Shown here: piece by piece, positions 1 through 64,000 of the stretch | How the letters are laid out: the number at the start of each line of letters is the position of its first letter | Numbering within the stretch: the stretch's first letter is position 1 | Source of the DNA: an uncultured delta proteobacterium | GTDB taxonomy: Bacteria; Desulfobacterota; Syntrophorhabdia; Syntrophorhabdales; WCHB1-27 | Direction: 5' to 3' | Assembly: GCA_963717985.1 (NCBI GenBank) | Contig: CAVQYC010000007.1 | Span: forward strand, 101,033 to 165,032 | Length of the DNA: 64,000 bases | The notes under the pieces: model-generated | Seen by the model: the letters and a program-made list of their open reading frames with translations, nothing else | Told to the model about the DNA's origin: nothing | The model's database searches: none | Position numbers and translations under genes: made by a program

Positions 1-95
1 TGATGAGTATTGAAGCAGCTTTTACCAACATCCGCAGCTTTTGTCAATTCCTCTTCGCAATTTACTGTTGACATATCTCTGAGGAGGGAAGTAAG

Positions 96-224
96 ATGTC
101 GTCAAACATGGGTGCCATCGGTGCTGTCATAGCTACTCTCGTCGGGGGGATCACTTACAAGACCGCAATAAATATTTCGAGAAGACAAGAATTTAACACA
201 GAAAGCTTAGGGGTGAGGCGATGA
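96..224 (+). CDS. hypothetical small membrane peptide (42 aa)
   Basis: Hand-translated, below the ORF-track cutoff. ATG at 96 follows GAGGAGGG. One hydrophobic helix (GAIGAVIATLVGGI). Stop TGA overlaps the next ATG (ATGA at 221-224). Confidence 0.25.
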   Translation: MSSNMGAIGAVIATLVGGITYKTAINISRRQEFNTESLGVRR

Positions 225-394
225 AAAGAGTTACGTGGACGATCGACATAGACGCGGACTCGCCAAGAGAGGCGGCTATTGCAGCAAGACAGTTGCAGCA
301 GGACAAAGAGAGCATCACCCACCTCTTCGTTGTTTTAGATGAACACGGCGAAAAGATGACATTTGATTTTGACGAAGAAGAAGGGGCAGTGTAA
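221..394 (+). CDS. hypothetical small acidic protein (57 aa)
   Basis: Hand-translated: MKRVTWTIDIDADSPREAAIAARQLQQDKESITHLFVVLDEHGEKMTFDFDEEEGAV. GGTGAGG lies upstream. Translationally coupled to the preceding small ORF. No family recognised. Confidence 0.3.
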   Translation: MKRVTWTIDIDADSPREAAIAARQLQQDKESITHLFVVLDEHGEKMTFDFDEEEGAV

Positions 395-397
395 TAA

Positions 398-664
398 TTA
401 CGGCACCCACACTCTGCAGCACCTGCCGTAAGGATCACACTGAGTTGAGAAAATACCCGTAAGAATAGCAGGGATAATAGGGATAGGCGTATCCTCTGTA
501 CGGGTAATAGCCATATCCTCCCCAGCAACGGCCTCTCCGTACCATCCACCACCGAAATGACCACCAAAACCGCCGTGACCACCGCCCCTTCCATAAGAGG
601 GGTATGGGACAGCCATAACGGCCACGACCATACAAAGCACCACGACCAGTAGAAGCTTTTTCAT
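398..664 (-). CDS. secreted glycine-rich protein (possible frameshift into a Gly/Tyr-rich tail)
   Basis: Clear signal peptide (MKKLLLVVVLCMVVAVMA) followed by GRGGGHGGFGGHFGGGWYG. The low-complexity theme continues in another frame (ORF 435..635: GGYGYYPYRGYAYPYYPCYSYGYF). Confidence 0.5.
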   Translation of the reverse strand: MKKLLLVVVLCMVVAVMAVPYPSYGRGGGHGGFGGHFGGGWYGEAVAGEDMAITRTEDTPIPIIPAILTGIFSTQCDPYGRCCRVWVP

Positions 665-835
665 TTGTCTCCCTGAATCACTCTTATAACAGCAAAAAAG
701 ATGTGTGGCATAGAGGGGTAATCGGGTCGGCAGAATTCACCATTTCTGCACGCCGCGCGTTTTTTGTGCTATATTATTGGGCAAATATGGGCAAAAAGAG
801 CATTGATCTGGTGAGCGTAGGCAGGGGTTTGTAGC

Positions 836-1090
836 ATGGCTCAGGAGAAGCTGAGGATACTTTCTTCGACTTTGGCAGAGATATACGTGCGCCAGGGCCA
901 CTTCGACAAGGCGAGGGAAGTGTACGAGAAGCTTTTGTTGAGGGACGGCGAAAATGTGCTTTACCGGAGGAGGCTTGTGCTCCTTTCAGAGGGAAAGCCT
1001 GAGGCAAAGAGGCTCAAGCTGCTCTCCCGGATACTGAGAAAGGTTGAAGAAAGGCGTGATGAGAGAGAAGCGGGTAAGCAGAGTAGTTGA
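836..1090 (+). CDS. small TPR-like protein (84 aa)
   Basis: Track ORF with a single TPR-like helix pair (LAEIYVRQGHFDKAREVYEKLL). Weak RBS. Overlaps the pepP start. Confidence 0.4.
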   Translation: MAQEKLRILSSTLAEIYVRQGHFDKAREVYEKLLLRDGENVLYRRRLVLLSEGKPEAKRLKLLSRILRKVEERRDEREAGKQSS

Positions 1091-2141
1091 GATTTTGGAA
1101 CGGCAGGAACTCCGCGCCTGCATTATCAAGGGTATGGAGAATATCTTCTATCTCACCGGCTTTCGGGGTTCGGAGGGGTCGGTGCTTGTCACCAGGGGCG
1201 ATGTTGTCCTCCTGGTAGACAGCAGATACATCACCTATGCCCAGGGAGTAGCGCAGGGCTGTGTCGTGCTTGAGACAAAGGGAAAGGACGGAATTATGGA
1301 GAGTCTTTTCCAGAGGTACGGCATTACGAGAACGGGTTTCGACAGCTATCACACAACCTTTGAGACCTACCGGACGTTGAGGGACGGCAGCCCCTCCGTC
1401 GAATTTGTACCTCTCGCGAATGACATAGAGTCGGTGAGGCAATGCAAGGAGCCGGAGGAGGTCCTCGCCATGCAAAAGGCCATAAGCATCGCGACGCGGG
1501 CCTTTACCGCCGTCTTTGAAAAGATCGTACCGGGAAGGACCGAAAAGGAGATAGCGAACGACCTGGATTATGCGATGCGGAGCTTTGGCGCCGATGAACC
1601 GTCGTTCGAGACCATCGTCGCCTCGGGGCCGCGCTCCGCGCTCCCCCACGGGCAACCGACCGACAAAACCCTGGAGGCGGGGGAAGTGGTGATCATAGAT
1701 TTCGGGTGCCGGGTCGACGGATATTGCTCCGATGAGACGTGTACTATTTCTCTGGGACAAACGAGTAAGCAATTACAGGAGATCCATGAGGTCGTCCGCG
1801 ATGCGAAGCAGAAGGGCCTCGATGCGGTGAGAGCCGGTCTGCCGGTGCGGGAACTGGATATGATAGTGCGGGGCTTTATCGAGGAGAAGGGCTATGGGGA
1901 GTTCTTCGGTCACGGGACCGGCCACGGTGTGGGCATAGCGGTCCATGAGGCGCCCGGGGTGACGAACAGGGGCGAAGGGCTCCTGGAAGAGTATATGGTT
2001 ATTACCATTGAGCCCGGTATTTACATACCCCATGTGGGTGGAGTACGCCTGGAGGACATGGTGCTTGTGAAAGAGAACGGGGGAGAGGTCCTCACCCGTT
2101 TGCGGAAAGATCTATTCGAGACACAAGGGGGCTTGCGATGA
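1044..2141 (+). CDS. pepP: Xaa-Pro aminopeptidase, M24B family
   Basis: Creatinase-like N-domain plus the M24 metal-ligand motif HGTGHGVGIAVHEAPG and EPGIY. Classic pepP-efp synteny. Start is uncertain: TTG 1044, GTG 1056 or ATG 1059. Confidence 0.9.
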   Translation: MKKGVMREKRVSRVVEILERQELRACIIKGMENIFYLTGFRGSEGSVLVTRGDVVLLVDSRYITYAQGVAQGCVVLETKGKDGIMESLFQRYGITRTGFDSYHTTFETYRTLRDGSPSVEFVPLANDIESVRQCKEPEEVLAMQKAISIATRAFTAVFEKIVPGRTEKEIANDLDYAMRSFGADEPSFETIVASGPRSALPHGQPTDKTLEAGEVVIIDFGCRVDGYCSDETCTISLGQTSKQLQEIHEVVRDAKQKGLDAVRAGLPVRELDMIVRGFIEEKGYGEFFGHGTGHGVGIAVHEAPGVTNRGEGLLEEYMVITIEPGIYIPHVGGVRLEDMVLVKENGGEVLTRLRKDLFETQGGLR

Positions 2142-2707
2142 TGGTAGCGACTAGTGAATTCAGGAAGGGCTTGAAAGTGCTTTTGGATAACGACGAACCT
2201 TTTATGATAGTCGATTTTCAGCACGTCAAACCGGGAAAAGGCGGTGCCTTCGTCAGGACGAGGCTCAAGAGCCTGGTGTCGGGAAATGTGCTGGACAGGA
2301 CGTTCAGGTCGGGAGACAAGATCGAGATCCCAGAAATGGAAGAGAAACAGATGCAGTACATGTACAAAGAGGGGGTAAACTACTACTTCATGGACGTGAA
2401 CACCTACGACCAGCTTTTTATCGAAGAGGAAAACCTGGGCGATGCGAAGAACTACCTGAAGGAGGGGTTGACCATAAACGTCTCTTTTTACAAGGGGAAA
2501 GCCATCGGGGTGGAGCTTCCCAATTTCGTCGATCTGGCGGTGGTGAAAACGGAACCCGGCGCCAAAGGGGACACAGCTCAAAATGCGACGAAATCGGCCG
2601 AGCTGGAATCGGGCCACGTGCTCCAGGTGCCTCTCTTCCTGGAAGAGGGAGAAGTGATAAAAATTGACACCAGGTCCGGGCAGTACATCACAAGGGTTTC
2701 TAAATAG
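2138..2707 (+). CDS. efp: elongation factor P
   Basis: 189 aa with FRKGLKVLLDNDEPFMIVDFQHVKPGKGGAFVRTRLK (conserved KPGKG loop). ATGA overlap with pepP. Confidence 0.95.
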   Translation: MMVATSEFRKGLKVLLDNDEPFMIVDFQHVKPGKGGAFVRTRLKSLVSGNVLDRTFRSGDKIEIPEMEEKQMQYMYKEGVNYYFMDVNTYDQLFIEEENLGDAKNYLKEGLTINVSFYKGKAIGVELPNFVDLAVVKTEPGAKGDTAQNATKSAELESGHVLQVPLFLEEGEVIKIDTRSGQYITRVSK

Positions 2708-2714
2708 GTGGCTT

Positions 2715-3338
2715 ATGCTCGTGACGTTCGAGGGGATCGAGGGGAGTGGGAAAACCACACAGGTTGAGCTTCTTTGCAAATACCTGCAGGAAAAGGGCTA
2801 TCAGGTCGTAAGGACGCGGGAGCCGGGCGGGACCGCGCTTGGTGAGGCGCTGCGCAAGGTTCTGCTGCAGAAGGACCTCCATGTGCTTCCCCTCTCGGAA
2901 CTGCTCATATTCATGGCCGTCAGGTCGCAGCATATGGAGGAAGTAATCATGCCGGCCCTCGTCAGGGGGGCTGTCGTGGTCTGCGACCGGTTTGTCGATG
3001 CCACCTATGCCTATCAGGGATACGGCAGAGGCGTCGATCTGGGGATTATCGCTACCCTTAACCGCCTTGTCACTAAAGGCGTCACGCCGAACCTCACCAT
3101 CCTTCTCGACTGCGACGTGGATGTGGGGCTCAAGAGGAAACTGGTCCATAATCCCCAGTCGGACAGGTTCGAGCAGGAAGGGGCCGCCTTCCACGAACAG
3201 ATCAGGCGGGGCTATCTCAAGCTGGTGGAAGAGGACGAAAAAAGGTTTTTTGTGGTCAACGGGAAGCGGGATATCGAGGCGACCCATCTCGCGATAAGAG
3301 ACAGGGTGGAAAGGCTGCTGGAAAGCCATGGAGTTTAG
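2715..3338 (+). CDS. tmk: thymidylate kinase
   Basis: P-loop FEGIEGSGKTTQ, DRF motif (VVCDRFVDATYAYQG). Start moved to the ATG at 2715 (MLVTFEG), just after the efp stop. Confidence 0.95.
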   Translation: MLVTFEGIEGSGKTTQVELLCKYLQEKGYQVVRTREPGGTALGEALRKVLLQKDLHVLPLSELLIFMAVRSQHMEEVIMPALVRGAVVVCDRFVDATYAYQGYGRGVDLGIIATLNRLVTKGVTPNLTILLDCDVDVGLKRKLVHNPQSDRFEQEGAAFHEQIRRGYLKLVEEDEKRFFVVNGKRDIEATHLAIRDRVERLLESHGV

Positions 3339-4287
3339 CGCCCTCGGTCACGATCATCAGAAGCATGTGCTTTCGTCCCTCGTACAAAAGGGGAAACTTC
3401 CCCATGCACTGCTCTTTGCCGGACCCAGGGGCGTCGGGAAACGGACGATAGCCGTCGAGCTGGTAAAGAACCTTTTTTGCGAGAAAGGCGGCGCCTGCGC
3501 AACGTGCCGCGGATGCCGGAACGTCGAGGCCGGTCTCCATCCTGATTTTACGCTCGTGAGCGGAGAGACATCGATCAAAATAGATGAGCTGCGCGCGGTT
3601 ATGAAAGAGGTCTATGAGTCTCCCTTTGAGGCGCAGGTTCGGGCGGTCCTCATTGACAATGCGGAGCTTATGACGCATGAGGCGGCAAACGCCCTCCTGA
3701 AAACACTGGAAGAGCCTCCGCCTTCCAACCTTTTTTTGCTCGTCTCCTCAAGAGAGCAGGAGATACCGCTGACCGTGAGGTCCCGCTGTATGCGTCTCGG
3801 GTTCGGCCCGCTTTCGACGGAACACCTGTGCGCGTACTTCGAGCGGGTAGCGAGGCTGGACGGGCAAAAAGCGCAGGTCCTTGCCGCCATTAGCAACGGC
3901 AGCGTAGCGTCAGGGCTCTTCTGGATGGAAGAAGAACACTACGGGATGAGGCAAAGGATCGCGGAGCTGCTTACCGGGCGGAAGCAGACGTCTGCGAATG
4001 CAGCCTTACTTGCGGAAAGGATGACGGCGAAGGAGGACGAGATGGAATACCTTTCCTTCCTCCTCTCTTTCTTCAGGGACATCTGGTGGCTTTGCCGCAC
4101 CGGCGAATCAGGCGGCCTGCTCAATAAAGACCTGGCGGGGATCATGAGTGATGCGAGAGCCGGGGGCGCCACATGGGCGGAATCGTCAATAACAAGGATC
4201 CAGGAGATGTCAAGAACGCTTCGCTACAACATAAACAGGTGGCTCGCCATGGAAACTCTGATGCTTCACCTCGTGAGGCCGGTATGA
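3328..4287 (+). CDS. holB: DNA polymerase III delta-prime subunit
   Basis: LLFAGPRGVGKRT P-loop, zinc module CATCRGCRNVEAGLHPDF, SRC motif (VRSRCMRL). tmk-holB synteny. Confidence 0.9.
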   Translation: MEFSALGHDHQKHVLSSLVQKGKLPHALLFAGPRGVGKRTIAVELVKNLFCEKGGACATCRGCRNVEAGLHPDFTLVSGETSIKIDELRAVMKEVYESPFEAQVRAVLIDNAELMTHEAANALLKTLEEPPPSNLFLLVSSREQEIPLTVRSRCMRLGFGPLSTEHLCAYFERVARLDGQKAQVLAAISNGSVASGLFWMEEEHYGMRQRIAELLTGRKQTSANAALLAERMTAKEDEMEYLSFLLSFFRDIWWLCRTGESGGLLNKDLAGIMSDARAGGATWAESSITRIQEMSRTLRYNINRWLAMETLMLHLVRPV

Positions 4288-5078
4288 AGGCATGCCGGGT
4301 GAAATTTGACTGTCCGACAGGGACTGTCGAGCTGGAGGCGGTTGACGACCTGAAGGTCGGCGACCAGGTTGTGTGCGACCTCGACAAGGGCGAAAGCCTG
4401 GGGGTTGTGGCGACGGAACCAGCGGAGACTTTGAAGGAGGGGCTGCGGAAGGTGGTGAGGAAGGCGTCTCCCGAAGAGGTTGCCGACTACCGGGTCCTGA
4501 AAGGAAAAGAGGGTTACGCCTTCGACCTGTGCAAGCGTAAGATCGCGGAGATGAGGCTGCCCATGAAGCTCCTGCGGGCCGAATATCTGCTCAGGTCCGC
4601 CAAGCTGCTCTTCTATTTTTTTTCTGAAGACAGGGTTGATTTCCGGGACCTGGTCAAAGAACTGGCGAAGGAGTTCAAGGTGCGGATAGAAATGCGGCAG
4701 GTCGGCGTCAGGGACGAGGCCAAGATCATCGGGGGTGTCGGAAACTGCGGGAACGTGGTCTGCTGCAAACGTTTTTTGAACAGCTTTTCCATAGTCTCCA
4801 TAAAGATGATGAAGGAGCAGAACCTCCTCCTCAACCCGTCCAAGATCTCCGGCGTCTGTGGGAGGCTCATGTGCTGCCTGGGCTATGAATACGGTATGTA
4901 CGTGGACCTGAAGAAGGACTTTCCCAAGGTGGGCAAACGGGTGACGACGCCGCAGGGTGAGGCCAAGGTGATAAAGAACAACGTGCTGGTCCAGACCGTC
5001 ACGGTGGAGACCGGAGACGGGAAAGAGGTGACGTTTCCGGTGAAGGACGTAAGACCGGTGAAGAGCGGGGAGACTTAA
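4284..5078 (+). CDS. PSP1 domain protein (YaaT/RicT-like)
   Basis: PSP1 C-terminal region KEFKVRIEMRQVGVRDEAKIIGGVGNCGNVVCCKRFL. ATG 4284 overlaps the holB stop (ATGA). Conserved holB-PSP1 neighbourhood. Confidence 0.85.
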   Translation: MKACRVKFDCPTGTVELEAVDDLKVGDQVVCDLDKGESLGVVATEPAETLKEGLRKVVRKASPEEVADYRVLKGKEGYAFDLCKRKIAEMRLPMKLLRAEYLLRSAKLLFYFFSEDRVDFRDLVKELAKEFKVRIEMRQVGVRDEAKIIGGVGNCGNVVCCKRFLNSFSIVSIKMMKEQNLLLNPSKISGVCGRLMCCLGYEYGMYVDLKKDFPKVGKRVTTPQGEAKVIKNNVLVQTVTVETGDGKEVTFPVKDVRPVKSGET

Positions 5079-5079
5079 G

Positions 5080-6606
5080 TTGAACAAGCATTACTATATT
5101 ACCACGCCTATCTACTATATCAACGACGTGCCGCATATAGGCCATGCCTATACCACCTGTGCCGCCGACGTGATGGCGCGTTATAAGAGAATCTGCGGCT
5201 ACGAGGTCTTTTTCCTCACCGGGGTTGACGAGCACGGTCAGAAGGCCCAAAGGACCGCCCTTGAGCAGGGCATCCAGCCGCAGGAGCTGGCGGACAGGAT
5301 GCTGCCCACCTTCGTCGATCTTTGGAAGCTCCTTAACGTAACGAACACAGGGTTCATCAGGACGACGGACGCCGCCCACAGAAAGGTGGTCCAGTACCTT
5401 TTCGAAAAGATATACGAGAAAGGCGACATCTACCTCGGGGAATACGAGGACTGGTACTGTACCCCTTGCGAGAGCTATTTTACCGAGCTGCAGCTCAAAG
5501 AGGGCAACTGCCCCGATTGCGGCCGGAGCGTGGAGCGGCTCAAAGAGGAGAGCTACTTCTTCAGGATGTCGCGCTTCGGAGAGCCCCTGCTCCGTTACCT
5601 GGAACAGCACAAGACGTTCGTCATGCCCGAGGTGCGGCATAACGAAGTGGCAAGTTTCGTGAAGAGTGGGCTGCACGACCTGTCTATAAGCAGAACCACC
5701 TTCAACTGGGGCATTCCCGTTCCCGGCAACCCCAACCATGTGGTCTATGTCTGGTTCGACGCCCTGGCGAATTACCTGACCGGCGCCGGGTTTTTGAGCG
5801 ACATGGACCGGTTCGAACAGTTTTGGCCGGCTGATGCGCACCTTATCGGCAAAGACATTCTCAGGTTCCACGCCGTCTACTGGCCCTCCTTTCTTATGGC
5901 TGCCGATCTTCCCCTGCCGGAGCACGTCTTTGCCCACGGCTGGTGGACGGTCGAGGGCCGGAAGATGTCCAAATCCCTGGGCAATGTGGTGGACCCCAAC
6001 GAAATGGCGAACACCTACGGCGTCGATGAGTTCAGGTTCTTCCTGTTCCGGGAGGTACCGTTCGGCCTCGACGGCGATTTTTCGCAGGACGCCATCGTGG
6101 CCCGCATCAACGGGGACCTCGCGAATGATTACGGCAATCTCGTTTCCAGGAGCGCAAACATGGTCGGGAAGTTCCTGGCCGGAAGGCTGGCAATGCCCGG
6201 CGAGTCGGGGGGCACAGACGCACACCTTTTGGCGCGGACGCAGGAGATCGTAGCCGAGTACCGAAGGGAAATGGACGTCTTCGGCTTCTACAAGGCATTA
6301 AACAGCGTCTTTGAGCTTACCGGCCTTGTGAATAAGTACATAGACACCGAGGCGCCATGGAAACTCGCCAAGGAGGACCGGGTGAGGCTTTCCACCGTGC
6401 TCTATAATATCTGGAACGGCGTCAGAATCTGCACGCTCCTCCTCTATCCCTTCATGCCGTCAAAGACGGCTTCTGCCTGGAAGGCGCTGGGGATCAACCG
6501 GGATATTGAAAAGGCGGCCTTTGACGAGGAACAAGGGTTTTACCATGCGGGCGACCTTTCTCCCATAGAGAGGATAGCGCCCTTGTTTCCGAGGAGAGAG
6601 CGCTAA
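5080..6606 (+). CDS. metG: methionyl-tRNA synthetase (short form)
   Basis: Class I HIGH (PHIGHAYT) and KMSKS motifs, CPDCG zinc knuckle. TTG start at 5080. 508 aa, so it lacks the C-terminal tRNA-binding appendage. Confidence 0.95.
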   Translation: MNKHYYITTPIYYINDVPHIGHAYTTCAADVMARYKRICGYEVFFLTGVDEHGQKAQRTALEQGIQPQELADRMLPTFVDLWKLLNVTNTGFIRTTDAAHRKVVQYLFEKIYEKGDIYLGEYEDWYCTPCESYFTELQLKEGNCPDCGRSVERLKEESYFFRMSRFGEPLLRYLEQHKTFVMPEVRHNEVASFVKSGLHDLSISRTTFNWGIPVPGNPNHVVYVWFDALANYLTGAGFLSDMDRFEQFWPADAHLIGKDILRFHAVYWPSFLMAADLPLPEHVFAHGWWTVEGRKMSKSLGNVVDPNEMANTYGVDEFRFFLFREVPFGLDGDFSQDAIVARINGDLANDYGNLVSRSANMVGKFLAGRLAMPGESGGTDAHLLARTQEIVAEYRREMDVFGFYKALNSVFELTGLVNKYIDTEAPWKLAKEDRVRLSTVLYNIWNGVRICTLLLYPFMPSKTASAWKALGINRDIEKAAFDEEQGFYHAGDLSPIERIAPLFPRRER

Positions 6607-6609
6607 AGT

Positions 6610-6906
6610 ATGCCTTTCACCATTCTGAAGCAGATATTGGAAAGGGTCATGCGCGAGCAGGACTTCAAGGGCGACATCGAGGCGTACAGGGTCTTTGCCG
6701 AATGGACGGATATCGTGGGGCAGAAGGTGGCGGACCACACCAGACCCGTGCGCCTGGGCGATAGGCTCCTCTACGTGGAAGTGGACGATCACCTGTGGAT
6801 GGCCCAGTTAAAGTATATGAAAGCGGATATGTTGAGAAAGATAGACCGGGCGATTAAGCCCGGTCTCTTCAGGGATTTAAAGTTCTTTCTTAAGAGCGTC
6901 CAGTAG
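6610..6906 (+). CDS. DUF721 (DciA-like) protein
   Basis: 98 aa. Pattern W..IVG..VA.HT.P..L....L.V.V....W..L is typical of DUF721 as I recall it. Confidence 0.7.
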   Translation: MPFTILKQILERVMREQDFKGDIEAYRVFAEWTDIVGQKVADHTRPVRLGDRLLYVEVDDHLWMAQLKYMKADMLRKIDRAIKPGLFRDLKFFLKSVQ

Positions 6907-8025
6907 CGCCCGGTACGGCAACCCCAGCCCGTCGGCAATCCGTTTTACCTCTTCGAACTCAATGTGGGTCTTCACGAGCCTTCCCGACCTGTCGTACCCT
7001 TTCTTCACCTTTACCGGGCCGAACGATGTCTGGCGCACCTCTTCAGACCGGGCAAGGATTGTCCGAAACTCCGACCTGAGCCGCAGGCCAAAGGTCGAGG
7101 TCTCTCGAAAGACCGCTTCCGTCAAGGCGGGGAGGCGGGATGCCGGGGCGAGGATCGAGAGGCGTATGCCTGACCTGCCCTTCTTCATCTGCACGGGGAA
7201 GTAAAGCACATCGAGTGCGCCGACGCTGCGGATCCTCTCGGCCGCGACCCCCATATATTCGGTCTCCATATCGTCCATGTCCGCTTCCATGACCCATATC
7301 TCTTCATCGACGGCGGGCCCCTCCATCTCACCGATGAAGACACGCAGGACATTCGGCCTTGCCGTCTCAAAGGTGCCGAACCCGCAGCCGTGGCGGATGA
7401 TCCTGAACGCCGGTCTTGTCTGGCTTTTTACATAATGCCTGACAATTGCCGCTCCTGTCGGGGTGGTCAGCTCGAGCTCTTCGTCGAGGAAGATCACTTT
7501 GAAACCGGAGAGGAGTTCCGTGGTTGCGGGCGGCGGGTTGGGCATCATGCCGTGGGCCGTTTTCACGAAGCCCCTGCCGACCGGCACGGGTCCGCAGTAC
7601 ACCGTGTCTATATTGAAGTAGGCGACTGCCCGGGCCACGCCGAGCACGTCGATAATCGTATCTATATGGGAGAGCTCATGGAAGTGTATCTCCTCCCTGG
7701 GCACGCCGTGCACTTTCGATTCGGCGTCGACGACGATGTCGAGGATGGCCCCCGCGTCCGCCTTCACACGCTCTTCCGTATGCAGGCCCTCTATCATCTG
7801 TCGCATCTGCGTGACGGACAGGTGGATATCGCTCGGACCCATCAACAGGTGCGTTCCGACGATAGCCCCCCGGCGCTTTTTTTCGGGTTCGATGGAAGGC
7901 ACGCTGACTGGGAGCTGTCCGAGGAGGTCCGTCAGCACCGAAAGCGGGCATCCCGCGTCGAGGAGAGCGCTGATGGTCATATCGCCGCTTATGCCGAGGA
8001 CAGGATCCAGGTAGAGGATGTTCAT
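6877..8025 (-). CDS. larC: nickel-pincer cofactor nickel insertion protein LarC (DUF111)
   Basis: N-terminus MNILYLDPVLGISGDMTISALLDAG is diagnostic of the LarC/DUF111 family. Coupled to larB (ATGA overlap). Confidence 0.9.
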   Translation of the reverse strand: MNILYLDPVLGISGDMTISALLDAGCPLSVLTDLLGQLPVSVPSIEPEKKRRGAIVGTHLLMGPSDIHLSVTQMRQMIEGLHTEERVKADAGAILDIVVDAESKVHGVPREEIHFHELSHIDTIIDVLGVARAVAYFNIDTVYCGPVPVGRGFVKTAHGMMPNPPPATTELLSGFKVIFLDEELELTTPTGAAIVRHYVKSQTRPAFRIIRHGCGFGTFETARPNVLRVFIGEMEGPAVDEEIWVMEADMDDMETEYMGVAAERIRSVGALDVLYFPVQMKKGRSGIRLSILAPASRLPALTEAVFRETSTFGLRLRSEFRTILARSEEVRQTSFGPVKVKKGYDRSGRLVKTHIEFEEVKRIADGLGLPYRALLDALKKEL

Positions 8026-8762
8026 AGGCGATTGATGAGGGTTGCGAAATAGGCCGCGCCGAAGCCGTTATCGATGTTGAAGGTGGCGACGGTGGAACAG
8101 GAGTTGAGCATGGCGAGGAGGGCTGAAATGCCACCGAAGCTCGCGCCGTAACCGATGCTCGTCGGGACCGCGATGACGGGCGCTGCCACTATCCCCGCCA
8201 CAATTGACGGGAGGGCGCCTTCCATGCCCGCGGCCACGATGATGACCCGGGCTTTCTTTAGGAGGTCCAGGTTCTGGAAAAGGCGGTGAATGCCGGCGAC
8301 ACCCACGTCGTAGAGCGTTTCCGTCACGTTGCCGAAAAACGCGGAGGTCGTGGAGGCTTCCTCGGCAACGGGGATATCGCTTGTCCCGGCAGAGACTATG
8401 AGGATCGTGCCCTTCCCCCTTAGGGACATATCTTTCCTGATGGTGAAGCAACGGGCTGCCTCGTGATAGCTGCCTTCCGGAAAAGAGTCGATGAGCCGAT
8501 CGCCCTTCTCCTGATCGATCCTCGTGGCGAGCACGTCGACCCCTTTCTCCGTCATGGAGCTGACGATCTCCTCAATCTGCTCGAATGTCTTGCCTTCGCC
8601 GAAGATGACCTCCTGAATGCCTTTCCTGAGCTGGCGATGAAGATCGATCTTCGTGTGCGTCAGGTCCTGGAACGGCACGTCTTTCATCTCCTCGAAGGCA
8701 GCCTGTACGGAGACGGTGCCGGCGGCGACCGCGGAAAGGAGCGCGAGGATGCGTTCATCCAT
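8022..8762 (-). CDS. larB: LarB, PurE-like pyridinium-3,5-biscarboxylic acid mononucleotide synthase
   Basis: AIR-carboxylase-like core ILIVSAGTSDIPVAEEA ... VIIVAAGMEGALPS. Adjacent to larC. Confidence 0.9.
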   Translation of the reverse strand: MDERILALLSAVAAGTVSVQAAFEEMKDVPFQDLTHTKIDLHRQLRKGIQEVIFGEGKTFEQIEEIVSSMTEKGVDVLATRIDQEKGDRLIDSFPEGSYHEAARCFTIRKDMSLRGKGTILIVSAGTSDIPVAEEASTTSAFFGNVTETLYDVGVAGIHRLFQNLDLLKKARVIIVAAGMEGALPSIVAGIVAAPVIAVPTSIGYGASFGGISALLAMLNSCSTVATFNIDNGFGAAYFATLINRL

Positions 8763-9111
8763 GTTCTTCCACCAGAAAGGCGTTCTTGACGAGCTTGATC
8801 TTATCGTAGTCGATGCCGATCACGTCGAAGCGGACGCTCCTGTCAGAGCAGTGATGCGTCTTCAGATAAAAGAGGGCGGCCCTCACGAGATGCCGCTTTT
8901 TTCTCTCATCGATGGAGCAGACCGCCTCTCCAAAAAGGGGCGTGTTCCTTTTCTTTACCTCGACAAAAACCAGGCACCCTCCTTCCTCGGCGATGACATC
9001 TATCTCGCCCAGTCTGCTTCTATAATTCCTTTCGACTATCTTGTATCCCCTGCGCTTCAGGGTTTTGATTGCGGTCTCTTCGCCGCGTATGCCCTCTTCC
9101 CGGCTAGTCAC
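8755..9111 (-). CDS. YraN family (UPF0102) endonuclease-like protein
   Basis: GEETAIKTLKRRGYKIVERNYRSRLGEIDVIA ... LVFVEVKKR is the PD-(D/E)xK pattern typical of YraN. rnhB-yraN synteny. Confidence 0.85.
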   Translation of the reverse strand: MTSREEGIRGEETAIKTLKRRGYKIVERNYRSRLGEIDVIAEEGGCLVFVEVKKRNTPLFGEAVCSIDERKKRHLVRAALFYLKTHHCSDRSVRFDVIGIDYDKIKLVKNAFLVEEHG

Positions 9112-9688
9112 CGCAGTACTCCTTCACGCCCTTGAAGGTGCGCCTGTGGAGGGGCGACAGACCGAACCTCTCGATGGCCAGCTTGTGCTCCCCGGTGGGA
9201 TAGCCTTTGTTCTTTTTCCAGTTGTAATGCGGATAGGCAGCATCGTAGACGACCATCAACCGGTCCCTCACCACCTTTGCCACTATGGAGGCGCAGGCGA
9301 TGAAGAAGCACTTGCGGTCGCCTTTGACGACGGGCTTTGAGTAGTCCATCCCTTCGAGGGGAAAGAGTCCGTCGACAAGCAGGAGGCGGGGCCGGAGCGC
9401 GGTGTTTCTCACTGCCCTTTCCATGGAGAGGAGTGAGGCATAATGGATATTCAGCCGTTCAATCTCTTCAGGGCTTGCCATCCCCAGGGTCACCTTGTAC
9501 GCGTGTTCCAGGATCCATCCGAAAAGATACTCTCTTCTCTTTTCGCTGAGCAGCTTTGAATCGTTGACCTTTTCTTCGAGAGGCGGCAGGCCCTCCCAGA
9601 CGACGCACGACGAAACTACCGGGCCCGCCAGCGGCCCACGCCCAGCCTCGTCAAGACCTGCCACGAGACCTGTCAGCCGGCAGCTCAC
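9104..9688 (-). CDS. rnhB: ribonuclease HII
   Basis: GLDEAGRGPLAGPVV catalytic motif. Follows rplS as in many genomes. Confidence 0.9.
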   Translation of the reverse strand: MSCRLTGLVAGLDEAGRGPLAGPVVSSCVVWEGLPPLEEKVNDSKLLSEKRREYLFGWILEHAYKVTLGMASPEEIERLNIHYASLLSMERAVRNTALRPRLLLVDGLFPLEGMDYSKPVVKGDRKCFFIACASIVAKVVRDRLMVVYDAAYPHYNWKKNKGYPTGEHKLAIERFGLSPLHRRTFKGVKEYCGD

Positions 9689-10035
9689 TAATCCCTTTTT
9701 TCTTTAAGCTTTGCCGCTTTCCCTTTCAGACCCCTGAGGTAATAGAGCTTACCCCTGCGCACCTTCGCCTTGCTCATCACCTCGATGTGTTCGATCAGGG
9801 GTGAATGCTTCGGAAATGTTTTCTCGATCCCTACGCCATAGGAGACCTTCCGGACGGTGAAAGTCGCCCTGGTGTTGCCGCCCCTTTTTCCGATCACCAC
9901 GCCTTCGAACACCTGTACCCGCTCCTTGTCGCCTTCGTAGATCTTCGTGAAGACCTTGACGCTGTCGCCCACGCCCACCTCGGTGAGGTCGAGCCTCATA
10001 TGTTCCTTTTCAATCAAGTCAATCGTCTCGTTCAT
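9688..10035 (-). CDS. rplS: 50S ribosomal protein L19
   Basis: FxxGDxVxV...EG.KERVQ.FEGVVI..RG motif set. Start moved to the ATG at 10035 ([11 protein letters not shown]). Confidence 0.95.
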
Positions 10036-10594
10036 CTTCTTCTCCTCTCGCGCCGAACAGTCTATCAAGAATGATACCGATGGCGACGCGCAACGACAGG
10101 TGGTTATAATCCCCCTGTCCCCTGATCGGCAACAATACTCTTTCGCAGCTTCCCACTATGTCGGGAGGCAGACCCCATCCGGTACCGAAGAGCAGGAGGA
10201 ACGGTCTGGGGTCGGCCTTAATCCATCTTCTCAATTGGCCGTAGCCGATCGAACTGTCCCTTTTCGTCGACGAGGTCCCGATCAGTATCGGCGTGCTCCC
10301 CTGAAATTCGGACATCACGTCGCCGACAGCCTTTTTTATGCAAATCTTTTCCAGGGCTTTCGCCCTATGCGGATTGTACTGCCGCCCGTAGCCCGTTTTC
10401 CAATGGTCGACAAGCTGCTCCGCAATCCCCTTTTGTTTTTCCAAGGGAGTCACAATATAGCATAATTGCACGCCGAATGTCATGCAACTTCTCGCCGTGT
10501 CATGTAATTCAAGGTTGGTGATGCTCGTCGAGACGATATCGCCCTGTTTATCGAGGACCGGATAATGGATAATGGCAAGGGAGACAGCGCCCAT
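10019..10594 (-). CDS. predicted SAM-dependent RNA methyltransferase-like protein (trmD-adjacent family)
   Basis: N-terminus [31 protein letters not shown] matches my recollection of the small family found between trmD and rplS in some thermophile and anaerobe lineages. Confidence 0.55.
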
Positions 10595-10596
10595 GC

Positions 10597-11328
10597 CTAC
10601 TCCATTTCCTCCAGGACCTGTCGCATCATGATCCCGTCCTCACGGGTAGGCTGAAAACGCTCCATCAGGTCGGGCCTCCGCAAGATAGTCCTTTTAAGGG
10701 ACTCCTTTCTTCTCCACCTACGGATCTCCTCATGGTTTCCTGACAGGAGCGCATCGGGCACCTGCATCCCCATGAACTCTCTGGGCCGCGTATACTGCGG
10801 ATATTCGAGGAGACCCTCCCCGAAGCTCTCGTCCGCCGGTGATGCCTCATTGCCGAGTACTCCGGGCACCAGCCGGGAAACGGCATCGACCACCACAAGG
10901 GCCGCAGTCTCGCCGCCCGATAGGACATAATCGCCAATCGACACCTCGTCATCCACCAGGGCGTGTATACGTTCGTCAACGCCCTCGTAGCGCCCGCAAA
11001 GGAGGGCGAGATGGGGGATGCGAGAGAACCGCGTAGCCAGCTCCTGATCAAAGCGCCTGCCGTGGGGTGTGAGGAGGACAAAATGTGTGCGACCGCGCTC
11101 CTTCCTCACCTGCTCCATGGCGTAGTGGACGGGCTCTACCTTCATCACCATACCCGCTCCACCGCCGAAAGGGGCGTCATCAGCCGTGTGGTGGATGTCG
11201 GCGGCGAACGCCCTTATGTTGACGATGTTGAATTCGAGAAGGCCTTTCTCCCGCGCCTTCTTTATAAGGCTCTCGTTGAGGGGGGAATCAAATATTCCGG
11301 GGAACAGGGTCAGGATCGTGAAAATCAT
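10597..11328 (-). CDS. trmD: tRNA (guanine37-N1)-methyltransferase
   Basis: FxILTLFP, DDAPFGGGAGMVMK, SIGDYVLSGGE motifs. rimM-trmD synteny. Confidence 0.95.
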   Translation of the reverse strand: MIFTILTLFPGIFDSPLNESLIKKAREKGLLEFNIVNIRAFAADIHHTADDAPFGGGAGMVMKVEPVHYAMEQVRKERGRTHFVLLTPHGRRFDQELATRFSRIPHLALLCGRYEGVDERIHALVDDEVSIGDYVLSGGETAALVVVDAVSRLVPGVLGNEASPADESFGEGLLEYPQYTRPREFMGMQVPDALLSGNHEEIRRWRRKESLKRTILRRPDLMERFQPTREDGIMMRQVLEEME

Positions 11329-11822
11329 TCAACGAGCCCGTCCTCTCTGACCCGCACGAGCCCGTCTTCCATGCTGACGTTCACGATATGGGCCTCGGTC
11401 ATCGGCACGAGCACTTCCCTTGTGCCCCCGATAACCAGGATATCGCCCGCCTTAGTGTGCATGACGTCCACCACCACCCCTATCTTGCGGTCCTGCTCCG
11501 TGACTGCTGCAAGACCGATAAGCTGGTAATCGTAATACTCATCTTCCCCGAGGGTCGCAAGGTCTTCTTCTCTTACAAAAAGCTCTCTCTTGAAGAGAAA
11601 GCGCGCATCCTCCGCAGTCTCCAAGCCGCTGAATCTTATGATGAAAAGGTTTCCCTGGGGGCGAACCTGCAAAGGCTTCAGCTCTCGCTTCGTGCCTTTG
11701 TCGTCAGCGAAAAACGAGGGATACTGCAAAGAAGCCGTGGCGTCTTCGTTGTAGTACCGGAATTTTATCTCTCCTCTTACTCCATGGGCGGCTACGACCC
11801 GCCCCACCGGGATGAAATTCAT
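11325..11822 (-). CDS. rimM: 16S rRNA processing protein RimM
   Basis: VGRVVAAHGVRGEIK N-terminal barrel plus a PRC-barrel C-domain. Operon context. Confidence 0.9.
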   Translation of the reverse strand: MNFIPVGRVVAAHGVRGEIKFRYYNEDATASLQYPSFFADDKGTKRELKPLQVRPQGNLFIIRFSGLETAEDARFLFKRELFVREEDLATLGEDEYYDYQLIGLAAVTEQDRKIGVVVDVMHTKAGDILVIGGTREVLVPMTEAHIVNVSMEDGLVRVREDGLVE

Positions 11823-12055
11823 TACTCGATTATTTCTAGCACGGCCCTCTTCCTTGCCTTGGTTGAAGCTGCGCTCAGTATAGTTCTCATAGCCCGGGCA
11901 GTCCGTCCTTGTTTGCCGATGACCTTTCCCAAATCATCCTTTGCTACGCTGAGCTCGATAACCGATGTCTTTTCCCCTTCGATTTCGGAAACCTTTACCT
12001 GATCAGGGTTATCCACCAATGTCTTCGCGATGTACTCGATCAGTTCTTTCAGCAC
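11822..12055 (-). CDS. KH-domain RNA-binding protein (UPF0109/YlqC-like)
   Basis: 77 aa with the [20 protein letters not shown] motif, between rpsP and rimM. Confidence 0.85.
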
Positions 12056-12073
12056 AGCTCCACCTCCGGAGGA

Positions 12074-12331
12074 TTAATGTGGTGTCTCGCTCAAAACCCC
12101 TTCCCGCTTGAAGAGCTTCTCGACCGTCTTCGTCGGTCTTGCGCCTTTCTGATACCAGGCTGTTATTTTCTCTTTGTCGAGCTTTACCTCGAAAGGCTCC
12201 GCCATGGAATCATACGTGCCCACCATCTCGATAAACCTTCCGTCCCTCGGGTATCTCTCGTCTGCCACGACGATCCGATAATAGGGCCTCTTCTTTGCAC
12301 CGCGTCGTGTGAGTCTGAATTTTACCGCCAA
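12074..12331 (-). CDS. rpsP: 30S ribosomal protein S16
   Basis: [24 protein letters not shown] is the canonical S16 N-terminus. Confidence 0.95.
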
Positions 12332-12341
12332 TCTTGCCTCC

Positions 12342-13670
12342 TCATTTGAATAAGTGTTTTGGAAGACCTTTCATGCCTCCCTTCGTAAATCTCTTGATCA
12401 TTTTCTTCGTTTCCATGTATCGTTTTAAAAGCTCGTTCACGTCCTGGACGCGGTGACCGCTCCCCTTCGCTATTCTTATCCTGCGGGAGCCGTCGAGGAG
12501 GTGGGGATAGAGCCGCTCCTTCGGGGTCATGGAATTGATGATCGCCTCGGTGCGCTTGATCTCCTTCTCGGCTTCCGAGAAATCTATCGCCCCTTTCAGC
12601 TTGCTCAGCCCCGGGATCATTCCGATGACCGATTCCATGCTCCCGAGTTTCTTCACCTGCTTGATCTGTTCCTTGAAGTCTTCGAGCGTAAACTCGTCCT
12701 TTCTCAGCTTGCGCTCGAATTCCTTTGCCTTTTTGTCATCAAAGACTTCCTGGGCCTTCTCGACCAGGGAGACCACGTCGCCCATGCCGAGGATGCGGGA
12801 GGCCATCCTGTCCGGGTGAAACACCTCAAGGGCATCGAGCTTTTCGCCTATGCCGATGAACTTGATATACTTGCCTGTTGCGGCCCGGACGGAAAGGGCC
12901 GCCCCGCCCCTTGCGTCGCCGTCGAGCTTCGTGAGGATGACCCCGTCAATCGCCACCTTTTCATCGAAGGCCTTCGCAATGTTCACCGCATCCTGTCCTG
13001 TCATGGCATCGACGACGAGGAGCGTCTCTCTCGGGTTGAGCAGCTTCTTCTGTCTGACAAGCTCCTGGACCATCTCTTCATCGATGTGCAACCGGCCCGC
13101 GGTATCGACTATAAGGGTGTCGAACCCCTTTTTCATGGCGTAGGCCCTTGCATCCCGGCAGATTTCGACCGGGTCGGCCCCGACCAAAGGCGCATAAGCC
13201 TCGATCCCCAACTGGCTCCCTATTTTGGCGAGCTGCTGGATGGCCGCCGGCCTATAAACGTCCGTCGGCACGAGAAGGGGTTTCCGCCCTTTTTTTCTCA
13301 GGTAAAGCGCCAGCTTCCCGGCCGTGGTCGTTTTGCCGGAGCCCTGAAGGCCGAGGAGCATTACCGGGACAGGCGGGGAACCGGCGACATCGAGGGGTTT
13401 ATTCGTCTCGCCCAGAAGATCACACATCTCGTCATAAACGACCTTGATGAACTTCTGGCCGGGGGTGATGCTCGTCATCACTTCTTCCCCCAGGGCCTTC
13501 TCTTTCACCCTTTCGAGGAAGTCCTTCGCCACCTTGTAGTTGACGTCCGCTTCAAGGAGGGCTACCCTCACCTCGCGCAGAGAGTCCTTGACGTTGCTCT
13601 CGCTGAGCTTGCCGTAGCCCTTCACTTTTTTGAATATTACATCAAGTCTTTCCTGCAATTTCTCGAACAT
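12342..13670 (-). CDS. ffh: signal recognition particle protein Ffh
   Basis: N domain, G domain ([22 protein letters not shown]) and a Met-rich M domain. Confidence 0.95.
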
Positions 13671-13755
13671 ATGTCAATAAGATAATAGATTAGAGGTGAA
13701 TAGTCAACGACAAACGCCGGGGACCGTTCACAATGGAAAACAGAGTTAACGATGC

Positions 13756-14400
13756 TTATTCTTTCAGCGTCCCGTAATCCTTCAGGAATCGCTCGATCCC
13801 TATATCGGTGAGGGGGTGGCTCATAAGCTGTTTGAGGACATTGAAAGGGACAGTCGCGACATCTGCCCCCATCATTGCCGCATGAAGCACGTGCAGGGGG
13901 TTCCTCACGCTCGCCACGATAATCTCCGCTTCGAAGCCGTAATTCGTGTAAATGGCGATAATCTGCTCGACAACCTCCATGCCCGCAGCCGAGATGTCGT
14001 CTAACCGCCCGACGAAGGGGCTTACATAGTCGGCGCCCGCCTTTGCGGCGATCAGGGCCTGGAGGGGCTGGAATATAAGCGTCACGTTTGTCCTGATCTT
14101 TTCGGCCGACAATACCTTCACGGCCTTCATGCCTTCTTCGGTCATGGGGATTTTCACGACCACCTGATCCCCCAGGGATGCGAGCCGGCGCGCCTCCTCT
14201 ATCATCCCCAGCGCTTGCGTCGAGAGCACTTCAAGGCTCACGGGGCCTGGAACGAGGGAGAGGATTTCCCTGATCGTCTCTTCGGGATTCTTCTTTTCCC
14301 TGGCAAGCAGGGTGGGGTTGGTGGTGACGCCGTCCACCAGCCCCATTTCAAGCCCCTTCTTTATTTCTTCCACATGAGCCGTGTCGATAAAGAACTTCAT
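13756..14400 (-). CDS. transaldolase / fructose-6-phosphate aldolase (short type 3B)
   Basis: [15 protein letters not shown] ... GVTTNPTLL ... VVKIP ... SPFVGR motifs. 214 aa. Confidence 0.9.
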
Positions 14401-14410
14401 TCCTGGCCTC

Positions 14411-15010
14411 CTACCATTTCTTATAATTATCGGAAAACTTTCTGTATTCCTTGCCGGCCTCCAGGTGATAAATGAAAAAGGCAGAGGCTTCCAGGCTACT
14501 CGTCAGCATATATGCTTCTTCCAGCATGTCTCCCCTCGCGAAGCTGCCGTGGCCCCTCATCATCACGATCTTGTAGTCCTTGAGGCACTCGCTTATCAGC
14601 CGGGCTGCGTCCTGGGAGCCGATGGTCTTCTCGACGCTTACCACCGGCACCTTCTTGAAGAGGTAGGATCCTTCCGAATCAACGGGGATCAGCTCGTCCA
14701 TAAGCATGGACAGAAGGGTTGCGTAGGGCGGGTGCGCATGGACGATTGCGAGGGCGCTTGTGTTCCGGTAGACGGCCCTGTGGACGACTACTTCGGAAGA
14801 GGCGCGCAGCACGTGGGAGTCGGGCTTTTCAAGGTCAACCTCCACCAGGTCGTCGGGCGTGATCCTGCCGAGCATCGAGCCCCTTCTCGTGATGCAGATC
14901 TTTTGCCCAATCCTGAGGCTGATATTCCCCGCGTGGGAGCTGATAAGCCCGCGCAGGAACAGGTCCCTTCCGATATCGCGGAAAAGGGCGAAACTGTTCT
15001 CTTCAAGCAT
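14411..15010 (-). CDS. class II aldolase/adducin-domain protein
   Basis: SHAGNISLR ... [10 protein letters not shown] ... GHG pattern typical of fuculose-1-phosphate aldolase / MTRu-1-P dehydratase-like proteins. Confidence 0.8.
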
Positions 15011-15064
15011 GTGTGGGTCCGTATCCTTGGGTGTCGGCTAAACGCCTGTGAGAATAGCACTTCT

Positions 15065-16768
15065 CTACAAGAGATGCAACAACTCCCGCTTCTCCCGCGT
15101 CGGGACGCCCGCCTCATCCCAGCCCCTGACCGCATAATATTCCTGAAGCATCCGGTCGAGGGGGAAGGTTGCGAGCCTTTCCGGCAGCCTGTCCTGCTCC
15201 ACGCCTTCACGCAGGTTGAAGAGCCTCTCCAGGTTCCACAGACGCTCACCGATGGTGAGGGCCTCTTCCCACGTGATCCTTATGCCGAGTGAGGCGCCCG
15301 CAATCCGGGCATAGTAGTCCGTGGGCACTGCAAAGGCGGCGAACCTGCAAAGGATGAGGGTATCCATAAAGGCAAAAGCGTTCTGGTAAAGGGCGAGGAG
15401 ACCGGCCTTGCCCTGCTGGCTAAAGCGGTCGAGGAGCTTCGGGATGCCCAAGACCTCTGTCCCGATGAAATATCCGGGCAGGTGGCACCCCCCCCTGTTG
15501 GAAGTGGCGTAACCGAGGGCGTTGCCATATGCCCCTCTCGGGTCGTAGGCAGGCAGCTCAAGGCCTTTGACCTCGGGGGCCGCGTCAGGGAGCCGGTAGT
15601 GCTCTGCCATTCTCTTTGCGCCGAGCGAGAGTATTTCGCCCGGCCCCGTCCTTTCGGCAATCCGGCTGATGAGGAGGCCGATCGCCCCCGCGTCCCCGTA
15701 GGCGACAGGGATGGGTGCCGCGCCTTTTTCAGCGGCTTCGCAGGCCAACCCGACGACCACGCCGGTGCTTATGGTATCCAAACCCAGCTCGTTGCAGACG
15801 CTGCCCAGCCCTGCCACCTTTTCGAGATCGAATAGAGCCAGGTTCGCTCCCAGTGACCAGAGCGTCTCGTACTCAGGCCCGTCGCCGTATCGTGTGACCC
15901 TGCCGCAGGCAACCGGGCAAAAGGGACAGGCCCTTCTCTTTTTGAGGAGGCGCTCCGTCAGCATCTCACCCGAGATGGCGGCCGCCTCCAGCGGCGCTTT
16001 TTCGCGATAATTTTTCATGGTAAGGAGGCCGGTCTCCCGCATCAGGTTGAAGAGCGCAGCCGTGCCGAACTCGGGCAGGCCCTGCGAGGTGACCGGGTTC
16101 GCGGCGAGCCATTTCTTGCACTCATAGGCGAGGAAAGAAAACTGCTCCTCATCGGCCGGACGCACCTTACCCCTGCCCCGGACCACGACCGCTTTAATGC
16201 GCTTCGAGCCGAAGATGGCCCCGAGGCCGCCCCTGCCCAGATAGCGCCCGTCGTTCTCGATGTTCGCGTAGAGGACACCCGTCTCGCCCGCCCGCCCGAT
16301 GAGGAGGATGGAGGCATCCCGGCCGTGTTTCTCGCGTAAATATGCCTTGACAAAAGCCTTGTCCCTGCCCCAGAGGGCGGATGCGTCCTTGATTTGCGCG
16401 CTCCCGTCCTCAATCGACAGGTAGGAGGGGCGGTCGGCCGCGCCGGTGAGGACCAACACATCGATCCCCGACTTGCGCAAGTAAATGCCCAGGCGACCTC
16501 CACAAGAAGAGCTGAAAATGGTGTTGGTGAGCGGTGATTTGGCTGTCGCCGTAAAACGGCCGCCCATGGGAAAAGGGGTCCCGGTCAGGGGGCCCGTGCC
16601 GAAGAGTATGGGCGATGCCCCGTCGAGGGCGTCCCTTCCCGGCTCGGCCATATCGAAGAGCATGCGGCTCGTCACGCCCCTTCCTCCGATATACTCCCTG
16701 GCGATGTTTTCATCGAGAGGATGGAGGTGCGTCGCCGACCTGCCGAGATCGATCGTCAGGACCTTCAT
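15065..16768 (-). CDS. aldehyde:ferredoxin oxidoreductase family (tungstopterin) protein
   Basis: AOR N-terminus MKVLTIDL...YIGGRG, Fe-S ligand region CPFCPVACGR, and the central/C-terminal AOR domains. Confidence 0.85.
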   Translation of the reverse strand: MKVLTIDLGRSATHLHPLDENIAREYIGGRGVTSRMLFDMAEPGRDALDGASPILFGTGPLTGTPFPMGGRFTATAKSPLTNTIFSSSCGGRLGIYLRKSGIDVLVLTGAADRPSYLSIEDGSAQIKDASALWGRDKAFVKAYLREKHGRDASILLIGRAGETGVLYANIENDGRYLGRGGLGAIFGSKRIKAVVVRGRGKVRPADEEQFSFLAYECKKWLAANPVTSQGLPEFGTAALFNLMRETGLLTMKNYREKAPLEAAAISGEMLTERLLKKRRACPFCPVACGRVTRYGDGPEYETLWSLGANLALFDLEKVAGLGSVCNELGLDTISTGVVVGLACEAAEKGAAPIPVAYGDAGAIGLLISRIAERTGPGEILSLGAKRMAEHYRLPDAAPEVKGLELPAYDPRGAYGNALGYATSNRGGCHLPGYFIGTEVLGIPKLLDRFSQQGKAGLLALYQNAFAFMDTLILCRFAAFAVPTDYYARIAGASLGIRITWEEALTIGERLWNLERLFNLREGVEQDRLPERLATFPLDRMLQEYYAVRGWDEAGVPTREKRELLHLL

Positions 16769-17316
16769 CCCCCGCCTCCGTCGGGTGTGTCTCCCGCTTT
16801 TGCGGCCCCGATCCGGTCTGCCGGGATCCGCCCGTAGAGGTCGATTTTCTGCTCATCCCCTATCTGGTGCAGGTACTCCGCCAGGGACCGCTTGAAGCGC
16901 GGATGGATCAAGTTTGGGTCAATCTCAAGGCAGGGAACTATAGCGAACTTCCTTTCGTGCAGCCTCGGGTGGGGGATGATAAGGCCGGGGGCGTCGAGGA
17001 CGAGTTCGTCAAAGAAAAGGATGTCCAAATCGAGCGTGCGGGGCCCGAACCTGACCGCCCTTGTCCTGCCCTGCCCCGTCTCCACTTCCCGGAGGAAAGA
17101 AAGCAACTCCCGGGGGGTGCCCTGCCACGCTATTTTGAGGGCGCCGTTCAAGAAGTCGGCCTGGGCCACAGGGGATACCGGTGAGGTGCGATATAAAGAC
17201 GAGAGGGCGACAAATGCCACCCTCTCGTCGCTGATTACAGCCATCACGCCTTGCAGGCAGTTGTCGAAGGCATCACCAACGTTGGACCCTATGCCGATAT
17301 ACGCGACCCCCGTCAT
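16765..17316 (-). CDS. folK: 2-amino-4-hydroxy-6-hydroxymethyldihydropteridine pyrophosphokinase
   Basis: AYIGIGSNVGD, GPRTLDLDILFF, IPHPRLHER(K)F motifs. Confidence 0.85.
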   Translation of the reverse strand: MTGVAYIGIGSNVGDAFDNCLQGVMAVISDERVAFVALSSLYRTSPVSPVAQADFLNGALKIAWQGTPRELLSFLREVETGQGRTRAVRFGPRTLDLDILFFDELVLDAPGLIIPHPRLHERKFAIVPCLEIDPNLIHPRFKRSLAEYLHQIGDEQKIDLYGRIPADRIGAAKAGDTPDGGGG

Positions 17317-17321
17317 GTGAC

Positions 17322-17513
17322 TTAAGAAGACTTCGGCTTCTCCCGATCGTTCTTCGGGGTCACGTCGATCTCGTCAGGCTCCTTCATCGATTTCTTGAAG
17401 CTCTTTATCCCCTTGCCGATGGCGCCCCCTATCTCGGGGAGCTTGCCGGCGCCGAATATGATCAATACAATAACCATGATCACGATCAGTTCAGGGAAAC
17501 CGAGTCCGAACAT
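17322..17513 (-). CDS. tatA: twin-arginine translocase TatA/E
   Basis: [29 protein letters not shown] is the canonical TatA transmembrane plus hinge sequence. Confidence 0.9.
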
Positions 17514-17789
17514 ATTGTCCCTCCTTGGAATTACATTACACCAGGGAACGAAAAGACGTGCCGGAAGTCTGTGGAGTGAAGGGCAGGTCTCAAGGGCAGT
17601 ATACCATCAAACAGCTTCCTGCGCAATGTCGTGGACGGCCGGACGCTTTTTACGGCAAGCTTTGTCATCGCCTTCGCCCCGCATCCTCATGTACAACAGA
17701 GTACACTCTGGTGCGGGCCGAAGGCGATTTCGCGTTATTCATCAAAAATCGCTCCGGCCGCGAAAGATTGGGAGACCAAGCACCGAAGA

Positions 17790-18368
17790 TTACTGAAACC
17801 GTGTAATGGGGAAGCCAAGCGAGGTCGCGCAGTATAGTACGCGATCCGCTTCGGCGTCTTGATCTTTCGTAAACCCCCGCGAGGAATGGCCTGCGGGAGA
17901 AGGGAATAAAAAAAGACGGCTTTCTATAACGGCCTTTGGATTTTGGGCTCCTTCTTTAATTTTTTCGGCGATAAGCCCTGCAAGTGCTTTATCGTGACCC
18001 GTCCAAATACCAATCTCCGTTATCTTCTCCGTGAGCTTGACGGCAACAACCTTTATCTTTATCTTCTTAGCCAAACCTTCAATTGAACCTCCGTCTCCCT
18101 CTTTGGTTTTTTCAATTCGGACAATTTCAATATGGAGATTCATCAGGGCTGTGACGGACATATCCCATGTGTTTTCAAAAGATGCATCAAGGGCTTCCTG
18201 AGCATCCGCCTTTCTGATTTCTTTCTGCAGCTCTGCTCCCTTAATGGCCAGTTGAGCGCCGCCAATTGCTGCTGTGGTCATGGGAATGGTTAATAAAGTA
18301 CATGCATGCAGGGCCAGCCATACACCGGCAAAAAAGCCAAATAATAAAACCGCCGGGATAATTTTCAT
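17790..18368 (-). CDS. hypothetical exported/membrane-anchored protein
   Basis: N-terminal hydrophobic segment with a Cys (LALHAC) that fits a lipobox poorly. Weak resemblance to DUF3568-type lipoproteins from memory. Downstream of the bactofilin array on the same strand. Confidence 0.4.
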   Translation of the reverse strand: MKIIPAVLLFGFFAGVWLALHACTLLTIPMTTAAIGGAQLAIKGAELQKEIRKADAQEALDASFENTWDMSVTALMNLHIEIVRIEKTKEGDGGSIEGLAKKIKIKVVAVKLTEKITEIGIWTGHDKALAGLIAEKIKEGAQNPKAVIESRLFLFPSPAGHSSRGFTKDQDAEADRVLYCATSLGFPITRFQ

Positions 18369-18623
18369 CGATTAAATACTCCTGATTATCGATGCGGTGG
18401 TGACCCCGGAGAATGTGCGGCATTACGGCCTAGTAGACCCTCCCCGCAGCAAAGGCTTTCGAGAGCGGCCTCCTTGCAGGAGAGGCGGCACCTGGACGCG
18501 CCATCTATTTCCATCAACCGCCTTCGGCAGATCATTCCTTTTCAGGCGCAATAATCGGATATGGTTACCATGGGATTGGGCCGCCGCCTGGCGTACCCGG
18601 CCCTTTTTCACCCTTCTCCTCTC

Positions 18624-18980
18624 TCATTTCTTCATGACGCAGGAGCCATTCATTACCGATCCGCTTTCGATCATGATGGACGGTGTGGTGATGTTTCCCG
18701 TCTGGGTGGCGGTCTCCTTCAGCACCACCTGCTCGCTTGCGGTCACATCGCCGGTGATCTCTCCGTGGGATACGAGCTTCTTCGTGGTGACCTTGGCGGT
18801 GACCTTGGCGGTGGGACCGATGATGAGCAGTCCTTCCGATATGATCTCGCCATCGAGGGTACCCTTTATCATGAGAGAGCTCTTGAAGGTGATCGTGCCG
18901 CTGATATGGAGGTCATCGGCCAGGGTCGTGATGACGTTGGTTTCATCGATGTTTGATGCGCTCAATCCTATATCTGTCAT
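18624..18980 (-). CDS. bactofilin family protein (paralog 5 of 5 in transcription order)
   Basis: DUF583-type beta-helix repeats: ISGTITFKSSLMIKGTLDGEIISEGLLIIGPTAKV...GEITGDVTASEQVVLKETA...GNITT. Nearly identical DNA to 19039..19413. Confidence 0.9.
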   Translation of the reverse strand: MTDIGLSASNIDETNVITTLADDLHISGTITFKSSLMIKGTLDGEIISEGLLIIGPTAKVTAKVTTKKLVSHGEITGDVTASEQVVLKETATQTGNITTPSIMIESGSVMNGSCVMKK

Positions 18981-19038
18981 TTTGGGCTTCTCCTCGTGGT
19001 TTCTCTCGGCAGACCTTCTGCAGTGTCGCCTGCACCTT

Positions 19039-19413
19039 CTACATGGAGGAACCCTCCTTTCCCTTCATCGTGATCGACCCGTTGAAGAGGGAGCCGCTCT
19101 CTACGATGATATTCTGGGTGGTGATGTTTCCCGTCTGGGTGGCGGTCTCCTTCAGCATCACCTGCTCGCTTGCGGTCACATCGCCGGTGATCTCCCCGTG
19201 GGATACGAGCTTCTTCGTGGTGACCTTGGCGTTGACCTTGGCGGTGGGACCGACGATGAGCAGTCCTTCCGATACGATTTCGCCATCGAGGGTACCCTTT
19301 ATCATGAGAGAGCTCTTGAAGGTGATCGTGCCGCTGATATGGAGGTCATCGGCCAGTACAGTGGTGATGCCGGTTTCATCGATGCCTGACACAGGTGGGT
19401 TCATATTTGCCAT
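19039..19413 (-). CDS. bactofilin family protein (paralog 4)
   Basis: Same beta-helix repeat pattern. Shares an exact 38-nt run (19120-19157 = 18687-18724) and a long near-identical stretch with paralog 5. Confidence 0.9.
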   Translation of the reverse strand: MANMNPPVSGIDETGITTVLADDLHISGTITFKSSLMIKGTLDGEIVSEGLLIVGPTAKVNAKVTTKKLVSHGEITGDVTASEQVMLKETATQTGNITTQNIIVESGSLFNGSITMKGKEGSSM

Positions 19414-19506
19414 TTTTTACCTCCTCGTCGTTTGGTGGGTCTAGGTAATAACCAGGTACTGGGACATCAATCCTGCGTCACCTACCGAAAAGACCGCCGG
19501 GAGCGG

Positions 19507-20202
19507 TCAGAACAGCAGTTTCTTGGGTTCTTTTGGCGGCTTCGGTGTCCGTTCGGCACGCGTCCCGTGCCCCTCCTGCCCCCACCCCCGTTCCTCCGCC
19601 TCCTCCGTGTGTTCCTCCGCCTCCTCCTTGGTCGATATTACCTCTTCGGTGGCGGCTATCGCTTCTTCCGCAGGAAGACCGGAGTGCTCTTCAGAAATGG
19701 GGGCTGCCGGCTCCGCCATTTCCTCCTGTATGATGGGGGCTGGCTCCTCCTGAGGTTGAAGCTCCGGATCACGAACTCCCTGCCCTTCCGTCCCGAACTC
19801 CCTGCCCTCCTCACCCGTGTCATGCTGCGGTGATTCGGCAACTGCCTCTCTTTTCATCACGCAGGACCCGTTAAAGATAGAGCCGCTCTCCACGATAATA
19901 TACGGCGTGGTGATGTTTCCCGTCTGGACGGCAGTTCCTTTCAGTACGACCTGCTCGCTCGCGGTCACATCGCCGGTGATCTCTCCGTGGGAAACCAGAT
20001 TCTTCGTCGTGACCGCCGCGTTGACCTTGGCGGTGGGACCGACGATGAGCAGTCCCTCCGATATGATCTCGCCATTGAGGGTACCCTCTATCATGAGAGA
20101 GCTCCTGAACGTCATCGTGCCGGTGATATGGAGGTCCTCGGCCAGGGTCGTCGTGACGTTGGTTTCATCGATGTTCGATGCGCTCAATCCTATATCTGTC
20201 AT
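19507..20202 (-). CDS. bactofilin family protein with long acidic Glu/Pro-rich C-terminal tail (paralog 3)
   Basis: The N-terminal 117 aa form a bactofilin core (N-terminus MTDIGLSASNIDETNV shared with paralog 5). This is followed by a ~114-aa low-complexity E/P/A tail ending KPPKEPKKLLF. Confidence 0.85.
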   Translation of the reverse strand: MTDIGLSASNIDETNVTTTLAEDLHITGTMTFRSSLMIEGTLNGEIISEGLLIVGPTAKVNAAVTTKNLVSHGEITGDVTASEQVVLKGTAVQTGNITTPYIIVESGSIFNGSCVMKREAVAESPQHDTGEEGREFGTEGQGVRDPELQPQEEPAPIIQEEMAEPAAPISEEHSGLPAEEAIAATEEVISTKEEAEEHTEEAEERGWGQEGHGTRAERTPKPPKEPKKLLF

Positions 20203-20260
20203 TTTGAACTTCTCCTCATAGTTTTTCTCAACAGATCTCCCGCAATGCCGCCTGAGCCTC

Positions 20261-20635
20261 TCACCTGGAAAAACCCTCTTTTCCTTTCATCGTGATCGAC
20301 CCGTTGAAGAGGGAACCGCTCTCTACGATGATGTTCTGGGTAGTGATGTTCCCCATTTGGGTGGCGGTCTTTTTGAGTACCACCTGTTCGCTTGCGGTCA
20401 CATCTCCCTGGATCTCCCCGTGGGAAATAAGTCTCTTGGTCACAATCGTGGCGTTGATCTTTGCCGTGGGACCGACCACCAGCAGCCCTTCCGAGGTAAT
20501 CTCTCCTTCAAGAGACCCCTTTATCATGAGAGAAGTCTCGAACCTGAGACTGCCTTTGATGTGTAAGTCTTCGGCGATTACCGTGGTCACATTCTCTTCG
20601 GTGTACTCCGTGGTAGGGGGGACGATAGTTGCCAC
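20261..20635 (-). CDS. bactofilin family protein (paralog 2)
   Basis: Bactofilin core. The C-terminus NIIVESGSLFNGSITMKGKEG is shared with paralog 4. Confidence 0.9.
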   Translation of the reverse strand: MATIVPPTTEYTEENVTTVIAEDLHIKGSLRFETSLMIKGSLEGEITSEGLLVVGPTAKINATIVTKRLISHGEIQGDVTASEQVVLKKTATQMGNITTQNIIVESGSLFNGSITMKGKEGFSR

Positions 20636-20718
20636 TTTCTCCTCCTTGCTGTTAGTCTTTTTTTGTTTGCCTTCTTCTGAGCATCCTCGTCCTGCTTCTT
20701 CGACAATCTATCAAGGGA

Positions 20719-21150
20719 TCAGGGCTCATCGAAGCTGCCCGATTCCGCGGTAGTGCCCAGACTTGGTTTTCCACCTTTTTGGAAGGACAGCACCTCTCTG
20801 CTGTCCAATTCCGCTAGCCGTCGCATGTAGGAATGACCGTCAAAGCACGCACCTTCGGATATGCTCAGTTTGGTGGTGTAGATGTCGCCCGCGACAATTC
20901 CTTTAGACCCGATCTCCACGCTTTCGCTCGCCCTTATGCTGCCTTCCAGCTTGCCCGCCACCATCGTCCCTCTCGAGACCGCATCACCCTTCATACATCC
21001 CGTCTCTCCGACGATGAGCCAGTCTGCCGCGATGTTTCCTTCCACGTTTCCATCGATTCTTGCAATTCCCGGCGTAGACAGGTTTCCCGTGACGCTGGAC
21101 TCGGGACCGATGATGATTTCCAGAGATTGTTGCCGCTTCCTGAATATCAC
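20719..21150 (-). CDS. bactofilin family protein (divergent paralog 1)
   Basis: Divergent DUF583 core (GNLSTPGIARIDGNVEGNI...GDAVSRGTMVAGKLEGSI...GDIYTTKLSISEGACFDG). ATGA overlap with the M23 gene. Confidence 0.85.
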   Translation of the reverse strand: MIFRKRQQSLEIIIGPESSVTGNLSTPGIARIDGNVEGNIAADWLIVGETGCMKGDAVSRGTMVAGKLEGSIRASESVEIGSKGIVAGDIYTTKLSISEGACFDGHSYMRRLAELDSREVLSFQKGGKPSLGTTAESGSFDEP

Positions 21151-21983
21151 GACATATCCCCCAGAAAAGCTGCCGGATTCACGCGTTTTCTATCCTTCCA
21201 CACCTCGTAGTGCACGTGGGGTCCGGTGGAGTCGCCCGTGGAGCCCGAGAGGGAGATCTTCTGCCCCCTTTGGACCCGCTCTCCCAGTTTGACATAGTTC
21301 GTCTTGTTATGGGCGTAAACCGTGGTGAAGCCGTGTCCGTGCTCAAGCACGACGATGTAGCCGCTGTCGTCATGCCAGTTTGAAAAACTGACTATGCCGT
21401 CCGCGGTTGCCCTCACCACCGATCCGATGGGGGTCCGTATGTCGATGCCCTCATGAAAGGCTGACTCGCTGGTTATGGGATGTACCCGCCACCCGAAGGG
21501 CGAACTCACTTGCCCCTTCACGGGCCAGCCCGTCGGCGTCGACCGGTAGAGACTTTTTTGTTCGTTCAGATATTCTCTGATCTCTGAAACCGATTGGATC
21601 GTCTCGTCAACCTGTCTCCTCAACAAATTCTCGTCCGGGGCACCCAAATTGGGCATCTCCGGTATTTCCAGGATCTTCTTCTTCGAGTTGAAAGAGACGA
21701 GCCTGGCAAACTCCGATTCGGTCTTCCGAAGAGAGAAGATGACCTCCTTCAATTCCATGAGCTGGGACGAAACATGGCGGACCTTCTTCCGCATGCCATA
21801 GTACTCGGCGGTCCTGACACCCGTGGACAGAATGTACGTCCCTCCCACGACAGACAAAAGGAGACAACAAAAAAGCCCTATCACAGGAACCCTTATCCTC
21901 AGGGGCTTCACTTTGGAATGGGGGACAATCATGATGGTAACGGAAGTAAAGCTTTGTTTCAGAAAATGCTTTAGCTCGCCCAC
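21147..21983 (-). CDS. M23 (LytM-type) peptidoglycan endopeptidase, membrane-anchored
   Basis: N-terminal transmembrane segment and a coiled region. M23 motifs HEGIDI (HxxxD) and GPHVHYEV (HxH). Confidence 0.9.
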   Translation of the reverse strand: MGELKHFLKQSFTSVTIMIVPHSKVKPLRIRVPVIGLFCCLLLSVVGGTYILSTGVRTAEYYGMRKKVRHVSSQLMELKEVIFSLRKTESEFARLVSFNSKKKILEIPEMPNLGAPDENLLRRQVDETIQSVSEIREYLNEQKSLYRSTPTGWPVKGQVSSPFGWRVHPITSESAFHEGIDIRTPIGSVVRATADGIVSFSNWHDDSGYIVVLEHGHGFTTVYAHNKTNYVKLGERVQRGQKISLSGSTGDSTGPHVHYEVWKDRKRVNPAAFLGDMS

Positions 21984-22223
21984 CTATCTCACTCTCTCCG
22001 CCGGAGACTCTTTACGTTCTGCGTCATGCTCTTCTTTCTTATCACAAACTGGGTATACTTTCCAACAAATATCTATCCGCGCCCCTAAACTTTTATCCTT
22101 TTCAATCCGTAATAGGTGGGGTCGCAATTTGAGTCCGAGCCGGCGCCGAATCAAGTCGCAGAGAGAGGTTCTGATTTCACTGTGTCGGGGAACCGGAGGC
22201 TTCTTACTATTTCAAAAAAACGA

Positions 22224-22252
22224 TTGACCATGGAACTGTCCGGTGATATAAC
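22224..22252 (+). promoter_or_regulatory. sigma70-type promoter of the riboswitch-cbiM operon
   Basis: TTGACC (22224-22229), 17-nt spacer, TATAAC (22247-22252), about 10 nt upstream of the riboswitch. Confidence 0.45.
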
Positions 22253-22259
22253 AAAAATA

Positions 22260-22430
22260 CTTCGGGTGCCAAAAGGCGTAATAGGGAATCCCGTGAGGAC
22301 CGCAAGGGGTCCAAGTCGGGAGCGGTCCCGCCGCTGTAACCGGGATGAAGGCCACCATAGCCACTGAACGTTGATTCGGGAAGGCTGGTGAGTAGGACGA
22401 ACCGGGAGCCAGAAGACCTGCCCGAGGGTC
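22260..22430 (+). promoter_or_regulatory. cobalamin (B12) riboswitch aptamer
   Basis: Conserved elements read directly: GGTGCC..AATAGGGAA..CCGTGAGG, GTCCCGCCGCTGTAA, GCCACTG, GGGAAGGC, and the B12 box GAGCCAGAAGACCTGCC. Lies upstream of cbiM. Confidence 0.85.
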
Positions 22431-22498
22431 GGTCCGCACTTCATTGGGGTGTGGACGTTTCCCGCGGAGGAAATTGAGGATGAAGTAAATCAGGGTGC

Positions 22499-22537
22499 AA
22501 TCCTCGGGGTGTTTTCCGCTCTGAGGATTTTGTTTTT
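22499..22537 (+). terminator. intrinsic terminator (riboswitch expression platform)
   Basis: Hairpin AATCCTCGGGG...CTCTGAGGATT followed by TTGTTTTT, between the aptamer and cbiM. Confidence 0.55.
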
Positions 22538-22644
22538 CCGGCCCGGCTTCCGCTCCACGGGCCCGGATAGCTGGGCAGAGAAGACGGTCGAAACGGATGT
22601 GTCCCTTGCGAGGTGCGCCTCATCGAGATAAAACAGGAGGGACC

Positions 22645-23418
22645 ATGAACAAGAAAGCGCTTGCCACGACTGCCCTGGCGATGCTCGCTCTTCTCCACGT
22701 GCTCTGCCCGTCCGATGCGCAGGCGATGCATATCACCGAGGGCCTGCTCCCCATAAACTGGGCCGTATGGTGGTTCGTCGTTGCCGCGCCTTTCGTTGCT
22801 TACGGCCTCTATAGACTTAAGAGAATGTCGGCTGTCGATCTTTCCTTCAAGCCCCTTGTCGGGCTCATGGCAGCGGTAGTCTTCATCCTCTCGTGCATGC
22901 CCATACCGGTGCCCACGGCCGGGACGTGCTCACACCCGTGCGGCACGGGGATGTCGGGTATATTGCTGGGCCCGGGCATAAGCGTGCTTGTCGCCTCGGT
23001 CGCGCTCCTGATGCAGGCGCTCTTCCTGGCCCATGGGGGCTTGAGCACCCTGGGCGCCAACATCGTCTCCATGGGTGTCATGGGATCCTTTGCGGGTTAT
23101 CTCACGTTCAAGGCCTTGAGGGGCTTCAAGGTCAACCTGGCCGTATCCGGCTTCGTCGCCGGCCTGCTCGCGGACTGGGCGACCTACTTCGCGACATCCG
23201 TCGAGCTTGCCTCGGGTATCAGAGGAAACTCGCCTTTCATGCCCCTTTTCTGGAAGATCCTTATCGCTTTCACCCCGACGCAGATTCCTCTGGGGATACT
23301 GGAAGGCGCCATTACCGGCGGAGTGATCGCGCTCCTCTATAAGAGGAGACCTGACCTCCTCGTGAAGATGGGCGTGGTAAAACAGACGGGCGGGGACCAA
23401 TCGGCATCCGGAAGGTGA
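22645..23418 (+). CDS. cbiM: CbiM/NikM-type metal (cobalt/nickel) ECF substrate-capture component
   Basis: Signal peptide ending AQA, then MHITEGLLP (the processed Met-His N-terminus characteristic of CbiM/NikM) and multiple transmembrane segments. AGGAGG RBS before the ATG at 22645. Confidence 0.85.
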   Translation: MNKKALATTALAMLALLHVLCPSDAQAMHITEGLLPINWAVWWFVVAAPFVAYGLYRLKRMSAVDLSFKPLVGLMAAVVFILSCMPIPVPTAGTCSHPCGTGMSGILLGPGISVLVASVALLMQALFLAHGGLSTLGANIVSMGVMGSFAGYLTFKALRGFKVNLAVSGFVAGLLADWATYFATSVELASGIRGNSPFMPLFWKILIAFTPTQIPLGILEGAITGGVIALLYKRRPDLLVKMGVVKQTGGDQSASGR

Positions 23419-23421
23419 CGC

Positions 23422-24252
23422 ATGATAGAGATCCGCGACCTGACCAGGACGTACGGCACCGTGCAGGCCGTCGACAGGGTAACGCTGACCATAGAAAAGG
23501 GAGAAGTCTTCGGCCTTCTCGGGCCGAACGGGGCGGGGAAAACGACTCTCATCAAGATGCTGACCCTGCTTTCGCGGCCTGATTCAGGCGCATTCACGGT
23601 GGCAGGCTTTGACGCGTCCCACCCTTCCGAGATCAAGCGGCTCATCGGCGCCATGCCCCAGGAAAATAACCTTGAGCGCGAGCTGACGGCCCGGGAGAAC
23701 CTGCTCATCTACGGGATGCTCCACAATCTCGGGGGGTTGGAGCGCAGAATCGAGGGAACGCTGGAGATGGTGGGGCTACTCGACAGGCGGGACTCGGTCG
23801 TCTCCAACTTCTCCGGGGGTATGCAAAGGCGGCTTCTCCTGGGCAGGGCCCTCATGACGGAGCCGGCGGTCGTTTTTCTCGACGAGCCTTCCATCGGCCT
23901 CGACCCCCAGATCAGGAGGCAGATGTGGGACCTCATACGGAAGGCGCGATTAGACGGGCGCACCGTGGTTATCACCACCCACTACATCGAGGAGGCCGAG
24001 ACCCTCTGCGACCGGGTGGGGGTCCTCTCGAAGGGCAGGCTGATCGCCCTCGACAGCCCGGCGGGCCTGAAAACGAAGGTGGGCGAGTACGTAGTCGAGT
24101 TCGTGAACCAGGAAGGACACCTCATCCAGCATATGTGCCGGACCAGGGCTGAGGCCCAGGACGCGGCAAGCCACATAGAAAATGGTGTCACCATCAGGAG
24201 GTCGAACCTGGAGGACGTTTTCATCAAGCTCACGGGGGAGCGGCTCGAATGA
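23422..24252 (+). CDS. ABC transporter ATP-binding protein (ABC-2/DrrA-like subfamily)
   Basis: Walker A GPNGAGKTT, signature FSGGMQRR, Walker B VVFLDEPSIGLD. Three-nt gap after cbiM. Confidence 0.9.
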   Translation: MIEIRDLTRTYGTVQAVDRVTLTIEKGEVFGLLGPNGAGKTTLIKMLTLLSRPDSGAFTVAGFDASHPSEIKRLIGAMPQENNLERELTARENLLIYGMLHNLGGLERRIEGTLEMVGLLDRRDSVVSNFSGGMQRRLLLGRALMTEPAVVFLDEPSIGLDPQIRRQMWDLIRKARLDGRTVVITTHYIEEAETLCDRVGVLSKGRLIALDSPAGLKTKVGEYVVEFVNQEGHLIQHMCRTRAEAQDAASHIENGVTIRRSNLEDVFIKLTGERLE

Positions 24253-24998
24253 CGCGGCTCACGGAATGGTATCCTATATACTTCAAGGAGATGCTTCTCT
24301 TCAAGCGGAAGCTCTTCAAGCTCGGCTATCTCTTCTCGGCCATGGTTGTCCCCATCATTTATCTCGTGGCTTTCGGTTTCGGCCTCGGCAGGAGCGTCCA
24401 GACGGGTCGCGGCACGTACCTCGACTTCCTGATCCCCGGGCTCGTGGCCATGAGCTCCATGAACAATTCCTATAGCTGGGTCGCGAGTGCCCTCAATCTG
24501 AACAGGCTCTACTTCAAGACCTTCCAGGTTTTCGTGCAGGCGCCCATCAGCCCCTTCTCCATCATGATCGGCGAGGTGCTGGCGGGCATTACCAAGGGAC
24601 TCTTCGCCTCCGTCCTCATCATGGCCGTCGGCTTTGCCGTCTCCACGCACTTCCGGGTGACGCCACTCTTTGTCATCGCCCTTCTTCTCAACTGTTCTCT
24701 CTTCGCGTGCCTTGGCATCGTGACGGGCATGGTCACGAAATCCCACGAGGATACGTCGACCTACTCGAACTTTTTCATCCTGCCCATGGCCTTTTTCAGC
24801 GGCACCTTCTTCCCCGTGGACAGGGCGCCCACGGTCATCAAGTGGATCGTTTATGTCATGCCCCTCACCCATACGAACATTCTGATACGGTCGGCGCACC
24901 TCGACGGGCAAGGCATCGCCTCGCTCGCCGTGCTTCTCGTCTACACGGCGGGCTTCTTCGCGTACGGATCGCATCTCATAAGGAGATACAGTGAGTAG
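24249..24998 (+). CDS. ABC-2 type transporter permease
   Basis: 249 aa, about 6 transmembrane segments, ABC-2 membrane-domain look (YFKEMLLFKRK... N-terminus). ATGA overlap with the ATPase. Confidence 0.85.
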   Translation: MTRLTEWYPIYFKEMLLFKRKLFKLGYLFSAMVVPIIYLVAFGFGLGRSVQTGRGTYLDFLIPGLVAMSSMNNSYSWVASALNLNRLYFKTFQVFVQAPISPFSIMIGEVLAGITKGLFASVLIMAVGFAVSTHFRVTPLFVIALLLNCSLFACLGIVTGMVTKSHEDTSTYSNFFILPMAFFSGTFFPVDRAPTVIKWIVYVMPLTHTNILIRSAHLDGQGIASLAVLLVYTAGFFAYGSHLIRRYSE

Positions 24999-25055
24999 CA
25001 GAACAAGAGGGATTCCGAGAACAGCGAACCTTCGAAGCTCCCGGGTCGGAAATCG

Positions 25056-25084
25056 TTGACTGAAGGACTGCCGAGGTATATAAG
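25056..25084 (+). promoter_or_regulatory. candidate sigma70-type promoter of the usp gene
   Basis: TTGACT (25056-25061), 17-nt spacer, TATAAG (25079-25084). GGGGAGG RBS before the ATG at 25112. Confidence 0.35.
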
Positions 25085-25111
25085 TTAGGAATAAAATAAG
25101 GGGAGGCGGCG

Positions 25112-25570
25112 ATGTTCAGCAAGATACTGGTTCCTATCGACTTTTCGGAATACACGGACGAGATCCTGGAGTATGCGGCGGAAATCGCGAAAAAATTCGG
25201 CTCATCCCTGCACCTGATCCATGTGATCCCCACCATGGATTATTTCACCCCTTACGAATCCTTCATATCCGCTGAAAACGTCGAAGGGGCGCAAAAGGCC
25301 ATCGAGGCCGAAGTCAGGAAGCAAATGGAAGAGACGGCCGGACACCTCACCGGGATTGCCGTGACAAGGGCGGTACGAACAGGGGCCGCCTTCATTGAGA
25401 TCACGGACTACGCCGAATCTGAAGGCATGGATCTCATTGTCATGGGGACCCACGGGAGGGGAGGCATCGAGCACCTGCTCTTAGGCAGCGTCGCGGGGCG
25501 GGTGATCCGCAGAGCGCCCTGTCCGGTGCTCACCATCCGGCCCACAAAGAAGGGCGCCGAGACGCCCTGA
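25112..25570 (+). CDS. universal stress protein (UspA family)
   Basis: ILVPIDFSE ... DLIVMGTHGRGGIEHLLLGSVAGRVIRRAPCPVLTI is the canonical Usp ATP-binding motif. Confidence 0.9.
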   Translation: MFSKILVPIDFSEYTDEILEYAAEIAKKFGSSLHLIHVIPTMDYFTPYESFISAENVEGAQKAIEAEVRKQMEETAGHLTGIAVTRAVRTGAAFIEITDYAESEGMDLIVMGTHGRGGIEHLLLGSVAGRVIRRAPCPVLTIRPTKKGAETP

Positions 25571-25807
25571 CAGGCGCGGGCGTCCTCCTCTCACCCTCTT
25601 GAGGACTCCCTCTCAGCGTCCCTCGGGCCTGGTTTCCGGGCCTTCATCCCCTCTTCCGGAAGGGGAGGGCCCTTGTGCAGCTTACCCCCCTTTTTTTTCT
25701 GGAAAGAGCGGGAAGAAAGCTCCGACGGGGCGAGAATGACTAATGAACCCTGGGAGACAACGTATCCACAGTTCCCCCTGCAGATGAATGCGCCCTACCG
25801 GGCGCAC

Positions 25808-25843
25808 AAAAAAAAGCGGGCGGAGACCTTGGCCTCCGCCCGC
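25808..25843 (-). terminator. intrinsic terminator downstream of the PEP-CTERM gene
   Basis: Perfect 10-bp stem GCGGGCGGAG/CTCCGCCCGC with an 8-nt loop. On the minus strand it is followed by an 8-T run. Confidence 0.6.
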
Positions 25844-25865
25844 AAAATAAAGAAAGTGGTTGGTT

Positions 25866-26456
25866 CTATCCCTTGAGTCTTTTCCTGATGCCCACAAGGC
25901 CAAGGAGGCCGGGGGCAAGAAGCAGTAGTGTCGGGGGAACGGGAACCGGGCTGTAGGTGGCAACGAACCCTACCTTAGTCGGGTCGATGTTCCCCGTGAG
26001 AACGATATTCACAAAGAAGGTGTCACCGGCGACGAGCTGGGCTCCTCCGGGAGCGAAAAACTGCACCTCCGTGGGCGAAACCGAGACCATGGTCCAGAGT
26101 GCACCGGCTGTGGTGTTGCTGAAGCGCGTCGTCAGATAAGAGCCAAACGGGTCATTCCCGGGGGTAGGAGTCAAATCGATCGCCACTCCCGCGGGCACAG
26201 TAAATGCGGTGCCGAGCACGAAGTCGAAATCCGTCGTCGCCGGGCCCGTCCAGGTCAATGTCCCCGCGAGGAGACCCGGGATACCCCACGCTGAAGCCCC
26301 CCCAGGGCCGTTGTTATTCCAGGTCCACGCGTTGCCGTACGTGTCCACTCCTGCAGCGCCAAGGCCCACGAAGCTGACATCGGCCTTTGCAGAGGCGGCG
26401 AAAACCATGATCACCATAGCCAGAACGATCGTTGTAGCCACTAACATTCTTTTCAT
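25866..26456 (-). CDS. PEP-CTERM sorting-domain secreted protein
   Basis: Signal peptide (MKRMLVATTIVLAMVIMVFAASAKA). C-terminal VPVPPTLLLLAPGLLGLVGIRKRLKG is the PEP-CTERM anchor. Start set at the ATG at 26456 with an AAAGGAGAAA RBS. Confidence 0.8.
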   Translation of the reverse strand: MKRMLVATTIVLAMVIMVFAASAKADVSFVGLGAAGVDTYGNAWTWNNNGPGGASAWGIPGLLAGTLTWTGPATTDFDFVLGTAFTVPAGVAIDLTPTPGNDPFGSYLTTRFSNTTAGALWTMVSVSPTEVQFFAPGGAQLVAGDTFFVNIVLTGNIDPTKVGFVATYSPVPVPPTLLLLAPGLLGLVGIRKRLKG

Positions 26457-26962
26457 AAGCTTTCTCCTTTTGATTTTGACTGACGCCGGAACATGAACTG
26501 CCTTTTGAGACTTCCTCACCTCCCTTTGTTTTCACGCTTAAAAGCGTGTTTTTGGCAGCCCGGCCGTCTGTCTGAAGTATTCACGAGTAGCGTATCCGAG
26601 ACCCGCTGGCTTTCCGTCCCACCCTTACGAGTGGTTTGGCTTTTTCAGATATTGCAACAGGTTACCAGAAGGCTGTTACACCCTTGTGAAAGATTTATGA
26701 AATATTCGTTAAGAAACTTCGAGTAGTAATCGTGAATATTGAGAACTTGTGGCTGACGCGCGCTTGCAGGCGCGCTTCGTTATTGGTGTCTTCCCGAATT
26801 CGTGCAACGGCTGATCCAGTCTGTGGGCCGAAGATTATGAGTGGCAATCGGGTGCCAGGCAATTCCTAATATTTCCGCCTTTGTTGGAAGAAGTGAAGAA
26901 CGTCCTCGTCGTCCTCTTCTAGTTTATATATAGCAGACTATATATAGCTATTAATAATTTAG

Positions 26963-26992
26963 TTGACATATTCGTTTACTTTCTGCTATGCT
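26963..26992 (+). promoter_or_regulatory. candidate promoter of the helicase-methylase-ATPase operon
   Basis: TTGACA (26963-26968), 18-nt spacer, TATGCT (26987-26992). Directly preceded by an AT-rich region with two TATATATAGC repeats. Confidence 0.35.
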
Positions 26993-26999
26993 GTTCTGT

Positions 27000-29900
27000 A
27001 TGAACGCAGAAGAAATAAAGACCATCCGTGCGAGACTGGGCTGTTCCCAACAGGAACTGGCCTCCATGCTTGGGGTCTCCTTTGCCACGGTCAACAGATG
27101 GGAGAATGGAAAGGCGAAGCCGCAGAAGGACAGATTAGATAGGATCCGCGCTTTGTTGGAGGAAAAGCTGTCCCCCGATGAGCCACTGCATCCTGTGGAA
27201 AGGCAGATGCAACTCATACCACGGCTTGATTTTGAAGGTGACCCCGAGGCCCTGAAGCTGGTTGTGGATGCCCATCGCCTTCAGAACGGACACCTTTTCA
27301 ACAAGGCATACGGACTTGAGCTTTCTCGCGTGGTCCCGCTGCCGCACCAGCGCATTGCGGTGTACGAGCATATGCTGCCCCAGAACCCTATGCGCTTCTT
27401 CCTCGCCGATGATGCCGGAGCCGGAAAAACCATCATGACCGGCCTTTACATCCGGGAGATGGTCAATCGTGGACGCCTATCCAGGGCCATCGTGTGTTGT
27501 CCCGCCGGTTTGACGTGGAATTGGCAGCGTGAGTTGAGACATTTCTTTGATCTCGACTTTGCGGTCCTTCGCGGGGTGGATTTCGCCAGAGGCAACCCCA
27601 TATCGGCAAACGGGAAATGCTTCGTCATCGTCAGCGTGGACACCGCAGCGACCGACGCTGTCAGAAATTTCCTGACATCGGAAGCAATCAATGCTTTCGA
27701 CCTGGTTGTTTTCGATGAGGCCCACAAGCTCTCATGGAACGACCCAAAAAGGGCGGATAGTAAAACACGCCGCTACCGGCTTGCTGAGACATTAGGCAGT
27801 AAAACAACCCATATGCTCCTCCTCACGGCGACCCCACACATGGGAAAGCCTTTCCCTTATTCGGCCCTATGGCGCCTCCTGGACCCGCACGTCTTTTCCT
27901 CTGAAGATGCCGTCTCGTCTTTATCGAAGGAAAAACAGTCAAAGTACTTTGCCAGACGCCTGAAAGAGGAGATGATCGATTATGAGGGGCGTCCGATTTA
28001 CATGCCCCGTCTCTGCCAGACTATCAGCTTCACACTTACCGAGGCGGAGCAATCCTTTTACAAAGAGACCTCGGAATACCTCCGCTGGAGTTACGAGACC
28101 AATACCACCCTCAACAGAAATGCGGCTGCCATGGTGGTGGCCGTGTTTCAGCGTCGCCTGGCCAGTTCCGTCTATGCGGTGTTGGAGTCGCTCAAACGGC
28201 GCCGCGCGCGAATCCTCCAAAACGCTTCGGATGGCTATGGGGGAGATCAGGCATCGGTTCCCGCTGTGTCTTTGCAGCACGTGATCGACTACTTTGATAA
28301 CAGCACGGCTGACGACAGCGAGCCAGCAGAGGACGGACGTGAAACGGATGAACATGTTGAGACAGCCGCCCTCAGTCTCGTGAAACCCGCAACGCCGGCG
28401 CAACTTCAAAGAGAATTGGAGTATCTCGAAAGGATCATTGAACTTGGCGAATCTGTCAGAGCGTCGCTCCAGGAGGCTAAGTTCTTCAAGCTTCGAGAGC
28501 TCATCGAATCGGCTCAATACCAAAATGAGAAGCTCCTCGTCTTTACAGAGCACCGGGATACCCTGGATTACCTGACACAGAGGTTCGAGGCCCTGGGGTA
28601 CACGGGGCAAATCGCGCACATCCACGGGGGTATGGCCGTGGAGGAGCGGGAGCGGCAGCGCATCTTCTTTATGTCACCGGAAATGCGTCGCTCCCAAGGG
28701 GTGAAAAATCACGATGATCCGAGCGCCAGGATTATGCTGGCTACTGACGCAGCGGGAGAAGGCATCAACCTGCAGTTCGCCTGGATCATGGTCAATTTCG
28801 ACATACCCTGGAATCCGGCCCGCCTGGAGCAGCGTATGGGAAGGCTCCACCGCTTTGGCCAAAGGCACCCGGAAGTTCGTATCTTCAACCTTGTTGCCGA
28901 GAATACGCGCGAAGGCGACGTGCTTGCAACGCTTCTCGAAAAACTGGAAGAGGCAAGAAAGGCCCTTTGCAGTGACAAGGTATTTGACGTCGTGGGCCAA
29001 CTGCTGCGAGACGTGTCACTCCGGGACCTTCTGAGGGATGCCCTTTTTGAGGCACCGCCTTACACCGCACAGAAAAAACTCGATTCGATCTTCGCCACGC
29101 AGAAACTGAGAGCGACTATCGAGGAACAAAGGAAGAATGCCTCTGCCTTTGGAGACGTGGCAAGACGGCTTGGTGAGCTAAACCGCGAGATAGATGCGGA
29201 GCGGTTCACCCGCCTCCTCCCCGCCTATGTTCAAAACTTCGTAGAGAAGGCCGCGCCTCGTCTTGGCGTGCAAATCGAAGGTGATCTGACCGGTGCAGCC
29301 CGCTTCGCTGTGTCGGGAAATGAAGGGCAATGGCTTTACCGGTTGGCAAATCACTTTTCCGGGGGCCTTCCTGATTACTTTTCCGTCCGGAACGATTTCT
29401 TTATAGAAGGAATCGATAGGTCCAGATGCGCCTTTCTTCGCCCAGGGGAGATCATCTTTGACGCCATGTGCAGCGAGACGATCAACCGCTTCCGGGCTGA
29501 TGTCATGAGAGGGGCAGCCTTTTGTGATCCCTTGGCGGAAAGGCCTTATTATCTCTCTGTCTACATCTGCCAGATCGGTGAGATCGAAGCAGGGTTTAAG
29601 GCTCAAAGACAAAAACCGATGAAAACTCTTTCCGACCGATTTCTGATGGGGATACGCTGGGACGAAGGAGGCAACTATGGAGAATGCGCCTTCAACCATT
29701 TGCTGGCCCTCCTCGCGGCCCAGCGCTCTCTCGTGTGGAAGGCGGGCACGCTCCTGGTGAACCCCGAAGAACAGGTCTATAAAGCAGACTCTTTCGCACG
29801 CGCGCTTGCCGACTCAACTGTCCTACAGCAGATACGATCGCGCTTGCGAACAGAAGCCTTTGCCCGGATCGATGATCTCACGAGAGGTTACGACTACTTG

Positions 29901-30512
29901 AGCAGTGAGTTGGCGCAGGCCCGTAGCGAGCTTGCCCGGCGCACCCGCGACGGGGACGCCGCCGCAATGCCGGAACTTGAAGACATCCGGAACAGGCAGA
30001 AACACCTTGAAGAAGACAAGGCCAAGGCAATGCTCTATGAGGAGCACCGTTCCGATCGTCTGGAGATCACCCACTTGGAGAGGATCGCGACCGCCCTCGT
30101 TGTCCCCGATACGACCCCTGCCGCGCAGGAGACCTATGACAATAGCATCGAAGAGATGGCCATGCGCATTGCCCGCAACTTCGAGGTGGACCGGTACAAG
30201 GCACGTGTTTACGATGTATCATCACCCCACCTAGCACGGGGGTATGATCTGGAGAGCCACCGCTCGAACGGTGAAAGAGTCGTCATAGAAGTGAAAGGAC
30301 GTGCGGGTCGCGGACCCATTCAACTGACAGAGAACGAATGGCCCACGGCAGCCAACGTCCGGGATCGCTACTGGCTCTACGTGGTGGTGGACTGCGCCAC
30401 AAAGCCCACACTCTATAGAGTCCAGGACCCGGCTTTCAAGCTGGCCGTGAAGACGCGACAAAGCTTCACCATAAATATCGGCGACATTATACAGGAGGCG
30501 GAAAGAGACTGA
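27000..30512 (+). CDS. XRE-HTH :: SNF2-family helicase :: DUF3883 (PD-(D/E)xK-like) fusion protein
   Basis: HTH: IKTIRARLGCSQQELASMLGVSFATVNRWENGKAKP. Helicase motifs: DDAGAGKT, VVFDEAHKL, LLLTATPHMG, LATDAAGEGINLQ, QRMGRLHRFGQ. C-terminus: GYDLESHRSNGERVVIEVKG...LTENEW...YWLYVV. Start set at the ATG at 27000 because the -10 box overlaps the ATG at 26988. Confidence 0.85.
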   Translation: MNAEEIKTIRARLGCSQQELASMLGVSFATVNRWENGKAKPQKDRLDRIRALLEEKLSPDEPLHPVERQMQLIPRLDFEGDPEALKLVVDAHRLQNGHLFNKAYGLELSRVVPLPHQRIAVYEHMLPQNPMRFFLADDAGAGKTIMTGLYIREMVNRGRLSRAIVCCPAGLTWNWQRELRHFFDLDFAVLRGVDFARGNPISANGKCFVIVSVDTAATDAVRNFLTSEAINAFDLVVFDEAHKLSWNDPKRADSKTRRYRLAETLGSKTTHMLLLTATPHMGKPFPYSALWRLLDPHVFSSEDAVSSLSKEKQSKYFARRLKEEMIDYEGRPIYMPRLCQTISFTLTEAEQSFYKETSEYLRWSYETNTTLNRNAAAMVVAVFQRRLASSVYAVLESLKRRRARILQNASDGYGGDQASVPAVSLQHVIDYFDNSTADDSEPAEDGRETDEHVETAALSLVKPATPAQLQRELEYLERIIELGESVRASLQEAKFFKLRELIESAQYQNEKLLVFTEHRDTLDYLTQRFEALGYTGQIAHIHGGMAVEERERQRIFFMSPEMRRSQGVKNHDDPSARIMLATDAAGEGINLQFAWIMVNFDIPWNPARLEQRMGRLHRFGQRHPEVRIFNLVAENTREGDVLATLLEKLEEARKALCSDKVFDVVGQLLRDVSLRDLLRDALFEAPPYTAQKKLDSIFATQKLRATIEEQRKNASAFGDVARRLGELNREIDAERFTRLLPAYVQNFVEKAAPRLGVQIEGDLTGAARFAVSGNEGQWLYRLANHFSGGLPDYFSVRNDFFIEGIDRSRCAFLRPGEIIFDAMCSETINRFRADVMRGAAFCDPLAERPYYLSVYICQIGEIEAGFKAQRQKPMKTLSDRFLMGIRWDEGGNYGECAFNHLLALLAAQRSLVWKAGTLLVNPEEQVYKADSFARALADSTVLQQIRSRLRTEAFARIDDLTRGYDYLSSELAQARSELARRTRDGDAAAMPELEDIRNRQKHLEEDKAKAMLYEEHRSDRLEITHLERIATALVVPDTTPAAQETYDNSIEEMAMRIARNFEVDRYKARVYDVSSPHLARGYDLESHRSNGERVVIEVKGRAGRGPIQLTENEWPTAANVRDRYWLYVVVDCATKPTLYRVQDPAFKLAVKTRQSFTINIGDIIQEAERD

Positions 30513-30513
30513 G

Positions 30514-33500
30514 ATGGTAGATAAAACGAGGCTCATCGAGGTGGCCTTCCCCGTGAAGCAGGCGTCTGTGGCCAGTGTGCATGAAAAGAACGTGAGACAC
30601 GGGCACATCTCGACCCTCCATATTTGGCCGGCCCGACGTCCCTTGGCGGCATGTCGCGCGGCCCTTTTAGCGACACTTCTTCCTGACCCCGGCGATCCAC
30701 AAAAGCGTCAGGAGCTTCTGGACCGGATCGGCGGCGCAGTGGCCATTAAGAACGTAAAGTCCACGGACGATGACGGGTTGAGCGTTACAGAAGAAAAAGA
30801 GGTGCTGGAGGACGGAGTACTTGCGTGGGGGCAGGAGAATGGCCCTGCCATGGCGGAATTCAGGGCCATGATTCGCGAGTACTACGGAGATAAGGCCCCC
30901 AAAGTCCTTGATCCCTTTGCCGGGGGTGGTGCGATTCCGCTCGAAGCAATGAGACTCGGATGCGACGTGACCGCATCGGACATCAACCCCGTGGCATGGT
31001 TCATACTGAAGTGTACCTTGGACTATCCGGCCCGATTCGCCGGGAAGAAGTGGCCTCTTCCCGAATTCGTAAAGGAATGGCCCGATTTCATCGAAGACTT
31101 TCAGACAGGAAAGGTCAAAAAAAGGAGGGGAGGGGCCGCCAGGGCATTCTTCGATCCACTGCAACTCACCTTTCTCGAGTTGCCTGAGGCCGATCTTGCC
31201 TGGCATGTGAGGGCCTGGGGGCGATGGGTCCTCGAACGGGCTCGGGCAGACCTGGCATCCCGCTACCCCGTCATCAATGGCGAACCTACGGTGGCATACC
31301 TTTGGGCGCGTACCGGTCGGGACAAGGCGGCGCCTTACGGGCGCATCCCGCTGCTCAAGACATTCTGGCTGTGCAAGAAGAAAGGTCGCCGAAGCGCGAT
31401 AATGCCCGTTCCGAAGGCGGACGGATCGGGGGTTGATTTCAGGATTCTCGATGAAAGGTTCTTTACCCATGGAGTACAGAAGCTCCATGATGACTATCCC
31501 CACCTGAAGACGTGGGAGGTGACGGCAGATGGTGTGAGCGAATTCCTTAACAAAGGTACGATGAACCGGGCGGGTGCATGGAGCCCCTGCACGGGGCGAC
31601 CGGGGTTGATCGCGCTCACGATGGACGACCTGCGCCGCCAGGGGCAACAGGGCCTCCTGGGGACACAGATGACCGCAGTCGTCGTTGAAGCGACGAAGCC
31701 GGGCAAAAAAACAACCTTCAAGAAGTATCGCCTGCCGGAAGAACAGGAACTGAAGGCGGCTGAAGTGGAAATTGAAGATCTGGAGGCGGTTTTCAAGGAT
31801 ATCCCTTTCGGTATTCCCGATGAGCCAACGCCGGCGGGTGGGGGTAGTGGAGCGTCGAGGGCATTTTCGCTTCACCAATATGGAATGAAGAAATGGCGTG
31901 ACATGTTCACCCCGCGGCAGTTGTTGGCATTAGGGGTGTTTGTCAAGCATACACGAAAGGCAATGGAGGAGATTGCGGGCCATGACGGTTTGGAGGTGCA
32001 GAAGGAGGCAGAGGCGATAGGAGGTTATCTTTCTATGATTCTCGACCGAGTTGCTGACCGCGGCAGTGCGGTGTGTTCTTGGACTTTGGCTCGGGAGAAC
32101 ATCCGAAACACTTTCTCACGGTTTGCCCTTCCTGTCGCGTGGGATTTTTGTGAGAGCGGGACCACAGTTGAAACCTCAGGTGGGTATCCAGGTCAGGTAG
32201 AACTCGTTGCACAATTCGTGGAACATGCCCTTCACATTGAGGTTCCGAGCAAATACGTTACGATACATAAACAATCGGCCACAGAACCTCAGAGCACGCC
32301 AGTCAGTCTGATTCTCACCGATCCTCCTTACTATGATGCAATTCCCTATTCAGACTTGATGGATTTCTTTCACATATTTTTACGGCGCGTCCTGCGCGGC
32401 CTTTGTCCTGCAATCGATCAAGCCTTTGATACGCCGCTTTCGCCAAAGTGGGATCGAGAGAGAAATGATGGAGAGCTGATTGATGATGAATCGAGGTTTG
32501 ATGGCAATAGAGAGAAATCCAAGAAGGCCTATGAGGACGGGATGGCGAAAGCGTTTCAGAACTGTCTTGACGGCCTCGAAGAACACGGTCGTTTGGTGGT
32601 AGTCTTTGCCAACAAAGAAGTGGTCGCGTGGGAGACACTCATTGCTGCCCTTATCCGCAGTGGGGCTGTCGTAACGGCAAGCTGGCCTATCCAGACAGAA
32701 CGGACTGAGCGCGTCCGGAATGTAGCCGCTGCCGGCCTTGCTTCCTCCGTCTGGATCGTCTGCCGCAAAAGAGACAAGTTCTCTCAGCCGGGCTGGGAAG
32801 AGGCGGTGCTGGATCAGATGAGGCAGAAGCTCTTCGAGCCGCGAGAGGCCTTGGGCGGGAGAAACATATTGCAGTACTATTTCGATCTCGGTATCCGGGG
32901 GCCCGACTTCATCTGGGCGGCCCTCGGTCCGGCCCTTGAAGCCTACAGCGCCCACCCCTATGTCAAGAAGCCGGCGGGCGGGATCATGACGGTCCCCGAA
33001 TTCCTGAAAGAAGTACGGAGGCTCGTGCTCCATTTCTCTCTGGGGGAGTTGCCCGGCTTTCGGGAAATTCAGCAGAGCACCCAAGGCCGCGGCGAAGGGA
33101 TAGAGCTCGATCCCGTCACCCAATATTACCTCCTCCACAGGGCTTATTTCGGTCTCGGCCAGTCGCCTGCAGGGGCATGTATCCTTTACGCCAATGCCTG
33201 TGGGAAGAATGAGACAGAACTGAAGATGGTCTGGAACATCATCGAACAGGGCGGGAAATCGAAGAGAGGCAGGCCATCTGCAAAGGATTCCGATAACGGC
33301 GATGAGGAAGCCGAATCCAAGGGGAATGAGTATCGCCTCTTGGGATGGCAGGAAAGGATCGGACGCGACGATTTGGGCGAATTGAGGGCAGGAATGGCTC
33401 CGCCCCTCATCGACCGGCTTCATAGGCTCATGTTCCTCTTCCAGCAGAATCGTGCTGGTGAGGTTCAGCAAACCTTTGACGGCTGGGGCCTCTCCAGTGA

Positions 33501-33717
33501 ACGGGCCTTTGCCCCCCTCCTCCAGGCGGTTCGCGAACTGGCGCTCCGGGACAACGATGATACGGAGAGGCGGCTCGTCGAAGCCTTGGCCGTGCAGTTG
33601 AAGATGAACAAGCGCACGATCTTGGTGAATAACGTGCCAACCGAAGTGCCCATGTTCGAGGCGATAGCCCCCGCAACACGCCCTTTGTCAAAGGCGGGGG
33701 ATGAAGGCGTTGAATGA
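30514..33717 (+). CDS. DUF1156-type DNA methyltransferase (DPPY, N6-A/N4-C class)
   Basis: N-terminal DUF1156 signature EVAFPVKQAS...HIWPARRPLAACRA. SAM-binding motif VLDPFAGGGAIPLEA. Catalytic motif ILTDPPYYDAIPYSD about 440 aa downstream. Confidence 0.85.
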   Translation: MVDKTRLIEVAFPVKQASVASVHEKNVRHGHISTLHIWPARRPLAACRAALLATLLPDPGDPQKRQELLDRIGGAVAIKNVKSTDDDGLSVTEEKEVLEDGVLAWGQENGPAMAEFRAMIREYYGDKAPKVLDPFAGGGAIPLEAMRLGCDVTASDINPVAWFILKCTLDYPARFAGKKWPLPEFVKEWPDFIEDFQTGKVKKRRGGAARAFFDPLQLTFLELPEADLAWHVRAWGRWVLERARADLASRYPVINGEPTVAYLWARTGRDKAAPYGRIPLLKTFWLCKKKGRRSAIMPVPKADGSGVDFRILDERFFTHGVQKLHDDYPHLKTWEVTADGVSEFLNKGTMNRAGAWSPCTGRPGLIALTMDDLRRQGQQGLLGTQMTAVVVEATKPGKKTTFKKYRLPEEQELKAAEVEIEDLEAVFKDIPFGIPDEPTPAGGGSGASRAFSLHQYGMKKWRDMFTPRQLLALGVFVKHTRKAMEEIAGHDGLEVQKEAEAIGGYLSMILDRVADRGSAVCSWTLARENIRNTFSRFALPVAWDFCESGTTVETSGGYPGQVELVAQFVEHALHIEVPSKYVTIHKQSATEPQSTPVSLILTDPPYYDAIPYSDLMDFFHIFLRRVLRGLCPAIDQAFDTPLSPKWDRERNDGELIDDESRFDGNREKSKKAYEDGMAKAFQNCLDGLEEHGRLVVVFANKEVVAWETLIAALIRSGAVVTASWPIQTERTERVRNVAAAGLASSVWIVCRKRDKFSQPGWEEAVLDQMRQKLFEPREALGGRNILQYYFDLGIRGPDFIWAALGPALEAYSAHPYVKKPAGGIMTVPEFLKEVRRLVLHFSLGELPGFREIQQSTQGRGEGIELDPVTQYYLLHRAYFGLGQSPAGACILYANACGKNETELKMVWNIIEQGGKSKRGRPSAKDSDNGDEEAESKGNEYRLLGWQERIGRDDLGELRAGMAPPLIDRLHRLMFLFQQNRAGEVQQTFDGWGLSSERAFAPLLQAVRELALRDNDDTERRLVEALAVQLKMNKRTILVNNVPTEVPMFEAIAPATRPLSKAGDEGVE

Positions 33718-33741
33718 AGAGACTGACAGCGAGGTGCGCAC

Positions 33742-36700
33742 ATGAGTAAATCCTTTACCATTCTGCCGTGGAAGGAAACCTGTATTCTCCGAAAAGAGAT
33801 CAAGGAACGAACGCTGACGGCGAGTGATTTCGCGATTGATCTCCATAAGGTAACCTTCGGCGGGCCTGGGGAAAAGCCTTACTACTGCGATCCGGCCCGA
33901 TTCTTCTCCACGACCTATGCCACCCAGAACCTACGGCAATTCTGCAAGGTTGTTTTGAGGCGACTGGCAAAACTCCCTGGCGGTGAATCGATCATCAACG
34001 TATCCCAGACCTTCGGCGGCGGGAAGTCGCATACCTTGACGACCCTGTACTACCTTACCTCTCTTGGCCCCGGTCTACCGGTCAAAGAAACATCCGTGGG
34101 CATGATACTCAATGAAGCCCAGATCAAGAACCCGCCCGGAGCAAGAGTGGCAGCGGTGTCTTTCGACAAGGTGGATTGGAAGGCAGGAGGCGAAGTGAGA
34201 TCACCCGATGGGGAAATCCGGCGCTTCCGGATGCCCTGGAATTTGATTGCCTGGCAGCTTCTCGGACAGAAGGGTCTCGACATATTGAAACGCGACGAAG
34301 CAGAGCCCGATTTTGATACACCGCCGGCAGACACCCTTTGGGCAGAGGTCCTCAGTGAGGTCGAATCTTCGGGTAACGGCGCGCTTATTCTTCTTGATGA
34401 GTTTCTCATGTGGGCGCACGATGCTGGGTTGCCCGATCCTACGGGAGAAAGCAAGGAGCGCGGACCGTTTTGGTATGACCGGCTCAAGAATTTCTTTCAG
34501 AAACTCGCCCAGGCCGTCGAGTCTTCGGGGCGTTCCTGTCTGGTGGTCTCCCTTCTTGCTACAGACCCATCGAAAATCGTCGACGACGTGGGGCAATCAA
34601 TCCTAACTGCGTGCAACGGCGGGTTGGGAAGACAGGCAACAATCCAGTCGCCCGTTGAGAAGGATGACCTTGCGGAGCTTCTGAGGCGGCGAATGTTCGA
34701 GCAGTATCCGGAAAACGTGACAGATCGTCATAAACATATTCTCGCCTTCTGGTCGAGGATGAAGGCGGCCGAGCCGATCCGGGCCAAGATGCCTGACTCG
34801 GAAGAGCGCCTCAAAGAATCCTATCCCTTTCACCCCGATCTTCTTGACCGATTCTTCGGAAAATGGGTTGAACTGCATCAATTTCAGCGGACCAGAGGGG
34901 TGCTTCAGACCTTCGCCATGGCCCTGCGCGACGCCGCGAATTGGGACACATCTCCCTTGATTGGCGCCCAGGTCTTTCTCTCGGCGCCTGGACAGGTGGG
35001 GTTGAGCGAGGCCCTATTGAAGCTTACCCAGGCAGCGAGGGATTCCGACCCCGACCACAAGTTCCCGCCATGGCGAGAAAACCTGGAAACCGAACTTCCA
35101 AGGGCGCTAGAAGCGCAAAAGGCGGATGCGGCTACCCTTACGGGAAGGGAGATCGAAGCGGCCTGCGTTGCAGCATTCATTTTTTCCCAACCCGTTGGAG
35201 AGCAGGCGGAGCTGGGCGATCTACGGTGGCTCCTCGGTGCAACCTGCGACATGCCCGCCGTGCTCAATGCAGGCCTTTCCTCCTGGGCGCGAGTCTCCTG
35301 GTACCTTGAGGAATGCGACAGTACGGAAGCAGGAACAGGCGTACCGAGATTCTGGAGGCTGGGACCGAAGCCTAATCTAAATCAAGTTCATGACTCCTAC
35401 AAACGCCAGGCCCTGAAACACGCAAAGACAAAGTTTGATGAACTTGCAAAGACAAAATGTCCTCCCCTCTTTGCTGACATCGATCAGTATAAGGTAAAGG
35501 CGCACAAACTTCCGACGGCACCCGCTGATGTCGAGGATGACGGCCAGTTTCGGTTGGTTGTGCTGGGAGCCGAGTGTGCCGGGGTAATCGGCAACCCGCC
35601 CTATGCGAAGGCGGTCGACTTTATCCGGACCCACTCATCACCGGCAGACCAGCGCACGTATCAGAACATCGTCCTTGTTGTAACGCCGAGCGTGACCGGT
35701 CTGCACCAAGCCGAGCAACACATTGCTGACTGGATGGCGTGGGGAGAGATTAAGGTTTCGGGCAAGTTCGCTGAGCTGGACACATTCCAACAGGAGACGG
35801 TAAGAAAGCGGGAAAAGGAAACTCTTCAGGAGGCGCAGGGCGCCGTCAGGAATGCTTACGAAATTGTCCTCTACCTCGATAAGGACGGGGCAATTCTGTC
35901 GCGGAAAATCACCATAGGTGCGCAGTCTTTAATGGCGACCCTTTTGCTTGAGAAAGATCTCCGCCTCCTCACCGAGAAGATAGACGCAACGGCCATCATG
36001 CCCGGAGGACCCTACGCAATTTGGCCGCCCGGTGACGCGTGCGTGCGTGTCCCCGATCTTTACCAGGCCTTCGGCCAACAGGCAAAGCTGCCTAAGCTTC
36101 TCAATAGACAGGTTGTGGTCAATACCATTGAAGATGCGGTGAAGCGCGGGGTTCTTGCCTTGCGCTGTGTGAGATCAGACGGCTCGGAGCAGTGGTTCTG
36201 GCACGGCCCTATCGACATGGCCGATTGGGAGCAGATCGCGGAGGCATGGCTACCGCAGAATGCGAAGCTGAGTTCCTTAAGCCCATCAGGAGTATTGCCA
36301 GAGTCTTTGCCCGGCCTTTGGCCCAAGGATGATCAGGGCGTGCGGCTCTCTAATCTCTATGGCTGGTTTGACGGAAGCCACTTTTTCGAAGAACAGGCCC
36401 TTCCCGGTTATCCCACCGAGCTTCGCCCAATTCCACCGGTGGATTACAAAACCGTCCAGATTGCGGTGAGTTCCGCGGTAGCGAACGGCGCACTCTGGCT
36501 GATTTACGGAAATGAAAGCGTTTTTAAAGAAAAGCCATCGGCTGTCCAGCTTGATCCGGATACCGTGCTCTACCGGCCTCCTCAGCCGCTTGCCGCCATC
36601 GATTTCCTTCCCGGGTCTTTGCCTGACGCCTGGACCAAAGAGGACGAGCCCACAACCGATGTAGAAGCGCTTTATGCAGGAATCAAGGCCGTTCGCGGCA

Positions 36701-37074
36701 AGCCATGGCCGGAGAAGCTCTTCCTGGACGGCCTCAATAGCGCTATCGGCCAGGGGTACGTTCACCGAAGTTCCGGTACCGTCCCGATAAGCTCGCTGCA
36801 ACATGACGGCAAGTGTGGATTGGTCATAAAGAATTCAGCGCCTCCGCCTCCGCCGACAACGCCGGTCTCAGGCGGACGTCGAAAAACCAACATGGTGACA
36901 CTCAATGTTTCCGATGTGCAGACCCTGAGTGACGAACTCTATCACCTCACGAAACTTTTGGCCGGATGCGACCCCGTGGTTGAAGCATGCATCAGCATCA
37001 AACCGAAAGAAGGGATAGATTTGAAGGCCGTGGAAGAGGTTTTGAAAAAGATTAAGAATGATTGGAAGTTTTGA
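33742..37074 (+). CDS. DUF499-type large ATPase
   Basis: N-terminal region with FFSTTYATQNLRQF and the P-loop-like SQTFGGGKSHTLTTLYYL. 1110 aa. Positioned after the DUF1156 methylase, the gene order I recall for DUF1156-DUF499 loci. Confidence 0.8.
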   Translation: MSKSFTILPWKETCILRKEIKERTLTASDFAIDLHKVTFGGPGEKPYYCDPARFFSTTYATQNLRQFCKVVLRRLAKLPGGESIINVSQTFGGGKSHTLTTLYYLTSLGPGLPVKETSVGMILNEAQIKNPPGARVAAVSFDKVDWKAGGEVRSPDGEIRRFRMPWNLIAWQLLGQKGLDILKRDEAEPDFDTPPADTLWAEVLSEVESSGNGALILLDEFLMWAHDAGLPDPTGESKERGPFWYDRLKNFFQKLAQAVESSGRSCLVVSLLATDPSKIVDDVGQSILTACNGGLGRQATIQSPVEKDDLAELLRRRMFEQYPENVTDRHKHILAFWSRMKAAEPIRAKMPDSEERLKESYPFHPDLLDRFFGKWVELHQFQRTRGVLQTFAMALRDAANWDTSPLIGAQVFLSAPGQVGLSEALLKLTQAARDSDPDHKFPPWRENLETELPRALEAQKADAATLTGREIEAACVAAFIFSQPVGEQAELGDLRWLLGATCDMPAVLNAGLSSWARVSWYLEECDSTEAGTGVPRFWRLGPKPNLNQVHDSYKRQALKHAKTKFDELAKTKCPPLFADIDQYKVKAHKLPTAPADVEDDGQFRLVVLGAECAGVIGNPPYAKAVDFIRTHSSPADQRTYQNIVLVVTPSVTGLHQAEQHIADWMAWGEIKVSGKFAELDTFQQETVRKREKETLQEAQGAVRNAYEIVLYLDKDGAILSRKITIGAQSLMATLLLEKDLRLLTEKIDATAIMPGGPYAIWPPGDACVRVPDLYQAFGQQAKLPKLLNRQVVVNTIEDAVKRGVLALRCVRSDGSEQWFWHGPIDMADWEQIAEAWLPQNAKLSSLSPSGVLPESLPGLWPKDDQGVRLSNLYGWFDGSHFFEEQALPGYPTELRPIPPVDYKTVQIAVSSAVANGALWLIYGNESVFKEKPSAVQLDPDTVLYRPPQPLAAIDFLPGSLPDAWTKEDEPTTDVEALYAGIKAVRGKPWPEKLFLDGLNSAIGQGYVHRSSGTVPISSLQHDGKCGLVIKNSAPPPPPTTPVSGGRRKTNMVTLNVSDVQTLSDELYHLTKLLAGCDPVVEACISIKPKEGIDLKAVEEVLKKIKNDWKF

Positions 37075-37129
37075 TAATGACCGCCTTCATCAGGTTGGCA
37101 GGATAAATTCTCCAAACGGGGAGGGCAAT

Positions 37130-38620
37130 ATGGACTATAAGTGGAAACCGATTGCTCCATTGTCAGTAAAAGAGAGACAGATTGATGTTTCAGACGTGGA
37201 TTCTCTTAAGGGAAGCTGGCTTGACTTCCGCGATAGGCTTGGTGCATCCAGCCCGCAGAATCTGGTGGAGTTCAATGAGAGGCTGGCACGGAAGTGGAGC
37301 ATTGAAACAGGTATGCTTGAGAGAATCTACGATATCGATAGAGGAACCACTATAGTACTTATCGAGCGTGGTTTTTTTGCCGGTTTGGTGGAACGTTCGG
37401 GCACAGATAAGGATCCGGAACAGTTGATCGAAGTGCTACGGGATCATAAAGTAGCCGCGGATTTACTGCAGGATTGTGTAGCCAATTCGAGACCTCTTAC
37501 ACCCGGCCTCATCCACGAGCTTCACTCGATCCTTACAAAACACCAACAGTTTGTTGAAGCAGTTGACCAATTTGGCACCCGCGTGCTCTTGAAGCCTGAA
37601 CGCGGGGCGTTCAAGGATCAACCAAACAATCCGACTAGGCCGGACGGATCGCTGCACGAATACTGTCCTCCAATTCATGTCGCGTCGGAAATGGATAACC
37701 TCGTCAAGTGGTACAATGAATACTCAGGCGTGAACCCTCTCATTCTATCGGCTTGGTGGCACCACCGTTTCACACAAATACATCCTTACCAGGACGGAAA
37801 CGGGCGGGTTGCGAGAGCCACAACTAATCTGGTGTTGGTGAAAGGGGGATTCTTTCCAGTGGTAGTCACTAGGGATCAACGAGGGCCTTACATCGGCGCC
37901 CTTGAAAAAGCCGACGTGGGCGACCTTGAACCTCTCGTTAGACTGTTTGCTGCAATTGAAAAGACGACAATACTTGAGGCGCTCAGCATAGGACCCGACA
38001 TCGAACCGTCAAAAGCGGTCCTTGAAGGGGTGGCAGAAGCCATTGCATCGAAACTCAAGCGGCGCAGAGAAGACTCCGAGTTGAGACTTCGTCGCGTCAA
38101 TGACGTTGCAGCGATTCTTCAAAACGCGGCAGGCAAACACATACGCAAATTGGCGCAGGACGTCGCAGACCGGATTAATCAGGCATCCGACTTGGGGACA
38201 TCAATCCAGGTATTACTTGGTGGACCCGAGATGCCGTTTAACGACAAGCCGACAGAACACTGGTATCGTTTTCAGGTGGTTCAGAGTGCCCAAGCGGCCA
38301 GACGAAGAATCAATTTCAAAGAGCACCATTATTTTGTCCGGACCCGATTGTCATCGCTATCGACGCCATGGCTCACATTCATAGTATCGTTCCACCATAT
38401 CGGCGAGGAATTGTCAGGGGTGATGGAGGCCACAACATTTAGCGAAATTAGTTTTCCGCCAACAGAACAGGAGTCCCCGAGGACAGATCACGTGAACTGC
38501 ATGGAAGAGCCATTTACTTTCACAAACAATGACGATCCTGATCGGCTGAAGCGGGAGCTGCTGAATTGGATTGGAGATTGTTTTGCAGTTGCTGTGAAGA
38601 GATGGGGAGATGTAGTGTAG
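37130..38620 (+). CDS. Fic-domain protein with uncharacterised C-terminal half
   Basis: Fic active-site motif HPYQDGNGRVAR (HxFx(D/E)GNGRxxR with Y for F). Fic_N-like N-terminus. GGGGAGGG RBS before the ATG at 37130. Confidence 0.85.
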   Translation: MDYKWKPIAPLSVKERQIDVSDVDSLKGSWLDFRDRLGASSPQNLVEFNERLARKWSIETGMLERIYDIDRGTTIVLIERGFFAGLVERSGTDKDPEQLIEVLRDHKVAADLLQDCVANSRPLTPGLIHELHSILTKHQQFVEAVDQFGTRVLLKPERGAFKDQPNNPTRPDGSLHEYCPPIHVASEMDNLVKWYNEYSGVNPLILSAWWHHRFTQIHPYQDGNGRVARATTNLVLVKGGFFPVVVTRDQRGPYIGALEKADVGDLEPLVRLFAAIEKTTILEALSIGPDIEPSKAVLEGVAEAIASKLKRRREDSELRLRRVNDVAAILQNAAGKHIRKLAQDVADRINQASDLGTSIQVLLGGPEMPFNDKPTEHWYRFQVVQSAQAARRRINFKEHHYFVRTRLSSLSTPWLTFIVSFHHIGEELSGVMEATTFSEISFPPTEQESPRTDHVNCMEEPFTFTNNDDPDRLKRELLNWIGDCFAVAVKRWGDVV

Positions 38621-38744
38621 CAATGAACGAGCCGGCCGTAAGGCGGAGCATATACCCACATGATGTCTCCGGCGCTCGCTATATGACTATTGTTTGTAAT
38701 TGAATGGTCTTAGGAAACAAATCCGTGAGAAAAGGGGCAAGACC

Positions 38745-38894
38745 ATGAGAAAGGTTACCGTGAAATGCAACCAGTGCGGCTATGAGGAGAGGATCGAGCT
38801 CTTTTCCCGGGAGGAGGCAGAGAAAGAAAGGATCAGCATTGTGCCGCCACGGTGTTCCAAGTGCGGCAGTCCAAACGTGAGTATCCATGAGTAG
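38745..38894 (+). CDS. small zinc-ribbon protein (49 aa)
   Basis: Two CxxC pairs (CNQCG ... CSKCG). The ATG at 38745 follows AAAAGGGG. The 3' end overlaps the next ATG by 8 nt, indicating translational coupling. Confidence 0.5.
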   Translation: MRKVTVKCNQCGYEERIELFSREEAEKERISIVPPRCSKCGSPNVSIHE

Positions 38895-39318
38895 CCTAAG
38901 CCCGATAAGGCCCCGCGTGTTTATTAGCTCCGTAATGGAAAATTTCAAAACCTATCGCGAGACGGCGCGGAAGGGCATAATTAGTGGGGGTGGGGAGCCG
39001 GTTCTGGCAGAAGATTTCCCTTCGTTGCCTGTGACGCCAAGGACAGCGTGCCTTGATGCGGTGGCGAGTTGTGACATCTACCTGGTTATTGTTGGGCAGC
39101 GCGGAGGCTGGATTACTCCCTCGGGAAAGCTTGCGGTAGAAGAAGAATACGAGGAAGCCGTCAAGCGCAAGCTCCGGCTCCTATCGTTCATTGAAGCCGT
39201 TGACCGAGATTTGGAAGCAGAGAACCTGGTGACCAAGCTGTCGGACTATGTCGGGGGGCTGTTTCGCACTACGTTCTCCGGACCTGATCAACTCGGATGG
39301 CTTGTTGAAAAGGCACTA
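38887..39318 (+). pseudogene. DUF4062-domain protein, 5' fragment (interrupted by IS630-family element)
   Basis: VFISSVMENFKTYRE...CDIYLVIVGQRGGW matches the DUF4062 pattern. The reading frame runs into the IS inverted repeat at 39319. Confidence 0.75.
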
Positions 39319-40454
39319 GTGTACTGTCTCAGTAATATATTTACAATAGCCTTTGCTTGTGCTATACTTGGTGCATGTGGAAACCAGCCAATAAGCTCAT
39401 GATGACGGAAGAACAGCAAAGAACATTGGAAGCTTGGATTCGTGCGAAAAAGACGCCTCAAAGAGTAGTCCTCCGTTCCCGTATTTGCCTGCTTGCCGCA
39501 AGGGGTCTCTCGCATAACGCCATCGCTAAGGAATTGGACGCCTCTCGCCCCACGGTTCTGTTGTGGACAAACCGATTTAGAGCGAAAGGCATTTCAGGAT
39601 TGGCTGAAGATGCTCCTCATGGTCCCAGTTCAAGGCAACTCGATCCGAAAAAGGTTGATGCCATCGTGGAAGCTACCCTCCATACAACGCCTGCCGATTC
39701 AACCCACTGGTCGACGAGAACTATGGCAAAGGCTCATGGCGTCAGCCATGCGACCGTGCAACGCATCTGGGACGCCCATGGCTTGCAGCCGCACCGCGTG
39801 GAGACCTTCAAGTTATCCAAAGACAAGCGATTCGTGGAAAAACTGACGGATGTTGTAGGCGTCTATCTGAATCCGCCCGACAAGGCGGTGGTGCTATGCG
39901 TCGATGAAAAGACCCAGGTGCAGGCGCTCGATAGGACGCAACCGGGTCTGCCTATGAAGAAAGGGCGCTGCGGAACAATGACGCACGATTACCGACGCAA
40001 CGGTACTACCTGTCTTTTTGCTGCGATGAACCTGTTGGAAGGAAAAGTTATCGGCTCCTGTTATCCCCGGCACAGGAACACGGAATTCCTAAAGTTTCTC
40101 CGCAAGATCAACCGGGAAGTGCCCCAGAAATTGGCAATTCACTTGATCCTGGATAATTATGGAACGCACGGCCACCCAAATGTGAAAATGTGGCTTGAAA
40201 AGCATCCTCGCTTTGCCCTTCACTTCACACCCACAAGCTCATCCTGGTTGAATCTGGTAGAACGTTGGTTTGGAGAAATCACACGGAAAAGAATCCGTCG
40301 GGGAGTATTCAAAAGCGTGCCGGAACTGGTAGCCGCCATCGAAGAGTACATCCGGCTCTACAACGAGAACCCCAAGCCTTTTGTTTGGACGAAGAAAGCG
40401 GAAGATATCGTCAAGAAGGTGGCCCGTTGTAAAGCCGTTACTGAGACAGTACAC
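39319..40454 (+). mobile_element. IS630-family insertion sequence (1136 bp)
   Basis: Perfect 17-bp terminal inverted repeats GTGTACTGTCTCAGTAA (39319-39335 and the complement of 40438-40454). TA duplication (39317-18 and 40455-56) within a CTAG target. Single DDE transposase ORF. Confidence 0.9.
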
Positions 40455-40457
40455 TAG
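39399..40457 (+). CDS. IS630-family transposase
   Basis: N-terminal HTH regions (LSHNAIAKELDASRPTVLLWTNRF). DDE core (VLCVDEK...LILDNYGTHG...SWLNLVERWF). The stop codon TAG is formed by the target-site TA plus flanking G. Start is ambiguous: 39357 TTG, 39375 or 39399 ATG. Confidence 0.9.
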   Translation: MMTEEQQRTLEAWIRAKKTPQRVVLRSRICLLAARGLSHNAIAKELDASRPTVLLWTNRFRAKGISGLAEDAPHGPSSRQLDPKKVDAIVEATLHTTPADSTHWSTRTMAKAHGVSHATVQRIWDAHGLQPHRVETFKLSKDKRFVEKLTDVVGVYLNPPDKAVVLCVDEKTQVQALDRTQPGLPMKKGRCGTMTHDYRRNGTTCLFAAMNLLEGKVIGSCYPRHRNTEFLKFLRKINREVPQKLAIHLILDNYGTHGHPNVKMWLEKHPRFALHFTPTSSSWLNLVERWFGEITRKRIRRGVFKSVPELVAAIEEYIRLYNENPKPFVWTKKAEDIVKKVARCKAVTETVH

Positions 40458-41173
40458 CGCCAATAGTCAAGGACTATGGAATGGTAGGGGTGACTATGAC
40501 AAGAATAGATGAAAAGTTGAAGGATTCCTTTAGAGTCGGCTATGACACCGTGTTGCGGACTGTGTTCGCACCCGAGAGGGAAGGTCAACTCCTTGACCCC
40601 GTGGATCTGGAGTCGCCGGGACCATTCACTCAGCTAATGGAGATCGCCCACTCTCCGAAGATCGGCCTTTTTTCATACGAGCAGGGCAAGACGAAGGAGA
40701 TTGGTATCAATGAGATCGTGATAACACAAGAAAATCTGCGCGGACATGGGCAGACCACTGATGCCGCCCGGTTGGAACTTTCAAGCAGCGGCGTTCTCGT
40801 AATCGACACAAACGTTACCGGTCGGGTGCAACGCGGCGACGAACACAGCATGTTGAGTTCCATGGTTATTGCGGAAGAGGACGTATATGGAGAGCTACGA
40901 AAAGCCTTCGCTTTTGCGATGGCTTTATTGGAGCAACTCGACCCATACTGCCGCTACGACCGAATGCTATACAACGCGACCTTATCCAATATCGGTCACA
41001 GAAATCTGGAAGCAAATCCTCGGCCCAGACAAAGCTATCAGATGGGCATAAGTGGGGAAGCGGTCGTTCCCGCCTTCGATGCGCCAAGGTTGATTACACG
41101 AGCAGACCTGCGTGTGCCTGGCCGGGAATTTGCGGCCGTAATCACGATGTTTCGCCGCCGGATGAAGCAATAA
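40457..41173 (+). pseudogene. DUF4062-domain protein, 3' fragment (uncharacterised C-terminal domain)
   Basis: After removing the IS and one TA copy, codons continue in frame: ...GWLVEKAL|APIVKDYGMVGVTMTRIDEK... This joins the track ORF 40481..41173. Confidence 0.75.
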
Positions 41174-41508
41174 CAGCGGATCGGTCCGTGTTCAGGTTGC
41201 CGGCCATCCCCCCCTCCAGTTTCTTCTACTGCCGTTTACCACGTAGACAGGATTAGCTGAGGGGATTTCTCGAAGGAGAAGGAATCCGGTGCCCATCCCT
41301 AGAAAACATAGCAGTAGTGAGGGGTCAGGCGCTGGCACCGGACATGGCCACTCTTTGAAGTGGCAATGTTGAACGCACACCCCGGCCACAGACGTGAATG
41401 TTTGCAGGTGAAAGGCGTAAAGGTCACAGCGTATCGAATCCAAGGTGTAAGCTTTTTTACCTCCGGGCCGTCGTCCACCCGACAAGAGAAGAAGAAAGAA
41501 GGAGCCGC

Positions 41509-42393
41509 CTACGCCTCCCTCAACAGCTCCTTCATCCGGGCCGCGTTCGCCGTCGCGCTGCCGCGATGGCAGTTATTGAACATGGCGTACGTCTTTTTCG
41601 CCTGCCTGCCCGCCTCTTTCACGGCGGGCGCAAGCTCACCTAGCTCCGCATCGCTGTAAGAGTACGCATATCTTAACGACGTTGCTATGCCTTTTTTCAG
41701 CCAATTCTCGACATTCCTCCCGTGAAATCTCAAATAGGCGGTGTCGGTGGTGACGAAGGGCAGGAAAGGCACCGTCGCCGAGGTCCCGTACTGCGGCTCG
41801 TCGGCAGCGATGTAGGTGATGGCGTGCGCTCTGAGGAATGAGACAACTTGAGACGCCTTTGCGGGGGAGAGCCAGCTTCCGTGCCGGAATTCGACTGCGA
41901 GGGACAACTCCGCCATCAGCTCCTTGCAGAAGAGCAGATAGTCCATGTTGCTGCTCTTGCAGTCGAACCATGGGGGGAACTGGAAGACTATCACGCCCAG
42001 CTTCCCCGCGCGGGCCAGGGGCATGAGGGTTTCCCTGAACCGCTGCGCAATCAGGCGCAGCACTTCCCGCTCTCTCACGTAGACAGACTTACTCGAAGGG
42101 CCGCCGGCAGCTTCCCTTATATCGGCGGGCAGGGTCCGCAGGTCGATGGCGTGTCCGGTGAGCGCGCCGTAGGCTTTCACATGGAACGTAAAGGCCTCCG
42201 GCGTCCTTGTCCCCCAGAGCCAGACAGTCCGTTGTTCGGGGATCGCGTAGTAGGTGGAATCGACCTCGACCGTATCGAAACAGGACGCATAATACCGGAG
42301 ACGCGCCTCCGCGCTCCTTATCTGCGGGGGATAGAACTCCCCGCTCTCGACGAGCGTCTTTTCCGCCCAGGAGCATACGCCGACCCGCATCAT
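41509..42393 (-). CDS. DUF72 (YecE-like) protein
   Basis: VGVCSWAEKTL...FYP...RLRYYASCFDTVEVDSTYYAIP is the typical DUF72 N-terminus. Confidence 0.9.
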   Translation of the reverse strand: MMRVGVCSWAEKTLVESGEFYPPQIRSAEARLRYYASCFDTVEVDSTYYAIPEQRTVWLWGTRTPEAFTFHVKAYGALTGHAIDLRTLPADIREAAGGPSSKSVYVREREVLRLIAQRFRETLMPLARAGKLGVIVFQFPPWFDCKSSNMDYLLFCKELMAELSLAVEFRHGSWLSPAKASQVVSFLRAHAITYIAADEPQYGTSATVPFLPFVTTDTAYLRFHGRNVENWLKKGIATSLRYAYSYSDAELGELAPAVKEAGRQAKKTYAMFNNCHRGSATANAARMKELLREA

Positions 42394-43796
42394 AAGGGTG
42401 TGCTACGTTCTCCTTCTTTTTCGCAATACTCCCTTATGTACCTGATCCTTTCGAGCACGGGGGGATGGGAGTAATTGAACAGGGCGTAAAGCGGATGGGG
42501 GTAGAGGTTCGAGAGATTATCCTTGGAGAGTTTGACGAGGGCACTGATCATGGCCTCCCCCCTTCCCGCAATTACCGGGGCTAGCGTCGCCCCCTCCACC
42601 GGCAAAGCCGTCGGAGCCTCCCCCTCATAGAAAGGAAGGGGCGCAGATGGTCCTTTCGTGTTCATTTCTGGGCTTTTCATGCAACTTTTGGCAATACCGT
42701 CAAAGTCGCACGAGAAGCGGTCGGCCTCCCTTTCGAGTCTTCGGCTGAAACCGTTCATCACCGGCGCGAAGAGAAAAGAAAGCATACCGCCGAAAAAGCC
42801 GGCGATCACCGCTTGTGCGGGGAAGGAAGCAACGCGGACGGCGAACAGGGTGTCGAGCAGATGACGCGACAGCGCCTGGTGGGCGCAGAAAAAGAAGACC
42901 AGCGAAACAAGTGAGCTCAGGAGGAGCCCCTTGAGGAGATGGCGTCCCTTCCAGTGGCCTATCTCGTGCGCCAGCACCGCGAGGACCTCATCGGGCTTCA
43001 TGGTTTCGAGGAGCGTATCGAAGAGGATGATCCTTTTCGTCCTGCCCATGCCGGTAAAATAGGCGTTTGTGTGCCTGCTCCGCGTCGATTGATCCATGGT
43101 GAGCACCTTCTCCACATTGATGCCTGCCCTCGACGCAAGGGCAACGATGGCTTCCTTCAGCGACCCGTCCTCCACCGGGGTGAATCTATTAAACAGGGGT
43201 TCGATCACGTAGGGTGCGATATAGGTGATGAAAATGGTGAAGGCAAGGAAAAAGCACCATACCAGGAACCACCAGAAACGGGGGCTCGTCTCCACCAGCA
43301 TGAGCCCGCCGAAGATCACCGCCGTGAGAAGCAGCAACGAAAGCATGGTCGCTTTCAGGAAATCCAGGAACCAGACGCGGTATGTCGTGGTGTTGAAGCC
43401 GTGTTTCTGCTCTATGTGGAAAACGGAGTAGAAGGTGAACGGCAGAGTGAGTAGCTCCCAGGCCAGATAAAGGAGGAGAAAAAATAGCCATCCCGAGACG
43501 ACGAAGGAGAGATTCATCGAGGCGATCCACGAGTTATAGATATCGAGGACCCCGCCAAAGAGGAAGACGACGACAGCGATAGTCGACAAGGCGGAGGCAG
43601 CCGTGTCGAAGCGCACGCTTTCGCGCAAATAGACCTGCATCCGGTCGAGGAACTCCCGGCCGAGAAGGGCATTGAACTCAGGCGCCGTCGTGGCCGAGAG
43701 GCGACGCATGTGTCTGAGGTTGAGGTATTCGAGTAAGTACCTGAATGCCTGGAGGCTGAGGTAGATGCACAGGAGAACGACAAGGGCGGTTTTCAT
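42390..43796 (-). CDS. M48 family (Ste24/HtpX-like) zinc metalloprotease with an atypical C-terminal insertion
   Basis: Multi-transmembrane N-domain, HEIGH (LAHEIGHWKGRH), EREADRF and YSHPPVLERI motifs. Start ATG 43796 is preferred over GTG 43808. ATGA overlap with DUF72. Confidence 0.85.
   Translation of the reverse strand: MKTALVVLLCIYLSLQAFRYLLEYLNLRHMRRLSATTAPEFNALLGREFLDRMQVYLRESVRFDTAASALSTIAVVVFLFGGVLDIYNSWIASMNLSFVVSGWLFFLLLYLAWELLTLPFTFYSVFHIEQKHGFNTTTYRVWFLDFLKATMLSLLLLTAVIFGGLMLVETSPRFWWFLVWCFFLAFTIFITYIAPYVIEPLFNRFTPVEDGSLKEAIVALASRAGINVEKVLTMDQSTRSRHTNAYFTGMGRTKRIILFDTLLETMKPDEVLAVLAHEIGHWKGRHLLKGLLLSSLVSLVFFFCAHQALSRHLLDTLFAVRVASFPAQAVIAGFFGGMLSFLFAPVMNGFSRRLEREADRFSCDFDGIAKSCMKSPEMNTKGPSAPLPFYEGEAPTALPVEGATLAPVIAGRGEAMISALVKLSKDNLSNLYPHPLYALFNYSHPPVLERIRYIREYCEKEGERSTPL
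42551..42630. repeat. copy of a ~67-nt GC-hairpin repeat unit, in frame inside the M48 gene
   Basis: GCAATTACCGGGGCTAGCGTCGCCCCCTCC ... GGAGCCTCCCCCTCA aligns with 48984-49045 in the hlyD-tolC spacer. Confidence 0.7.
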
Positions 43797-43851
43797 CGCA
43801 AGGCGCACCTTTTCGCCGAGTATAGCACGGACCTGTATCCTTTATCCAACC

Positions 43852-44964
43852 TTAAGCGAGTCTTTTCTTGAACCGCATCGCGCTGACCGCGAAGATCGCT
43901 ATGCCCAGGAGCAGGAGGGCCAGGACTTGCGGCCAGAGCACGTCCATGCCCACCCCTTTCAGGAATATGCCCCGGACGATCACAAGGAAATAGCGTAAAG
44001 GGGAGAGATAGGTGATGTACTGGAAGCCCAGGGGCATATTCTCTATGGGCGTCGCGAAACCGGAGAGGAGCACGGTGGGCTGAAAGAAGAAAAAGGAGGC
44101 CATCATGGCCTGCTGCTGGGTCTTGCATATGGTCGATATGAAGAGACCTATGCCGAGGATCGGGAACAGGTAGACGCACGTGCAGAGGAAGAGAAAAGGC
44201 AGGGAGCCTTTGATGGGCACATGAAACCAGAGCACTCCGACGGCGGTGACGAGGATCATCTGGCCGAAGCCGACTGCGGCGGAGGGGCTCATTTTTGCAA
44301 GCACCAGCTCCAGGGGGCGGATAGGGGTCACCATGAGCTGTTCGATGGTGCCGATCTCCCGCTCCCGCACGACCGCCATGGAGGTCGTCATAAGGCAGGT
44401 GAGCAGCATGATCAGCGCGATAACGCCGGGCAGCAGGAAGTTGCGGCTCCTCAGGTCCGGGTTGTACCAGACCCTTGTGCGAAAATCGGTCCGCGCGGCG
44501 CTGACTGCCACCGGCACCGCCAGGTCCTGCGAAAATCGGTCGACGATCATGGCGACATGACTCATGGCGATCAGGGCGGAATTGGAGTCGGTGCCGTCCA
44601 CGAGCACCTGAAGGCGCGCAGGGGCGGCATGCTTCTTTATATCTTTCGAGAACCCCCTGTTGATCTGGATTGCCGCGAGTACCTCTCCCTTGTCGAGGAG
44701 ATATCCTATCTCCCCTTCGGAGGCGGGCAGGCTCGTGATAGTGAAATAGCCAGACGATTCCAGCCTCCGGACAAGCTCCCGGCTCTCCTGCGACCTGTCC
44801 AGGTCCAAAAGCGCCGTGGACACGTTATCCACATCGAGGGTGGCCACATAACCGAAAAGGAAGAGCTGGATGAGGGGAGAGATGATGAGGAGGATGGTCC
44901 TTCTCCGCTCCCTGAATGTCTGAATGAACTCCTTGATCGCCAGGTACTTTATTCGCTCGAACAT
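43852..44964 (-). CDS. ABC-2 type transporter permease (YbhR/YbhS-like)
   Basis: N-terminus MFERIKYLAIKEFIQTFRERR, a large periplasmic loop and a C-terminal 5-TM ABC-2 domain. Start set at the ATG at 44964, 4 nt after the upstream stop. Confidence 0.85.
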   Translation of the reverse strand: MFERIKYLAIKEFIQTFRERRRTILLIISPLIQLFLFGYVATLDVDNVSTALLDLDRSQESRELVRRLESSGYFTITSLPASEGEIGYLLDKGEVLAAIQINRGFSKDIKKHAAPARLQVLVDGTDSNSALIAMSHVAMIVDRFSQDLAVPVAVSAARTDFRTRVWYNPDLRSRNFLLPGVIALIMLLTCLMTTSMAVVREREIGTIEQLMVTPIRPLELVLAKMSPSAAVGFGQMILVTAVGVLWFHVPIKGSLPFLFLCTCVYLFPILGIGLFISTICKTQQQAMMASFFFFQPTVLLSGFATPIENMPLGFQYITYLSPLRYFLVIVRGIFLKGVGMDVLWPQVLALLLLGIAIFAVSAMRFKKRLA

Positions 44965-44968
44965 GTCG

Positions 44969-46078
44969 CTACTCGATCCTTTTTTTAAGCTTTCTGCAGG
45001 CGAGGATAAACACGACGACCGCATAGAGCGTGAGGAGCGCCACTTCAAGCCAGAGGAAGCGCAGGCCTATGCCTTTCAGGAATATCCCTTTCAGGATGGA
45101 GACAAAATACCGGGCCGGGACCGCGTACGTGACAATCCGGAGTGGTGCGGGCATGTTCGCAATGCTGAAGACGAAACCGGAGAGCAGGAACGAGGGGAGA
45201 AAGGAGGTGAGCATCCCCAGTGTGCTCGCCAGGAGCTGGTTTCTCGTGGCCGCGGAAATCAATATACCGAAGCTGAGCCCTCCTATGAGGAAGATGGCCG
45301 AGGTCGCAAAAAGCAAAAAGATACTGCCCCGCAAGGGCACTCCCAGGAGAAAGGCACTGATCAACACGCAAAGGGCCGTGTCGGCGAAACCGATGAGCAA
45401 ATAAGGGATCAGCTTGCCGATGACCATCTCTGCCGGCTTCACCGGAGTTGATATGAGCTGCTCCATGGTGCCGCTGTCCCATTCCCTCGCAACGGTAAGA
45501 GAGGTAAGCACTGCGACGATGACGGACATAATGAGGGCGATAAGTCCGGGAATGACGAAATTTCTTGATTTCAGCTCCGGATTGTACCAGACCCTGCTGC
45601 GCAGGTCGATGACGGGAGGAATGGGCTGTAAGGCCTGTCTTCGGCTAAACTGCCCGGCGATGCTGGTGATGTACCCCAGGGCGATTGTCGCAGTATTGGA
45701 ATTGCTCCCATCGAGAAGGACTTCCACGGAGGAAGGCTTTCCCGTTCTTATATTTTTTGAAAAATCAAAAGGGATGACAAGGGCGACCCTGGCACTGTCG
45801 GAATCCAGGTATCTGTCTATCTGCGCGTAGGAAGCAGGATGGGCCACCGTGGTAAAGTACCCGGACTCGGTGAACTGCGTCACAAGCTCCCTGCTCACGC
45901 TGCTTTTGTCCTGGTCGTAGACGGCCATGAGGATGTTATTCACGTCGAAGGTGATTGCATACGCGTAGATGAGCAGGAGTATGACCGGCAAGAGGAAGGC
46001 CATGGCCAGGCTCAAGTGATCGCGGCGCACCTGGATCCATTCCTTTTTCGCCATCGCCTTGATGCGCAGGAGGCTCAT
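44969..46078 (-). CDS. ABC-2 type transporter permease (YbhS/YbhR-like)
   Basis: MSLLRIKAMAKKEWIQVRRD N-terminus. Same architecture as its paralogous neighbour. Confidence 0.85.
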   Translation of the reverse strand: MSLLRIKAMAKKEWIQVRRDHLSLAMAFLLPVILLLIYAYAITFDVNNILMAVYDQDKSSVSRELVTQFTESGYFTTVAHPASYAQIDRYLDSDSARVALVIPFDFSKNIRTGKPSSVEVLLDGSNSNTATIALGYITSIAGQFSRRQALQPIPPVIDLRSRVWYNPELKSRNFVIPGLIALIMSVIVAVLTSLTVAREWDSGTMEQLISTPVKPAEMVIGKLIPYLLIGFADTALCVLISAFLLGVPLRGSIFLLFATSAIFLIGGLSFGILISAATRNQLLASTLGMLTSFLPSFLLSGFVFSIANMPAPLRIVTYAVPARYFVSILKGIFLKGIGLRFLWLEVALLTLYAVVVFILACRKLKKRIE

Positions 46079-46079
46079 T

Positions 46080-47015
46080 TCATGAAACCTCGATCAGGGT
46101 CACGAATACATCTTCCAGGGACGGCACTACCTTGTCTATCCGCTCTACCGTGATGCCTGAACCAGCCAGAATCTGTTTTATGCGGGGGGCGGATAGTTCC
46201 GCGTCTTCCACGGTGGCGTGGAGGGTGCTGCCGAAGATGGCGTTGTCTATCCCATTCTTGAGAAGGATCTCCAGGGCCTCGACGGTCCTCTCCGTCTCTA
46301 TCTCCAGAATGTCCCGTTTCATGTAGTTCTGCCGCAGCTCCATGGGCGCCCCTTCCGCGATGATCTGCCCCTTATAGATCAGGGCCAGTCTGTCGCAGTA
46401 GTCGGCTTCCTCCATGTAGTGGGTAGTGACAAAGATGGTCGTGCCCGATTCCGCCATCTCCCGTATCAGGTTCCAGAAGCTGCGCCTCGACAGGGGGTCG
46501 ACGCCGGAAGTAGGCTCGTCCAGGAACAGGACCGGAGGCTCGTGGAGGACCGCGCATCCGAGGGCGAGGCGTTGTTTGAAGCCCGTGGGGAGCGTTCTCG
46601 TGAGGACATGCTTTTTGTCCTCGATCCCGGCCATTGCCAGCACCCAGGCCTTGCGGGCCTCTTTCTTTGCTTTAGGGACCTTGTAGACCCCGCCGAAAAA
46701 GTTGATGTTCTCTTCCACGGTGAGATCGTCGTAGAGGGAGAATTTTTGCGACATATAGCCGATGATCTTTTTTACGGCTTCCGGCTCGGTGCGGATGTCG
46801 TACCCGCCTACCGTTCCGCCCCCGCCGGTCGGCATGAGCAGGCCGCAGAGCATCCTTATGGTTGTCGATTTCCCCGCTCCGTTGGGTCCCAGAAAGCCGA
46901 AGATCGCTCCCTTTGCCACCTGGAGGCTGATCTTATCCACGGCAATGAAACTGCCGAAGGTGCGGCTGAGCTCGTGTACGTCCACGGCCGGCTCAAGTCT
47001 GCGCATCAGTGTCAT
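46080..47015 (-). CDS. ABC transporter ATP-binding protein
   Basis: GPNGAGKST, signature LPTGFKQRL, LFLDEPTSGVD. Confidence 0.9.
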   Translation of the reverse strand: MTLMRRLEPAVDVHELSRTFGSFIAVDKISLQVAKGAIFGFLGPNGAGKSTTIRMLCGLLMPTGGGGTVGGYDIRTEPEAVKKIIGYMSQKFSLYDDLTVEENINFFGGVYKVPKAKKEARKAWVLAMAGIEDKKHVLTRTLPTGFKQRLALGCAVLHEPPVLFLDEPTSGVDPLSRRSFWNLIREMAESGTTIFVTTHYMEEADYCDRLALIYKGQIIAEGAPMELRQNYMKRDILEIETERTVEALEILLKNGIDNAIFGSTLHATVEDAELSAPRIKQILAGSGITVERIDKVVPSLEDVFVTLIEVS

Positions 47016-47985
47016 TCCCCGTCTCAGCGCTCCCTTCGGATCTTGTCACGAGGGCGATGAACGCGTCTTCGAGGGACGGCAAAATCGACCGTTTCCCCGT
47101 GACCTCGATGCCGCTGCCGGCCATGGCCGCCACCACTGCATCGCCCGCATCGGCCGCATCGAGACCCACGTGAAGCCTGTCTCCGTAGGCGGTCACGCTC
47201 CGGACACCGGGAATGCCGGCCGCGACAGCCCGCGCCTGCCGCCCGGCACGAGTGAGTATCTCGATCATGGGCACATGGAGCATCCTCCTCACCTCCCGGG
47301 GCTCACCCGTAATCAGGAGCTTTCCTTTGTGGATGAGTCCGATCCTCGAGCACCGCTCGGCCTCGTCGAGGTAGGCCGTGGAGACGAAAATCGTCACCCC
47401 CTCACGCAGAAGGTCGTAGAGTATCCGCCAGAGGTCCCTGCGCGACACGGGATCAACGCCGCCCGTCGGCTCATCGAGGAGGAGGACCTTGGGCGTGTGG
47501 ATGAGTGCGCAGGCGAGGCCAAGCTTTTGTTTCATGCCTCCTGACAGATTGCCCGCGAGCCGGTCCCGAAAAGGGGTGAGGTTGCTGAAAGCCAGGAGCC
47601 TCTCGATCCTCGGCGGTCTCTCCTTTTTCGGCACTCCGTAGAGGTCTGCGTAGAAGAGCACATTTTCCATGACGGTCAGGTCTTCGTAGAGGCCGAATCT
47701 CTGGGCCATATAGCCGATCTTTTCCTTGATCGCTTCAGGGTCATGGAGGATTGAATGGCCTGCCACCCATACCTCCCCGCCGGTAGGCAGCAATATGCCT
47801 GAAAAGAGCCTCATTATGGTGCTCTTTCCCGCGCCGTCCGGTCCCACAAGCCCAAAAAGCTCCCCTGACGCGACATCGAGGTCGAGATGATCTACCGCCA
47901 CATTGTCGCCGAAGGCCTTTATCAGGCCTGAGGCCTTTATCGCTCTATCTTCCGCCATCTGTTCCGGCGTCTTTTCGTGCGTCAT
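46993..47985 (-). CDS. ABC transporter ATP-binding protein
   Basis: GPDGAGKST, LSGGMKQKL, LLLDEPTGGVD. Together with the next gene it resembles the two halves of E. coli YbhF. Confidence 0.9.
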   Translation of the reverse strand: MTHEKTPEQMAEDRAIKASGLIKAFGDNVAVDHLDLDVASGELFGLVGPDGAGKSTIMRLFSGILLPTGGEVWVAGHSILHDPEAIKEKIGYMAQRFGLYEDLTVMENVLFYADLYGVPKKERPPRIERLLAFSNLTPFRDRLAGNLSGGMKQKLGLACALIHTPKVLLLDEPTGGVDPVSRRDLWRILYDLLREGVTIFVSTAYLDEAERCSRIGLIHKGKLLITGEPREVRRMLHVPMIEILTRAGRQARAVAAGIPGVRSVTAYGDRLHVGLDAADAGDAVVAAMAGSGIEVTGKRSILPSLEDAFIALVTRSEGSAETGNDTDAQT

Positions 47986-48968
47986 TTAAGCAGGATCCTC
48001 ACATCCGCGGGCATGCTGGGCTTCAGCTCGTTATTCACGTTCTCCACCCGTACCTTGACGCCGAAAACCAGCTTTACCCGCTCCTCCTGAGTTTGTACGT
48101 TTTTTGGTGTGAACTCCGCTTCCGAGGAGATGTAGCTTATCCACCCGTTATATACTTTGCCGCGGTACGTGTCGGTAGTTACCTGCGCCTTCTGCCCGAG
48201 CTTGACGAGGCCCAGCTTATCTTCCTTCACATAGACTTTTATCCATGGACTCGCCAGATCGCCTATGGTGTAGACAGGGGTGCCCTGTGCCACGGTTTCA
48301 CCGAGCTCCACGTTCTTTCTCAGGATAATCCCGGGAAAGGGCGCGTAGATGAGTGTATCGTTGAGCTTCTCCTCGGCAACCCTGAGTTGTGCCCGGGCTT
48401 GACGGACCCGGTAGGCGGCCGCCTCGATACTCTCCTTGCGCGGGCCTTCTTTCGTGAGGCTGAGCTGTTCTGCGGCGTGGCGGAGCTGGGCAGCCCGGCT
48501 CTCAAAGGAGCTTTTTGCGGCATCGAACTGGGCCGACGCTATGGCCCCGTTATGGAAAAGCATTTCTGAACGCTCGTAGTCTTTCCTGATACGGACCAGC
48601 TCCGCCTCCTCGGATTGCACGCTCGCCTTTGCCTGTTCGATCTCCTGGGGCCTCGACCCTGCCTCAAGCTCGGCGAGGCGGGCCTCGGCTTCCTGAAGGG
48701 CCGCCCTCTGCTGGGCCACTGTGCTCGTCAACTCCGCGTTATCGAGCCGCGCCAGGAGGTCTCCCTTCCGCACTGATTGTCCCTCATCCACGAGCAGGTC
48801 GATTACCCTTCCGGCCGGCTTAAAGCCCGTATTCGTCTCCGTGACCTCCATATTGCCGGACAAAAGGAGCACATGCTCTTCCCCCCTTTTCCCGAAATAG
48901 ATCGCCGACAAGAAGACCGCCACAGCCGCTGCAAGGGCGATGACCGCAATTGCCAGACTTTTCTTCAT
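47982..48968 (-). CDS. HlyD-family membrane fusion protein
   Basis: N-terminal transmembrane segment, long coiled-coil hairpin (AELTSTVAQQRAALQEAEARLAELEAG...) and beta-barrel C-domain. Confidence 0.9.
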   Translation of the reverse strand: MKKSLAIAVIALAAAVAVFLSAIYFGKRGEEHVLLLSGNMEVTETNTGFKPAGRVIDLLVDEGQSVRKGDLLARLDNAELTSTVAQQRAALQEAEARLAELEAGSRPQEIEQAKASVQSEEAELVRIRKDYERSEMLFHNGAIASAQFDAAKSSFESRAAQLRHAAEQLSLTKEGPRKESIEAAAYRVRQARAQLRVAEEKLNDTLIYAPFPGIILRKNVELGETVAQGTPVYTIGDLASPWIKVYVKEDKLGLVKLGQKAQVTTDTYRGKVYNGWISYISSEAEFTPKNVQTQEERVKLVFGVKVRVENVNNELKPSMPADVRILLK

Positions 48969-48980
48969 CTAAGGACCTCC

Positions 48981-49080
48981 TCTGCAATTACCGGGGCTCA
49001 GCGCCCCCTCCGTGAGCAAGCTCACCGAGCCTCCCCCCTCACAAATGCACTTACTTACCGGGGCTCAGCGCCCCCTCAAA
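48981..49080. repeat. two copies of a ~67-nt GC-hairpin repeat in the tolC-hlyD intercistronic spacer
   Basis: An exact 23-nt duplicate TTACCGGGGCTCAGCGCCCCCTC at 48988-49010 and 49055-49077 (period 67). It contains the hairpin GGGGC-TCAGC-GCCCC. Confidence 0.8.
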
Positions 49081-49101
49081 AGAGGAAGAAGCATAATGCG
49101 C

Positions 49102-50445
49102 TCAATAGCCCGGCGGATACTCTCCCATAGCTTTCCTTAGCGACGCGAGGGCGACTTCCCTGTCATAGAGTGCCTGATAGTAGTCACTTTCGGCCCTCAG
49201 CAACGCCGTCTGCGCGTCGATCACATCGGTCGTCGTGCCCGATCCCGCGCCGAACTTGAGGTGCTCGACCCGGACTGTCTCCCGGGCGCTTTCTATCGCC
49301 TTTTCCGCGACTTTTATCCTGTCGGACGTGTTTGCGACGCTCAGCCTGGCGTCCCTCACCTCCCGGGATATGTTCAGTCTTACCAGGCGCTCTTCCTGCC
49401 TCACTTTTTCGAGTTCCGTCTTCTCTTTGTCCACCTCTGAGCGGATGAGTCCTCCGTCAAAGATCGGGATGCTCAGTCTCAACCCGAGAAACCAGTCTTC
49501 CTGGAAAGAAGTTCCATCCCCTGCCCTTTTTATATATTGGCCGGACCCGTAGATATCGGGAAACCATCTCCCCTGGGCAACCCTTATCCGGCCTTCCGCG
49601 ATGGCCTTCTTTTTTGCAACCGCCAGATAATCGGGCCTTTTGGCAAGAGCAATGTTCATGCCCTCTTCTTCCGACGGACAGGTTGGGATGGAAGGCTCCG
49701 GCTCGACAACGGTAATGGTTGCGCCCGTGTCCTCCATGCCCATGAGGTTTTTGAGGAGCTCGAAGGCGCTATCCAGGTTGTTCCTGACTAAAAGGAGGTT
49801 GTCCTTTGCATGGGCGAGGTCGACCTCCGTCTTCAGGAGGTCCAGGCGGGGGGCTGTGCCCGCCTTCAGAAAAAACTCCACGTCGCGGTAATGGCTTTCG
49901 AGTTGTGTTACCGAGGCCGCGTTTGCCGTGAGAAGCTTCTGAAGCTGCAATATCTTATGGTAGACGCTCGTCACGTTGTAGATCAAGTCCTGCTCCGACA
50001 CCCGGTAGTTGTCCCGGGCGAGGGCCTCTCTCATCTCGGCGACGCGGATGTTCGCCGTGATCCGCCCCCCTCTGTAAAGAGGGACCCTGAACGAAGCGCC
50101 GGCATCATAGATGGTCTTTTCGAAATCGGGCACTACCAGCGCCGCCAGCGTAGTCGGAGTGAGGTTACCGGGCAGAACGAGGGGTGTGAGTGGTGTGGGA
50201 TACCGGTACCGGGTGGCGCCCGACCCGAAATCAACCTTCGGCATCCTTTCGGACTTTGCCGCCTCGATTCCGTATTTCTCGGTGGCCACGTCCTTTTGCG
50301 AAATGCGCAAGCTTGGGTTGTGCTTCAGGGCGAACCGTATGGTCGATTCAAGATTGAAAGGTGCCCCGTCAGCCCGGCAGGGAGTGGGGCAAAACAGGAG
50401 GCCGAGACACACGGCACACAGTAGCGGGAAGAGCCCGTTCCTCAT
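49102..50445 (-). CDS. TolC-family outer membrane efflux protein
   Basis: Signal peptide and two OEP repeats (e.g. LLRAESDYYQALYD near the C-terminus). Confidence 0.85.
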   Translation of the reverse strand: MRNGLFPLLCAVCLGLLFCPTPCRADGAPFNLESTIRFALKHNPSLRISQKDVATEKYGIEAAKSERMPKVDFGSGATRYRYPTPLTPLVLPGNLTPTTLAALVVPDFEKTIYDAGASFRVPLYRGGRITANIRVAEMREALARDNYRVSEQDLIYNVTSVYHKILQLQKLLTANAASVTQLESHYRDVEFFLKAGTAPRLDLLKTEVDLAHAKDNLLLVRNNLDSAFELLKNLMGMEDTGATITVVEPEPSIPTCPSEEEGMNIALAKRPDYLAVAKKKAIAEGRIRVAQGRWFPDIYGSGQYIKRAGDGTSFQEDWFLGLRLSIPIFDGGLIRSEVDKEKTELEKVRQEERLVRLNISREVRDARLSVANTSDRIKVAEKAIESARETVRVEHLKFGAGSGTTTDVIDAQTALLRAESDYYQALYDREVALASLRKAMGEYPPGY

Positions 50446-51125
50446 TCGATGTCTCCTTCGTTTTGCGCTGCCATCCGGTCGATTGCATAAAGGGAGAACC
50501 GGGTAATGTGGCTCGCGCCCGCATCAATTTCCCGCTCCCCGAAATGCTCCCTGTCGAAAAGCTTGCGTATCACGTGTTTGCTCATATAGAAGTAGAAGAC
50601 CTGGCCGACGATACTGAGGCAGCAGAGCCCTGTCTTCTCTTTCGACATGGGCTTTTTGAAGAGTTGCAGGACCGTTGCCGAAAGGAAAGCGAAAGTCGGG
50701 TTTATGATCTCTTCTATGACCTGATCGAAGGCATCCGTCGGCTGTATCAGCTCCTGGGCCATGAGCTTCGCGAAGAGCCCGCCTTCCCCCTCGTCGAGTA
50801 TGCGGGAAAGGAGGGTCCGGATGAAGGTATAAAGACGCTCTTCTGGTGGCAGCGCCGCGTAGCCGCAGAAGTCCAAGGGCTTCTCTCCCCAGACCTTAGC
50901 CCGCAAGGCGATAAGGACCGCCAGATAGAGATGTTTCTTCCCGCCAAAGTAATAATTGACCGCGGCAACGTTGACGCCCGCCTGCTTGCATATGGCCCGG
51001 ATAGTCGTGTACTTATAGCCTGAATCGGCGAAGATTTGCCCCGCCGCCTCAATTATACGGCGCTGTGCGTCCGAGCGGACATCCGAGGGGTAATTCTGTG
51101 GCTGGGTCTCTAGCATATGTTTCAA
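50442..51125 (-). CDS. TetR-family transcriptional regulator
   Basis: TetR HTH: RIIEAAGQIFADSGYKYTTIRAICKQAGVNVAAVNYYFGGK. First gene of the efflux operon. Start is TTG 51125 or ATG 51116. Confidence 0.9.
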   Translation of the reverse strand: MKHMLETQPQNYPSDVRSDAQRRIIEAAGQIFADSGYKYTTIRAICKQAGVNVAAVNYYFGGKKHLYLAVLIALRAKVWGEKPLDFCGYAALPPEERLYTFIRTLLSRILDEGEGGLFAKLMAQELIQPTDAFDQVIEEIINPTFAFLSATVLQLFKKPMSKEKTGLCCLSIVGQVFYFYMSKHVIRKLFDREHFGEREIDAGASHITRFSLYAIDRMAAQNEGDIE

Positions 51126-51135
51126 ACATAAGATT

Positions 51136-51151
51136 AAAACAATTGTTTTAT
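51136..51151. promoter_or_regulatory. perfect 16-bp palindrome, candidate TetR operator
   Basis: TAAAACAATTGTTTTA lies 11-20 nt upstream of the tetR start. Confidence 0.5.
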
Positions 51152-51201
51152 AAAGTCAAGAACTTTTTTGTAGTCGTAAGGGTTTCGTGGGGCTTTCGGT
51201 G

Positions 51202-51525
51202 CTAGGAGCGGATCATGACGAGGAGCATCTTGAACGATTCGACGGCTTTTACTGCGTGGGGAACATGGGCCGGCATGACGATCATATCGCCTTGCCCCAG
51301 GAGATGGGGGGTGCCTGCGATGGTAATCTCGGCGCGGCCTTCCGGCACATAGACAAAGGCGTCAAAGGGGGCGGTGTGCTCGCTGAGACCCTGTCCCCTG
51401 TCAAAGGCAAAAATGGTAAGGGTGCCCGTTTCCTTGTTGACTATCTCCCTGCTTACTATGGCGTCTTTCTGATAGGCTACAAGGCCCGCCAGTTGTTTTG
51501 CCTCGGTTATTTTGCTGTCTTCCAT
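51202..51525 (-). CDS. cupin-domain protein
   Basis: 107 aa, cupin_2-like: GLSEHTAPFDAFVYVPEG...GDMIVMPAHVPHAV. Confidence 0.75.
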   Translation of the reverse strand: MEDSKITEAKQLAGLVAYQKDAIVSREIVNKETGTLTIFAFDRGQGLSEHTAPFDAFVYVPEGRAEITIAGTPHLLGQGDMIVMPAHVPHAVKAVESFKMLLVMIRS

Positions 51526-51682
51526 GACGTTCCCCCTGTGGAAAGCTCAAAAGATACCTACATTGGTTTAAAGATAAGACTGCACGTAGAAATATGCACA
51601 AGAGAAGCGTCGAAGCGTTTTTTTTGAGCGGGATATTTGGTTTTCCCTTGACTCGTCGCGTCTTATTTGTTATTGTGAGGCG

Positions 51683-52300
51683 ATGAACCAGCAAGAGGTC
51701 AAGACCATATATACGTGGTATTCCTCCGTCTACGATAGGCTTTTTTCTCATTTTTTTTTTCCGAGAATAAAACTGGGCATCAATAAATCCAGGATCAGCC
51801 AGGGCGACCGGGTTATCGAGGTAGGCATCGGAACGGGACTGTCACTCCCCCTGTATCCCGGCGGCTGCAACGTCGTGGGCATCGACGTCACGACAAAGAT
51901 GCTTGAAAAGGCACGGGAAAAAAAGGAGAAGCACAAGCTGGACCACGTGGAGCTGATCGAAATGGACGCGGAAAACATGACCTTCGAGGACAACAGCTTT
52001 GACCACGCCGTCGCCGCCTTTGTGGTGACGGTAGTCCCTAATCCTGAAAAAATGGTTTCCGAGATGAAGCGGGTGACGAAAGCCGGCGGCAACATCGTGA
52101 TCCTTAACCACTTCTGCAGCAATAACACCTTCCTTTCGAAAATCGAAAAGGTCTTTTCCCCCTTGTGTGAGAAATGGGGCTGGAGGTCGGATATCTCCCT
52201 GGATCTCCTTTCCAACCATTGCAGCCTTCAGATCAACCAGGTGCTGAAAAAAAACAAACTCGACCCTTGGTCCATCATCATCGCAACAAACAACAAGTGA
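51683..52300 (+). CDS. class I SAM-dependent methyltransferase
   Basis: Motif I VIEVGIGTGLSL, post-I VVGIDVT, FDHAVAAFVV. Confidence 0.8.
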   Translation: MNQQEVKTIYTWYSSVYDRLFSHFFFPRIKLGINKSRISQGDRVIEVGIGTGLSLPLYPGGCNVVGIDVTTKMLEKAREKKEKHKLDHVELIEMDAENMTFEDNSFDHAVAAFVVTVVPNPEKMVSEMKRVTKAGGNIVILNHFCSNNTFLSKIEKVFSPLCEKWGWRSDISLDLLSNHCSLQINQVLKKNKLDPWSIIIATNNK

Positions 52301-52301
52301 A

Positions 52302-53135
52302 ATGAAGATAGCCGGCATACAGTTTGCGTGTTCGGACAACAAGGACAAGAACACGGAAAAGGCATGTAAGATGATGGATATGGCCGTTGGAGGGGGGGCG
52401 AAGATCGTCTGCTTTCAGGAGCTTTTCAACCTCTACTGGTTTCCGCGGAGCCGGAGCGAGTCTGCCTTTGAGCTGGCTGAGGAGATAACCGGTCCGACGG
52501 TCGAGCGCGTCAGAAAGAAGGCCGGGGAATCCGCTGCCGTGGTCGTGCTGCCTTTCTTCGAGAAGGCTGATGGGGCCTATTATAATAGCTCCGCGGTAAT
52601 TGACGCCGACGGGCATGTGGCGGGGGTATACCGGACGATCCATGTGCCTGACATCCCATTGTGGGAAGAAAAGTTCTATTTTTCAGCGGGAAACCTGGGT
52701 TTCCCTGTTTTTCACACCAGGTACGGCCGTATCGGTGTGCAAATCTCGTGGGATAACCTGTTTCCGGAAGGATCGAGGATCCTCGCCCTCAAAGGCGCTG
52801 ATATCGTGTTTGCTCCAACTGCGTGCGCGTTCAAATCGCAACATATCTGGCAAACCGTCATTACGAGCAACGCTATTACCAATGGGCTTTTCATGATGCG
52901 GGTCAACAGGGTCGGGAGCGAAGAGAGCCACGATTTTTATGGCATGAGTTTCAGCGCGAGTCCGGAAGGTGAGATAATAGGGGGCCCGACAGGCAGGGCC
53001 GACGGGATCATGCTGGCCGACATCGACAGCGATAAATTGGCAGAAATACGGCGGGAATGGCCGATCGTAAAAGAGCGACGCCCCGACCTGTATAAAGAGA
53101 TACTACTGAGCGGGGCCGGTCCGGAAAGGGCGTGA
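52302..53135 (+). CDS. carbon-nitrogen hydrolase family protein (AguB-like fold) lacking the canonical Lys and Cys
   Basis: Strong family resemblance (VCFQELF, YRTIHVPD, IGVQISWDNLFPE), but T112 and S149 sit where the family Lys and Cys nucleophile are expected. Confidence 0.8.
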   Translation: MKIAGIQFACSDNKDKNTEKACKMMDMAVGGGAKIVCFQELFNLYWFPRSRSESAFELAEEITGPTVERVRKKAGESAAVVVLPFFEKADGAYYNSSAVIDADGHVAGVYRTIHVPDIPLWEEKFYFSAGNLGFPVFHTRYGRIGVQISWDNLFPEGSRILALKGADIVFAPTACAFKSQHIWQTVITSNAITNGLFMMRVNRVGSEESHDFYGMSFSASPEGEIIGGPTGRADGIMLADIDSDKLAEIRREWPIVKERRPDLYKEILLSGAGPERA

Positions 53136-53315
53136 GGATCCGAAAGAAGAGCTATGGTGTGGGGCCTCGTGTCATTCCCGGCGAAGGCCCACCCGTGTGC
53201 AATTGTGGTCGTCTGCGGCCCAAAGGACCGAAGCAAAAGGGCGACGGATACTGCGCCCGATGAGTGGGATCAACGGATGTGCGACCGGATGTGACGACCG
53301 GGAAGGAGACGGTTG

Positions 53316-55277
53316 ATGATAAGAAAGCGGATCGCGGAGATGCTCAAAGAGTCGCTGGAGCGCTGCAAAGACGAAGGCGTTCTTCCCGGCGACATAGAGA
53401 TCGATCCGCTTGTAGAGATACCCAGAGAAAGGGAGCATGGCGATTATGCCGCCGCCCTGGCTTTCCTGCTTGCGCGGAAGGCCAGAAAGAGCCCCGAGGA
53501 GATCGCCCGTTCCCTCGTCAAGCATATGCGCGCAGAGGCCCTTTGCAGTGAAGTGACCATAGCCGCCAGGGGGTTTATCAATTTTCGCGTGCGTGACGAC
53601 GCATTCAGGTCGGAGCTGGCAGAACTGTCGCGGACCGGCCTGGACCCGTTCTTCCCGGACGTCGGCGGGCAGAAAAGAGTACTAATGGAGTTTGTGAGCT
53701 CCAACCCCACAGGACCTCTCCACATAGGTCATGGAAGGGGAGCGGCCGTAGGCGACGTACTCGCGAATGTCCTGCAGAAAACAGGCTATCAGGTGGTGCG
53801 CGAGTATTACGTGAACGACGCGGGCAGGCAGATTGAGACCCTGGGGCGGTCCGTCTACCTCAGATGGAAGGAGCTTCAGGGGGCGAGTGTCGACTACCCA
53901 TCGAACCTCTATCAGGGCGACTACGTGAGGGACATCGCGGGGATGCTCCTCACCGAAAAGTTTGAGGTGCCCGCAGAAGAAGGTCCGGCTGTCGCCTTCA
54001 TGGCCCGGTTTGCCGCCGACCTGGTGCTGGCCGGCATAAGGAAAGACCTCGAAGCGTTTGGGGTCTTCTTTGACTCTTTCTACAGCGAGACCACCCTTTT
54101 CGAAAGGGGACTCGTCGATGAGACCATACGCGCGCTCCAGGAGCGGGGTTGGCTCTGCGAGCAGGATGGGGCGCTCTGGTTCAGGACATCCTCCCTCGGC
54201 GATGAAAAGGATCGGGTGATCATTAAGTCTGGCGGCGAAAAAACTTATTTTGCCTCCGACATCGCCTACCACCGGGAAAAGTTCGAGCGCGGTTTTCATA
54301 CGCTCGTCGATATCTGGGGGTCCGACCACCACGGGTATATCGACCGGCTCAAGGCCTCTATCGAGGCGCTGGGTAGAGACAGAGACGCCCTCAAGGTGCT
54401 CCTCATCCAGTTTGTGACCCTGCTCAAAGAGGGGAAACCGGTAGGGATGTCCACAAGGTCGGGACAATTCACTACGCTAAGAGAGGTCCTGGATGAGGTG
54501 GGAACGGATGCGGCAAGGTTCTTCTTTCTCATGAGGAAGAGCGACGCCCACCTCGAATTCGATCTCGACCTTGCAAAGAAGACCTCCAGCGAAAACCCCG
54601 TCTATTACGTGCAGTACGCCCATGCCCGCATCGAATCGATATTCAGAATGGCCCAAGGCGAAGGCATAGACCCGGCCGCAATCCGGCAGGCGGATGTAGG
54701 CCGCCTGGTCCTGCCGGAAGAGATGGGACTGATAAAGGAAATTCTCAATTTCTTCGATGTCCTGGAGGGGAGTGCGCGAAGCTTCGAACCGCACCGCATC
54801 ACGTTTTACCTGATCGATCTCGTCGGCAAGTTCCACGGCTACTACAACAAAGTCAGGGTATTAGGGAACGAGACCGGGCTTACCCTGGCAAGGCTCGCGC
54901 TGCTTGGGGTGCTGCAAAAGGTGATCCGGGAAGGTCTGCATCTAGTGGGCGTTTCTGCCCCGGAGAGGATGGAGAGGGCAGCGAGCGGATGGCGGCGTGA
55001 TAAATTCTTTATTTTAGGTTACTATATACACATGTGCCCGGCACGGGCGGCAAACTTTTTCGGGAGAATAAATGAAGCAAAAAAGCAAAACACAGGAGTA
55101 TGTAGAATCACTTCTCGTCGCGGCGCTCATCGCCTTCTTTGTCCGCAGCTTTATGGTACAGGCATTCAAAATCCCTTCCAGCTCCATGGAGCCTACGCTT
55201 CTGGTGGGCGACCATCTTCTCGTCAACAGGCTCAGCTATGTCATGAAGGTACCCTTTACGGATATCGTTATCCTTAA
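53316..55277 (+). CDS. argS: arginyl-tRNA synthetase, ORF extended ~100 codons past the canonical C-terminal Met
   Basis: HIGH-class motif (SNPTGPLHIGHGR), MSTRSG (KMSKS-equivalent), DALR anticodon-binding domain ending ...GVSAPERM at 54971. No stop codon until 55277. Confidence 0.9.
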   Translation: MIRKRIAEMLKESLERCKDEGVLPGDIEIDPLVEIPREREHGDYAAALAFLLARKARKSPEEIARSLVKHMRAEALCSEVTIAARGFINFRVRDDAFRSELAELSRTGLDPFFPDVGGQKRVLMEFVSSNPTGPLHIGHGRGAAVGDVLANVLQKTGYQVVREYYVNDAGRQIETLGRSVYLRWKELQGASVDYPSNLYQGDYVRDIAGMLLTEKFEVPAEEGPAVAFMARFAADLVLAGIRKDLEAFGVFFDSFYSETTLFERGLVDETIRALQERGWLCEQDGALWFRTSSLGDEKDRVIIKSGGEKTYFASDIAYHREKFERGFHTLVDIWGSDHHGYIDRLKASIEALGRDRDALKVLLIQFVTLLKEGKPVGMSTRSGQFTTLREVLDEVGTDAARFFFLMRKSDAHLEFDLDLAKKTSSENPVYYVQYAHARIESIFRMAQGEGIDPAAIRQADVGRLVLPEEMGLIKEILNFFDVLEGSARSFEPHRITFYLIDLVGKFHGYYNKVRVLGNETGLTLARLALLGVLQKVIREGLHLVGVSAPERMERAASGWRRDKFFILGYYIHMCPARAANFFGRINEAKKQNTGVCRITSRRGAHRLLCPQLYGTGIQNPFQLHGAYASGGRPSSRQQAQLCHEGTLYGYRYP

Positions 55278-55692
55278 CCTTGGCAATCCTTCAAGGGGCG
55301 ACGTGGTTGTTTTCCGTTATCCTGTCGACAGGAGCAAGGATTTTATCAAAAGGGTGATCGGGATAGAGGGAGATGTGGTGGAGATAAGGGATAAGGCAAT
55401 TTATCTCAATGGGCGGAAGATGGATGACCCCCATGCCCACTTCGCGGAAGACAGCATTGTCCCCGGGGTTTTTTCCCAGCGTGACAACTTCGGACCTGTC
55501 AAGGTCCCCCCGGGTTCTTATTTCGTTATGGGTGACAACAGGGACCGGAGCCTCGACAGCAGGTTCTGGGGATTCGTGAAGAAGGAAGACCTCGTCGGAC
55601 GCGCTCTCATCATTTACTTCTCGTGGGACGGCCGGACTGATGACGTCTTCCACTATGTGCGTTGGGAAAGGTTCGGCAGGCTGATACGGTAG
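55072..55692 (+). CDS. lepB: signal peptidase I
   Basis: Catalytic Ser box SSSMEPTL, Lys box KRVIG, and GDNRDRSLDSRFWG. Confidence 0.9.
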   Translation: MKQKSKTQEYVESLLVAALIAFFVRSFMVQAFKIPSSSMEPTLLVGDHLLVNRLSYVMKVPFTDIVILNLGNPSRGDVVVFRYPVDRSKDFIKRVIGIEGDVVEIRDKAIYLNGRKMDDPHAHFAEDSIVPGVFSQRDNFGPVKVPPGSYFVMGDNRDRSLDSRFWGFVKKEDLVGRALIIYFSWDGRTDDVFHYVRWERFGRLIR

Positions 55693-55744
55693 CGGCCCTG
55701 GCTTGACTGCGCCATTTTTGAAAAAGGGGTATCATAAGTACTAT

Positions 55745-57319
55745 ATGAAACACATCCTCGCGGTCGTTTTTTTTGTTTTCCTCGCGGCCTCTCCGGCTCT
55801 TGCCGCCAAAGGCTCCGGTTCTTCATTCCTCTACTTCCTGGAGGGCTACAGGAGCAGCCAGGCCGGCAGGTACGATGAGGCGCTTCAGCACTACAAGTCA
55901 GCGCTTTCCCTTGATCCCGGCTCTGCGCAGATAAAGAACGAGATGGCTCTCCTGTACGTGAAGAAAGGGGAGTTGGACAAGGCCGAGACGCTCCTCAAGG
56001 AATCGGTCCAGGGAGAGCCGAAAAACCGCCAAAGCCTCATGCTGCTCGCAGGCATCTATTCGTCGAGGGACCAGTTCGACAAGGCACGCCAACTCTATGA
56101 GCAGTGCATCGCAATGGACCGGGAGGATACGGACGCCTACCTGCTCTTGGGCTCCATCGACATTGCTCAGAAAAAATACCCGGAGGCGGCCGCAGCTTAC
56201 GAAAAGGTGCTGAGCTATGACGGTGAAAACCTCATGGCTCTCTACTATACGGCCAGGCTTCACGGTGAGATGAAGGATTTCGAGAAAGCGCGGGGATATT
56301 ATGAGAAGCTTCTTACCATAAAGCCGGACTTTGAGCTGGCGCTGCTTGACATGGGGACCTTGTCTGAAATAGAGGGCAGACTCGACGTGGCGGTGAGCTA
56401 CTATAAGAGGGCCGTGCAGGTTAACCCGGCGGGCAAGAAGGCGAGGGCGAGGATAGCCGCGATCTATGTGCAGAAAAAGGATTACGACAGGGCTATCTCC
56501 GAATTCGAGAAACTGTCCGACCTCGATAGGGAAGATCTCTCGATCAGGGAAAATATCGGTCTTCTCCACATGGAAAAGGGGAGGTATGAGGAGGCGATCC
56601 GGGAATTCAGCCTGATCCTCGCTTCCAGGCCCAAGGACGACAAGGCGAGGCTTTACCTGGCTATAGCGTTGCAGGAGAAGGGAGACCTGAAAAAGGCGAT
56701 TGAAGAGCTTTTGAAGGTGGATCAGCAGGGAGAGGAATTCCAGTCGGCCTCTCGGAATCTTCTCATTCTCTACGTAAAGGCGGGGGCCATCGATGAGGGC
56801 GTTCAGCAGATAGAGAAACTGATCGAAAAGAATGACAAGAACGTTTCTCTCTACCAGCTTTTGGCGGGACTGCTCGAAGAAAAGATGGATTACGGCAAGG
56901 GTATAGCCACCCTCGAAAAGGCGAAACGTCTGGAGCCGAAAAATGTCGACCTCCTTTATCAATTGGGCATGCTTTACGAAAAGAACGGGGATAACGACAC
57001 AGCGCTGAAGAATATGGAAGAGATAGTCAAGATAGAGCCCGACAACCCGGGCGCGCTCAACTTCATCGGCTACAGCTTTGCAGAAAAAGGCATCAACCTG
57101 GAACGGGCTGAGGCGCTGGTAAAAAAGGCCCTGGAGAAAAGACCTGACGACGGCTATATCCGCGACAGTCTCGGTTGGGTCTTCTACAGCAAAGGAGAGT
57201 ACACAAAGGCGCTGAGACGAGATAGTGAAGGCCCGGGACCTGGTCTCCGACGACCCTGTTATCACGGAACATCTTTCAGATGTCATATGCCAAGCTCGGC
57301 CAGCGAGACAAGGCAATAG
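55745..57319 (+). CDS. secreted TPR-repeat protein (C-terminus disrupted by two apparent 1-nt insertions; intact frame would end at 57414)
   Basis: Signal peptide MKHILAVVFFVFLAASPALA, then more than 12 TPR units. TPR-like sequence continues in the other two frames after 57215 and 57285. Confidence 0.8.
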   Translation: MKHILAVVFFVFLAASPALAAKGSGSSFLYFLEGYRSSQAGRYDEALQHYKSALSLDPGSAQIKNEMALLYVKKGELDKAETLLKESVQGEPKNRQSLMLLAGIYSSRDQFDKARQLYEQCIAMDREDTDAYLLLGSIDIAQKKYPEAAAAYEKVLSYDGENLMALYYTARLHGEMKDFEKARGYYEKLLTIKPDFELALLDMGTLSEIEGRLDVAVSYYKRAVQVNPAGKKARARIAAIYVQKKDYDRAISEFEKLSDLDREDLSIRENIGLLHMEKGRYEEAIREFSLILASRPKDDKARLYLAIALQEKGDLKKAIEELLKVDQQGEEFQSASRNLLILYVKAGAIDEGVQQIEKLIEKNDKNVSLYQLLAGLLEEKMDYGKGIATLEKAKRLEPKNVDLLYQLGMLYEKNGDNDTALKNMEEIVKIEPDNPGALNFIGYSFAEKGINLERAEALVKKALEKRPDDGYIRDSLGWVFYSKGEYTKALRRDSEGPGPGLRRPCYHGTSFRCHMPSSASETRQ

Positions 57320-57410
57320 ACCTCCTGCACCAATCGATAGACCTCGAAAAAAAGAACGATAGAAAGAAAGTCCTTGAGGAGAAGCTGAGAACGCTCGAGC
57401 AAAAGGGCAA

Positions 57411-58031
57411 GTGAAAAGGCTCCTCTTTGTCTCCTTCCTGATCTTCATTTCGGGATGCGCCCTCCTTCAGAGAAAGGGTGAAAACCTGCAGTGGCCTTCT
57501 GACGTCAACTCCCTTAAGGGTGAGGGAGACCTTGACGCGGCGTGGAGGAAAGAGCACTTTTCAGGCCCTTTTGTGGTGACCATGGCATATCCCGACCAGT
57601 TTCTCCTGGAGGTGTACGGGCCTTTCGGACAGACCCTCATCTATGTGCGAAAGGAAGCAGGTCGATTTCTCCTCGTCGCCGGAGACGAAAAGACCACCGA
57701 CGAAGCGGTTTTTGAGCGGAAATACGGTTTTCGTGTAAGCCAGTTCATAGACGACCTCGCCATGAGAGGTGACAGGCAGGAGACGCCTCAGGGGTGGACA
57801 ATGGAACATGAGAACTATCGGGTCGACTACGGCCAGGACAGGCGGGGCAGGAGACAAATCTGCTGGGAGAGCGGAGACGGCTCGATCTGCCTCACCTTCG
57901 ACGCAATAAATTTACCGGGCAGTGATGTCGAAGATCGTCGCCGGAGGTTGCCGCGGCTACGACGTACCGCTGCTGAAAGAGTTTTTTTTCAGGGCCCTCG
58001 CCGAGTTCGGCGCCTTGCCGGCCAAGTGTAA
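57411..58031 (+). CDS. lipoprotein (LolB/DUF4292-like guess), 3' end uncertain
   Basis: GTG start overlapping the reconstructed TPR stop (GTGA). Lipobox LIFISGC. The Arg-rich last ~35 aa overlap the DUF362 gene by 107 nt and look like out-of-frame read-through. Confidence 0.55.
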   Translation: MKRLLFVSFLIFISGCALLQRKGENLQWPSDVNSLKGEGDLDAAWRKEHFSGPFVVTMAYPDQFLLEVYGPFGQTLIYVRKEAGRFLLVAGDEKTTDEAVFERKYGFRVSQFIDDLAMRGDRQETPQGWTMEHENYRVDYGQDRRGRRQICWESGDGSICLTFDAINLPGSDVEDRRRRLPRLRRTAAERVFFQGPRRVRRLAGQV

Positions 58032-58986
58032 AGTCCTCCTGAAGCCGAACCTTCTTACCGGCAAGGCGCCTGGGAAGGCGGTCAATACCCATCCTCTCTT
58101 TGTGCGGGCCATCGCCGAGATACTGGTAGAGAATGGGTGCACTGTTTTTGTGGGGGACAGCCCCGGATACGAGTCGACCGAGAAGGCCCTCGAAAAATCC
58201 GGCATCATGGAGGTCATGCGAGACCTGCGGCTGGGACTCGCGCCTTTCAGAAAGAGGGTGACGAAAGTCAACGCCGGTATTTCCCCCTACAGGGAACTGG
58301 TGCTCGGGGAAGACCCTCTCGACTACGACCTGGTGCTCAATATGCCCAAGCTGAAGACCCATGTGATGATGGGCCTTACGGCCGGCGTGAAGAATACCTT
58401 CGGCTTTGTGCCTTCCCTGGATAAGGCGAAATGGCACCTCCGATGCAAAGGGGACAAGCGGCTTTTCGCATCCCTTCTCATGGATATCCATTTCCTGGTC
58501 AACCCGGCGCTTACCATCCTCGACGGGATAGTCGGCATGGATAGCAATGGTCCGGCCCACGGACGGGTTCGTGATCTGGGTCTCGTTGCCGTTTCCGATA
58601 ACGGCCTGTCCCTCGACGTTTTTCTTGAAAAGACGCTTTCTATCCGCTCCCCGCTGCCCATCTCCTCACTGGGCGAGGAAAAGGGTCTCCTCAAGGAGGC
58701 GATACTGGTGGACGAAGGCGCCCCGCAGGTACGGGACTTCGTGATGCCGGCAGCCATGGACGTAGATTGGAACCTGCCCCCTCTGGTCCGGGAGACCGTA
58801 AGGCACATCTTTACGAGAAAGCCGAAATGGGTGAGCAAAAGGTGCAACGTCTGCAAGACCTGCGTGAATGTCTGCCCCGTCGGCGCGCTCCGTCTAGGGG
58901 CAAAGGGTCTCTTTTTCGATTATAAGGCGTGCATCAGGTGCTACTGCTGCCACGAGATGTGTCCCACAGGCGCCATTACCGTATGA
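57925..58986 (+). CDS. DUF362 domain protein with C-terminal 2x[4Fe-4S] ferredoxin domain
   Basis: KVLLKPNLL...AVNTHPLFVRAIAEILVENGCTVFVGDSPG (DUF362). CNVCKTCVNVCP and CIRCYCCHEMCP clusters. Confidence 0.85.
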   Translation: MSKIVAGGCRGYDVPLLKEFFFRALAEFGALPAKCKVLLKPNLLTGKAPGKAVNTHPLFVRAIAEILVENGCTVFVGDSPGYESTEKALEKSGIMEVMRDLRLGLAPFRKRVTKVNAGISPYRELVLGEDPLDYDLVLNMPKLKTHVMMGLTAGVKNTFGFVPSLDKAKWHLRCKGDKRLFASLLMDIHFLVNPALTILDGIVGMDSNGPAHGRVRDLGLVAVSDNGLSLDVFLEKTLSIRSPLPISSLGEEKGLLKEAILVDEGAPQVRDFVMPAAMDVDWNLPPLVRETVRHIFTRKPKWVSKRCNVCKTCVNVCPVGALRLGAKGLFFDYKACIRCYCCHEMCPTGAITV

Positions 58987-59066
58987 TTTTTTGGGCCCGC
59001 CTCCCGGCCTCGTGGACGCGCGTGAGCGACACACGGCATTTCCCCGGAGGATGCGAAAAAGCTTAC

Positions 59067-59405
59067 TCAGGCCCACCCCATCGTGGTCAGTGCCTGCTTA
59101 ATCTGCTCCGGACCCTCGACAATGAACCCGGAGCTCACCCTTTTCCCGCTGTTTTTCCAGACTATGTTGAGTACTTTTTTCCTGGAAAATGTCGTACCGT
59201 GCCGGAAGGCTATTTTCACCTCTAGGATCGATTTCATTGGAATCATGAGTCCCCGGTGCGTGCTTTCCTGCAGGAAATAGAAACCCTGATAGTCGTACCA
59301 GTATTCGCCCGGCCCTTTTTCCGGCAAGCCCGCACGCTTCATGCCGCGGCGATACCACGGCTGCCCCATTGCCAGCGTGCCCGTATAAAAACCCTGGTTT
59401 TTCAT
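59067..59405 (-). CDS. hypothetical protein (112 aa)
   Basis: Track ORF only. No family recognised. GGAAAG lies upstream of the ATG. Confidence 0.35.
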   Translation of the reverse strand: MKNQGFYTGTLAMGQPWYRRGMKRAGLPEKGPGEYWYDYQGFYFLQESTHRGLMIPMKSILEVKIAFRHGTTFSRKKVLNIVWKNSGKRVSSGFIVEGPEQIKQALTTMGWA

Positions 59406-59633
59406 CTTTCCTTGACCCGTCCTTTTTCCTTACCTGACCACCCGTCCCCTTATTTTACTCTGTTTTTGGTCCTCCCGGTGAGTAATTATGGGCCCGGCAT
59501 GTACGAAGCATTTCCCCGGGACAATGCACCGATTCTTCCCGGCGGAACCTCTTCGTGAATAGGAATAGAGCGTACCTTGCCGGCCGAGCTTCTTGCAAAC
59601 AAGACCTTTTTATGTGAAACTGTAACTATAGAG

Positions 59634-59729
59634 GGAAGTGCCAAGGCGCCTGGTGGGCCTCCTGGTCTTCAAAACCAGTGCACCGGTGACGAGCTGGTGG
59701 GTGGGTTCGATTCCCATGCACTTCCGCCA
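59634..59729 (+). tRNA. selC: tRNA-Sec (anticodon UCA)
   Basis: 8-bp acceptor stem GGAAGTGC/GCACTTCC, discriminator G plus encoded CCA. Anticodon loop CTTCAAA. Long variable arm with a 6-bp stem (CACCGG/CTGGTG). 5-bp T stem with a TTCGATT loop, giving the 8/5 architecture of bacterial tRNA-Sec. Confidence 0.9.
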
Positions 59730-59746
59730 TTTTCCCTTTATTTTAC

Positions 59747-60964
59747 TTAGTTTTTGTCTTTCGAATCTCGTGCAGATTCGTGCAGACCCTTTCTCAGTTG
59801 CACGACCTTCTTTTCCAGGATGGCTTTTCTCGCCGAGGCCTCAACCTTCGCATACTTCTTCACGCTCTCCAATCTGGCCCAGTCTCCAGCTATTTGAACG
59901 TCATGGATGTTATACCCGTACTCGTTGATGAGCTGGGAAGCGGTGCTGTGCTTGAGGCCGGAATACATGTCTATTGTCTCGCCTACCTTAGCGCAGGCGG
60001 CTTTCCAGAGGTCATTCATGGTCTTGTGGGTATAGTGCTTGCCCTCCAGCTTCCCCCTGGGATGCACGAAGAAGTAGTGCGAGATTATCCCGTTTGTCTT
60101 TTGTTTCTGCTCCTCGATCGCGATGAACGGTTCGAAGTCGCTCACCATGGGCACCGCGTGAATCTCCCCTGTCTTGGTTCTGTCCATAGGTACTTTGGCG
60201 GAAAAGCCTCGATGCACGGTGAACATCTCGCTGCCGAAGTCTTCCTTGCGTAACGCCATCGCCTCCGCGGGCCTCCGGAGATGGTACTTCAACCACCAAA
60301 AGATAGGCTGGTGCTCGATCGGTATGGCTTCGATTACCCTCCGCTGTCGCTCTTCGGGCAGCCATTGAATGACCGATTGCACAATCTGATAGTCTTTCTC
60401 CTTAGGAAAAGCCGGCATGGCTGGAATACGACCGGACCGCCACGCGTGGTCTAGGCAGGTGTGCAGGCAGTACATTACGTTCTTCTTGCCCTTGCCTTCT
60501 CTCTTGATGTTCCCGAGGAGCTGCGTCAGCGTGTCAAGTCGGATCTCATGCAACTGGACGGTTTTCGTTCCGAAGAAAGGTACGAGATGTCTTTCGACGC
60601 TGTTCCTATAATCCTTATAGGTCGCAGGGGTCAGGGTATTTTTGATTGACTCCAGCCAGGTGCGGAGGTAGGAGATTACTTCGCAGTCCTGTATGGTGAA
60701 TTTCTCGATCCGGAATATCCCGTTACCGTAATCGCCGCGCATGACAGAGAGAAGCTGTTCCGCCATTTCGCGGCCCTGCTTCCCCTTATGCATGTAGAGG
60801 CCCTTGTATTTCCAGATCTTGTATGTTTTTCGGTCGGGCTCGTGGTACCAGGCTACATAGTAGCGCTTGACGTTCTTGGCAAACCCCACGCTGCCCTTTT
60901 CCATACAGATTCCCCCTGCCGTCTTGCTGAAGGAATTGTACAGAGCAAGGGGAAGGCGTGTCAA
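59747..60964 (-). CDS. tyrosine-type site-specific integrase
   Basis: N-terminal SAM-like domain and C-terminal catalytic domain (LRRPAEAMALRKEDF ... GLKHSTASQL ... AGDWARLESVKKY). Lies 18 nt from the 3' end of tRNA-Sec. Start is TTG 60964 (TTGA overlap) or ATG 60904. Confidence 0.85.
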   Translation of the reverse strand: MTRLPLALYNSFSKTAGGICMEKGSVGFAKNVKRYYVAWYHEPDRKTYKIWKYKGLYMHKGKQGREMAEQLLSVMRGDYGNGIFRIEKFTIQDCEVISYLRTWLESIKNTLTPATYKDYRNSVERHLVPFFGTKTVQLHEIRLDTLTQLLGNIKREGKGKKNVMYCLHTCLDHAWRSGRIPAMPAFPKEKDYQIVQSVIQWLPEERQRRVIEAIPIEHQPIFWWLKYHLRRPAEAMALRKEDFGSEMFTVHRGFSAKVPMDRTKTGEIHAVPMVSDFEPFIAIEEQKQKTNGIISHYFFVHPRGKLEGKHYTHKTMNDLWKAACAKVGETIDMYSGLKHSTASQLINEYGYNIHDVQIAGDWARLESVKKYAKVEASARKAILEKKVVQLRKGLHESARDSKDKN

Positions 60965-61347
60965 GCTATTCGCGCCTCATGCATTCTTTTGCCTTGAGAT
61001 TCTTCCTGTTCATCTTCTATCAATCGCCTAAAATCAATTCCCGACATCATTCCACGGCAACAGAATCGATTTTCCGAGGCTTTCCGCATTTTCGCCTTTG
61101 TCTCTTCGGACACCTTCCTTACCTTCACGGCGCCACCCTTCCGATATGGCATGAAAACATGAAACGCGCACCCTTCAACCTCGCAGTCCCTCCGACCATC
61201 CATGTAAAAGCCCGTGCACTCATAGCAATTGGCGAGAATGCTCTCCTTCATGGTGAGGCTCTCGCCCCTGAGGAAGGTTATCAGTTCCCGTTTTCCTCGC
61301 GCCGTGCTCCCGTGCTTCTTGATCCATTCGATACTTGCGGTCGTCAT
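60961..61347 (-). CDS. hypothetical Cys-rich protein (128 aa)
   Basis: Track ORF with a CYECTG...CEVEGC metal-binding-looking motif. Coupled to the integrase start. Confidence 0.45.
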   Translation of the reverse strand: MTTASIEWIKKHGSTARGKRELITFLRGESLTMKESILANCYECTGFYMDGRRDCEVEGCAFHVFMPYRKGGAVKVRKVSEETKAKMRKASENRFCCRGMMSGIDFRRLIEDEQEESQGKRMHEARIA

Positions 61348-61524
61348 CGTTCAGTCCCCTCAGACATGGGCCATTAGACCGGAATGCCTACCCGGTACGC
61401 TGCCATGAGCCAGCGAAACGGCGCCCGTCTTTCCCCCGAACCAGATTTCTTGGAAGTAAATCGCTGCTTGATGGCGTCGAGACCGCGATAGTGCAGCCGT
61501 TGGGGTTGTTCCGCCAGCGCATGC

Positions 61525-61746
61525 TCACCCTCTCCCTCCGAAGTCCTGGTCATAGGCCCCTTGAAGCGAGACGTCCCGGCCTTGGGGCTTTTCAACCGAA
61601 AGCCCTTTCGTGAGACGATAGTGCTCCAGGGCCTCCCTGATGTAAAGTCCCCGGATGGACTTCGGCATGCCTTCGAGCAGTTCGTAGAGCTCCTTCTGCT
61701 TGGCCTTGTGGATGTGCACTCTGTAGACGACGAAATCCTCAGCCAT
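61525..61746 (-). CDS. ribbon-helix-helix-like protein, candidate ParR-type partition adaptor
   Basis: 73 aa. The beta-strand-then-two-helices pattern (FVVYRVHIHKAKQKELYELLEGMPKSIRGLYIREALEHY) is a secondary-structure guess from the residue pattern, not a computed prediction. Overlaps the 3' end of the ParM-like gene by 8 nt. Confidence 0.45.
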   Translation of the reverse strand: MAEDFVVYRVHIHKAKQKELYELLEGMPKSIRGLYIREALEHYRLTKGLSVEKPQGRDVSLQGAYDQDFGGRG

Positions 61747-62632
61747 CGTCGCCTCCTTGTTTTGCGTTCCTGCCGTAGCGCCAGTACCCTATCGCGTTCG
61801 CCATCACCGGCTCACTCACGATGAGTAGGCCGTGTCTGCTCGCAAAGTCCTTTATCATGGCGCCGCCCCCTCCGATGACGCCCAGGTCGGGATGAGCGGG
61901 AAGCTTCTCCAGATAATGGTCCACGAACGAGTCGATTTGATGCACATAGCCGTTGACCTTTTCCCGAACGTCGACCGGGCATGGGGTTCCCATGTAAGCG
62001 ATCTGCTTACCCCGAAGGATGTCCAGGGCGGTCCTGAAGCCGATGGAACGTCTGTACTCGCGCAAGAATGCATTGGCGATGTCGTCGAGCACGACAGATA
62101 CGCCGATCTTATGGGTCTCCGTGGCGCTTTCCACGTATTTCCCATCGGCGAAGAAGACCATGTCCAAGGTGTGGTGGCCGACGTCGATGACGGCGACGTT
62201 TTTCCGGAAGTCGTCAGGGTAGTTTTGGATGTGGCAAAAGAATATGCCCGCACCCTGGGGGATGATCCTGATATTTCCGCTGATCCGGCAGGGCTCTCCC
62301 TTTACCCTTATGTCCGACGTCCTTATGGCGTTGACGATCTTCCGGTTATAGTCCTTCGCGTACATTCCGGGAGGAATGCCCAGCACAACGTCGCCCCCTG
62401 AGAACTTGTTGAGCCAGAGGCAATGACCCAGGATCGCTAGCCAGGCGTCCGAAGCAACAAAGCTGGATCGACGGGTGTTGTAACTGCCGCCTTCCCTCTC
62501 CGCGTCTTTCCCGACCAGATACCTGCGGCCGTTGACTACGACGGGGATCATGTCTTCGAACGCGCCCTCTTTGGTCATCAGGGCGACGGCGGTGGGGAAT
62601 ATCTGCCTATCCTTTTCCGAGCACGTCTTCGT
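61739..62632 (-). CDS. ParM/StbA-like actin-fold segregation ATPase, 3' exon only (5' exon beyond the group II intron, outside the window)
   Basis: Motifs VVLGIPPGMY, IIPQGAGIF, AVIDVGHHTLDMV, VIGGGGAMI. The N-terminal phosphate-1 motif is missing. The ORF continues upstream only through intron domains V and VI. Confidence 0.6.
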   Translation of the reverse strand, partial: TKTCSEKDRQIFPTAVALMTKEGAFEDMIPVVVNGRRYLVGKDAEREGGSYNTRRSSFVASDAWLAILGHCLWLNKFSGGDVVLGIPPGMYAKDYNRKIVNAIRTSDIRVKGEPCRISGNIRIIPQGAGIFFCHIQNYPDDFRKNVAVIDVGHHTLDMVFFADGKYVESATETHKIGVSVVLDDIANAFLREYRRSIGFRTALDILRGKQIAYMGTPCPVDVREKVNGYVHQIDSFVDHYLEKLPAHPDLGVIGGGGAMIKDFASRHGLLIVSEPVMANAIGYWRYGRNAKQGGDDG

Positions 62633-62673
62633 GTCGGGTAGCCAGGCGGCGTTACCACCGCCCGGCCCCCTAA

Positions 62674-62707
62674 GAACCGTACGTGAAGGTTTCCCCTCAT
62701 ACGGCTC
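62674..62707 (-). ncRNA. group II intron domain V
   Basis: The minus strand reads GAGCCGTATGAGGGGAAACCTTCACGTACGGTTC: AGC triad, 2-nt bulge, GAAA tetraloop. Confidence 0.9.
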
Positions 62708-62750
62708 AAGCCTATCAAAGCCGCAGCCCTTCAACCTGCGACCGGCCTTG

Positions 62751-64000
62751 CTACAGATTTCCATCGGCTTTCCATCGGCTGTCTGCCTGTCTGTGACATG
62801 TGGTGTGCATCAGGACCAGGCGGGGAGTGTCGGGTTCATCTCCGCCAACCGCTCTTTCCGCCAGGCGGTATACCCGGTAGTTGTCTCCGAGCATCTGTTG
62901 GCAGATAGGACACTTTCCTCCCTGCTTCTTGAGCATCCGCAATTCCACGTCGTGTCCCTTTACTCCATGAAGGAGCTTGGATAGGTTCCTCTGTTCGAAA
63001 TACCATTCCCATTTGTGATCGAAGGGATTCGCTTCCGCCCTGATTCTCACGTGACGGACGATCTTGGTACGATTCACTGCATATAGTCTGTATATCACCA
63101 TCCGCCCCTTCACCCTCTCCGATGCGGCAAACACCCAGCTTCTCGTTCCTTCCTTACGGAAGTATCTACGGGCGGTCCATCTTCCGCCTTTATCCGGATG
63201 TCTGCGCCGTGCCCATCGCCACAGTCTCTGCCAAATCGCGTGTCCCACTTTACTGAACGTCTCCGACGACACCGCATGCCTGTGATAGTTCGCCCACCCC
63301 CGCAATACCGGGTTGAGCATTATGATAAGGTTGGCTTGCTTCGCCGTCTTGTTGGCTCCTATGATATTCCGTACCTTTCGCAGGAATGCCTTGACGTTAT
63401 CCTTGCTTGGCCTGATGAGGAGCTTGCCTTTAAACTTCCTCACATTCCACCCAAGGAAATCGAATCCTTCATCCACGTGCGTGATCCTGGTCTTTTCTTC
63501 GGATAGTTCCAGGCCCCTGGCCTTGAGAAACTCCCTGACCAATGGTTTGACCTGGTTTTCCAGGAGCTCTTTCGATTCTCCCGTTATCACGAAGTCGTCC
63601 GCGTATCTGACATAGTTGACCTTAAAGGAGTGCTCCACTCTCTTTCCTCCCACCGTGGTTCTTTGTTTCCGGAAGGTTTCCTTTAAGAGTATTTGCAGTC
63701 CGTCCAGGGCCATATTTGCCAGCGCTGGCGAAATAATCCCCCCTTGAGGGGTCCCGGAACTCGTCGGGTTGAAAGACCCCAGTTCCATGAAACCTGCCTT
63801 CAGCCACTTCCTGAGCATCGACTTGTCCATAGGGATGTTGTCTAACAGCCAGGAGTGACTGAGATTATCGAAACAGCCCTTGATGTCCCCTTCTAAAATC
63901 CATTGCGCGGATGCGGGTCCGCTGAGCTGGTGAAAACAACCTTCCATTGCGTCCGCAGTACTCCTCGCTGTTCGGAACCCGTAGGAGTGTCTATCCGCCG
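62751..64000 (-). CDS. group II intron-encoded reverse transcriptase/maturase with HNH endonuclease domain (N-terminus truncated by window edge)
   Basis: RT motifs YGFRTARSTADA (read by hand to the window edge), GTPQGGIISPALANM, YVRYADDFVI. Maturase X domain. C-terminal CPICQQ...HTTCH HNH/zinc motif. Confidence 0.9.
   Translation of the reverse strand, partial: ADRHSYGFRTARSTADAMEGCFHQLSGPASAQWILEGDIKGCFDNLSHSWLLDNIPMDKSMLRKWLKAGFMELGSFNPTSSGTPQGGIISPALANMALDGLQILLKETFRKQRTTVGGKRVEHSFKVNYVRYADDFVITGESKELLENQVKPLVREFLKARGLELSEEKTRITHVDEGFDFLGWNVRKFKGKLLIRPSKDNVKAFLRKVRNIIGANKTAKQANLIIMLNPVLRGWANYHRHAVSSETFSKVGHAIWQRLWRWARRRHPDKGGRWTARRYFRKEGTRSWVFAASERVKGRMVIYRLYAVNRTKIVRHVRIRAEANPFDHKWEWYFEQRNLSKLLHGVKGHDVELRMLKKQGGKCPICQQMLGDNYRVYRLAERAVGGDEPDTPRLVLMHTTCHRQADSRWKADGNL

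What the first reader, a model, noticed from the sequence alone, without database searches (positions are those of the whole stretch)
18624..21983. M23 endopeptidase followed by five tandem bactofilin genes, with near-identical, mosaic paralogs
**Arrangement.** One minus-strand operon encodes a membrane-anchored LytM/M23 peptidase. Its stop overlaps a divergent bactofilin, and four more bactofilins follow.

**Similarity between paralogs.**
- Paralogs 4 and 5 share an exact 38-nt run (18687-18724 = 19120-19157). By my count they differ at only a handful of positions over the following ~230 nt.
- Spacers between units are related as well.
- The N-terminus MTDIGLSASNIDETNV is shared by paralogs 3 and 5.
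- The C-terminus NIIVESGSLFNGSITMKGKEG is shared by paralogs 2 and 4.
- This mosaic pattern points to recent duplication and gene conversion.

**Why it matters.** Bactofilin-M23 pairing is an established morphogenesis module, as I recall from Helicobacter Csd1/CcmA and stalked budding alphaproteobacteria (BacA/LmdC). Five co-transcribed paralogs, three under concerted evolution, is unusual. It suggests a heteropolymeric or dosage-tuned cytoskeletal scaffold.
Basis: partly seen in the sequence, partly recalled or inferred. Interest (0 to 1): 0.6.

Follow-up and report, generated by a model that had tools for sequence, protein, structure and literature searches.

The report
M23 peptidase with five-bactofilin array
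An uncultured Syntrophorhabdales bacterium carries a known cell-shape module (a wall-cutting M23 enzyme plus a bactofilin filament protein) extended by four extra tandem bactofilin genes, whose middle parts are kept almost identical by gene conversion while their ends stay distinct.

Summary
One minus-strand cluster (18624-21983) encodes an LmdC-type membrane M23 endopeptidase and five bactofilins. The array is 99.6-100% identical in four independent assemblies.

- **Duplication is old, not recent.** The same five-gene array occurs in relatives whose M23 is 85-87% identical, a bac1-bac4 version at 74%, and a four-gene array (bac1, long-tailed L, S1, S2) at 59-66%. More distant M23 orthologs carry one bactofilin.
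- **Origin.** bac2 and bac3 are the two halves of the ancestral L gene, split by a copied S1-end/spacer/S2-start junction.
- **Gene conversion is ongoing but confined to the core (codons 20-98).** bac4/bac5 core dS is 0.035; orthologs give 0.13-0.15 and the gene ends about 1.4. Informative sites partition cleanly (p about 1e-6). bac3 is partly homogenised, with its first 16 codons recently overwritten by bac5. bac2 is not.
- **Only bac1 has a membrane-targeting N-terminus.** bac3 has a 115-residue disordered acidic tail.
- **Arrays elsewhere are dynamic.** Some gained a gene or lost M23.

Likely function, inferred only: a mixed bactofilin scaffold positioning the peptidase. This is a new variant of a known module, of moderate interest.

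The parts
21147..21983 (-). LmdC-type M23 (LytM) endopeptidase gene, 278 aa. It has a cytoplasmic N-terminus with a beta-hairpin, one TM helix, a long coiled-coil region and a C-terminal M23 domain.
   Evidence: PF01551 E=1e-31. AF2 model, pLDDT 78: strands 14-19 and 28-33, helix 34-105, helix 118-146, M23 fold 158-268. Foldseek hits EnvC, ShyA and Csd1. HxxxD at residue 177 and HxH at residue 256 are present. H177, D181, H225, H256 and H258 are invariant in 25 homologs.
21885..21944 (-). Codons 14-33 of M23: the predicted cytoplasmic beta-hairpin (SVTIMIVPHSKVKPLRIRVP), the likely bactofilin-binding element.
   Evidence: AF2 strands 14-19 and 28-33. T16, M18, P21 and H22 are invariant. An LmdC beta-hairpin binds BacA (PMC10945521).
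21816..21884 (-). Codons 34-56 of M23: the transmembrane segment.
   Evidence: The highest Kyte-Doolittle window, 2.34, lies at residues 34-52. AF2 predicts a helix starting at residue 34.
20719..21150 (-). bac1: divergent canonical bactofilin, 143 aa, with a membrane-targeting-like N-terminus (M)IFRKRQQ. Its GTG start overlaps the M23 stop, suggesting translational coupling.
   Evidence: PF04519 E=4e-23. Only 21-24% identical to bac2-5. Its orthologs follow M23 in essentially all relatives and begin MIFxKK or MFxK. The MTS consensus is MFSKKKK (PMC12448750).
20261..20635 (-). bac2, 124 aa: a chimera of the ancestral L-type N-terminus and core with an S1-type C-terminus. Its core is not homogenised with the other paralogs.
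   Evidence: Segment trees. Core dS versus bac3 and bac4 is 0.88-1.03; ortholog dN/dS is about 0.02.
20203..20260 (-). 58-nt spacer 2-3 with a GAGGAG ribosome-binding site. It is a paralog of spacer 4-5.
   Evidence: 74% identical to spacer 4-5, with 0 of 2000 shuffles reaching this. It is orthologous across species at 83-88% identity.
19507..20202 (-). bac3, 231 aa: S2-type N-terminus, a partly homogenised core, an L-type last winding, and a 115-residue acidic disordered tail ending ...PKEPKKLLF.
   Evidence: PF04519 E=9e-24. Segment trees. AF2 predicts a beta-helix at 18-116 (pLDDT 85-97) and pLDDT below 50 for most of residues 121-231. Tail composition and the conserved C-terminal motif are shown.
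20155..20202 (-). bac3 codons 1-16: a recent conversion tract copied from bac5 (18933-18980).
   Evidence: 1 of 48 nt differs from bac5 in this genome, against 12-13 of 48 in the two closest relatives. 8 of 48 differ from orthologous bac3 genes.
19414..19506 (-). 93-nt spacer 3-4. A GC-rich hairpin plus TTTT (19492-19508) lies directly after the bac3 stop, and a GAGGAGG ribosome-binding site is present.
   Evidence: Terminator-like hit. The hairpin is not conserved in two relatives, so it is at most a weak, lineage-specific attenuator.
19039..19413 (-). bac4, 124 aa: S1-type at both ends.
   Evidence: PF04519 E=1e-24. Segment trees. Aligns to solved bactofilins 6RIA and 2N3D over residues 16-113.
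19120..19356 (-). bac4 core, codons 20-98: the gene-conversion tract shared with the bac5 core.
   Evidence: 6 of 237 nt differ and dS=0.035. Every informative site in this region groups paralogs by genome.
18981..19038 (-). 58-nt spacer 4-5 with a GAGGAG ribosome-binding site.
18624..18980 (-). bac5, 118 aa: S2-type at both ends. It has Met at the position of the polymerisation-interface Phe (BacA F130).
   Evidence: PF04519 E=3e-25. Segment trees. The alignment to 2N3D places BacA F130 opposite bac4 F110, and bac5 has M at that position.
18687..18923 (-). bac5 core, codons 20-98: the gene-conversion tract shared with the bac4 core.
19909..20145 (-). bac3 core, codons 20-98: partly homogenised with bac4 and bac5.
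   Evidence: Core dS to bac4 and bac5 is 0.23-0.27, no greater than to its own orthologs (0.30-0.32). In relative R87, bac3 core1 clusters with the bac5 genes.
20273..20341 (-). bac2 codons 99-121: an S1-type 3' end nearly identical to bac4 19051-19119.
   Evidence: 4 of 69 nt differ. The C-segment tree nests bac2 among the bac4 genes.

Best explanation
**What it is.** This is an LmdC-type M23 endopeptidase / bactofilin morphogenesis module in an uncultured Syntrophorhabdales bacterium. It has been extended by a lineage-specific tandem family of bactofilins.

**Shown: parts and architecture.**
- The peptidase has the LmdC architecture: cytoplasmic beta-hairpin, TM helix, coiled coil, and an M23 domain with intact catalytic motifs.
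- bac1, whose start overlaps the M23 stop, is the canonical partner. It has an MFxKK-like membrane-targeting N-terminus.
- bac2-bac5 belong to a second subfamily that lacks that motif.

**Shown: history.**
- The ancestral array was bac1-L-S1-S2.
- Unequal recombination placed a copy of the [S1 3' end - 58-nt spacer - S2 5' end] junction inside L. This split L into bac2 (L head, S1 tail-end) and bac3 (S2 head, L tail-end plus disordered tail).
- This happened before the lineages now 74-87% identical in M23 diverged.
- Since then, homologous gene conversion has repeatedly homogenised about 240 bp of central beta-helix. It is complete for bac4/bac5, partial for bac3 and absent for bac2.
- The first strand, the last winding and the termini stay paralog-specific and orthologous across species.
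- All genes are under purifying selection.

**Inferred: function.**
- The genes are co-transcribed.
- The near-identical cores let bac2-5 co-assemble into a mixed polymer.
- bac1 tethers the assembly to the membrane and binds the peptidase's cytoplasmic hairpin.
- The bac3 tail acts as a recruiting hub, as BacP's does.
- The scaffold directs local peptidoglycan cleavage.
For: **Domains and structure.**

**Conservation and copy number.**
- Five-gene arrays at 85-87% M23 identity.
- bac1-bac4 at 74%.
- Four-gene arrays at 59-66%.
- A single bactofilin after roughly thirty M23 orthologs at 53% identity or less, and in distant phyla.

**Chimeric origin.** Segment-wise trees, the colinear block alignment and paralogous spacers that are nonetheless orthologous across species.

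**Gene conversion.**
- bac4/bac5 core dS is 0.035, 0.017 and 0.128 in three genomes.
- Orthologs give 0.13-0.15, gene ends 1.4 or more, and M23 0.19-0.39.
- Outgroup S1/S2 cores give 0.9 or more.
- In quartet tests, 37-38 'orthology' sites all lie in codons 1-20 or from about codon 100 onward. All 3-9 'concerted' sites lie in codons 28-96, with 0 homoplasy-control sites. Clustering p=8.6e-7, 3.4e-8 and 3.8e-3.
- Cross-species core distances are the same for orthologous and non-orthologous pairs, 9-13 of 237.
- bac3 codons 1-16 match bac5 only in this lineage.

**Independent assemblies.** They give identical sequences.

**Functional analogies from the literature.**
- The LmdC beta-hairpin binds BacA, and 226 species have adjacent genes (PMC10945521).
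- MTS consensus (PMC12448750).
- BacNOP form a joint polymer and the BacP tail acts as a hub (PMC5703909).
Against: - No expression, polymerisation or interaction data exist for this organism.
- No promoter was detected, and a terminator-like hairpin follows bac3.
- Related arrays remain intact where M23 is deleted or reduced to a 50-codon remnant (L181, L182). The S/L paralogs therefore do not strictly need the neighbouring peptidase gene.
- The two-step versus one-step route for the split of L cannot be distinguished.
- The number of post-speciation 'concerted' sites is small (3-9 per comparison).
Confidence: 0.62

Rival explanations
1. The S/L-type bactofilins (bac2-5) form a cytoskeletal scaffold that works independently of the M23 peptidase. 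Only bac1 belongs to the peptidase module, and the adjacency is historical rather than functional.
For: - L181 keeps bac2, an extra paralog, bac3, bac4 and bac5 as intact ORFs. M23 and most of bac1 are deleted there.
- L182 keeps bac2-4, while M23 is a 50-codon remnant and bac1 is truncated.
- bac2-5 lack the membrane-targeting motif.
- bac1 is only 21-24% identical to them.
- A solitary S/L copy sits next to an IS91 element.
Against: - In at least ten independent lineages the S/L genes sit directly after M23-bac1, in the same orientation, with 51-196-nt gaps. The flanking genes differ in every lineage, so the block is kept together.
- Genomes holding the M23-less arrays may carry an intact module elsewhere.
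Confidence: 0.28
2. The near-identity of bac3, bac4 and bac5 reflects a very recent duplication, with no need for gene conversion.
For: bac4 and bac5 share a 77-nt exact run and 97% core identity.
Against: - The same genes have ends with saturated synonymous divergence (dS about 1.4).
- Those ends are orthologous to S1 and S2 genes of relatives as distant as 63-66% M23 identity.
- The whole five-gene array is shared with lineages at dS 0.2-0.4.
- Spacers 2-3 and 4-5 have diverged to 74% identity.
Confidence: 0.03
3. The array or its homogenised cores are an assembly or polishing artefact of a repeat in a metagenome.
For: One short-read contig (L006) is clearly chimeric. It is 100% identical to the window for 3871 nt, then switches abruptly inside bac2 to another lineage's bac3. 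One long-read contig has a frameshifted bac2.
Against: - Four assemblies from different samples and sources give the array at 99.6-100% identity.
- bac4 is exactly identical in four assemblies and bac5 in three.
- The R87 bac4 is identical in three assemblies from JGI and ENA.
Confidence: 0.03
4. Core identity is maintained by purifying selection on the protein or on codons or mRNA structure, not by recombination.
For: The beta-helix core is strongly conserved at the protein level in all paralogs.
Against: - Synonymous sites are homogenised too: third-position identity is 0.94 within the genome against 0.37-0.54 for S1/S2 in outgroup arrays.
- Paralogs group by genome, not by gene, in the core, with zero homoplasy-control sites.
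Confidence: 0.03

Closest known systems
BacA-LmdC module of Hyphomonas neptunium and Rhodospirillum rubrum (PMC10945521)
   Same: - An M23 endopeptidase gene lies adjacent to a bactofilin gene.
- The peptidase is bitopic, with a short cytoplasmic N-terminus carrying a beta-hairpin, a TM helix, a coiled coil and a C-terminal M23 domain with catalytic residues.
- The partner bactofilin (bac1) has an MTS-like N-terminus.
   Different: - Gene order here is peptidase first, with overlapping stop and start.
- Four further bactofilins of a separate subfamily follow.
- No experimental data exist.
- Sequence relationship to LmdC itself was not tested, because no LmdC sequence was available in the tools.
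BacN-BacO-BacP operon of Myxococcus xanthus (PMC5703909)
   Same: - Several bactofilin paralogs with highly similar cores lie in one putative operon.
- One paralog (BacP there, bac3 here) has a long disordered C-terminal extension that serves as an interaction hub.
- Co-assembly into one structure is reported for BacNOP.
   Different: - BacNOP is linked to PadC/ParABS chromosome organisation, not to an M23 peptidase.
- No ParB-like gene is near this array.
- There are four to five genes here rather than three.
- I found no report of concerted evolution for BacNOP or any other bactofilin in the searched library.
Csd1/Pgp3-CcmA helical-shape loci of Helicobacter and Campylobacter
   Same: M23 peptidase adjacent to a single bactofilin. 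Campylobacter loci with this arrangement were recovered in my scan (L033, L077). The Csd1 fold matches the M23 domain.
   Different: The NCBIfam Pgp3 model scores 89 bits against a cutoff of 300. Those loci have a single bactofilin and a different N-terminal architecture.
Domain-restricted concerted evolution of tandem paralogs (general phenomenon, e.g. duplicated mtrA in methanogens, PMC4632066)
   Same: Long-lasting gene conversion keeps part of duplicated genes identical within a genome, while orthologs diverge between genomes.
   Different: The tract here coincides with the central windings of a polymer-forming beta-helix. It excludes the terminal windings that form the filament contacts.

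Membership tests
Bactofilin (Pfam PF04519 / DUF583) | Match to the bactofilin domain profile above the gathering score | tested here: met
   All five score 82-89 bits against a cutoff of 27.9.
Bactofilin (Pfam PF04519 / DUF583) | Right-handed beta-helical core flanked by disordered termini | tested here: met
   The bac3 AF2 model has a beta-strand ladder at 18-116 with pLDDT 85-97, and disordered termini. bac4 aligns over residues 16-113 to solved bactofilins 6RIA and 2N3D.
Bactofilin (Pfam PF04519 / DUF583) | Nucleotide-independent polymerisation | not testable with these tools
   Needs purified protein with EM, or co-expression imaging.
Canonical membrane-binding (BacA-type) bactofilin | N-terminal membrane-targeting sequence resembling MFSKKKK (hydrophobic residue 2, Lys/Arg at about positions 4 and 7) | tested here: met
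   This applies to bac1 only: (M)IFRKRQQ, with orthologs MIFKKKEQ, MMMFRKKA, MFSKNTEK and MFGKKQPK. Consensus from PMC12448750. bac2-5 begin MATIVPPT, MTDIGLSA or MANMNPPV and do not meet it.
LmdC-type M23 endopeptidase (PMC10945521) | Bitopic architecture: short cytoplasmic N-terminus, TM helix, periplasmic coiled coil, C-terminal M23 domain | tested here: met
   AF2 model, hydropathy and Pfam. This rests on prediction only.
LmdC-type M23 endopeptidase (PMC10945521) | Conserved cytoplasmic beta-hairpin that binds the bactofilin | tested here: inconclusive
   A hairpin is predicted (strands 14-19 and 28-33, pLDDT about 70) with invariant T16, M18, P21 and H22. Neither binding nor homology to the LmdC hairpin could be tested.
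LmdC-type M23 endopeptidase (PMC10945521) | Intact Zn-binding and catalytic residues (HxxxD, HxH), meaning an active hydrolase rather than an EnvC/NlpD-type activator | tested here: met
   H177-x3-D181 and H256-x-H258 are present. They are invariant, together with H225, in 25 homologs. Activity itself was not tested.
LmdC-type M23 endopeptidase (PMC10945521) | Gene adjacent to a bactofilin gene | tested here: met
   4-nt overlap with bac1. This adjacency is conserved in nearly all orthologs examined.
BacNOP/PadC scaffold (M. xanthus) | Linked padC (ParB-like) gene and ParABS connection | tested here: not met
   Neighbours are an unannotated ORF, TatA, HPPK and AFOR on one side and CbiM/ABC genes on the other. 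No ParB-like domain is present.
BacNOP/PadC scaffold (M. xanthus) | Tandem paralogs with similar cores, one bearing a long disordered C-terminal extension | tested here: met
   bac2-5 and the bac3 tail. This shows it 'works like', not membership.
Csd1/Pgp3 helical-shape peptidases | Score above the NCBIfam Pgp3 cutoff | tested here: not met
   89 bits against a cutoff of 300.
Concerted evolution by gene conversion | Paralogs within a genome are more similar than orthologs between genomes, including at synonymous sites, over a bounded tract, with conflicting phylogenies along the gene | tested here: met
   This holds for the bac4/bac5 core in three genomes, for R59 paralogs, and for the bac3 5' end in this genome.

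The most novel reading that the evidence does not exclude
**Proposed reading.** The array encodes an ordered heteropolymer.
- Gene conversion keeps the central windings of the beta-helix interchangeable.
- Selection preserves three N-terminal and three C-terminal 'end types'. [quoted passage not shown]

**What follows.**
- The ancient split of L shuffled these ends. bac2 became L-head/S1-tail and bac3 became S2-head/L-tail.
- A later crossover in L181 made an S2-head/S1-tail gene.
- Unequal recombination would thus act as a generator of new subunit-connectivity combinations in a bacterial cytoskeletal filament.
Probability: 0.15. Interest if true: 0.75.

Novelty: new variant of a known kind. 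Interest (0 to 1): 0.45.

Why it matters
**What is already known.** Bactofilin-M23 modules are an established way of shaping bacterial cells. Multi-paralog bactofilin scaffolds are known from Myxococcus.

**What this locus adds.**
- A whole clade (Syntrophorhabdales, syntrophic anaerobes of peat and sediment) has expanded the module to four to six tandem bactofilins.
- It gives an unusually clean natural experiment. Recombination erases divergence in the central beta-helix but never in the terminal winding and tails.
- This marks the ends as the functionally specialised parts: filament contacts, membrane or client binding.

**Testable predictions.**
- Which residues set bactofilin subunit pairing.
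- Whether mixed filaments have a defined order.
- What a long acidic tail with a conserved W...KKLLF end recruits.

**A practical warning.** Such arrays are prone to chimeric assembly in metagenomes.

Tried and rejected
1. **Species-representative genome scan with an M23 alignment.** The patterns saturated on generic M23 motifs. No close relative was returned (best 48% identity). It served only to show that distant orthologs carry one bactofilin.
2. **L006 as a strain with an unsplit L gene.** Rejected. The contig is 100% identical to the window for 3871 nt, then switches abruptly inside bac2 to a sequence matching another lineage's bac3 (P0309-like). It is a chimeric contig or a recombinant.
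3. **P0359 as an unsplit L in an array.** It is a solitary, tail-truncated copy next to an IS91 transposase.
4. **The hairpin after bac3 as a conserved internal terminator.** It is not conserved in R87 or R74.
5. **Looking for the array near ffh in the cultured Syntrophorhabdus aromaticivorans.** Synteny is not conserved. Whether that genome has the array remains unknown.
6. **NCBIfam.** It has no specific model for any of the bactofilins or the 192-aa downstream ORF. M23 falls below every equivalog cutoff.
7. **Literature searches for bactofilin with gene conversion, or with tandem paralogs.** Nothing on the topic.
8. **The sigma-70 scan.** It found no promoter upstream of M23. This is uninformative for this phylum.

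Full report
**1. Observation**

ORF listing and Pfam scans confirm one minus-strand cluster.

| Gene | Coordinates (-) | Length | Pfam |
|---|---|---|---|
| M23 peptidase | 21147-21983 | 278 aa | PF01551, E=1e-31 |
| bac1 | 20719-21150 | 143 aa | PF04519 |
| bac2 | 20261-20635 | 124 aa | PF04519 |
| bac3 | 19507-20202 | 231 aa | PF04519 |
| bac4 | 19039-19413 | 124 aa | PF04519 |
| bac5 | 18624-18980 | 118 aa | PF04519 |

- All five bactofilins match PF04519 with E=1e-23 to 1e-25.
- The bac1 GTG start overlaps the M23 TGA stop (GTGA).
- bac2 to bac5 are each preceded by a GGAGG-type ribosome-binding site. Gaps between the bactofilin genes are 58-93 nt.
- bac1 is only 21-24% identical to the other four.
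The longest exact bac4/bac5 run is actually 77 nt, and the two cores differ at 6 of 237 nt.
- The shared N-terminus (bac3 = bac5) and C-terminus (bac2 = bac4) are as described.
- Spacers 2-3 and 4-5 are both 58 nt and 74% identical; 0 of 2000 shuffles reach this.
- The block bac2-spacer-bac3 aligns colinearly with bac4-spacer-bac5 over about 790 nt.

**2. Not an artefact**

- The identical M23 protein is encoded on 12 contigs.
- The 3.8-kb array region is 100% identical in two assemblies, one of them a 1.4-Mb contig. It is 99.9% identical in a third and 99.6% in a fourth, all from different samples.
- bac4 is exactly identical in four assemblies and bac5 in three. The bac4 of the nearest relative is identical in three assemblies from two data sources.

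**3. Organism**

The Ffh protein encoded about 8 kb away is 88-91% identical to proteins named for Syntrophorhabdales MAGs (unnamed hits reach 100%). It is 79% identical to that of Syntrophorhabdus aromaticivorans. Contigs come from peat and wetland metagenomes.

**4. Distribution in relatives**

I used the M23 protein as an anchor.

| M23 identity to window | Array found |
|---|---|
| 85-87% | Same five genes, same lengths (143/124/231/124/118); one contig has a frameshifted bac2 |
| 74% | bac1-bac4 only |
| 59-66%, at least six lineages | Four genes: bac1, long-tailed 'L' (185-247 aa), 'S1' (about 124 aa), 'S2' (117-118 aa) |
| 63% (Syntrophus-labelled MAG) and about thirty loci at 53% or less with enough downstream sequence | Exactly one bactofilin; one exception has three |
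| Distant phyla, including Campylobacter | One bactofilin |

- Flanking genes differ in every lineage, so the block is conserved as a unit.
- Homologs of bac4 number only about 240 clusters, and every named one is Syntrophorhabdales or a MAG of that neighbourhood.
- Multi-bactofilin arrays are therefore a clade trait, not a peculiarity of this genome.

**5. Origin of the five-gene form**

I built neighbour-joining trees separately for the N-terminal codons, two core segments and the C-terminal codons.

- bac2 has an L-type N-terminus and core but an S1-type C-terminus.
- bac3 has an N-terminus sister to S2, and an L-type C-terminus and tail.
- bac4 is S1 throughout its ends, and bac5 is S2.
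- Spacer 2-3 is a paralog of the S1-S2 spacer. Each spacer is nonetheless orthologous across species at 83-91% identity.

The simplest history is that a copy of [S1 3' end - spacer - S2 5' end] was placed inside L, splitting it into two genes. This could happen in two ways:
- an unequal crossover (S2 x L) followed by a deletion (L x S1), or
- a single gap-repair conversion whose ends invaded S1 and S2.

This predates the divergence of lineages with M23 dS of 0.2-0.4 and of the 74% lineage.

**6. Gene conversion**

Nei-Gojobori estimates, where 'core' is codons 20-98:

| Comparison | dS |
|---|---|
| bac4/bac5 core, this genome | 0.035 |
| bac4/bac5 core, two relatives | 0.017 and 0.128 |
| bac4 or bac5 orthologs, core | 0.13-0.15 |
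| M23, between these genomes | 0.19-0.39 |
| bac1, between these genomes | 0.25-0.33 |
| bac4/bac5 ends (first 19 and last about 20 codons) | 1.4 to saturated |
| S1/S2 cores in outgroup arrays | 0.9 to saturated |

- The outgroup values show there is no intrinsic synonymous constraint on the core.
- In quartets (bac4 and bac5 from two genomes), 37-38 sites group sequences by gene. All of them lie in codons 1-20 or from about codon 100 onward.
- All 3-9 sites that group sequences by genome lie in codons 28-96. No site supports the third, homoplasy-control topology.
- The probability of that contiguity is 8.6e-7, 3.4e-8 and 3.8e-3 for the three genome pairs. Fisher's test on synonymous differences, core versus ends, gives p=1e-9.
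- Cross-genome core distances are the same for orthologous and non-orthologous pairs (9-13 of 237). The core has lost all orthology signal.
- bac3 is intermediate, with core dS 0.17-0.41 to bac4 and bac5. In one relative its first core segment clusters with bac5.
- The bac2 core is not homogenised (dS about 0.9-1.0).
- The first 16 codons of bac3 differ from bac5 at 1 of 48 nt here, against 12-13 of 48 in the two closest relatives. This is a recent conversion in this lineage. One metagenome relative (L101) shows a similar bac3 head.
- An outgroup array (R59) shows independent homogenisation: 24 'by genome' sites against 6 'by gene'.
- Ortholog dN/dS values of 0.02-0.22 show that all paralogs are under purifying selection.

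**7. Where the tract lies in the protein**

- bac4 aligns to the solved bactofilins 6RIA and 2N3D over residues 16-113.
- An AF2 model of bac3 gives a confident beta-helix from residue 18 to 116 (pLDDT 85-97). Nearly all of the remaining 115 residues have pLDDT below 50.
- The conversion tract covers every winding except the first strand and the last three strands.
- That last winding carries the residue equivalent to BacA F130, a polymerisation-interface Phe (PMC12448750). It is Phe in bac2-4 and Met in bac5 and most S2 orthologs.

**8. The peptidase and bac1**

- The AF2 model (25-sequence alignment, pLDDT 78) shows a cytoplasmic beta-hairpin (14-19 and 28-33), a helix starting at residue 34 that includes the hydrophobic TM segment, a second long helix, and an M23 fold.
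- Foldseek finds EnvC, ShyA, Csd1 and LytM.
- HxxxD and HxH motifs are present and invariant.
- This is the architecture described for LmdC, whose cytoplasmic beta-hairpin binds BacA. That paper found adjacent bactofilin/M23 genes in 226 species (PMC10945521).
- bac1 and its orthologs begin MIFRKRQQ, MIFKKKEQ, MFSKNTEK and similar. This fits the membrane-targeting consensus MFSKKKK (PMC12448750). bac2-5 do not fit it.
- The same paper notes that the most prevalent N-terminal motif in Thermodesulfobacteriota bactofilins differs fundamentally from the consensus.

**9. The bac3 tail**

- L-type tails are 69-130 residues long with 22-29% Asp+Glu.
- Most end in a conserved aromatic/basic motif: W..PKEPKKLLF, SKWFKRELF or PKLPKTELF.
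- The closest precedent is BacP of the Myxococcus BacNOP operon. Its long C-terminal extension recruits PadC/ParA, while the three paralogs form one structure (PMC5703909).
- No ParB-like gene is near this array.

**10. Dynamics elsewhere**

- **L181.** M23 and most of bac1 are deleted; a bac1 3' remnant and a tRNA-Leu remain. The array has gained a gene with an S2-type head and an S1-type tail-end between bac2 and bac3, flanked by two nearly identical 58-nt spacers. This is the expected product of one bac3 x bac2 unequal crossover.
- **L182.** M23 is reduced to a 50-codon fusion of its first 35 codons to its 3' end. bac1 is truncated, and bac2-4 persist.
- **Solitary copy.** A solitary bac2-head/bac3-tail gene lies beside an IS91 transposase on three to four contigs.

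These loci show that the family is recombinationally active. They also show that the S/L paralogs can persist without the neighbouring peptidase gene. This is the main evidence for the rival view that they function independently.

**11. Mechanism proposed**

Shown:
- identities, architecture and conservation;
- the chimeric origin;
- bounded, ongoing gene conversion;
- purifying selection.

Inferred:
- co-transcription, from short gaps, strong ribosome-binding sites and no conserved terminator;
- bac1 as the membrane tether and peptidase receptor;
- co-assembly of bac2-5 through near-identical cores, by analogy with BacA/BacD and BacNOP;
- the bac3 tail as a client hub;
- local control of peptidoglycan cleavage.

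I put about 0.9 on the evolutionary account, about 0.5 on the functional one and 0.62 on the whole.

**12. Verdict**

- This is a new variant of the known bactofilin-M23 module, namely a clade-wide tandem expansion with core-restricted concerted evolution. It is not a new kind of system.
- I found no report of concerted evolution in bactofilins in the searched library.
- Interest is moderate.
- The most novel reading still open is that the conserved, shuffled end types encode subunit order in a heteropolymer.

Noticed in passing
window 22247-22439 (+), followed by 22597-24998: A full-length cobalamin riboswitch (RF00174, 109 bits) sits upstream of divergently oriented CbiM and ABC transporter genes, right next to the M23 gene's upstream region. 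This is ordinary cobalt-uptake regulation.
   Followed up: partly
L181 3591-6529 (ENA ERZ25039466 contig_11773): A related array has lost M23 and most of bac1; a bac1 3' remnant and tRNA-Leu(caa) at 3605-3692 remain. It has gained an extra chimeric bactofilin (S2-type head, S1-type tail-end) with duplicated, near-identical 58-nt spacers. It comes from the same sample as one assembly of the window's own array, so it may be a second locus or a second population.
   Followed up: partly
L182 3800-6055 (ENA ERZ25039519 contig_1086): The M23 gene is reduced to a 50-codon remnant, with the first 35 codons fused to the 3' end. bac1 is truncated to 123 aa, while bac2, bac3 (197 aa) and bac4 remain intact.
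   Followed up: partly
L178 1911-2477; also L179 and L180: A solitary 188-aa bactofilin with a bac2-type head, a bac3-type last winding and a truncated tail lies directly beside an IS91-family transposase and an integrase, far from any M23 gene. It appears on three to four independent contigs.
   Followed up: partly
L006 3872 onward (NCBI GCA_052915985.1): This contig is 100% identical to the window for 3871 nt. Inside bac2 (about codon 54) it then switches abruptly to 10-15% divergence, matching another lineage's bac3. It is probably a chimeric short-read contig at the conserved core, less probably a real recombinant.
   Followed up: yes
L089 9351-9788 (ENA ERZ25039512 contig_26689): bac2 of the 85% relative is frameshifted after about codon 66 in a 1-Mb contig. 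This is either a sequencing indel or a real pseudogene; it is unresolved.
   Followed up: no
window 18651-18653 (bac5 codon 110): bac5 and most S2-type orthologs have Met where other bactofilins have the polymerisation-interface Phe (BacA F130, bac4 F110). The R59 ortholog keeps Phe.
   Followed up: partly
window 17790-18368 (-): A 192-aa ORF lies 255 nt downstream of bac5. It has a hydrophobic N-terminus and no Pfam or NCBIfam match. It is not conserved next to the arrays of relatives, so it is probably not part of the module.
   Followed up: partly
L113 6765-8394 (JGI Ga0335069_10001891): In a 53%-identity M23 lineage the order is bac1, a short S-like gene, then a long-tailed L-like gene. 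This is the reverse of the usual L-then-S order and suggests an independent or rearranged expansion.
   Followed up: no
window ~26988-31983 (+) (= L001 1-4996): A large SNF2/helicase protein with HTH and NOV_C domains lies next to a DUF1156 protein. This looks like a defence- or restriction-like gene pair and is unrelated to the finding.
   Followed up: no
window 19492-19508 (-): A GC-rich hairpin plus TTTT overlaps the bac3 stop codon (fold energy -21.8 kcal/mol for the whole 57-nt segment folded around it). It is not conserved in two relatives. It could lower read-through into bac4 and bac5 in this lineage only.
   Followed up: partly

What the first reader, a model, noticed from the sequence alone, without database searches (positions are those of the whole stretch)
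22224..24998. Cobalamin riboswitch controls cbiM followed by an ABC-2 ATPase/permease pair instead of cbiN-cbiQ-cbiO
**Regulatory elements.** The promoter (TTGACC-17-TATAAC), the B12 aptamer with a clear B12 box and the terminator hairpin are all readable.

**First gene.** It is a typical CbiM/NikM, with signal-peptide cleavage that would expose the Met-His N-terminus.

**The departure from the known system.**
- Known cobalt/nickel ECF systems pair CbiM with CbiN and the energising module CbiQ (T component) and CbiO (EcfA-type ATPase).
- Here the next two genes start 3 nt after cbiM, and the second overlaps the first (ATGA).
- They are a DrrA/NatA-like ATPase (GPNGAGKTT) and a 6-TM ABC-2 permease. 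That subfamily is usually associated with export.
- No cbiN or cbiQ is present.

**Possible explanations.** Either an S-component has been captured by a non-ECF energiser, or a B12-repressed operon combines metal capture with an unrelated transport activity.
Basis: partly seen in the sequence, partly recalled or inferred. Interest (0 to 1): 0.55.

Follow-up and report, generated by a model that had tools for sequence, protein, structure and literature searches.

The report
Recombinant B12-riboswitch cbiM / ABC-2 operon
In one uncultured Syntrophorhabdales species, a vitamin-B12 riboswitch controls an operon made fairly recently by recombination, which joined a cobalt-capture gene (cbiM, without its CbiN part) to a two-gene ABC-2 transporter that relatives keep inside a cobalt-chelatase and uptake cluster; the arrangement is real and odd but local, and does not look like a new type of transporter.

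Summary
**Observation confirmed.**
- A cobalamin riboswitch (109 bits) with a conserved promoter and terminator precedes a bona fide cbiM.
- An ABC ATPase starts 3 nt after cbiM, and an ABC-2 permease overlaps the ATPase (ATGA).
- The two proteins classify as DrrA/NodI/ABCA-like and ABC-2 (type V fold), not as CbiO or CbiQ.
- No N, Q or O component lies in the 64-kb window.

**Origin.** The operon is a two-block mosaic.
- Block A (22208-23413) is about 90% identical in DNA to riboswitch-cbiM~cbiN fusion genes of sister Syntrophorhabdales.
- Block B (23405-25010) is about 92% identical to an ABC-2 pair that relatives keep between a btuD-like gene and cobN, in TonB-receptor/BtuFCD/CobN/ChlID clusters.
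- The joint is a roughly 10-nt microhomology. It deletes the CbiN domain and ends cbiM in the out-of-frame tail of btuD.

**Distribution.**
- The arrangement recurs in at least 7 assemblies of one species.
- It is absent from 70 other species that carry the pair.
- It is absent from the 74 informative of 80 metagenome loci that carry close cbiM relatives.

**Selection.** All three genes remain under purifying selection.

**Reading.** This is a lineage-specific operon fusion that put an autonomous ABC-2 transporter, linked to cobalt or corrinoid metabolism, under B12 repression. It is not an S-component captured by a new energiser. Interest is moderate.

The parts
22224..22252 (+). Promoter: TTGACC (22224-22229), 17-nt spacer, TATAAC (22247-22252)
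   Evidence: Read directly from the sequence. The -35 TTGAC and -10 TATAA cores and their spacing are conserved in six homologous leaders whose upstream flanks are unrelated; in L098 the last base of each hexamer differs. The generic scan did not list it because of the C at position 6 of the -10 hexamer. Transcription from it has not been shown.
22247..22439 (+). Cobalamin riboswitch aptamer (RF00174); B12 box at 22407-22422
   Evidence: 109.4 bits, E 1.6e-26, full-length match to the model. B12 box found.
22421..22427 (+). Candidate antiterminator strand: CCCGAGG, in the 3' strand of P1, is the exact complement of CCTCGGG at 22502-22508
   Evidence: Read directly from the sequence. This is an inference and was not tested.
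22499..22539 (+). Intrinsic-terminator-like hairpin (22499-22529) with a U-rich tail; the expression platform
   Evidence: One search reports 13 pairs, 6 of them G-C. The hairpin is conserved in five of the six homologous leaders; L016 has a variant tail, and it forms in the predicted fold.
22635..22641 (+). Ribosome-binding site AGGAGGG, 3 nt upstream of the cbiM ATG
   Evidence: Read directly from the sequence. It is nearly invariant across the homologous leaders; one leader (L017) has AGGAGAG.
22645..23418 (+). cbiM: 257 aa, signal peptide 1-27, mature N-terminus Met28-His29, no CbiN domain
   Evidence: Family scores. The alignment with 345-357-aa CbiM~CbiN fusion relatives shows that the last roughly 100 aa are missing. 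dN/dS is 0.09-0.15.
23405..23413 (+). Left recombination joint: homology to cbiM~N ends at 23413 and homology to the btuD 3' end begins at 23405. The cbiM stop codon (23416-23418) is an out-of-frame reading of the btuD tail.
   Evidence: blastn block boundaries and the three-way junction alignment.
23422..24252 (+). ABC-2-type (DrrA/NodI/ABCA-like) ATPase, 276 aa; Walker A, signature, Walker B and H-loop motifs are intact
   Evidence: It is 91% identical in amino acids to the L017 orthologue. dN/dS on the window branch is 0.19.
24249..24998 (+). ABC-2 permease, 249 aa, overlapping the ATPase gene by ATGA
   Evidence: It is 65-95% identical to orthologues in 80 species of Desulfobacterota, Nitrospirota and Nitrospinota.
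25008..25012 (+). Right recombination joint: homology to the pair-cobN intergenic DNA of relatives ends at about 25010, after the cobN ribosome-binding site AAGAGG. Unrelated DNA and usp (25112-25570) follow.

Best explanation
This is a lineage-specific composite operon. It formed in the ancestor of one Syntrophorhabdales species by illegitimate, microhomology-mediated recombination.

**The two modules**
- Module A is a self-contained unit: promoter, AdoCbl riboswitch and cbiM~cbiN. In sister genomes it encodes a fused or adjacent CbiM+N cobalt-capture unit that has no cbiQ or cbiO next to it.
- Module A was broken in the linker between the M and N parts.
- It was joined to a 1.6-kb cassette holding only the two genes of an ABC-2 (type V) transporter.
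- In relatives this cassette lies between a btuD-like gene, to which it is translationally coupled, and cobN. That position is inside a cluster of TonB-dependent receptor, BtuF, BtuC, BtuD, the pair, CobN, ChlI and ChlD.

**How it works**
- With enough B12, the ligand-bound aptamer sequesters the P1 3' strand, the terminator forms, and transcription stops before cbiM (inferred).
- With too little B12, the P1 3' strand pairs with the 5' arm of the terminator. The three genes are then transcribed together and translated in a coupled way, given the 3-nt gap and the ATGA overlap (inferred).
- The ABC-2 pair acts as an autonomous ATP-driven transporter of the exporter-type fold. It does not energise CbiM.
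- Its substrate is unknown. Its native neighbours suggest a role in cobalt or corrinoid handling.
- The rearrangement has placed that role under B12 repression, alongside what remains of the cobalt-capture function.
- The CbiN-less CbiM is still selectively maintained. Its transport activity, if any, would need an N component supplied in trans.

**Shown:** the parts, their classification, the mosaic origin and joints, the distribution, and purifying selection.

**Inferred:** the regulatory logic, the independence of CbiM and the pair, and the cobalt/corrinoid theme.
For: **Classification**
- Riboswitch.
- cbiM scores above the curated cut-offs.
- ATPase and permease are ABC-2 type, not ECF.

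**Mosaic origin**
- Window 22208-23413 is 90.4-90.6% identical in DNA to the riboswitch-cbiM~N loci L013-L015. It is 88% identical to L017 and 81% to L016.
- Window 23405-25010 is 89.5-92% identical to the pair in L017, L019 and L020 (L018 aligns from 23423). No other part of 15000-32000 matches these loci.
- In the base-by-base joint, cbiM~N homology runs into a CAYCNGRAARGG microhomology with the btuD 3' end. The right joint falls after the cobN ribosome-binding site.
- The closest CbiM relatives (78-91% identical) are about 100 aa longer. Their extra domain is 52-95% identical to the N-position protein or N domain in relatives' cbiM loci, most of which are cbiM-N-Q-O operons. That protein gives a weak, near-full-length CbiN match.

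**Distribution**
- In 80 metagenome loci with CbiM 70-92% identical, 73 have the N component. Six contigs end too soon to tell, and one has an N remnant.
- None of the 80 shows the ABC-2 pair.
- In 70 species with the pair and enough upstream DNA, the upstream gene is btuD-like in 26, nrdJ in 5, znuB-like in 5 and other in 34. It is cbiM in none.
- The pair with 90% identity (P0004) also sits in the BtuFCD-CobN cluster.

**Reality of the arrangement.** It is found in at least 7 independent assemblies, including a short-read contig that crosses both joints.

**Selection**
- cbiM dN/dS is 0.09-0.15, with about 0.15 on the window branch, the same as in fused relatives.
- Among strains that share the joint, cbiM differs at 11 positions: 8 synonymous changes and 3 conservative replacements, with no stop codons.
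- The pair has dN/dS of 0.15-0.19 on the window branch.

**Regulation**
- Among the loci scanned with Rfam, only the window places a riboswitch in front of the pair.
- The promoter and terminator are conserved.
- There is no room for a promoter, and no consensus promoter, between cbiM and the ATPase gene.

**Cobalt/corrinoid theme**
- The neighbouring CobN scores 1660 bits on an NCBIfam cobaltochelatase equivalog, above its cut-off.
- NrdJ scores 700 bits on TIGR02504.
- In L056 the pair is followed by a complete CbiM/NikM-PDGLE-CbiQ-CbiO system.
- In L017 a riboswitch-cbiM unit lies about 5.7 kb from the pair.
Against: - CbiM stays under purifying selection although it lacks the N component. 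A published review reports that component as part of the minimal cobalt-transport unit (PMC7689651). This leaves room for some new partner or role.
- The tight coupling (a 3-nt gap) would also suit a physical complex.
- About half of the pair's orthologues (34 of 70) have no obvious cobalt-related neighbour, so the cobalt/corrinoid theme is not universal.
- Only 64 kb of the genome is visible. I could not check whether cbiN, cbiQ or cbiO exist elsewhere in it.
- For the same reason I could not check whether a second copy of the pair inside a BtuFCD-CobN cluster exists elsewhere.
- One strain assembly (L002) carries a 1-nt insertion in codon 5 of cbiM. This is either a long-read sequencing error or the start of gene decay.
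- The order of the rearrangement steps cannot be reconstructed.
- There are no expression data.
Confidence: 0.62

Rival explanations
1. Regulatory capture with a dead passenger. Only the promoter, riboswitch and translation start of the cbiM module matter. The truncated CbiM, lacking CbiN, is non-functional and persists as a leader ORF for the ABC-2 pair.
For: - The CbiN domain is deleted and the ORF ends in out-of-frame btuD sequence.
- CbiM plus CbiN is reported as the minimal cobalt-transport unit (PMC7689651).
- One strain assembly has a frameshifting insertion at codon 5.
- No N, Q or O component is present in the window.
Against: - dN/dS on the window branch is about 0.15, no higher than in intact fused relatives.
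- Polymorphism that arose after the rearrangement is 8 synonymous changes to 3 conservative replacements, with no stop codons.
- The signal peptide, the Met-His N-terminus and all invariant CbiM columns are kept.
- A second N-less cbiM (L017), truncated at a different base, also shows dN/dS of about 0.09 against the window copy.
Confidence: 0.2
2. Functional capture. CbiM has become the substrate-capture subunit of a new hybrid transporter energised by the ABC-2 ATPase and permease, which replace CbiN, CbiQ and CbiO.
For: - The genes are tightly coupled and share one riboswitch.
- All three are under purifying selection.
- The pair recurs next to metal importers of three different classes: BtuCD-like, ZnuBC-like and ECF.
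Against: - The arrangement is present in one species only. It is absent from 70 other species with the pair and from the 74 informative of 80 loci holding close cbiM relatives.
- The joint is an accidental microhomology junction that reads into out-of-frame btuD sequence.
- The pair is 91-95% identical in protein to copies that work inside BtuFCD-CobN clusters without CbiM. It shows only a slight rise in dN/dS on the window branch (0.15-0.19 against 0.05-0.16 in L017 and L019).
- The permease has an ABC-2 fold and shows no similarity to T components.
- From general knowledge, S components dock on the coupling helices of the T component, and ABC-2 permeases lack these.
Confidence: 0.07
3. Chimeric assembly or misjoin: the cbiM-ABC-2 junction does not exist in any cell.
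For: The two halves have different closest relatives. Many of the source MAGs are long-read assemblies that contain indel errors.
Against: - The same junction is present in 8 contigs from at least 7 samples and assemblies, produced by different pipelines (ENA, NCBI, Logan).
- These include a 2.2-kb short-read contig that covers both joints.
- Strains differing by about 1% also carry it.
Confidence: 0.01

Closest known systems
CbiMNQO group-I ECF cobalt transporter (Salmonella, Rhodobacter capsulatus), often B12-riboswitch controlled
   Same: - The CbiM orthologue scores above the equivalog cut-offs.
- It has the cleaved signal peptide that exposes Met-His.
- A cobalamin riboswitch with a terminator precedes it.
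- Its orthologue in Dissulfurispira thermophila, 72-79% identical, sits in a canonical cbiM-N-Q-O set inside the B12 biosynthesis operon.
   Different: - No CbiN, CbiQ or CbiO is adjacent or anywhere in the window.
- The CbiN domain was deleted by the rearrangement.
- The downstream ATPase and permease belong to a different ABC class.
CbiM+CbiN units acting without CbiQ/CbiO (reported as the minimal cobalt-transport unit, PMC7689651) and the natural CbiM~CbiN fusions found here in Syntrophorhabdales
   Same: - These are the direct source of the left half of the operon, at about 90% DNA identity including the promoter and riboswitch.
- They also lack adjacent cbiQ and cbiO genes.
   Different: - The relatives keep the N part, fused or as a separate gene.
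- In most of the Syntrophorhabdales loci (L013-L015, L098, L178-L180) an OprB-type porin gene follows; L016 has none.
- The window copy has neither.
The orthologous ABC-2 pair inside TonB-receptor/BtuF/BtuC/BtuD/pair/CobN/ChlI/ChlD clusters of Desulfobacterota, Nitrospirota and Nitrospinota (uncharacterised; annotated only as 'ABC transporter' or 'NodJ-like')
   Same: - It is the direct source of the right half of the operon, at about 92% DNA identity.
- Gene sizes, the overlap between the two genes and the sequence motifs are the same.
   Different: - In the window the pair is cut out of that cluster.
- It lies behind a B12 riboswitch and cbiM, and usp follows it.
- None of the native clusters that were scanned has a riboswitch directly in front.
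ABC-2/type V transporters with solved structures (Wzm-Wzt, TarGH, KpsMT, ABCG/ABCA, NosFY)
   Same: - The ATPase is closest to ABCA nucleotide-binding domains and NosF.
- The permease model matches only this fold class.
- NosFY shows that this class can serve metal-cofactor assembly (molecule names; its function is from general knowledge).
   Different: - Sequence identity is at most 21% for the permease.
- The substrate and the direction of transport are unknown.
- The model confidence is only moderate.
Hmu-type haem uptake loci with the CobN-like dechelatase HmuS (Bacteroidota; PMC12583661)
   Same: Like the pair's native cluster, these loci combine a TonB-dependent receptor with a CobN-family protein.
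   Different: - The CobN in the native cluster is closer to true CobN (577 bits) and ChlH (512 bits) than to HmuS (363 bits), and it passes a cobaltochelatase equivalog cut-off.
- I found no ABC-2 pair mentioned for hmu loci.
- This comparison concerns the pair's native context, not the window.

Membership tests
Cobalamin riboswitch (Rfam RF00174) | Covariance-model score above the gathering threshold over the full model | tested here: met
   109.4 bits against 31.5; model positions 1-189
Cobalamin riboswitch (Rfam RF00174) | B12 box and an expression platform that can switch | tested here: met
   - The B12 box is at 22407-22422.
- The terminator at 22499-22529 is conserved in five of the six homologous leaders; L016 has a variant tail.
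- The antiterminator pairing of 22421-22427 with 22502-22508 is seen in the sequence only.
Cobalamin riboswitch (Rfam RF00174) | Ligand binding and ligand-dependent termination | not testable with these tools
   Needs in-line probing or in-vitro transcription with AdoCbl.
CbiM (S component of the cobalt ECF transporter) | Sequence membership above curated cut-offs | tested here: met
   PF01891 192 bits; TIGR00123 198.8 bits (cut-off 184.15); NF006184 268.2 bits (cut-off 180)
CbiM (S component of the cobalt ECF transporter) | Processed N-terminus that begins Met-His (metal ligands) | tested here: met
   The signal-like residues 1-27 end in AQA. M28 and H29 are invariant, and profile position 1 aligns to residue 28. 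Cleavage itself has not been shown.
CbiM (S component of the cobalt ECF transporter) | A partner N component (CbiN), adjacent or fused | tested here: not met
   - The N domain is missing compared with 345-357-aa relatives.
- There is no N-like sequence in the window.
- 73 of 80 related loci have an N component.
Group-I ECF transporter CbiMNQO | T component (CbiQ) encoded alongside the S component | tested here: not met
   - The permease is ABC2_membrane.
- It shows no similarity to a genuine CbiQ (E 0.14).
- Its predicted fold matches only type V permeases.
- No CbiQ hit is found in the window. The rest of the genome was not visible.
Group-I ECF transporter CbiMNQO | EcfA/CbiO-type ATPase | tested here: not met
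   - The best families for the window ATPase are drrA (277 bits) and NodI, with no ECF or CbiO family among the 25 best.
- As a control, a true CbiO scores 223-278 bits on ECF/CbiO models.
- The two proteins are 30% identical.
ABC-2 (type V) ABC transporter | ABC2_membrane permease of about 250 aa with 6 helices, plus a DrrA/NodI/ABCA-like ATPase, encoded as an overlapping pair | tested here: met
   - PF01061 scores 82 bits against a cut-off of 26.9.
- The model has 7 long helices plus a short N-terminal one.
- Fold matches include TarG, KpsM, Wzm, NosY and ABCG.
- ATPase classification.
- The ATGA overlap is seen.
ABC-2 (type V) ABC transporter | Export direction and substrate | not testable with these tools
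   Transport assays are needed.
Orthologous group of the BtuFCD-[ABC-2 pair]-CobN-ChlID cluster | High sequence identity to the pair of that cluster | tested here: met
   The permease is 95% identical and the ATPase 91% identical to L017. The pair DNA is 92% identical to L017 and 76-92% to L018-L023. Identity is 65-95% across 80 species.
Orthologous group of the BtuFCD-[ABC-2 pair]-CobN-ChlID cluster | Position between the btuD-like and cobN genes | tested here: not met
   In the window the pair is flanked by cbiM and usp. No TonB-dependent receptor, BtuF, FecCD, CobN or ChlI hit is found in the window.

The most novel reading that the evidence does not exclude
The conserved ABC-2 pair may be an unrecognised component of cobalt or corrinoid traffic in anaerobic Desulfobacterota and Nitrospirota.
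- For example, it could work together with BtuCD-like importers and a class-I CobN/ChlID chelatase, either recycling or exporting a ligand or intermediate, or handing over the metal.
- On this reading the window is a natural experiment. Selection kept a rearrangement that placed the pair under a B12 riboswitch next to cbiM, which implies that its activity is wanted specifically when B12 is scarce.
- A stronger form of the idea is that the N-less CbiM now cooperates physically with the pair.
Probability: 0.3. Interest if true: 0.65.

Novelty: new variant of a known kind. Interest (0 to 1): 0.4.

Why it matters
**For the finding itself.** An eye-catching 'wrong partner' operon turns out to be a datable operon fusion, with both recombination joints readable to the base. 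It is not a new transporter architecture. That guards against annotating a hybrid 'ECF/ABC-2' cobalt importer.

**More broadly, three leads emerge.**
1. An uncharacterised ABC-2 pair is unusually conserved: 65-95% amino-acid identity across three phyla.
   - It is translationally coupled to btuD-like importer genes.
   - It is followed by a CobN/ChlID chelatase in about 40% of species.
   - In other species it is tied to nrdJ, znu-like genes or ECF Ni/Co genes.
   - Its capture by a B12 riboswitch is independent, regulation-based evidence for a role in cobalt or corrinoid supply.
2. Syntrophorhabdales carry B12-regulated CbiM+N units, often naturally fused.
   - An OprB porin gene follows them and no Q or O genes are adjacent.
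   - This fits the published observation that CbiM+N can act without the energising module.
3. Two independent N-less cbiM genes are still under purifying selection. This questions whether CbiN is always indispensable in cis.

Tried and rejected
**Literature**
- Searches for cbiM + ABC-2 + riboswitch and for CobN + TonB-dependent + ABC-2 returned nothing.
- A search for NikR + CobN + TonB returned only two reviews, with no description of this cluster.

**Haem-dechelatase (HmuS) analogy for the pair's native cluster**
- I considered a model in which the importer brings in haem, the chelatase strips the iron, and the ABC-2 pair exports the porphyrin.
- I set it aside because the CobN there is closer to CobN and ChlH than to HmuS, and it passes a cobaltochelatase equivalog cut-off.

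**A single inversion of an L017-like arrangement**
- In L017, riboswitch-cbiM is divergent from the TonB receptor-BtuFCD-pair genes. One inversion would create the left joint.
- It would also predict the TonB receptor and btuFCD genes upstream of the riboswitch. The window has the M23 peptidase and bactofilin genes there instead, so the model is rejected as sufficient.

**Identifying the N domain with Pfam**
- There was no hit even at E = 10.
- NCBIfam gives only weak matches to CbiN models spanning most of their length (19 bits against a cut-off of 84).
- 'CbiN' therefore rests on its position in cbiM-N-Q-O operons plus this weak match.

**Looking for the empty site**
- Relatives whose M23 peptidase is 85-87% identical carry prophage, PilZ and DUF2703 genes on that side.
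- The operon therefore lies in a variable region, and no pre-insertion state was recovered.

**Riboswitches in front of native or stand-alone pairs.** None was found, either by a B12-box regular expression or by Rfam on 18 loci.

**Internal promoter.** None was detected by the consensus scan. That scan also missed the real upstream promoter, so this is weak evidence.

**Crude ORF calling.** It was noisy on GC-rich long-read MAGs that carry frameshifts. The censuses therefore rest on tblastn with coverage filters.

Full report
**1. What is there**

The window comes from an uncultured Syntrophorhabdales bacterium. The same DNA is found in ENA, NCBI and Logan assemblies, and the closest named proteins are annotated 'Syntrophorhabdales bacterium'.

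- Rfam places a full-length cobalamin riboswitch at 22247-22439 (+), 109.4 bits, E 1.6e-26. Its B12 box is at 22407-22422.
- The promoter TTGACC-17-TATAAC (22224-22252) is in the sequence.
- A 13-pair hairpin with a T-rich tail follows at 22499-22529.
- Alignment of six homologous leaders shows the -35 and -10 cores, the aptamer and the ribosome-binding site conserved with only single-base variants, and the terminator conserved in five of the six (L016 has a variant tail). The DNA just upstream of the -35 is unrelated in every genome, so the leader is a bounded, conserved unit.
- CCCGAGG (22421-22427, the 3' strand of P1) is the exact complement of CCTCGGG (22502-22508, the 5' arm of the terminator). 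This gives a simple antiterminator; it is my reading of the sequence and is untested.

Three genes follow:
- cbiM, 22645-23418. It passes Pfam and two NCBIfam equivalog cut-offs, and the profiles start at residue 28. That fits cleavage after AQA to expose Met-His.
- An ABC ATPase, 23422-24252, starting 3 nt after the cbiM stop codon.
- An ABC-2 permease, 24249-24998, with an ATGA overlap.

**2. Are the downstream proteins disguised CbiO/CbiQ?** No.

- The best families for the ATPase are drrA (277 bits) and NodI. A genuine CbiO from Dissulfurispira thermophila scores 223-278 bits on ECF/CbiO models and is only 30% identical to the window ATPase.
- The best solved relatives of the ATPase are ABCA1/3/4/7 nucleotide-binding domains and NosF.
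- The permease passes ABC2_membrane and has no similarity to CbiQ.
- An AlphaFold model of the permease (pLDDT 66.7, moderate) matches only type V permeases among the 50 listed PDB hits.
- tblastn with N, Q and O components finds nothing in the 64-kb window.

**3. Where the two halves come from**

*The ABC-2 pair*
- The permease has very close orthologues, 65-95% identical, in 80 species representatives of Desulfobacterota, Nitrospirota and Nitrospinota.
- In Syntrophorhabdus aromaticivorans, Dissulfurispira thermophila and a Nitrospinota MAG, the pair sits in a cluster. Its order is TonB-dependent receptor, BtuF-like, FecCD, BtuD-like ATPase, the pair, CobN, ChlI, ChlD.

*The CbiM*
- The closest CbiM relatives (78-91% identical) are about 100 aa longer.
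- The extra part is a two-helix domain. It is 52-95% identical to the protein or domain in the N position next to cbiM in relatives. That includes the cbiM-N-Q-O set inside the D. thermophila B12 operon.
- The N domain has no Pfam hit. Its best NCBIfam matches are weak matches to CbiN models that span most of their length.
- These fused or adjacent CbiM+N genes in Syntrophorhabdales follow the same riboswitch and have no cbiQ or cbiO next to them. In most of the loci an OprB porin gene follows; L016 has none.

*The mosaic*
- blastn of window 15000-32000 against the Syntrophorhabdales-type loci gives just two blocks.
  - 22208-23413 is 90.4-90.6% identical to L013-L015.
  - 23405-25010 is 89.5-92% identical to the pair in L017, L019 and L020 (L018 aligns from 23423).
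- The base-level alignment shows cbiM~N homology running to GGCA-C-GGAA-G. There, homology to the last 12 nt of btuD begins, at the microhomology CAYCNGRAARGG.
- The cbiM stop codon TGA is an out-of-frame reading of the btuD tail.
- On the right, homology ends about 12 nt after the permease stop codon. That point is just past the ribosome-binding site that serves cobN in relatives.
- So exactly the two-gene cassette is present, between a cbiM that has lost its N domain and unrelated DNA followed by usp.

**4. How widespread is it?**

- The arrangement is real. Eight contigs from at least 7 samples carry it, including a short-read contig across both joints and strains 98.9-99.2% identical.
- It does not recur elsewhere.
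  - Among 70 species loci with enough upstream DNA, the gene directly upstream of the pair is btuD-like in 26, nrdJ in 5, znuB/aztB-like in 5 and other in 34. It is cbiM in none.
  - Among 80 metagenome loci with CbiM 70-92% identical, 73 have the N component right after cbiM. Six contigs end too soon, and one has only an N remnant.
  - None of those 80 loci shows the pair.
  - Close pair variants (90% identical) also sit in the BtuFCD-CobN cluster.
- Two related observations soften 'unrelated'.
  - In L017, the closest species, a riboswitch-cbiM unit lies divergently about 0.7 kb from the start of the cluster and about 5.7 kb from the pair. It also lacks the N domain and is truncated a few bases away from the window's breakpoint.
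  - In L056 the pair is directly followed by a complete CbiM/NikM-PDGLE-CbiQ-CbiO transporter.
- Relatives whose M23 peptidase is 85-87% identical have prophage and other genes where the window has the operon. The operon therefore lies in a variable region.

**5. Is it functional?**

- cbiM dN/dS against relatives is 0.09-0.15.
  - A three-taxon split gives about 0.15 on the window branch, the same as for intact fused relatives.
- Differences that arose after the rearrangement tell the same story. Between strains that share the joint there are 11 changes in cbiM: 8 synonymous and 3 conservative, with no stop codons.
  - By my estimate, if about a quarter of random changes are synonymous, 8 or more of 11 has a probability of about 0.001.
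- The pair has dN/dS of 0.15-0.19 on the window branch, and its ATPase motifs are intact.
- Caveat: one long-read assembly (L002) has a 1-nt insertion in codon 5 of cbiM.

**6. Interpretation**

- The best-supported reading is a lineage-specific operon fusion. It placed an autonomous ABC-2 transporter under the B12 riboswitch of a cobalt-capture gene.
- In its native cluster the pair overlaps the btuD stop codon (ATGA). It is followed by a protein that passes a cobaltochelatase CobN equivalog cut-off.
  - That protein is closer to CobN and ChlH than to the haem dechelatase HmuS.
- In Thermodesulfovibrio the pair overlaps the gene for the AdoCbl-dependent ribonucleotide reductase.
- No riboswitch precedes the native or stand-alone pairs that were scanned.
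- Together this suggests, but does not prove, a role for the pair in cobalt or corrinoid metabolism. B12-repressible expression would make sense for such a role.
- Capture of CbiM by a non-ECF energiser is unlikely for three reasons: the joint is accidental, the distribution is limited to one species, and the pair's sequence is almost unchanged from cluster copies.
- The open puzzle is why an N-less CbiM is maintained. [quoted passage not shown]
  - An N component supplied in trans is possible. A related genome has a second cbiM-N-Q-O operon 3.4 kb from its riboswitch-cbiM unit.

**7. Limits**

- Only 64 kb of the genome could be read.
- The censuses rest on tblastn with coverage filters, run on one genome per species and on JGI metagenomes.
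- Distant, non-orthologous cbiM-ABC-2 pairings would not have been seen.
- There are no expression or transport data.

Noticed in passing
L013-L015, L016, L097-L099, L178-L180: In Syntrophorhabdales, the CbiM and CbiN-like parts are naturally fused into one 345-357-aa protein, or lie adjacent as cbiM plus a 112-aa N gene. They follow a B12 riboswitch. In most of these loci an OprB-type porin gene follows, and no cbiQ or cbiO is adjacent. This looks like a 'solitary' cobalt S-unit with its own outer-membrane channel.
   Followed up: partly
L009/L023, L010, L017-L020, L022, L025, L028 and about 20 more loci: A conserved cluster runs TonB-dependent receptor, BtuF-like, FecCD, BtuD-like, ABC-2 ATPase, ABC-2 permease, CobN, ChlI, ChlD in anaerobic Desulfobacterota, Nitrospirota and Nitrospinota. 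A NikR gene lies next to it in 4 loci, and a B12-binding radical-SAM gene follows it in S. aromaticivorans. No riboswitch lies directly in front. Its function is unknown.
   Followed up: partly
L033, L042, L043, L073, L084: In five Thermodesulfovibrio species the ABC-2 ATPase gene overlaps the 3' end of nrdJ. NrdJ is the AdoCbl-dependent ribonucleotide reductase (TIGR02504, 700 bits).
   Followed up: partly
L059, L064, L085, L087, L091: In five Dissulfurispiraceae/Nitrospiraceae loci the ABC-2 pair follows znuC/znuB-like (ABC-3, AztB/ZnuB-like) metal-importer genes, about 12-30 nt downstream.
   Followed up: partly
L017:2667-3918 (-): The closest sister species also has a riboswitch-controlled cbiM without the N domain. 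It is truncated about 8-10 nt upstream of the window's breakpoint but joined to different DNA. This is a second, apparently independent truncation in the M-N linker, and it lies next to the BtuFCD-pair-CobN cluster.
   Followed up: partly
L002:8397-8440 (window 22645-22690): One strain assembly has a 1-nt insertion in codon 5 of cbiM, which shifts the signal-peptide reading frame. It could be a long-read error or early gene decay.
   Followed up: no
window 26550-26649 (-): A c-di-GMP-I-GGC riboswitch (68.9 bits) lies directly upstream of ORF 25866-26519 (-). That ORF encodes a 217-aa secreted-looking protein with a hydrophobic and basic C-terminal tail.
   Followed up: no
window 18600-21983 (-): Five tandem bactofilin genes are preceded by an M23 peptidase gene. 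The block is conserved in relatives (L185-L187), whereas the DNA on the other side of the M23 gene is variable and holds prophage genes in relatives.
   Followed up: partly
window 26988-37000 (+): A defence-island-like set lies just downstream of the operon: an HTH-SNF2 helicase with a NOV_C domain (1174 aa), a DUF1156 protein (1067 aa) and a DUF499 protein (1110 aa).
   Followed up: no
window 59634-59725 (+) and 62633-62709 (-): tRNA-Sec (71 bits) and a group II intron catalytic domain (68 bits).
   Followed up: no
window 46080-47985 (-): Two adjacent ABC ATPase genes, 37-41% identical to the operon ATPase, probably belong to another ABC-2-type system.
   Followed up: no

What the first reader, a model, noticed from the sequence alone, without database searches (positions are those of the whole stretch)
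61739..64000. Group II intron interrupts the parM-like gene right after its phosphate-1 motif; the predicted 3' splice site falls exactly on a codon boundary
**Intron elements, read on the minus strand.**
- The RT/maturase/HNH ORF stops at 62751.
- 43 nt later lies a textbook domain V (GAGCCGTATGAGGGGAAACCTTCACGTACGGTTC, 62707-62674).
- Then comes a domain VI hairpin (GGGGGCCGGGCGG-UGGUAACG-CCGCCUGGCU-A-CCC) with a bulged A at 62639.
- The intron would end ...GAC at 62633.

**The host gene.**
- The following sequence, ACG AAG ACG TGC..., translates as TKTCSEKDRQIFPTAVA... It continues into a ParM/StbA-like protein with all later actin-fold motifs (VVLGIPPGMY, IIPQGAGIF, IDVGHHTLD, GGGGAMI).
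- That protein has no N-terminal D.G.G..K phosphate-1 motif.
- The 341-aa track ORF therefore looks like a chimera of intron RNA domains plus exon 2. The 5' exon should lie upstream of the intron, outside the window.

**Why it matters.** Bacterial group II introns usually avoid essential coding sequence. An intron inside the segregation ATPase of a mobile element would make partition dependent on splicing.
Basis: partly seen in the sequence, partly recalled or inferred. Interest (0 to 1): 0.55.

Follow-up and report, generated by a model that had tools for sequence, protein, structure and literature searches.

The report
Group II intron splitting a parM gene
A mobile self-splicing (group II) intron has recently inserted, in frame, into the ATP-binding motif of the actin-like partition gene parM of a chromosomally integrated mobile element, so intact ParM can only be made after RNA splicing; this is a clean new example of a known kind of event, not a new mechanism.

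Summary

**Intron.** Rfam places domains V and VI at 62709-62633 (-), covering the whole model, with the bulged A at 62639. Upstream lies an RT/maturase ORF that runs off the window.

**Host gene.** The sequence from 62632 down encodes ParM residues 15-311. Other metagenome contigs carry the same element without the intron. L017 is 2963/2964 identical, and the homology starts exactly at 62633/62632. The empty site is ...GGATACGGCTTC|ACGAAGACG, so exon 1 is 14 codons (MAVDCIGIDIGYGF) and the intron is in phase 0. It sits inside the D-x-G-x-G-x-x-K phosphate-1 signature, not after it.

**Other copies.** A second contig (L010) has the same junction in a parM only 61% identical in protein. A related full-length intron (74% IEP identity) sits in motif VI of an SNF2 helicase gene and shows IIB1-type EBS/IBS pairings.

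**Corrections.**
- The HNH domain has lost its catalytic His and Asn.
- The element is integrated next to tRNA-Sec.
- Exon 1 and the intron 5' end lie about 1.06 kb beyond the window. I could not retrieve them.

**Verdict.** This is a new member of a known kind. The closest functional analogue is Ll.LtrB in the ltrB relaxase gene. Interest is moderate.

The parts
62633..64000 (-). 3' portion (1368 nt) of a group II intron of the IIB1 / chloroplast-like-1 type. It continues beyond the window. By analogy with 2418-2422-nt relatives, the 5' splice site is predicted near 65,060.
   Evidence: Rfam RF00029. Pfam RVT_1 and GIIM. Homology with intron-less alleles stops at 62633. The relative P0063 matches the 6ME0 T.el4h maturase at E 5e-193.
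62751..64000 (-). Intron-encoded protein ORF (RT with YADD, X/maturase, degenerate En domain). The N-terminal ~147 codons lie outside the window.
   Evidence: TIGR04416 scores 270 bits over profile positions 95-353. dN/dS against L008/L009 is about 0.2.
62787..62912 (-). HNH-like En region. CPIC...CHRQ is kept, but relatives' HVHH...NL reads YRVYRL...PRL here, so the catalytic His and Asn are replaced.
   Evidence: Alignment A2. No PF01844 hit at E<=0.01. The same degeneration is seen in P0073.
62758..62779 (-). 11-nt tandem duplication (GCCGATGGAAA x2) at the 3' end of the IEP ORF. It replaces the conserved C-terminal ...SVARPVAG with ADGNL.
   Evidence: Comparison with L007.
62674..62707 (-). 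Domain V (34 nt, GAGCCGUAUGAGGGGAAACCUUCACGUACGGUUC).
62636..62670 (-). Domain VI hairpin with the bulged branch-point A at 62639. The 3'-terminal GAC is 62635-62633.
61739..62632 (-). parM exon 2: codons 15-311 plus stop of an actin-like ParM/ALP partition ATPase. It begins T15-K16.
   Evidence: Identical to residues 15-311 of the uninterrupted L017 ParM. ALP_N. Family profile against pCBH ParM 6IXW, E 5e-27. phrog_691 partition protein, E 8e-30.
61739..62764 (-). The 341-aa ORF on the track. It is not a gene but a read-through of the IEP 3' end, domain IV remainder, domain V and domain VI into exon 2.
   Evidence: P0005 is an equivalent chimera in L010.
61525..61746 (-). 73-aa ORF overlapping the parM stop by 8 nt. 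It is a candidate ParR-type adaptor.
   Evidence: Weak match to ParR PRK13916, E 4e-5, below the curated cut-off. The identical protein follows uninterrupted parM in 9 other contigs.
59747..60964 (-). Tyrosine integrase of the element that carries parM.
   Evidence: Pfam Phage_integrase and SAM-like domain. phrog_1.
59634..59725 (+). tRNA-Sec gene. Its 3' end abuts the integrase, so it is the presumed integration site.
   Evidence: Rfam RF01852, 71 bits. Same arrangement in L004, L005 and L014.

Best explanation
A mobile group II intron of the IIB1 / chloroplast-like-1 type has retrohomed, in the sense orientation, into the parM-like actin-fold ATPase gene of an integrase-bearing element. That element sits at tRNA-Sec in a Syntrophorhabdales-like chromosome.

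**Shown.**
- The intron 3' end is at 62633.
- The insertion point is between codons 14 (TTC, Phe) and 15 (ACG, Thr), in phase 0. This is inside the phosphate-1 signature GIDIGYGF|TK.
- The insertion is recent. Alleles differing by one base in 2964 lack it.
- The same site is occupied in a second, divergent parM.

**Inferred.**
- The rest of the intron (about 1.06 kb) and the 42-nt exon 1 follow directly beyond the window.
- Transcription from the parM promoter gives a pre-mRNA from which the intron-encoded RT/maturase helps the ribozyme splice. The bulged A at 62639 attacks the 5' splice site and the exons are ligated to ...GGCUUC|ACGAAG.
- Only spliced mRNA encodes ParM with an intact nucleotide-binding loop.
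- Unspliced RNA, or the 341-aa chimeric ORF, yields protein without Asp9, Gly11 and Gly13, and so presumably inactive protein.
- By analogy with Ll.LtrB, the intron probably lowers ParM output rather than abolishing it.
- The cost is small while the element is integrated.
- The IEP's endonuclease residues are lost. Further mobility would therefore have to use endonuclease-independent priming, or is impaired.
For: - **Intron RNA.** Rfam domain V/VI hit over the full model, 68 bits. Fold z-score -6.4 with the bulged A 7 nt from the end.
- **IEP.** RVT_1, GIIM and YADD, with the frame open for 415 codons. dN/dS is about 0.2 against relatives at 72-76% identity.
- **Empty sites.** L016, L017 and L019 are 99.9% or more identical from window 62633 onward. 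L017 is 2963/2964 identical. Their sequence is ATGGCGGTTGATTGCATAGGAATCGATATCGGATACGGCTTC|ACGAAGACGTGC.
- **Joined product.** L017 ParM residues 15-311 equal the window's exon 2 product. ALP_N coverage is 1-148 for the whole protein against 9-148 for exon 2 alone.
- **ParM identity.** pCBH ParM at E 5e-27 over the full length. phrog_691 partition protein.
- **Second occupied site.** L010 has the same junction in a parM 61% aa / 71% nt identical, while the intron tail is 108/113 identical. The nearest relatives of both occupied alleles are uninterrupted.
- **Clade behaviour.** The related intron in L025-L028 is complete (GUGCGAC...CCCGAC, 2422 nt), in phase 0 inside an SNF2 helicase ORF. Joining its exons restores Helicase_C across the junction. 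It shows EBS1/IBS1, EBS2/IBS2 and EBS2a/IBS2a pairings as described for IIB1 introns (PMC8643678). Its IBS1 (GGCTAC) differs from the parM site (GGCTTC) at one position, and both have +1 = A.
- **Functional analogue.** Ll.LtrB reduces expression of its host relaxase gene (PMC6003770).
Against: - The intron 5' half, the 5' splice site and exon 1 of this locus were never seen. The window ends inside the IEP, and the contig is absent from all searchable collections.
- The closest other copy (L007/L024, 92% nt identity) is a 5'-truncated, frameshifted relic at an unrelated site. Dead copies of this lineage therefore exist. dN/dS between it and the window copy is about 1.
- The IEP has lost the HNH catalytic residues and its conserved C-terminal tail.
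- There is no expression or splicing data.
- No parC-like repeats were found, and the ParR match is weak. A partition function for this ParM is inferred from homology only.
Confidence: 0.8

Rival explanations
1. The intron copy is defective (5'-truncated, rearranged, or splicing-dead). In that case parM in this genome is simply an insertionally inactivated pseudogene, tolerated because the element is integrated.
For: - A sister copy (L007/L024) is 5'-truncated at the equivalent of window ~63893. It carries a frameshift and a 12-aa deletion of invariant residues.
- dN/dS between that copy and the window copy is about 1.
- The window IEP has lost the En catalytic residues and has an 11-nt duplication at its 3' end.
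- The 5' part of the intron is unseen.
Against: - The IEP frame is open and collinear with functional-looking relatives for all 415 visible codons, past the truncation point of L024.
- The RT motif YADD and the X domain are intact.
- Domains V and VI are canonical.
- The dN/dS of about 1 can be explained entirely by decay of the L024 copy.
- Exon 2 is still identical to the functional allele, although the recency of the insertion would explain that too.
Confidence: 0.15
2. The junction is an assembly artefact. A multi-copy intron caused a chimeric join between an intron copy located elsewhere and a parM locus.
For: - Contigs L007, L024 and L010 all break inside this intron, as expected for a repeat in short-read assemblies.
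- The 5' junction has not been seen in any contig.
Against: - The join falls exactly at the intron's structural 3' end and exactly where a IIB1 intron would sit.
- An independent assembly from a different sample (L010) has the same junction in a different parM allele.
- A chimeric join would have no reason to fall exactly at the intron's structural 3' end and on a codon boundary in two separate assemblies.
Confidence: 0.03
3. The intron is an old, vertically inherited resident of this parM family that has been precisely lost many times. It is not a recent, repeated homing event.
For: Two divergent parM alleles carry it at the identical position.
Against: - Alleles 99.97%, 98.5%, 93% and 86-91% identical to the window allele all lack it.
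- The nearest relatives of the L010 allele (87% identity and below) lack it too.
- The intron tails are 96% identical while the exons are 71% identical.
Confidence: 0.02

Closest known systems
Ll.LtrB group II intron in the ltrB relaxase gene of the Lactococcus lactis conjugative plasmid pRS01
   Same: A mobile group II intron sits in the sense orientation inside a protein-coding gene needed for the propagation of a mobile element. Host-gene function then requires splicing, and the intron lowers host-gene expression (PMC6003770).
   Different: - Ll.LtrB is a IIA intron with a different IEP lineage. The LtrA structure 5G2X matches the relative P0063 only at E 1e-36, against 5e-193 for the IIB1 maturase.
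- Its host gene is a relaxase, not a partition ATPase.
- Its splicing and effects are shown by experiment. Here they are inferred.
Bacterial IIB1 introns with chloroplast-like-1 RTs: T.el4h (= Th.e.I3, PDB 6ME0/6MEC) and EcI5
   Same: - The IEP family is the same. The relative P0063 aligns end to end with the 6ME0 maturase, E 5e-193.
- Domain V is 34 nt and domain VI has a bulged A.
- The full-length relative in L025 starts GUGCGAC, matches Rfam RF02012 in domain I, and has an EBS2a-A-EBS2 arrangement as described in PMC8643678.
   Different: - IEP identity to enterobacterial plasmid introns is only about 55%.
- The window copy has substituted the HNH catalytic residues.
- The host (Syntrophorhabdales) and the target (parM) are new.
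- The class-defining 5' domains of the window copy were not seen.
ParMRC (type II) plasmid partition systems, closest solved member pCBH ParM of Clostridium botulinum (6IXW, 6IZR)
   Same: - Full-length profile match at E 5e-27, including the N-terminal IAIDLGYGQIK / IGIDIGYGFTK phosphate-1 loop.
- A small ORF directly downstream matches ParR weakly.
   Different: - The gene is on an element integrated at tRNA-Sec rather than on a plasmid.
- No parC repeats were found.
- All NCBIfam matches are far below their curated cut-offs.
Sister intron (IEP 74% identical) in an SNF2-family helicase gene of another mobile element in the same kind of bacteria (L025-L028)
   Same: - Same intron clade.
- Phase-0 insertion inside a conserved NTPase motif (helicase motif VI, ...YFYQTGY|NVFSLRQAARRSWRIGQ).
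- IBS1 GGCTAC against GGCTTC at the parM site, and +1 = A in both.
   Different: - Different host gene, IBS2 and EBS2.
- It is seen complete, with both junctions, in four contigs. The parM intron is seen only from its 3' side.

Membership tests
Group II intron (ribozyme plus IEP) | Domain V: ~34-nt hairpin with the catalytic triad and a 2-nt bulge | tested here: met
   RF00029 full-model match at 68.1 bits, E 2.9e-11, 62709-62633. The hairpin is recovered in the MFE fold.
Group II intron (ribozyme plus IEP) | Domain VI with a bulged branch-point A 7-8 nt from the 3' splice site | tested here: met
   Single bulged A at 62639, 7 nt from the end.
Group II intron (ribozyme plus IEP) | Intron-encoded RT with a maturase (X) domain in domain IV | tested here: met
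   RVT_1 E 1.2e-29, GIIM E 2.5e-26 and YADD present. TIGR04416 scores 270 bits, against a cut-off of 300, on the truncated ORF.
Group II intron (ribozyme plus IEP) | 5' end GUGYG and domains I-III | not testable with these tools
   They lie beyond the window end, and the contig is not in any collection. They are present in the relatives L008 and L025 (GTGCGAC; RF02012 at 124 and 115 bits).
Group II intron (ribozyme plus IEP) | Precise insertion relative to an intron-less homing site | tested here: met
   The 3' boundary coincides with the start of homology to 99.9%-identical empty alleles. The 5' boundary was not seen.
Subgroup IIB1 / chloroplast-like-1 lineage | IEP of the CL1 lineage | tested here: met
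   The relative P0063 (76% identical to the window IEP) matches the T.el4h maturase 6ME0 at E 5e-193 over its full length. T.el4h is IIB1/CL1 according to PMC8643678.
Subgroup IIB1 / chloroplast-like-1 lineage | EBS1/IBS1, EBS2/IBS2, EBS2a/IBS2a and EBS3/IBS3 pairings with the flanking exons | not testable with these tools
   The EBS sites of the window copy are outside the window. In the relative L025, TATTTGG pairs with A|CCAAA (-14..-9) and GTAGTC pairs with GGCTAC.
Subgroup IIB1 / chloroplast-like-1 lineage | Functional HNH endonuclease domain (present in many members, but not in all) | tested here: not met
   HVHH...NL of relatives reads YRVYRL...PRL here. There is no PF01844 hit. This is not a defining feature of the family. 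It bears on mobility, not on membership.
ParM/ALP actin-like partition ATPase | Actin-fold motifs over the full length, including phosphate-1 D-x-G-x-G-x-x-K | tested here: met
   Met for the joined or empty-site product: ALP_N 1-148/148, invariant D9, G11, G13 and K16, pCBH ParM E 5e-27. Exon 2 alone lacks D9, G11 and G13.
ParM/ALP actin-like partition ATPase | Partner ParR adaptor encoded next to parM | tested here: inconclusive
   The 73-aa ORF matches ParR PRK13916 at E 4e-5, 23.5 bits against a cut-off of 140. It has no Pfam or PHROG hit.
ParM/ALP actin-like partition ATPase | parC centromere repeats | tested here: inconclusive
   No iterated repeats were found in the short intergenic regions examined. 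The search was not exhaustive.

The most novel reading that the evidence does not exclude
This intron clade may be specialised to home into the DNA that encodes invariant NTPase motifs of mobile-element maintenance genes. The two examples are the ParM phosphate-1 loop here and SNF2 helicase motif VI in the sister intron. Such targets are kept constant by protein-level selection and travel between hosts.

On this reading the endonuclease-dead parM copy spreads only when the element replicates or transfers as an episome. It would also act as a splicing-dependent throttle on partition, linking the element's episomal stability to intron RNP activity.
Probability: 0.25. Interest if true: 0.55.

Novelty: new member of a known kind. 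Interest (0 to 1): 0.4.

Why it matters
Bacterial group II introns are rarely found inside protein-coding genes (PMC6003770). Well-defined natural cases with both occupied and empty alleles are useful.

**What this case offers.**
- A near-isogenic pair: occupied and empty alleles differ by one base in 2964 outside the intron.
- A second independent occupancy of the same site in a divergent allele.
- A sister intron in another NTPase motif.

Together these form a natural system for asking how IIB1 introns choose coding targets on mobile elements, and what they cost the carrier element.

**For annotation.** The 341-aa 'gene' is an artefact, and parM should be annotated as a split gene.

This does not reveal a new mechanism.

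Tried and rejected
**1. Attempts to retrieve the window's own contig, to see exon 1.** All failed or found only intron-less alleles.
- Exact look-up of the 341-aa ORF.
- 3'-junction pattern, then a 50-nt domain V/VI pattern, in the metagenome collection.
- Domain V pattern in viral contigs.
- IEP searches, full and N-terminal. No full-length IEP above 76% identity was found.
- Look-up of the downstream 73-aa ORF. It returned nine contigs, all intron-less.

**2. ParM hits that might hide more interrupted loci.** The truncated-looking hits P0021 and P0038, the long hit P0035, and the members of the P0001 cluster were checked. All are uninterrupted, frameshifted or cut by a contig end.

**3. L007/L024 as a source of the intron's 5' half.** Rejected: that copy is 5'-truncated and decayed.

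**4. The element's far boundary.** I searched for a second copy of the tRNA-Sec 3' end and found none in the loci held. The element's size and type remain undefined. TraG_N genes upstream of parM in L011 hint at a conjugative element.

**5. parC-like repeats.** None found.

**6. Literature.** No paper in the library combines a group II intron with an interrupted partition gene. The C. perfringens plasmid paper has its intron in the tcp region, not in parM.

**7. Exon 1 elsewhere in the window.** It has no copy there at up to 3 mismatches.
Full report
**The observation.**
On the minus strand, the last 1368 bases of the window (64000-62633) are the 3' part of a group II intron.
- An ORF that is open from the window edge for 415 codons carries Pfam RVT_1 (E 1.2e-29) and the group II maturase domain GIIM (E 2.5e-26). 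Its stop codon ends at 62751.
- Rfam's domain V/VI model (RF00029) matches 62709-62633 over all 77 model positions, at 68.1 bits and E 2.9e-11.
- Folding 62750-62633 gives domain V (62707-62674) and a domain VI hairpin with one bulged A at 62639, 7 nt from the end. The z-score is -6.4 against shuffles.

**The host gene.**
From 62632 down to 61739 the same strand encodes 297 residues plus a stop. These match Pfam ALP_N only from profile position 9 of 148.
- Sixty-two homologous protein clusters were found, typically 305-306 aa. They begin MA[VI]DCIGIDIGYG[FY]TKTC..., about 14 residues more than the window's product.
- A profile of this family aligns end to end with the solved pCBH ParM (6IXW, E 5e-27), including its IAIDLGYGQIK phosphate-1 loop.
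- The family matches PHROG 691 'partition protein' (E 8e-30).
- The 73-aa ORF that overlaps the parM stop matches ParR weakly (E 4e-5, below the cut-off).

**The empty site.**
Looking up that 73-aa protein returned nine contigs, and all carry an uninterrupted parM.
- L017 differs from window 62632-59669 by one indel in 2964 positions. L016 and L019 are 99.9% identical.
- In every case the homology starts at window 62633/62632, which is exactly the end of the Rfam model.
- The empty site reads ATGGCGGTTGATTGCATAGGAATCGATATCGGATACGGCTTC|ACGAAGACGTGCTCGG.
- Exon 1 is therefore 14 codons (MAVDCIGIDIGYGF) behind a GGAGGA ribosome-binding site, and the intron is in phase 0.
- L017 ParM residues 15-311 are identical to the window's exon 2 product.
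- The complete protein matches ALP_N over 1-148/148 at 67 bits, against 46 bits for exon 2 alone.
- The invariant residues of the family include D9, G11, G13 and K16. The intron therefore splits the phosphate-1 signature rather than following it.
- The 341-aa ORF on the track is a read-through of intron RNA domains into exon 2.

**What could not be shown.**
Exon 1 and the intron 5' half lie beyond the window.
- The source contig is in none of the collections.
- Exon 1 has no copy elsewhere in the window.
- Full-length relatives are 2418 and 2422 nt long. On that basis the 5' splice site should lie near position 65,060.

**Relatives of the intron.**
- **L010.** This 1093-bp contig from another sample has the same junction (...CUACCCGAC|ACCAAGACG) in a parM only 61% aa / 71% nt identical. 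Its intron tail is 108/113 identical to the window's.
- **Independent occupancy.** The closest relatives of both occupied alleles are uninterrupted. Two separate invasions of one conserved site is the economical reading.
- **L007/L024.** This is the most similar copy elsewhere (92% nt identity). It is a 5'-truncated, frameshifted relic at an unrelated site. dN/dS between it and the window copy is about 1.
- **Selection on the IEP.** Against relatives at 72-76% identity, dN/dS for the window IEP is about 0.2.
- **L025-L028.** An intron whose IEP is 74% identical is seen complete in four contigs.
  - It reads GUGCGAC...CCCGAC and matches Rfam RF02012 in domain I.
  - It sits in phase 0 inside an SNF2-family helicase gene, at ...YFYQTGY|NVFSLRQAARRSWRIGQ.
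  - Joining its exons restores Pfam Helicase_C across the junction.
  - In it, the motif U-A-UUUGG pairs with A|CCAAA at -14..-9, and a loop GUAGUC pairs with GGCUAC at -6..-1.
  - This is the EBS2a/EBS2/EBS1 layout described for IIB1 introns (PMC8643678).
- **Comparison with the parM site.** The parM site has IBS1 GGCTTC, one change from the sister intron's GGCTAC. Both have A at +1.

**Class.**
The relative P0063 aligns over its whole length with the T.el4h maturase (6ME0, E 5e-193). T.el4h is a IIB1 intron with a chloroplast-like-1 RT (PMC8643678). Plasmid-borne enterobacterial relatives are about 55% identical.

**State of the IEP.**
- The RT motif (YADD) and the X domain are intact.
- In the C-terminal En region the zinc ligands remain (CPIC...CHRQ). 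The catalytic HVHH...NL of relatives reads YRVYRL...PRL, and no HNH Pfam hit is obtained.
- An 11-nt tandem duplication (62779-62758) replaces the conserved last eight residues.
- Maturase function is therefore plausible. Endonuclease-dependent mobility is doubtful.

**Context.**
- A tyrosine integrase (59747-60964, -) abuts the 3' end of tRNA-Sec (59634-59725, +).
- Arginyl-tRNA synthetase and signal peptidase lie on the other side of the tRNA.
- The same arrangement of tRNA-Sec, integrase, parR-like ORF and parM occurs in Syntrophorhabdus aromaticivorans UI and in several MAGs.
- The element is therefore integrated in the chromosome here. I did not find its far boundary.
- While it is integrated, loss or reduction of ParM should cost little. 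This fits the usual residence of bacterial group II introns in mobile DNA (PMC6003770).

**Mechanism.**
- *Shown:* a precise, sense-oriented, phase-0 insertion into the phosphate-1 coding sequence; canonical domains V and VI; a conserved RT/maturase.
- *Inferred:* the parM transcript contains the intron. The IEP assists lariat formation at A62639. Exon ligation restores GYGF-TK, and only spliced mRNA gives active ParM. By analogy with Ll.LtrB, expression is probably reduced.
- *Main rival (about 0.15):* this copy is truncated or splicing-dead and parM is a pseudogene. Assembly chimerism and ancient vertical inheritance are unlikely for the reasons above.

**Verdict.**
This is a new member of a known kind: a mobile group II intron inside a gene of a mobile element. 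Three features add value: the near-isogenic empty alleles, the recurrent occupancy of the same site, and the sister intron in another NTPase motif. Interest is 0.4.

Noticed in passing
L025:9381-11802 (also L026, L027, L028): A complete 2422-nt sister intron (IEP 74% identical) interrupts an SNF2-family helicase gene in phase 0, just before helicase motif VI. The gene is on a mobile element carrying RadC, DUF3768, DUF6094 and ParB_N genes. Joining the exons restores Helicase_C across the junction, and the EBS1/EBS2/EBS2a pairings are readable.
   Followed up: yes
window 62787-62912 (-): The IEP's HNH endonuclease region keeps its Cys/His ligands but has Tyr-Arg in place of the catalytic His-His and Arg in place of the Asn. 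The closest relatives (68-76% identical) mostly lack a PF01844 hit too, so this sub-lineage seems to be losing its endonuclease.
   Followed up: partly
window 62758-62779 (-): An 11-nt tandem duplication (GCCGATGGAAA x2) shifts the frame of the last IEP codons. It replaces the conserved C-terminal SVARPVAG with ADGNL.
   Followed up: partly
window 59634-60964: tRNA-Sec lies directly next to a tyrosine integrase, with housekeeping genes (ArgRS, signal peptidase) on the other side. This marks a family of elements integrated at tRNA-Sec that is shared with Syntrophorhabdus aromaticivorans UI (L004). No att repeat or far boundary was found.
   Followed up: partly
L024:1-1241 and L007:1-1020: A 5'-truncated, frameshifted relic of the same intron lineage (92% nt identity) lies at an unrelated chromosomal site next to an MntP-like gene. 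Contigs from two assemblies break inside it.
   Followed up: yes
L009:2497-7797: A related intron appears to be split in domain I by the insertion of a two-gene transposable element (rve transposase plus AAA_22 ATPase, IS21-like). Rfam RF02012 hits lie on both sides of the insertion.
   Followed up: no
L010:1-53: In the second parM-resident intron, the sequence upstream of the shared 113-nt tail matches neither the window nor L007. The IEP C-terminus differs there, or the copy is rearranged or ORF-less. The contig is too short to tell.
   Followed up: partly
window 61079 (within ORF 60961-61347, -): The only difference from L017 in 2964 bases is a 1-nt indel. It changes the length of the Cys-rich ORF between the parR-like gene and the integrase (128 aa here, 99 aa in L017). 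Which version is correct is unknown.
   Followed up: no
window 62617-62621 (-), codons 18-19 of parM: The window, L016, L017 and L019 lack one Arg codon (TKTC-SEKDRQ) that is present in L014 and most other alleles (TKTCRSEKDRQ). This is an allele difference and is not related to the intron.
   Followed up: yes
window 22247-22439 (+) and 26550-26649 (-): A cobalamin riboswitch (109 bits) and a c-di-GMP-I-GGC riboswitch (69 bits) were found in the whole-window Rfam scan.
   Followed up: no
L017:1515-2744 (the equivalent lies beyond the window end): The element also carries a 409-aa HD-domain protein with weak similarity to the Cas3 HD nuclease domain (E 4e-8, below the cut-off). Several ORFs have no family match.
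   Followed up: no
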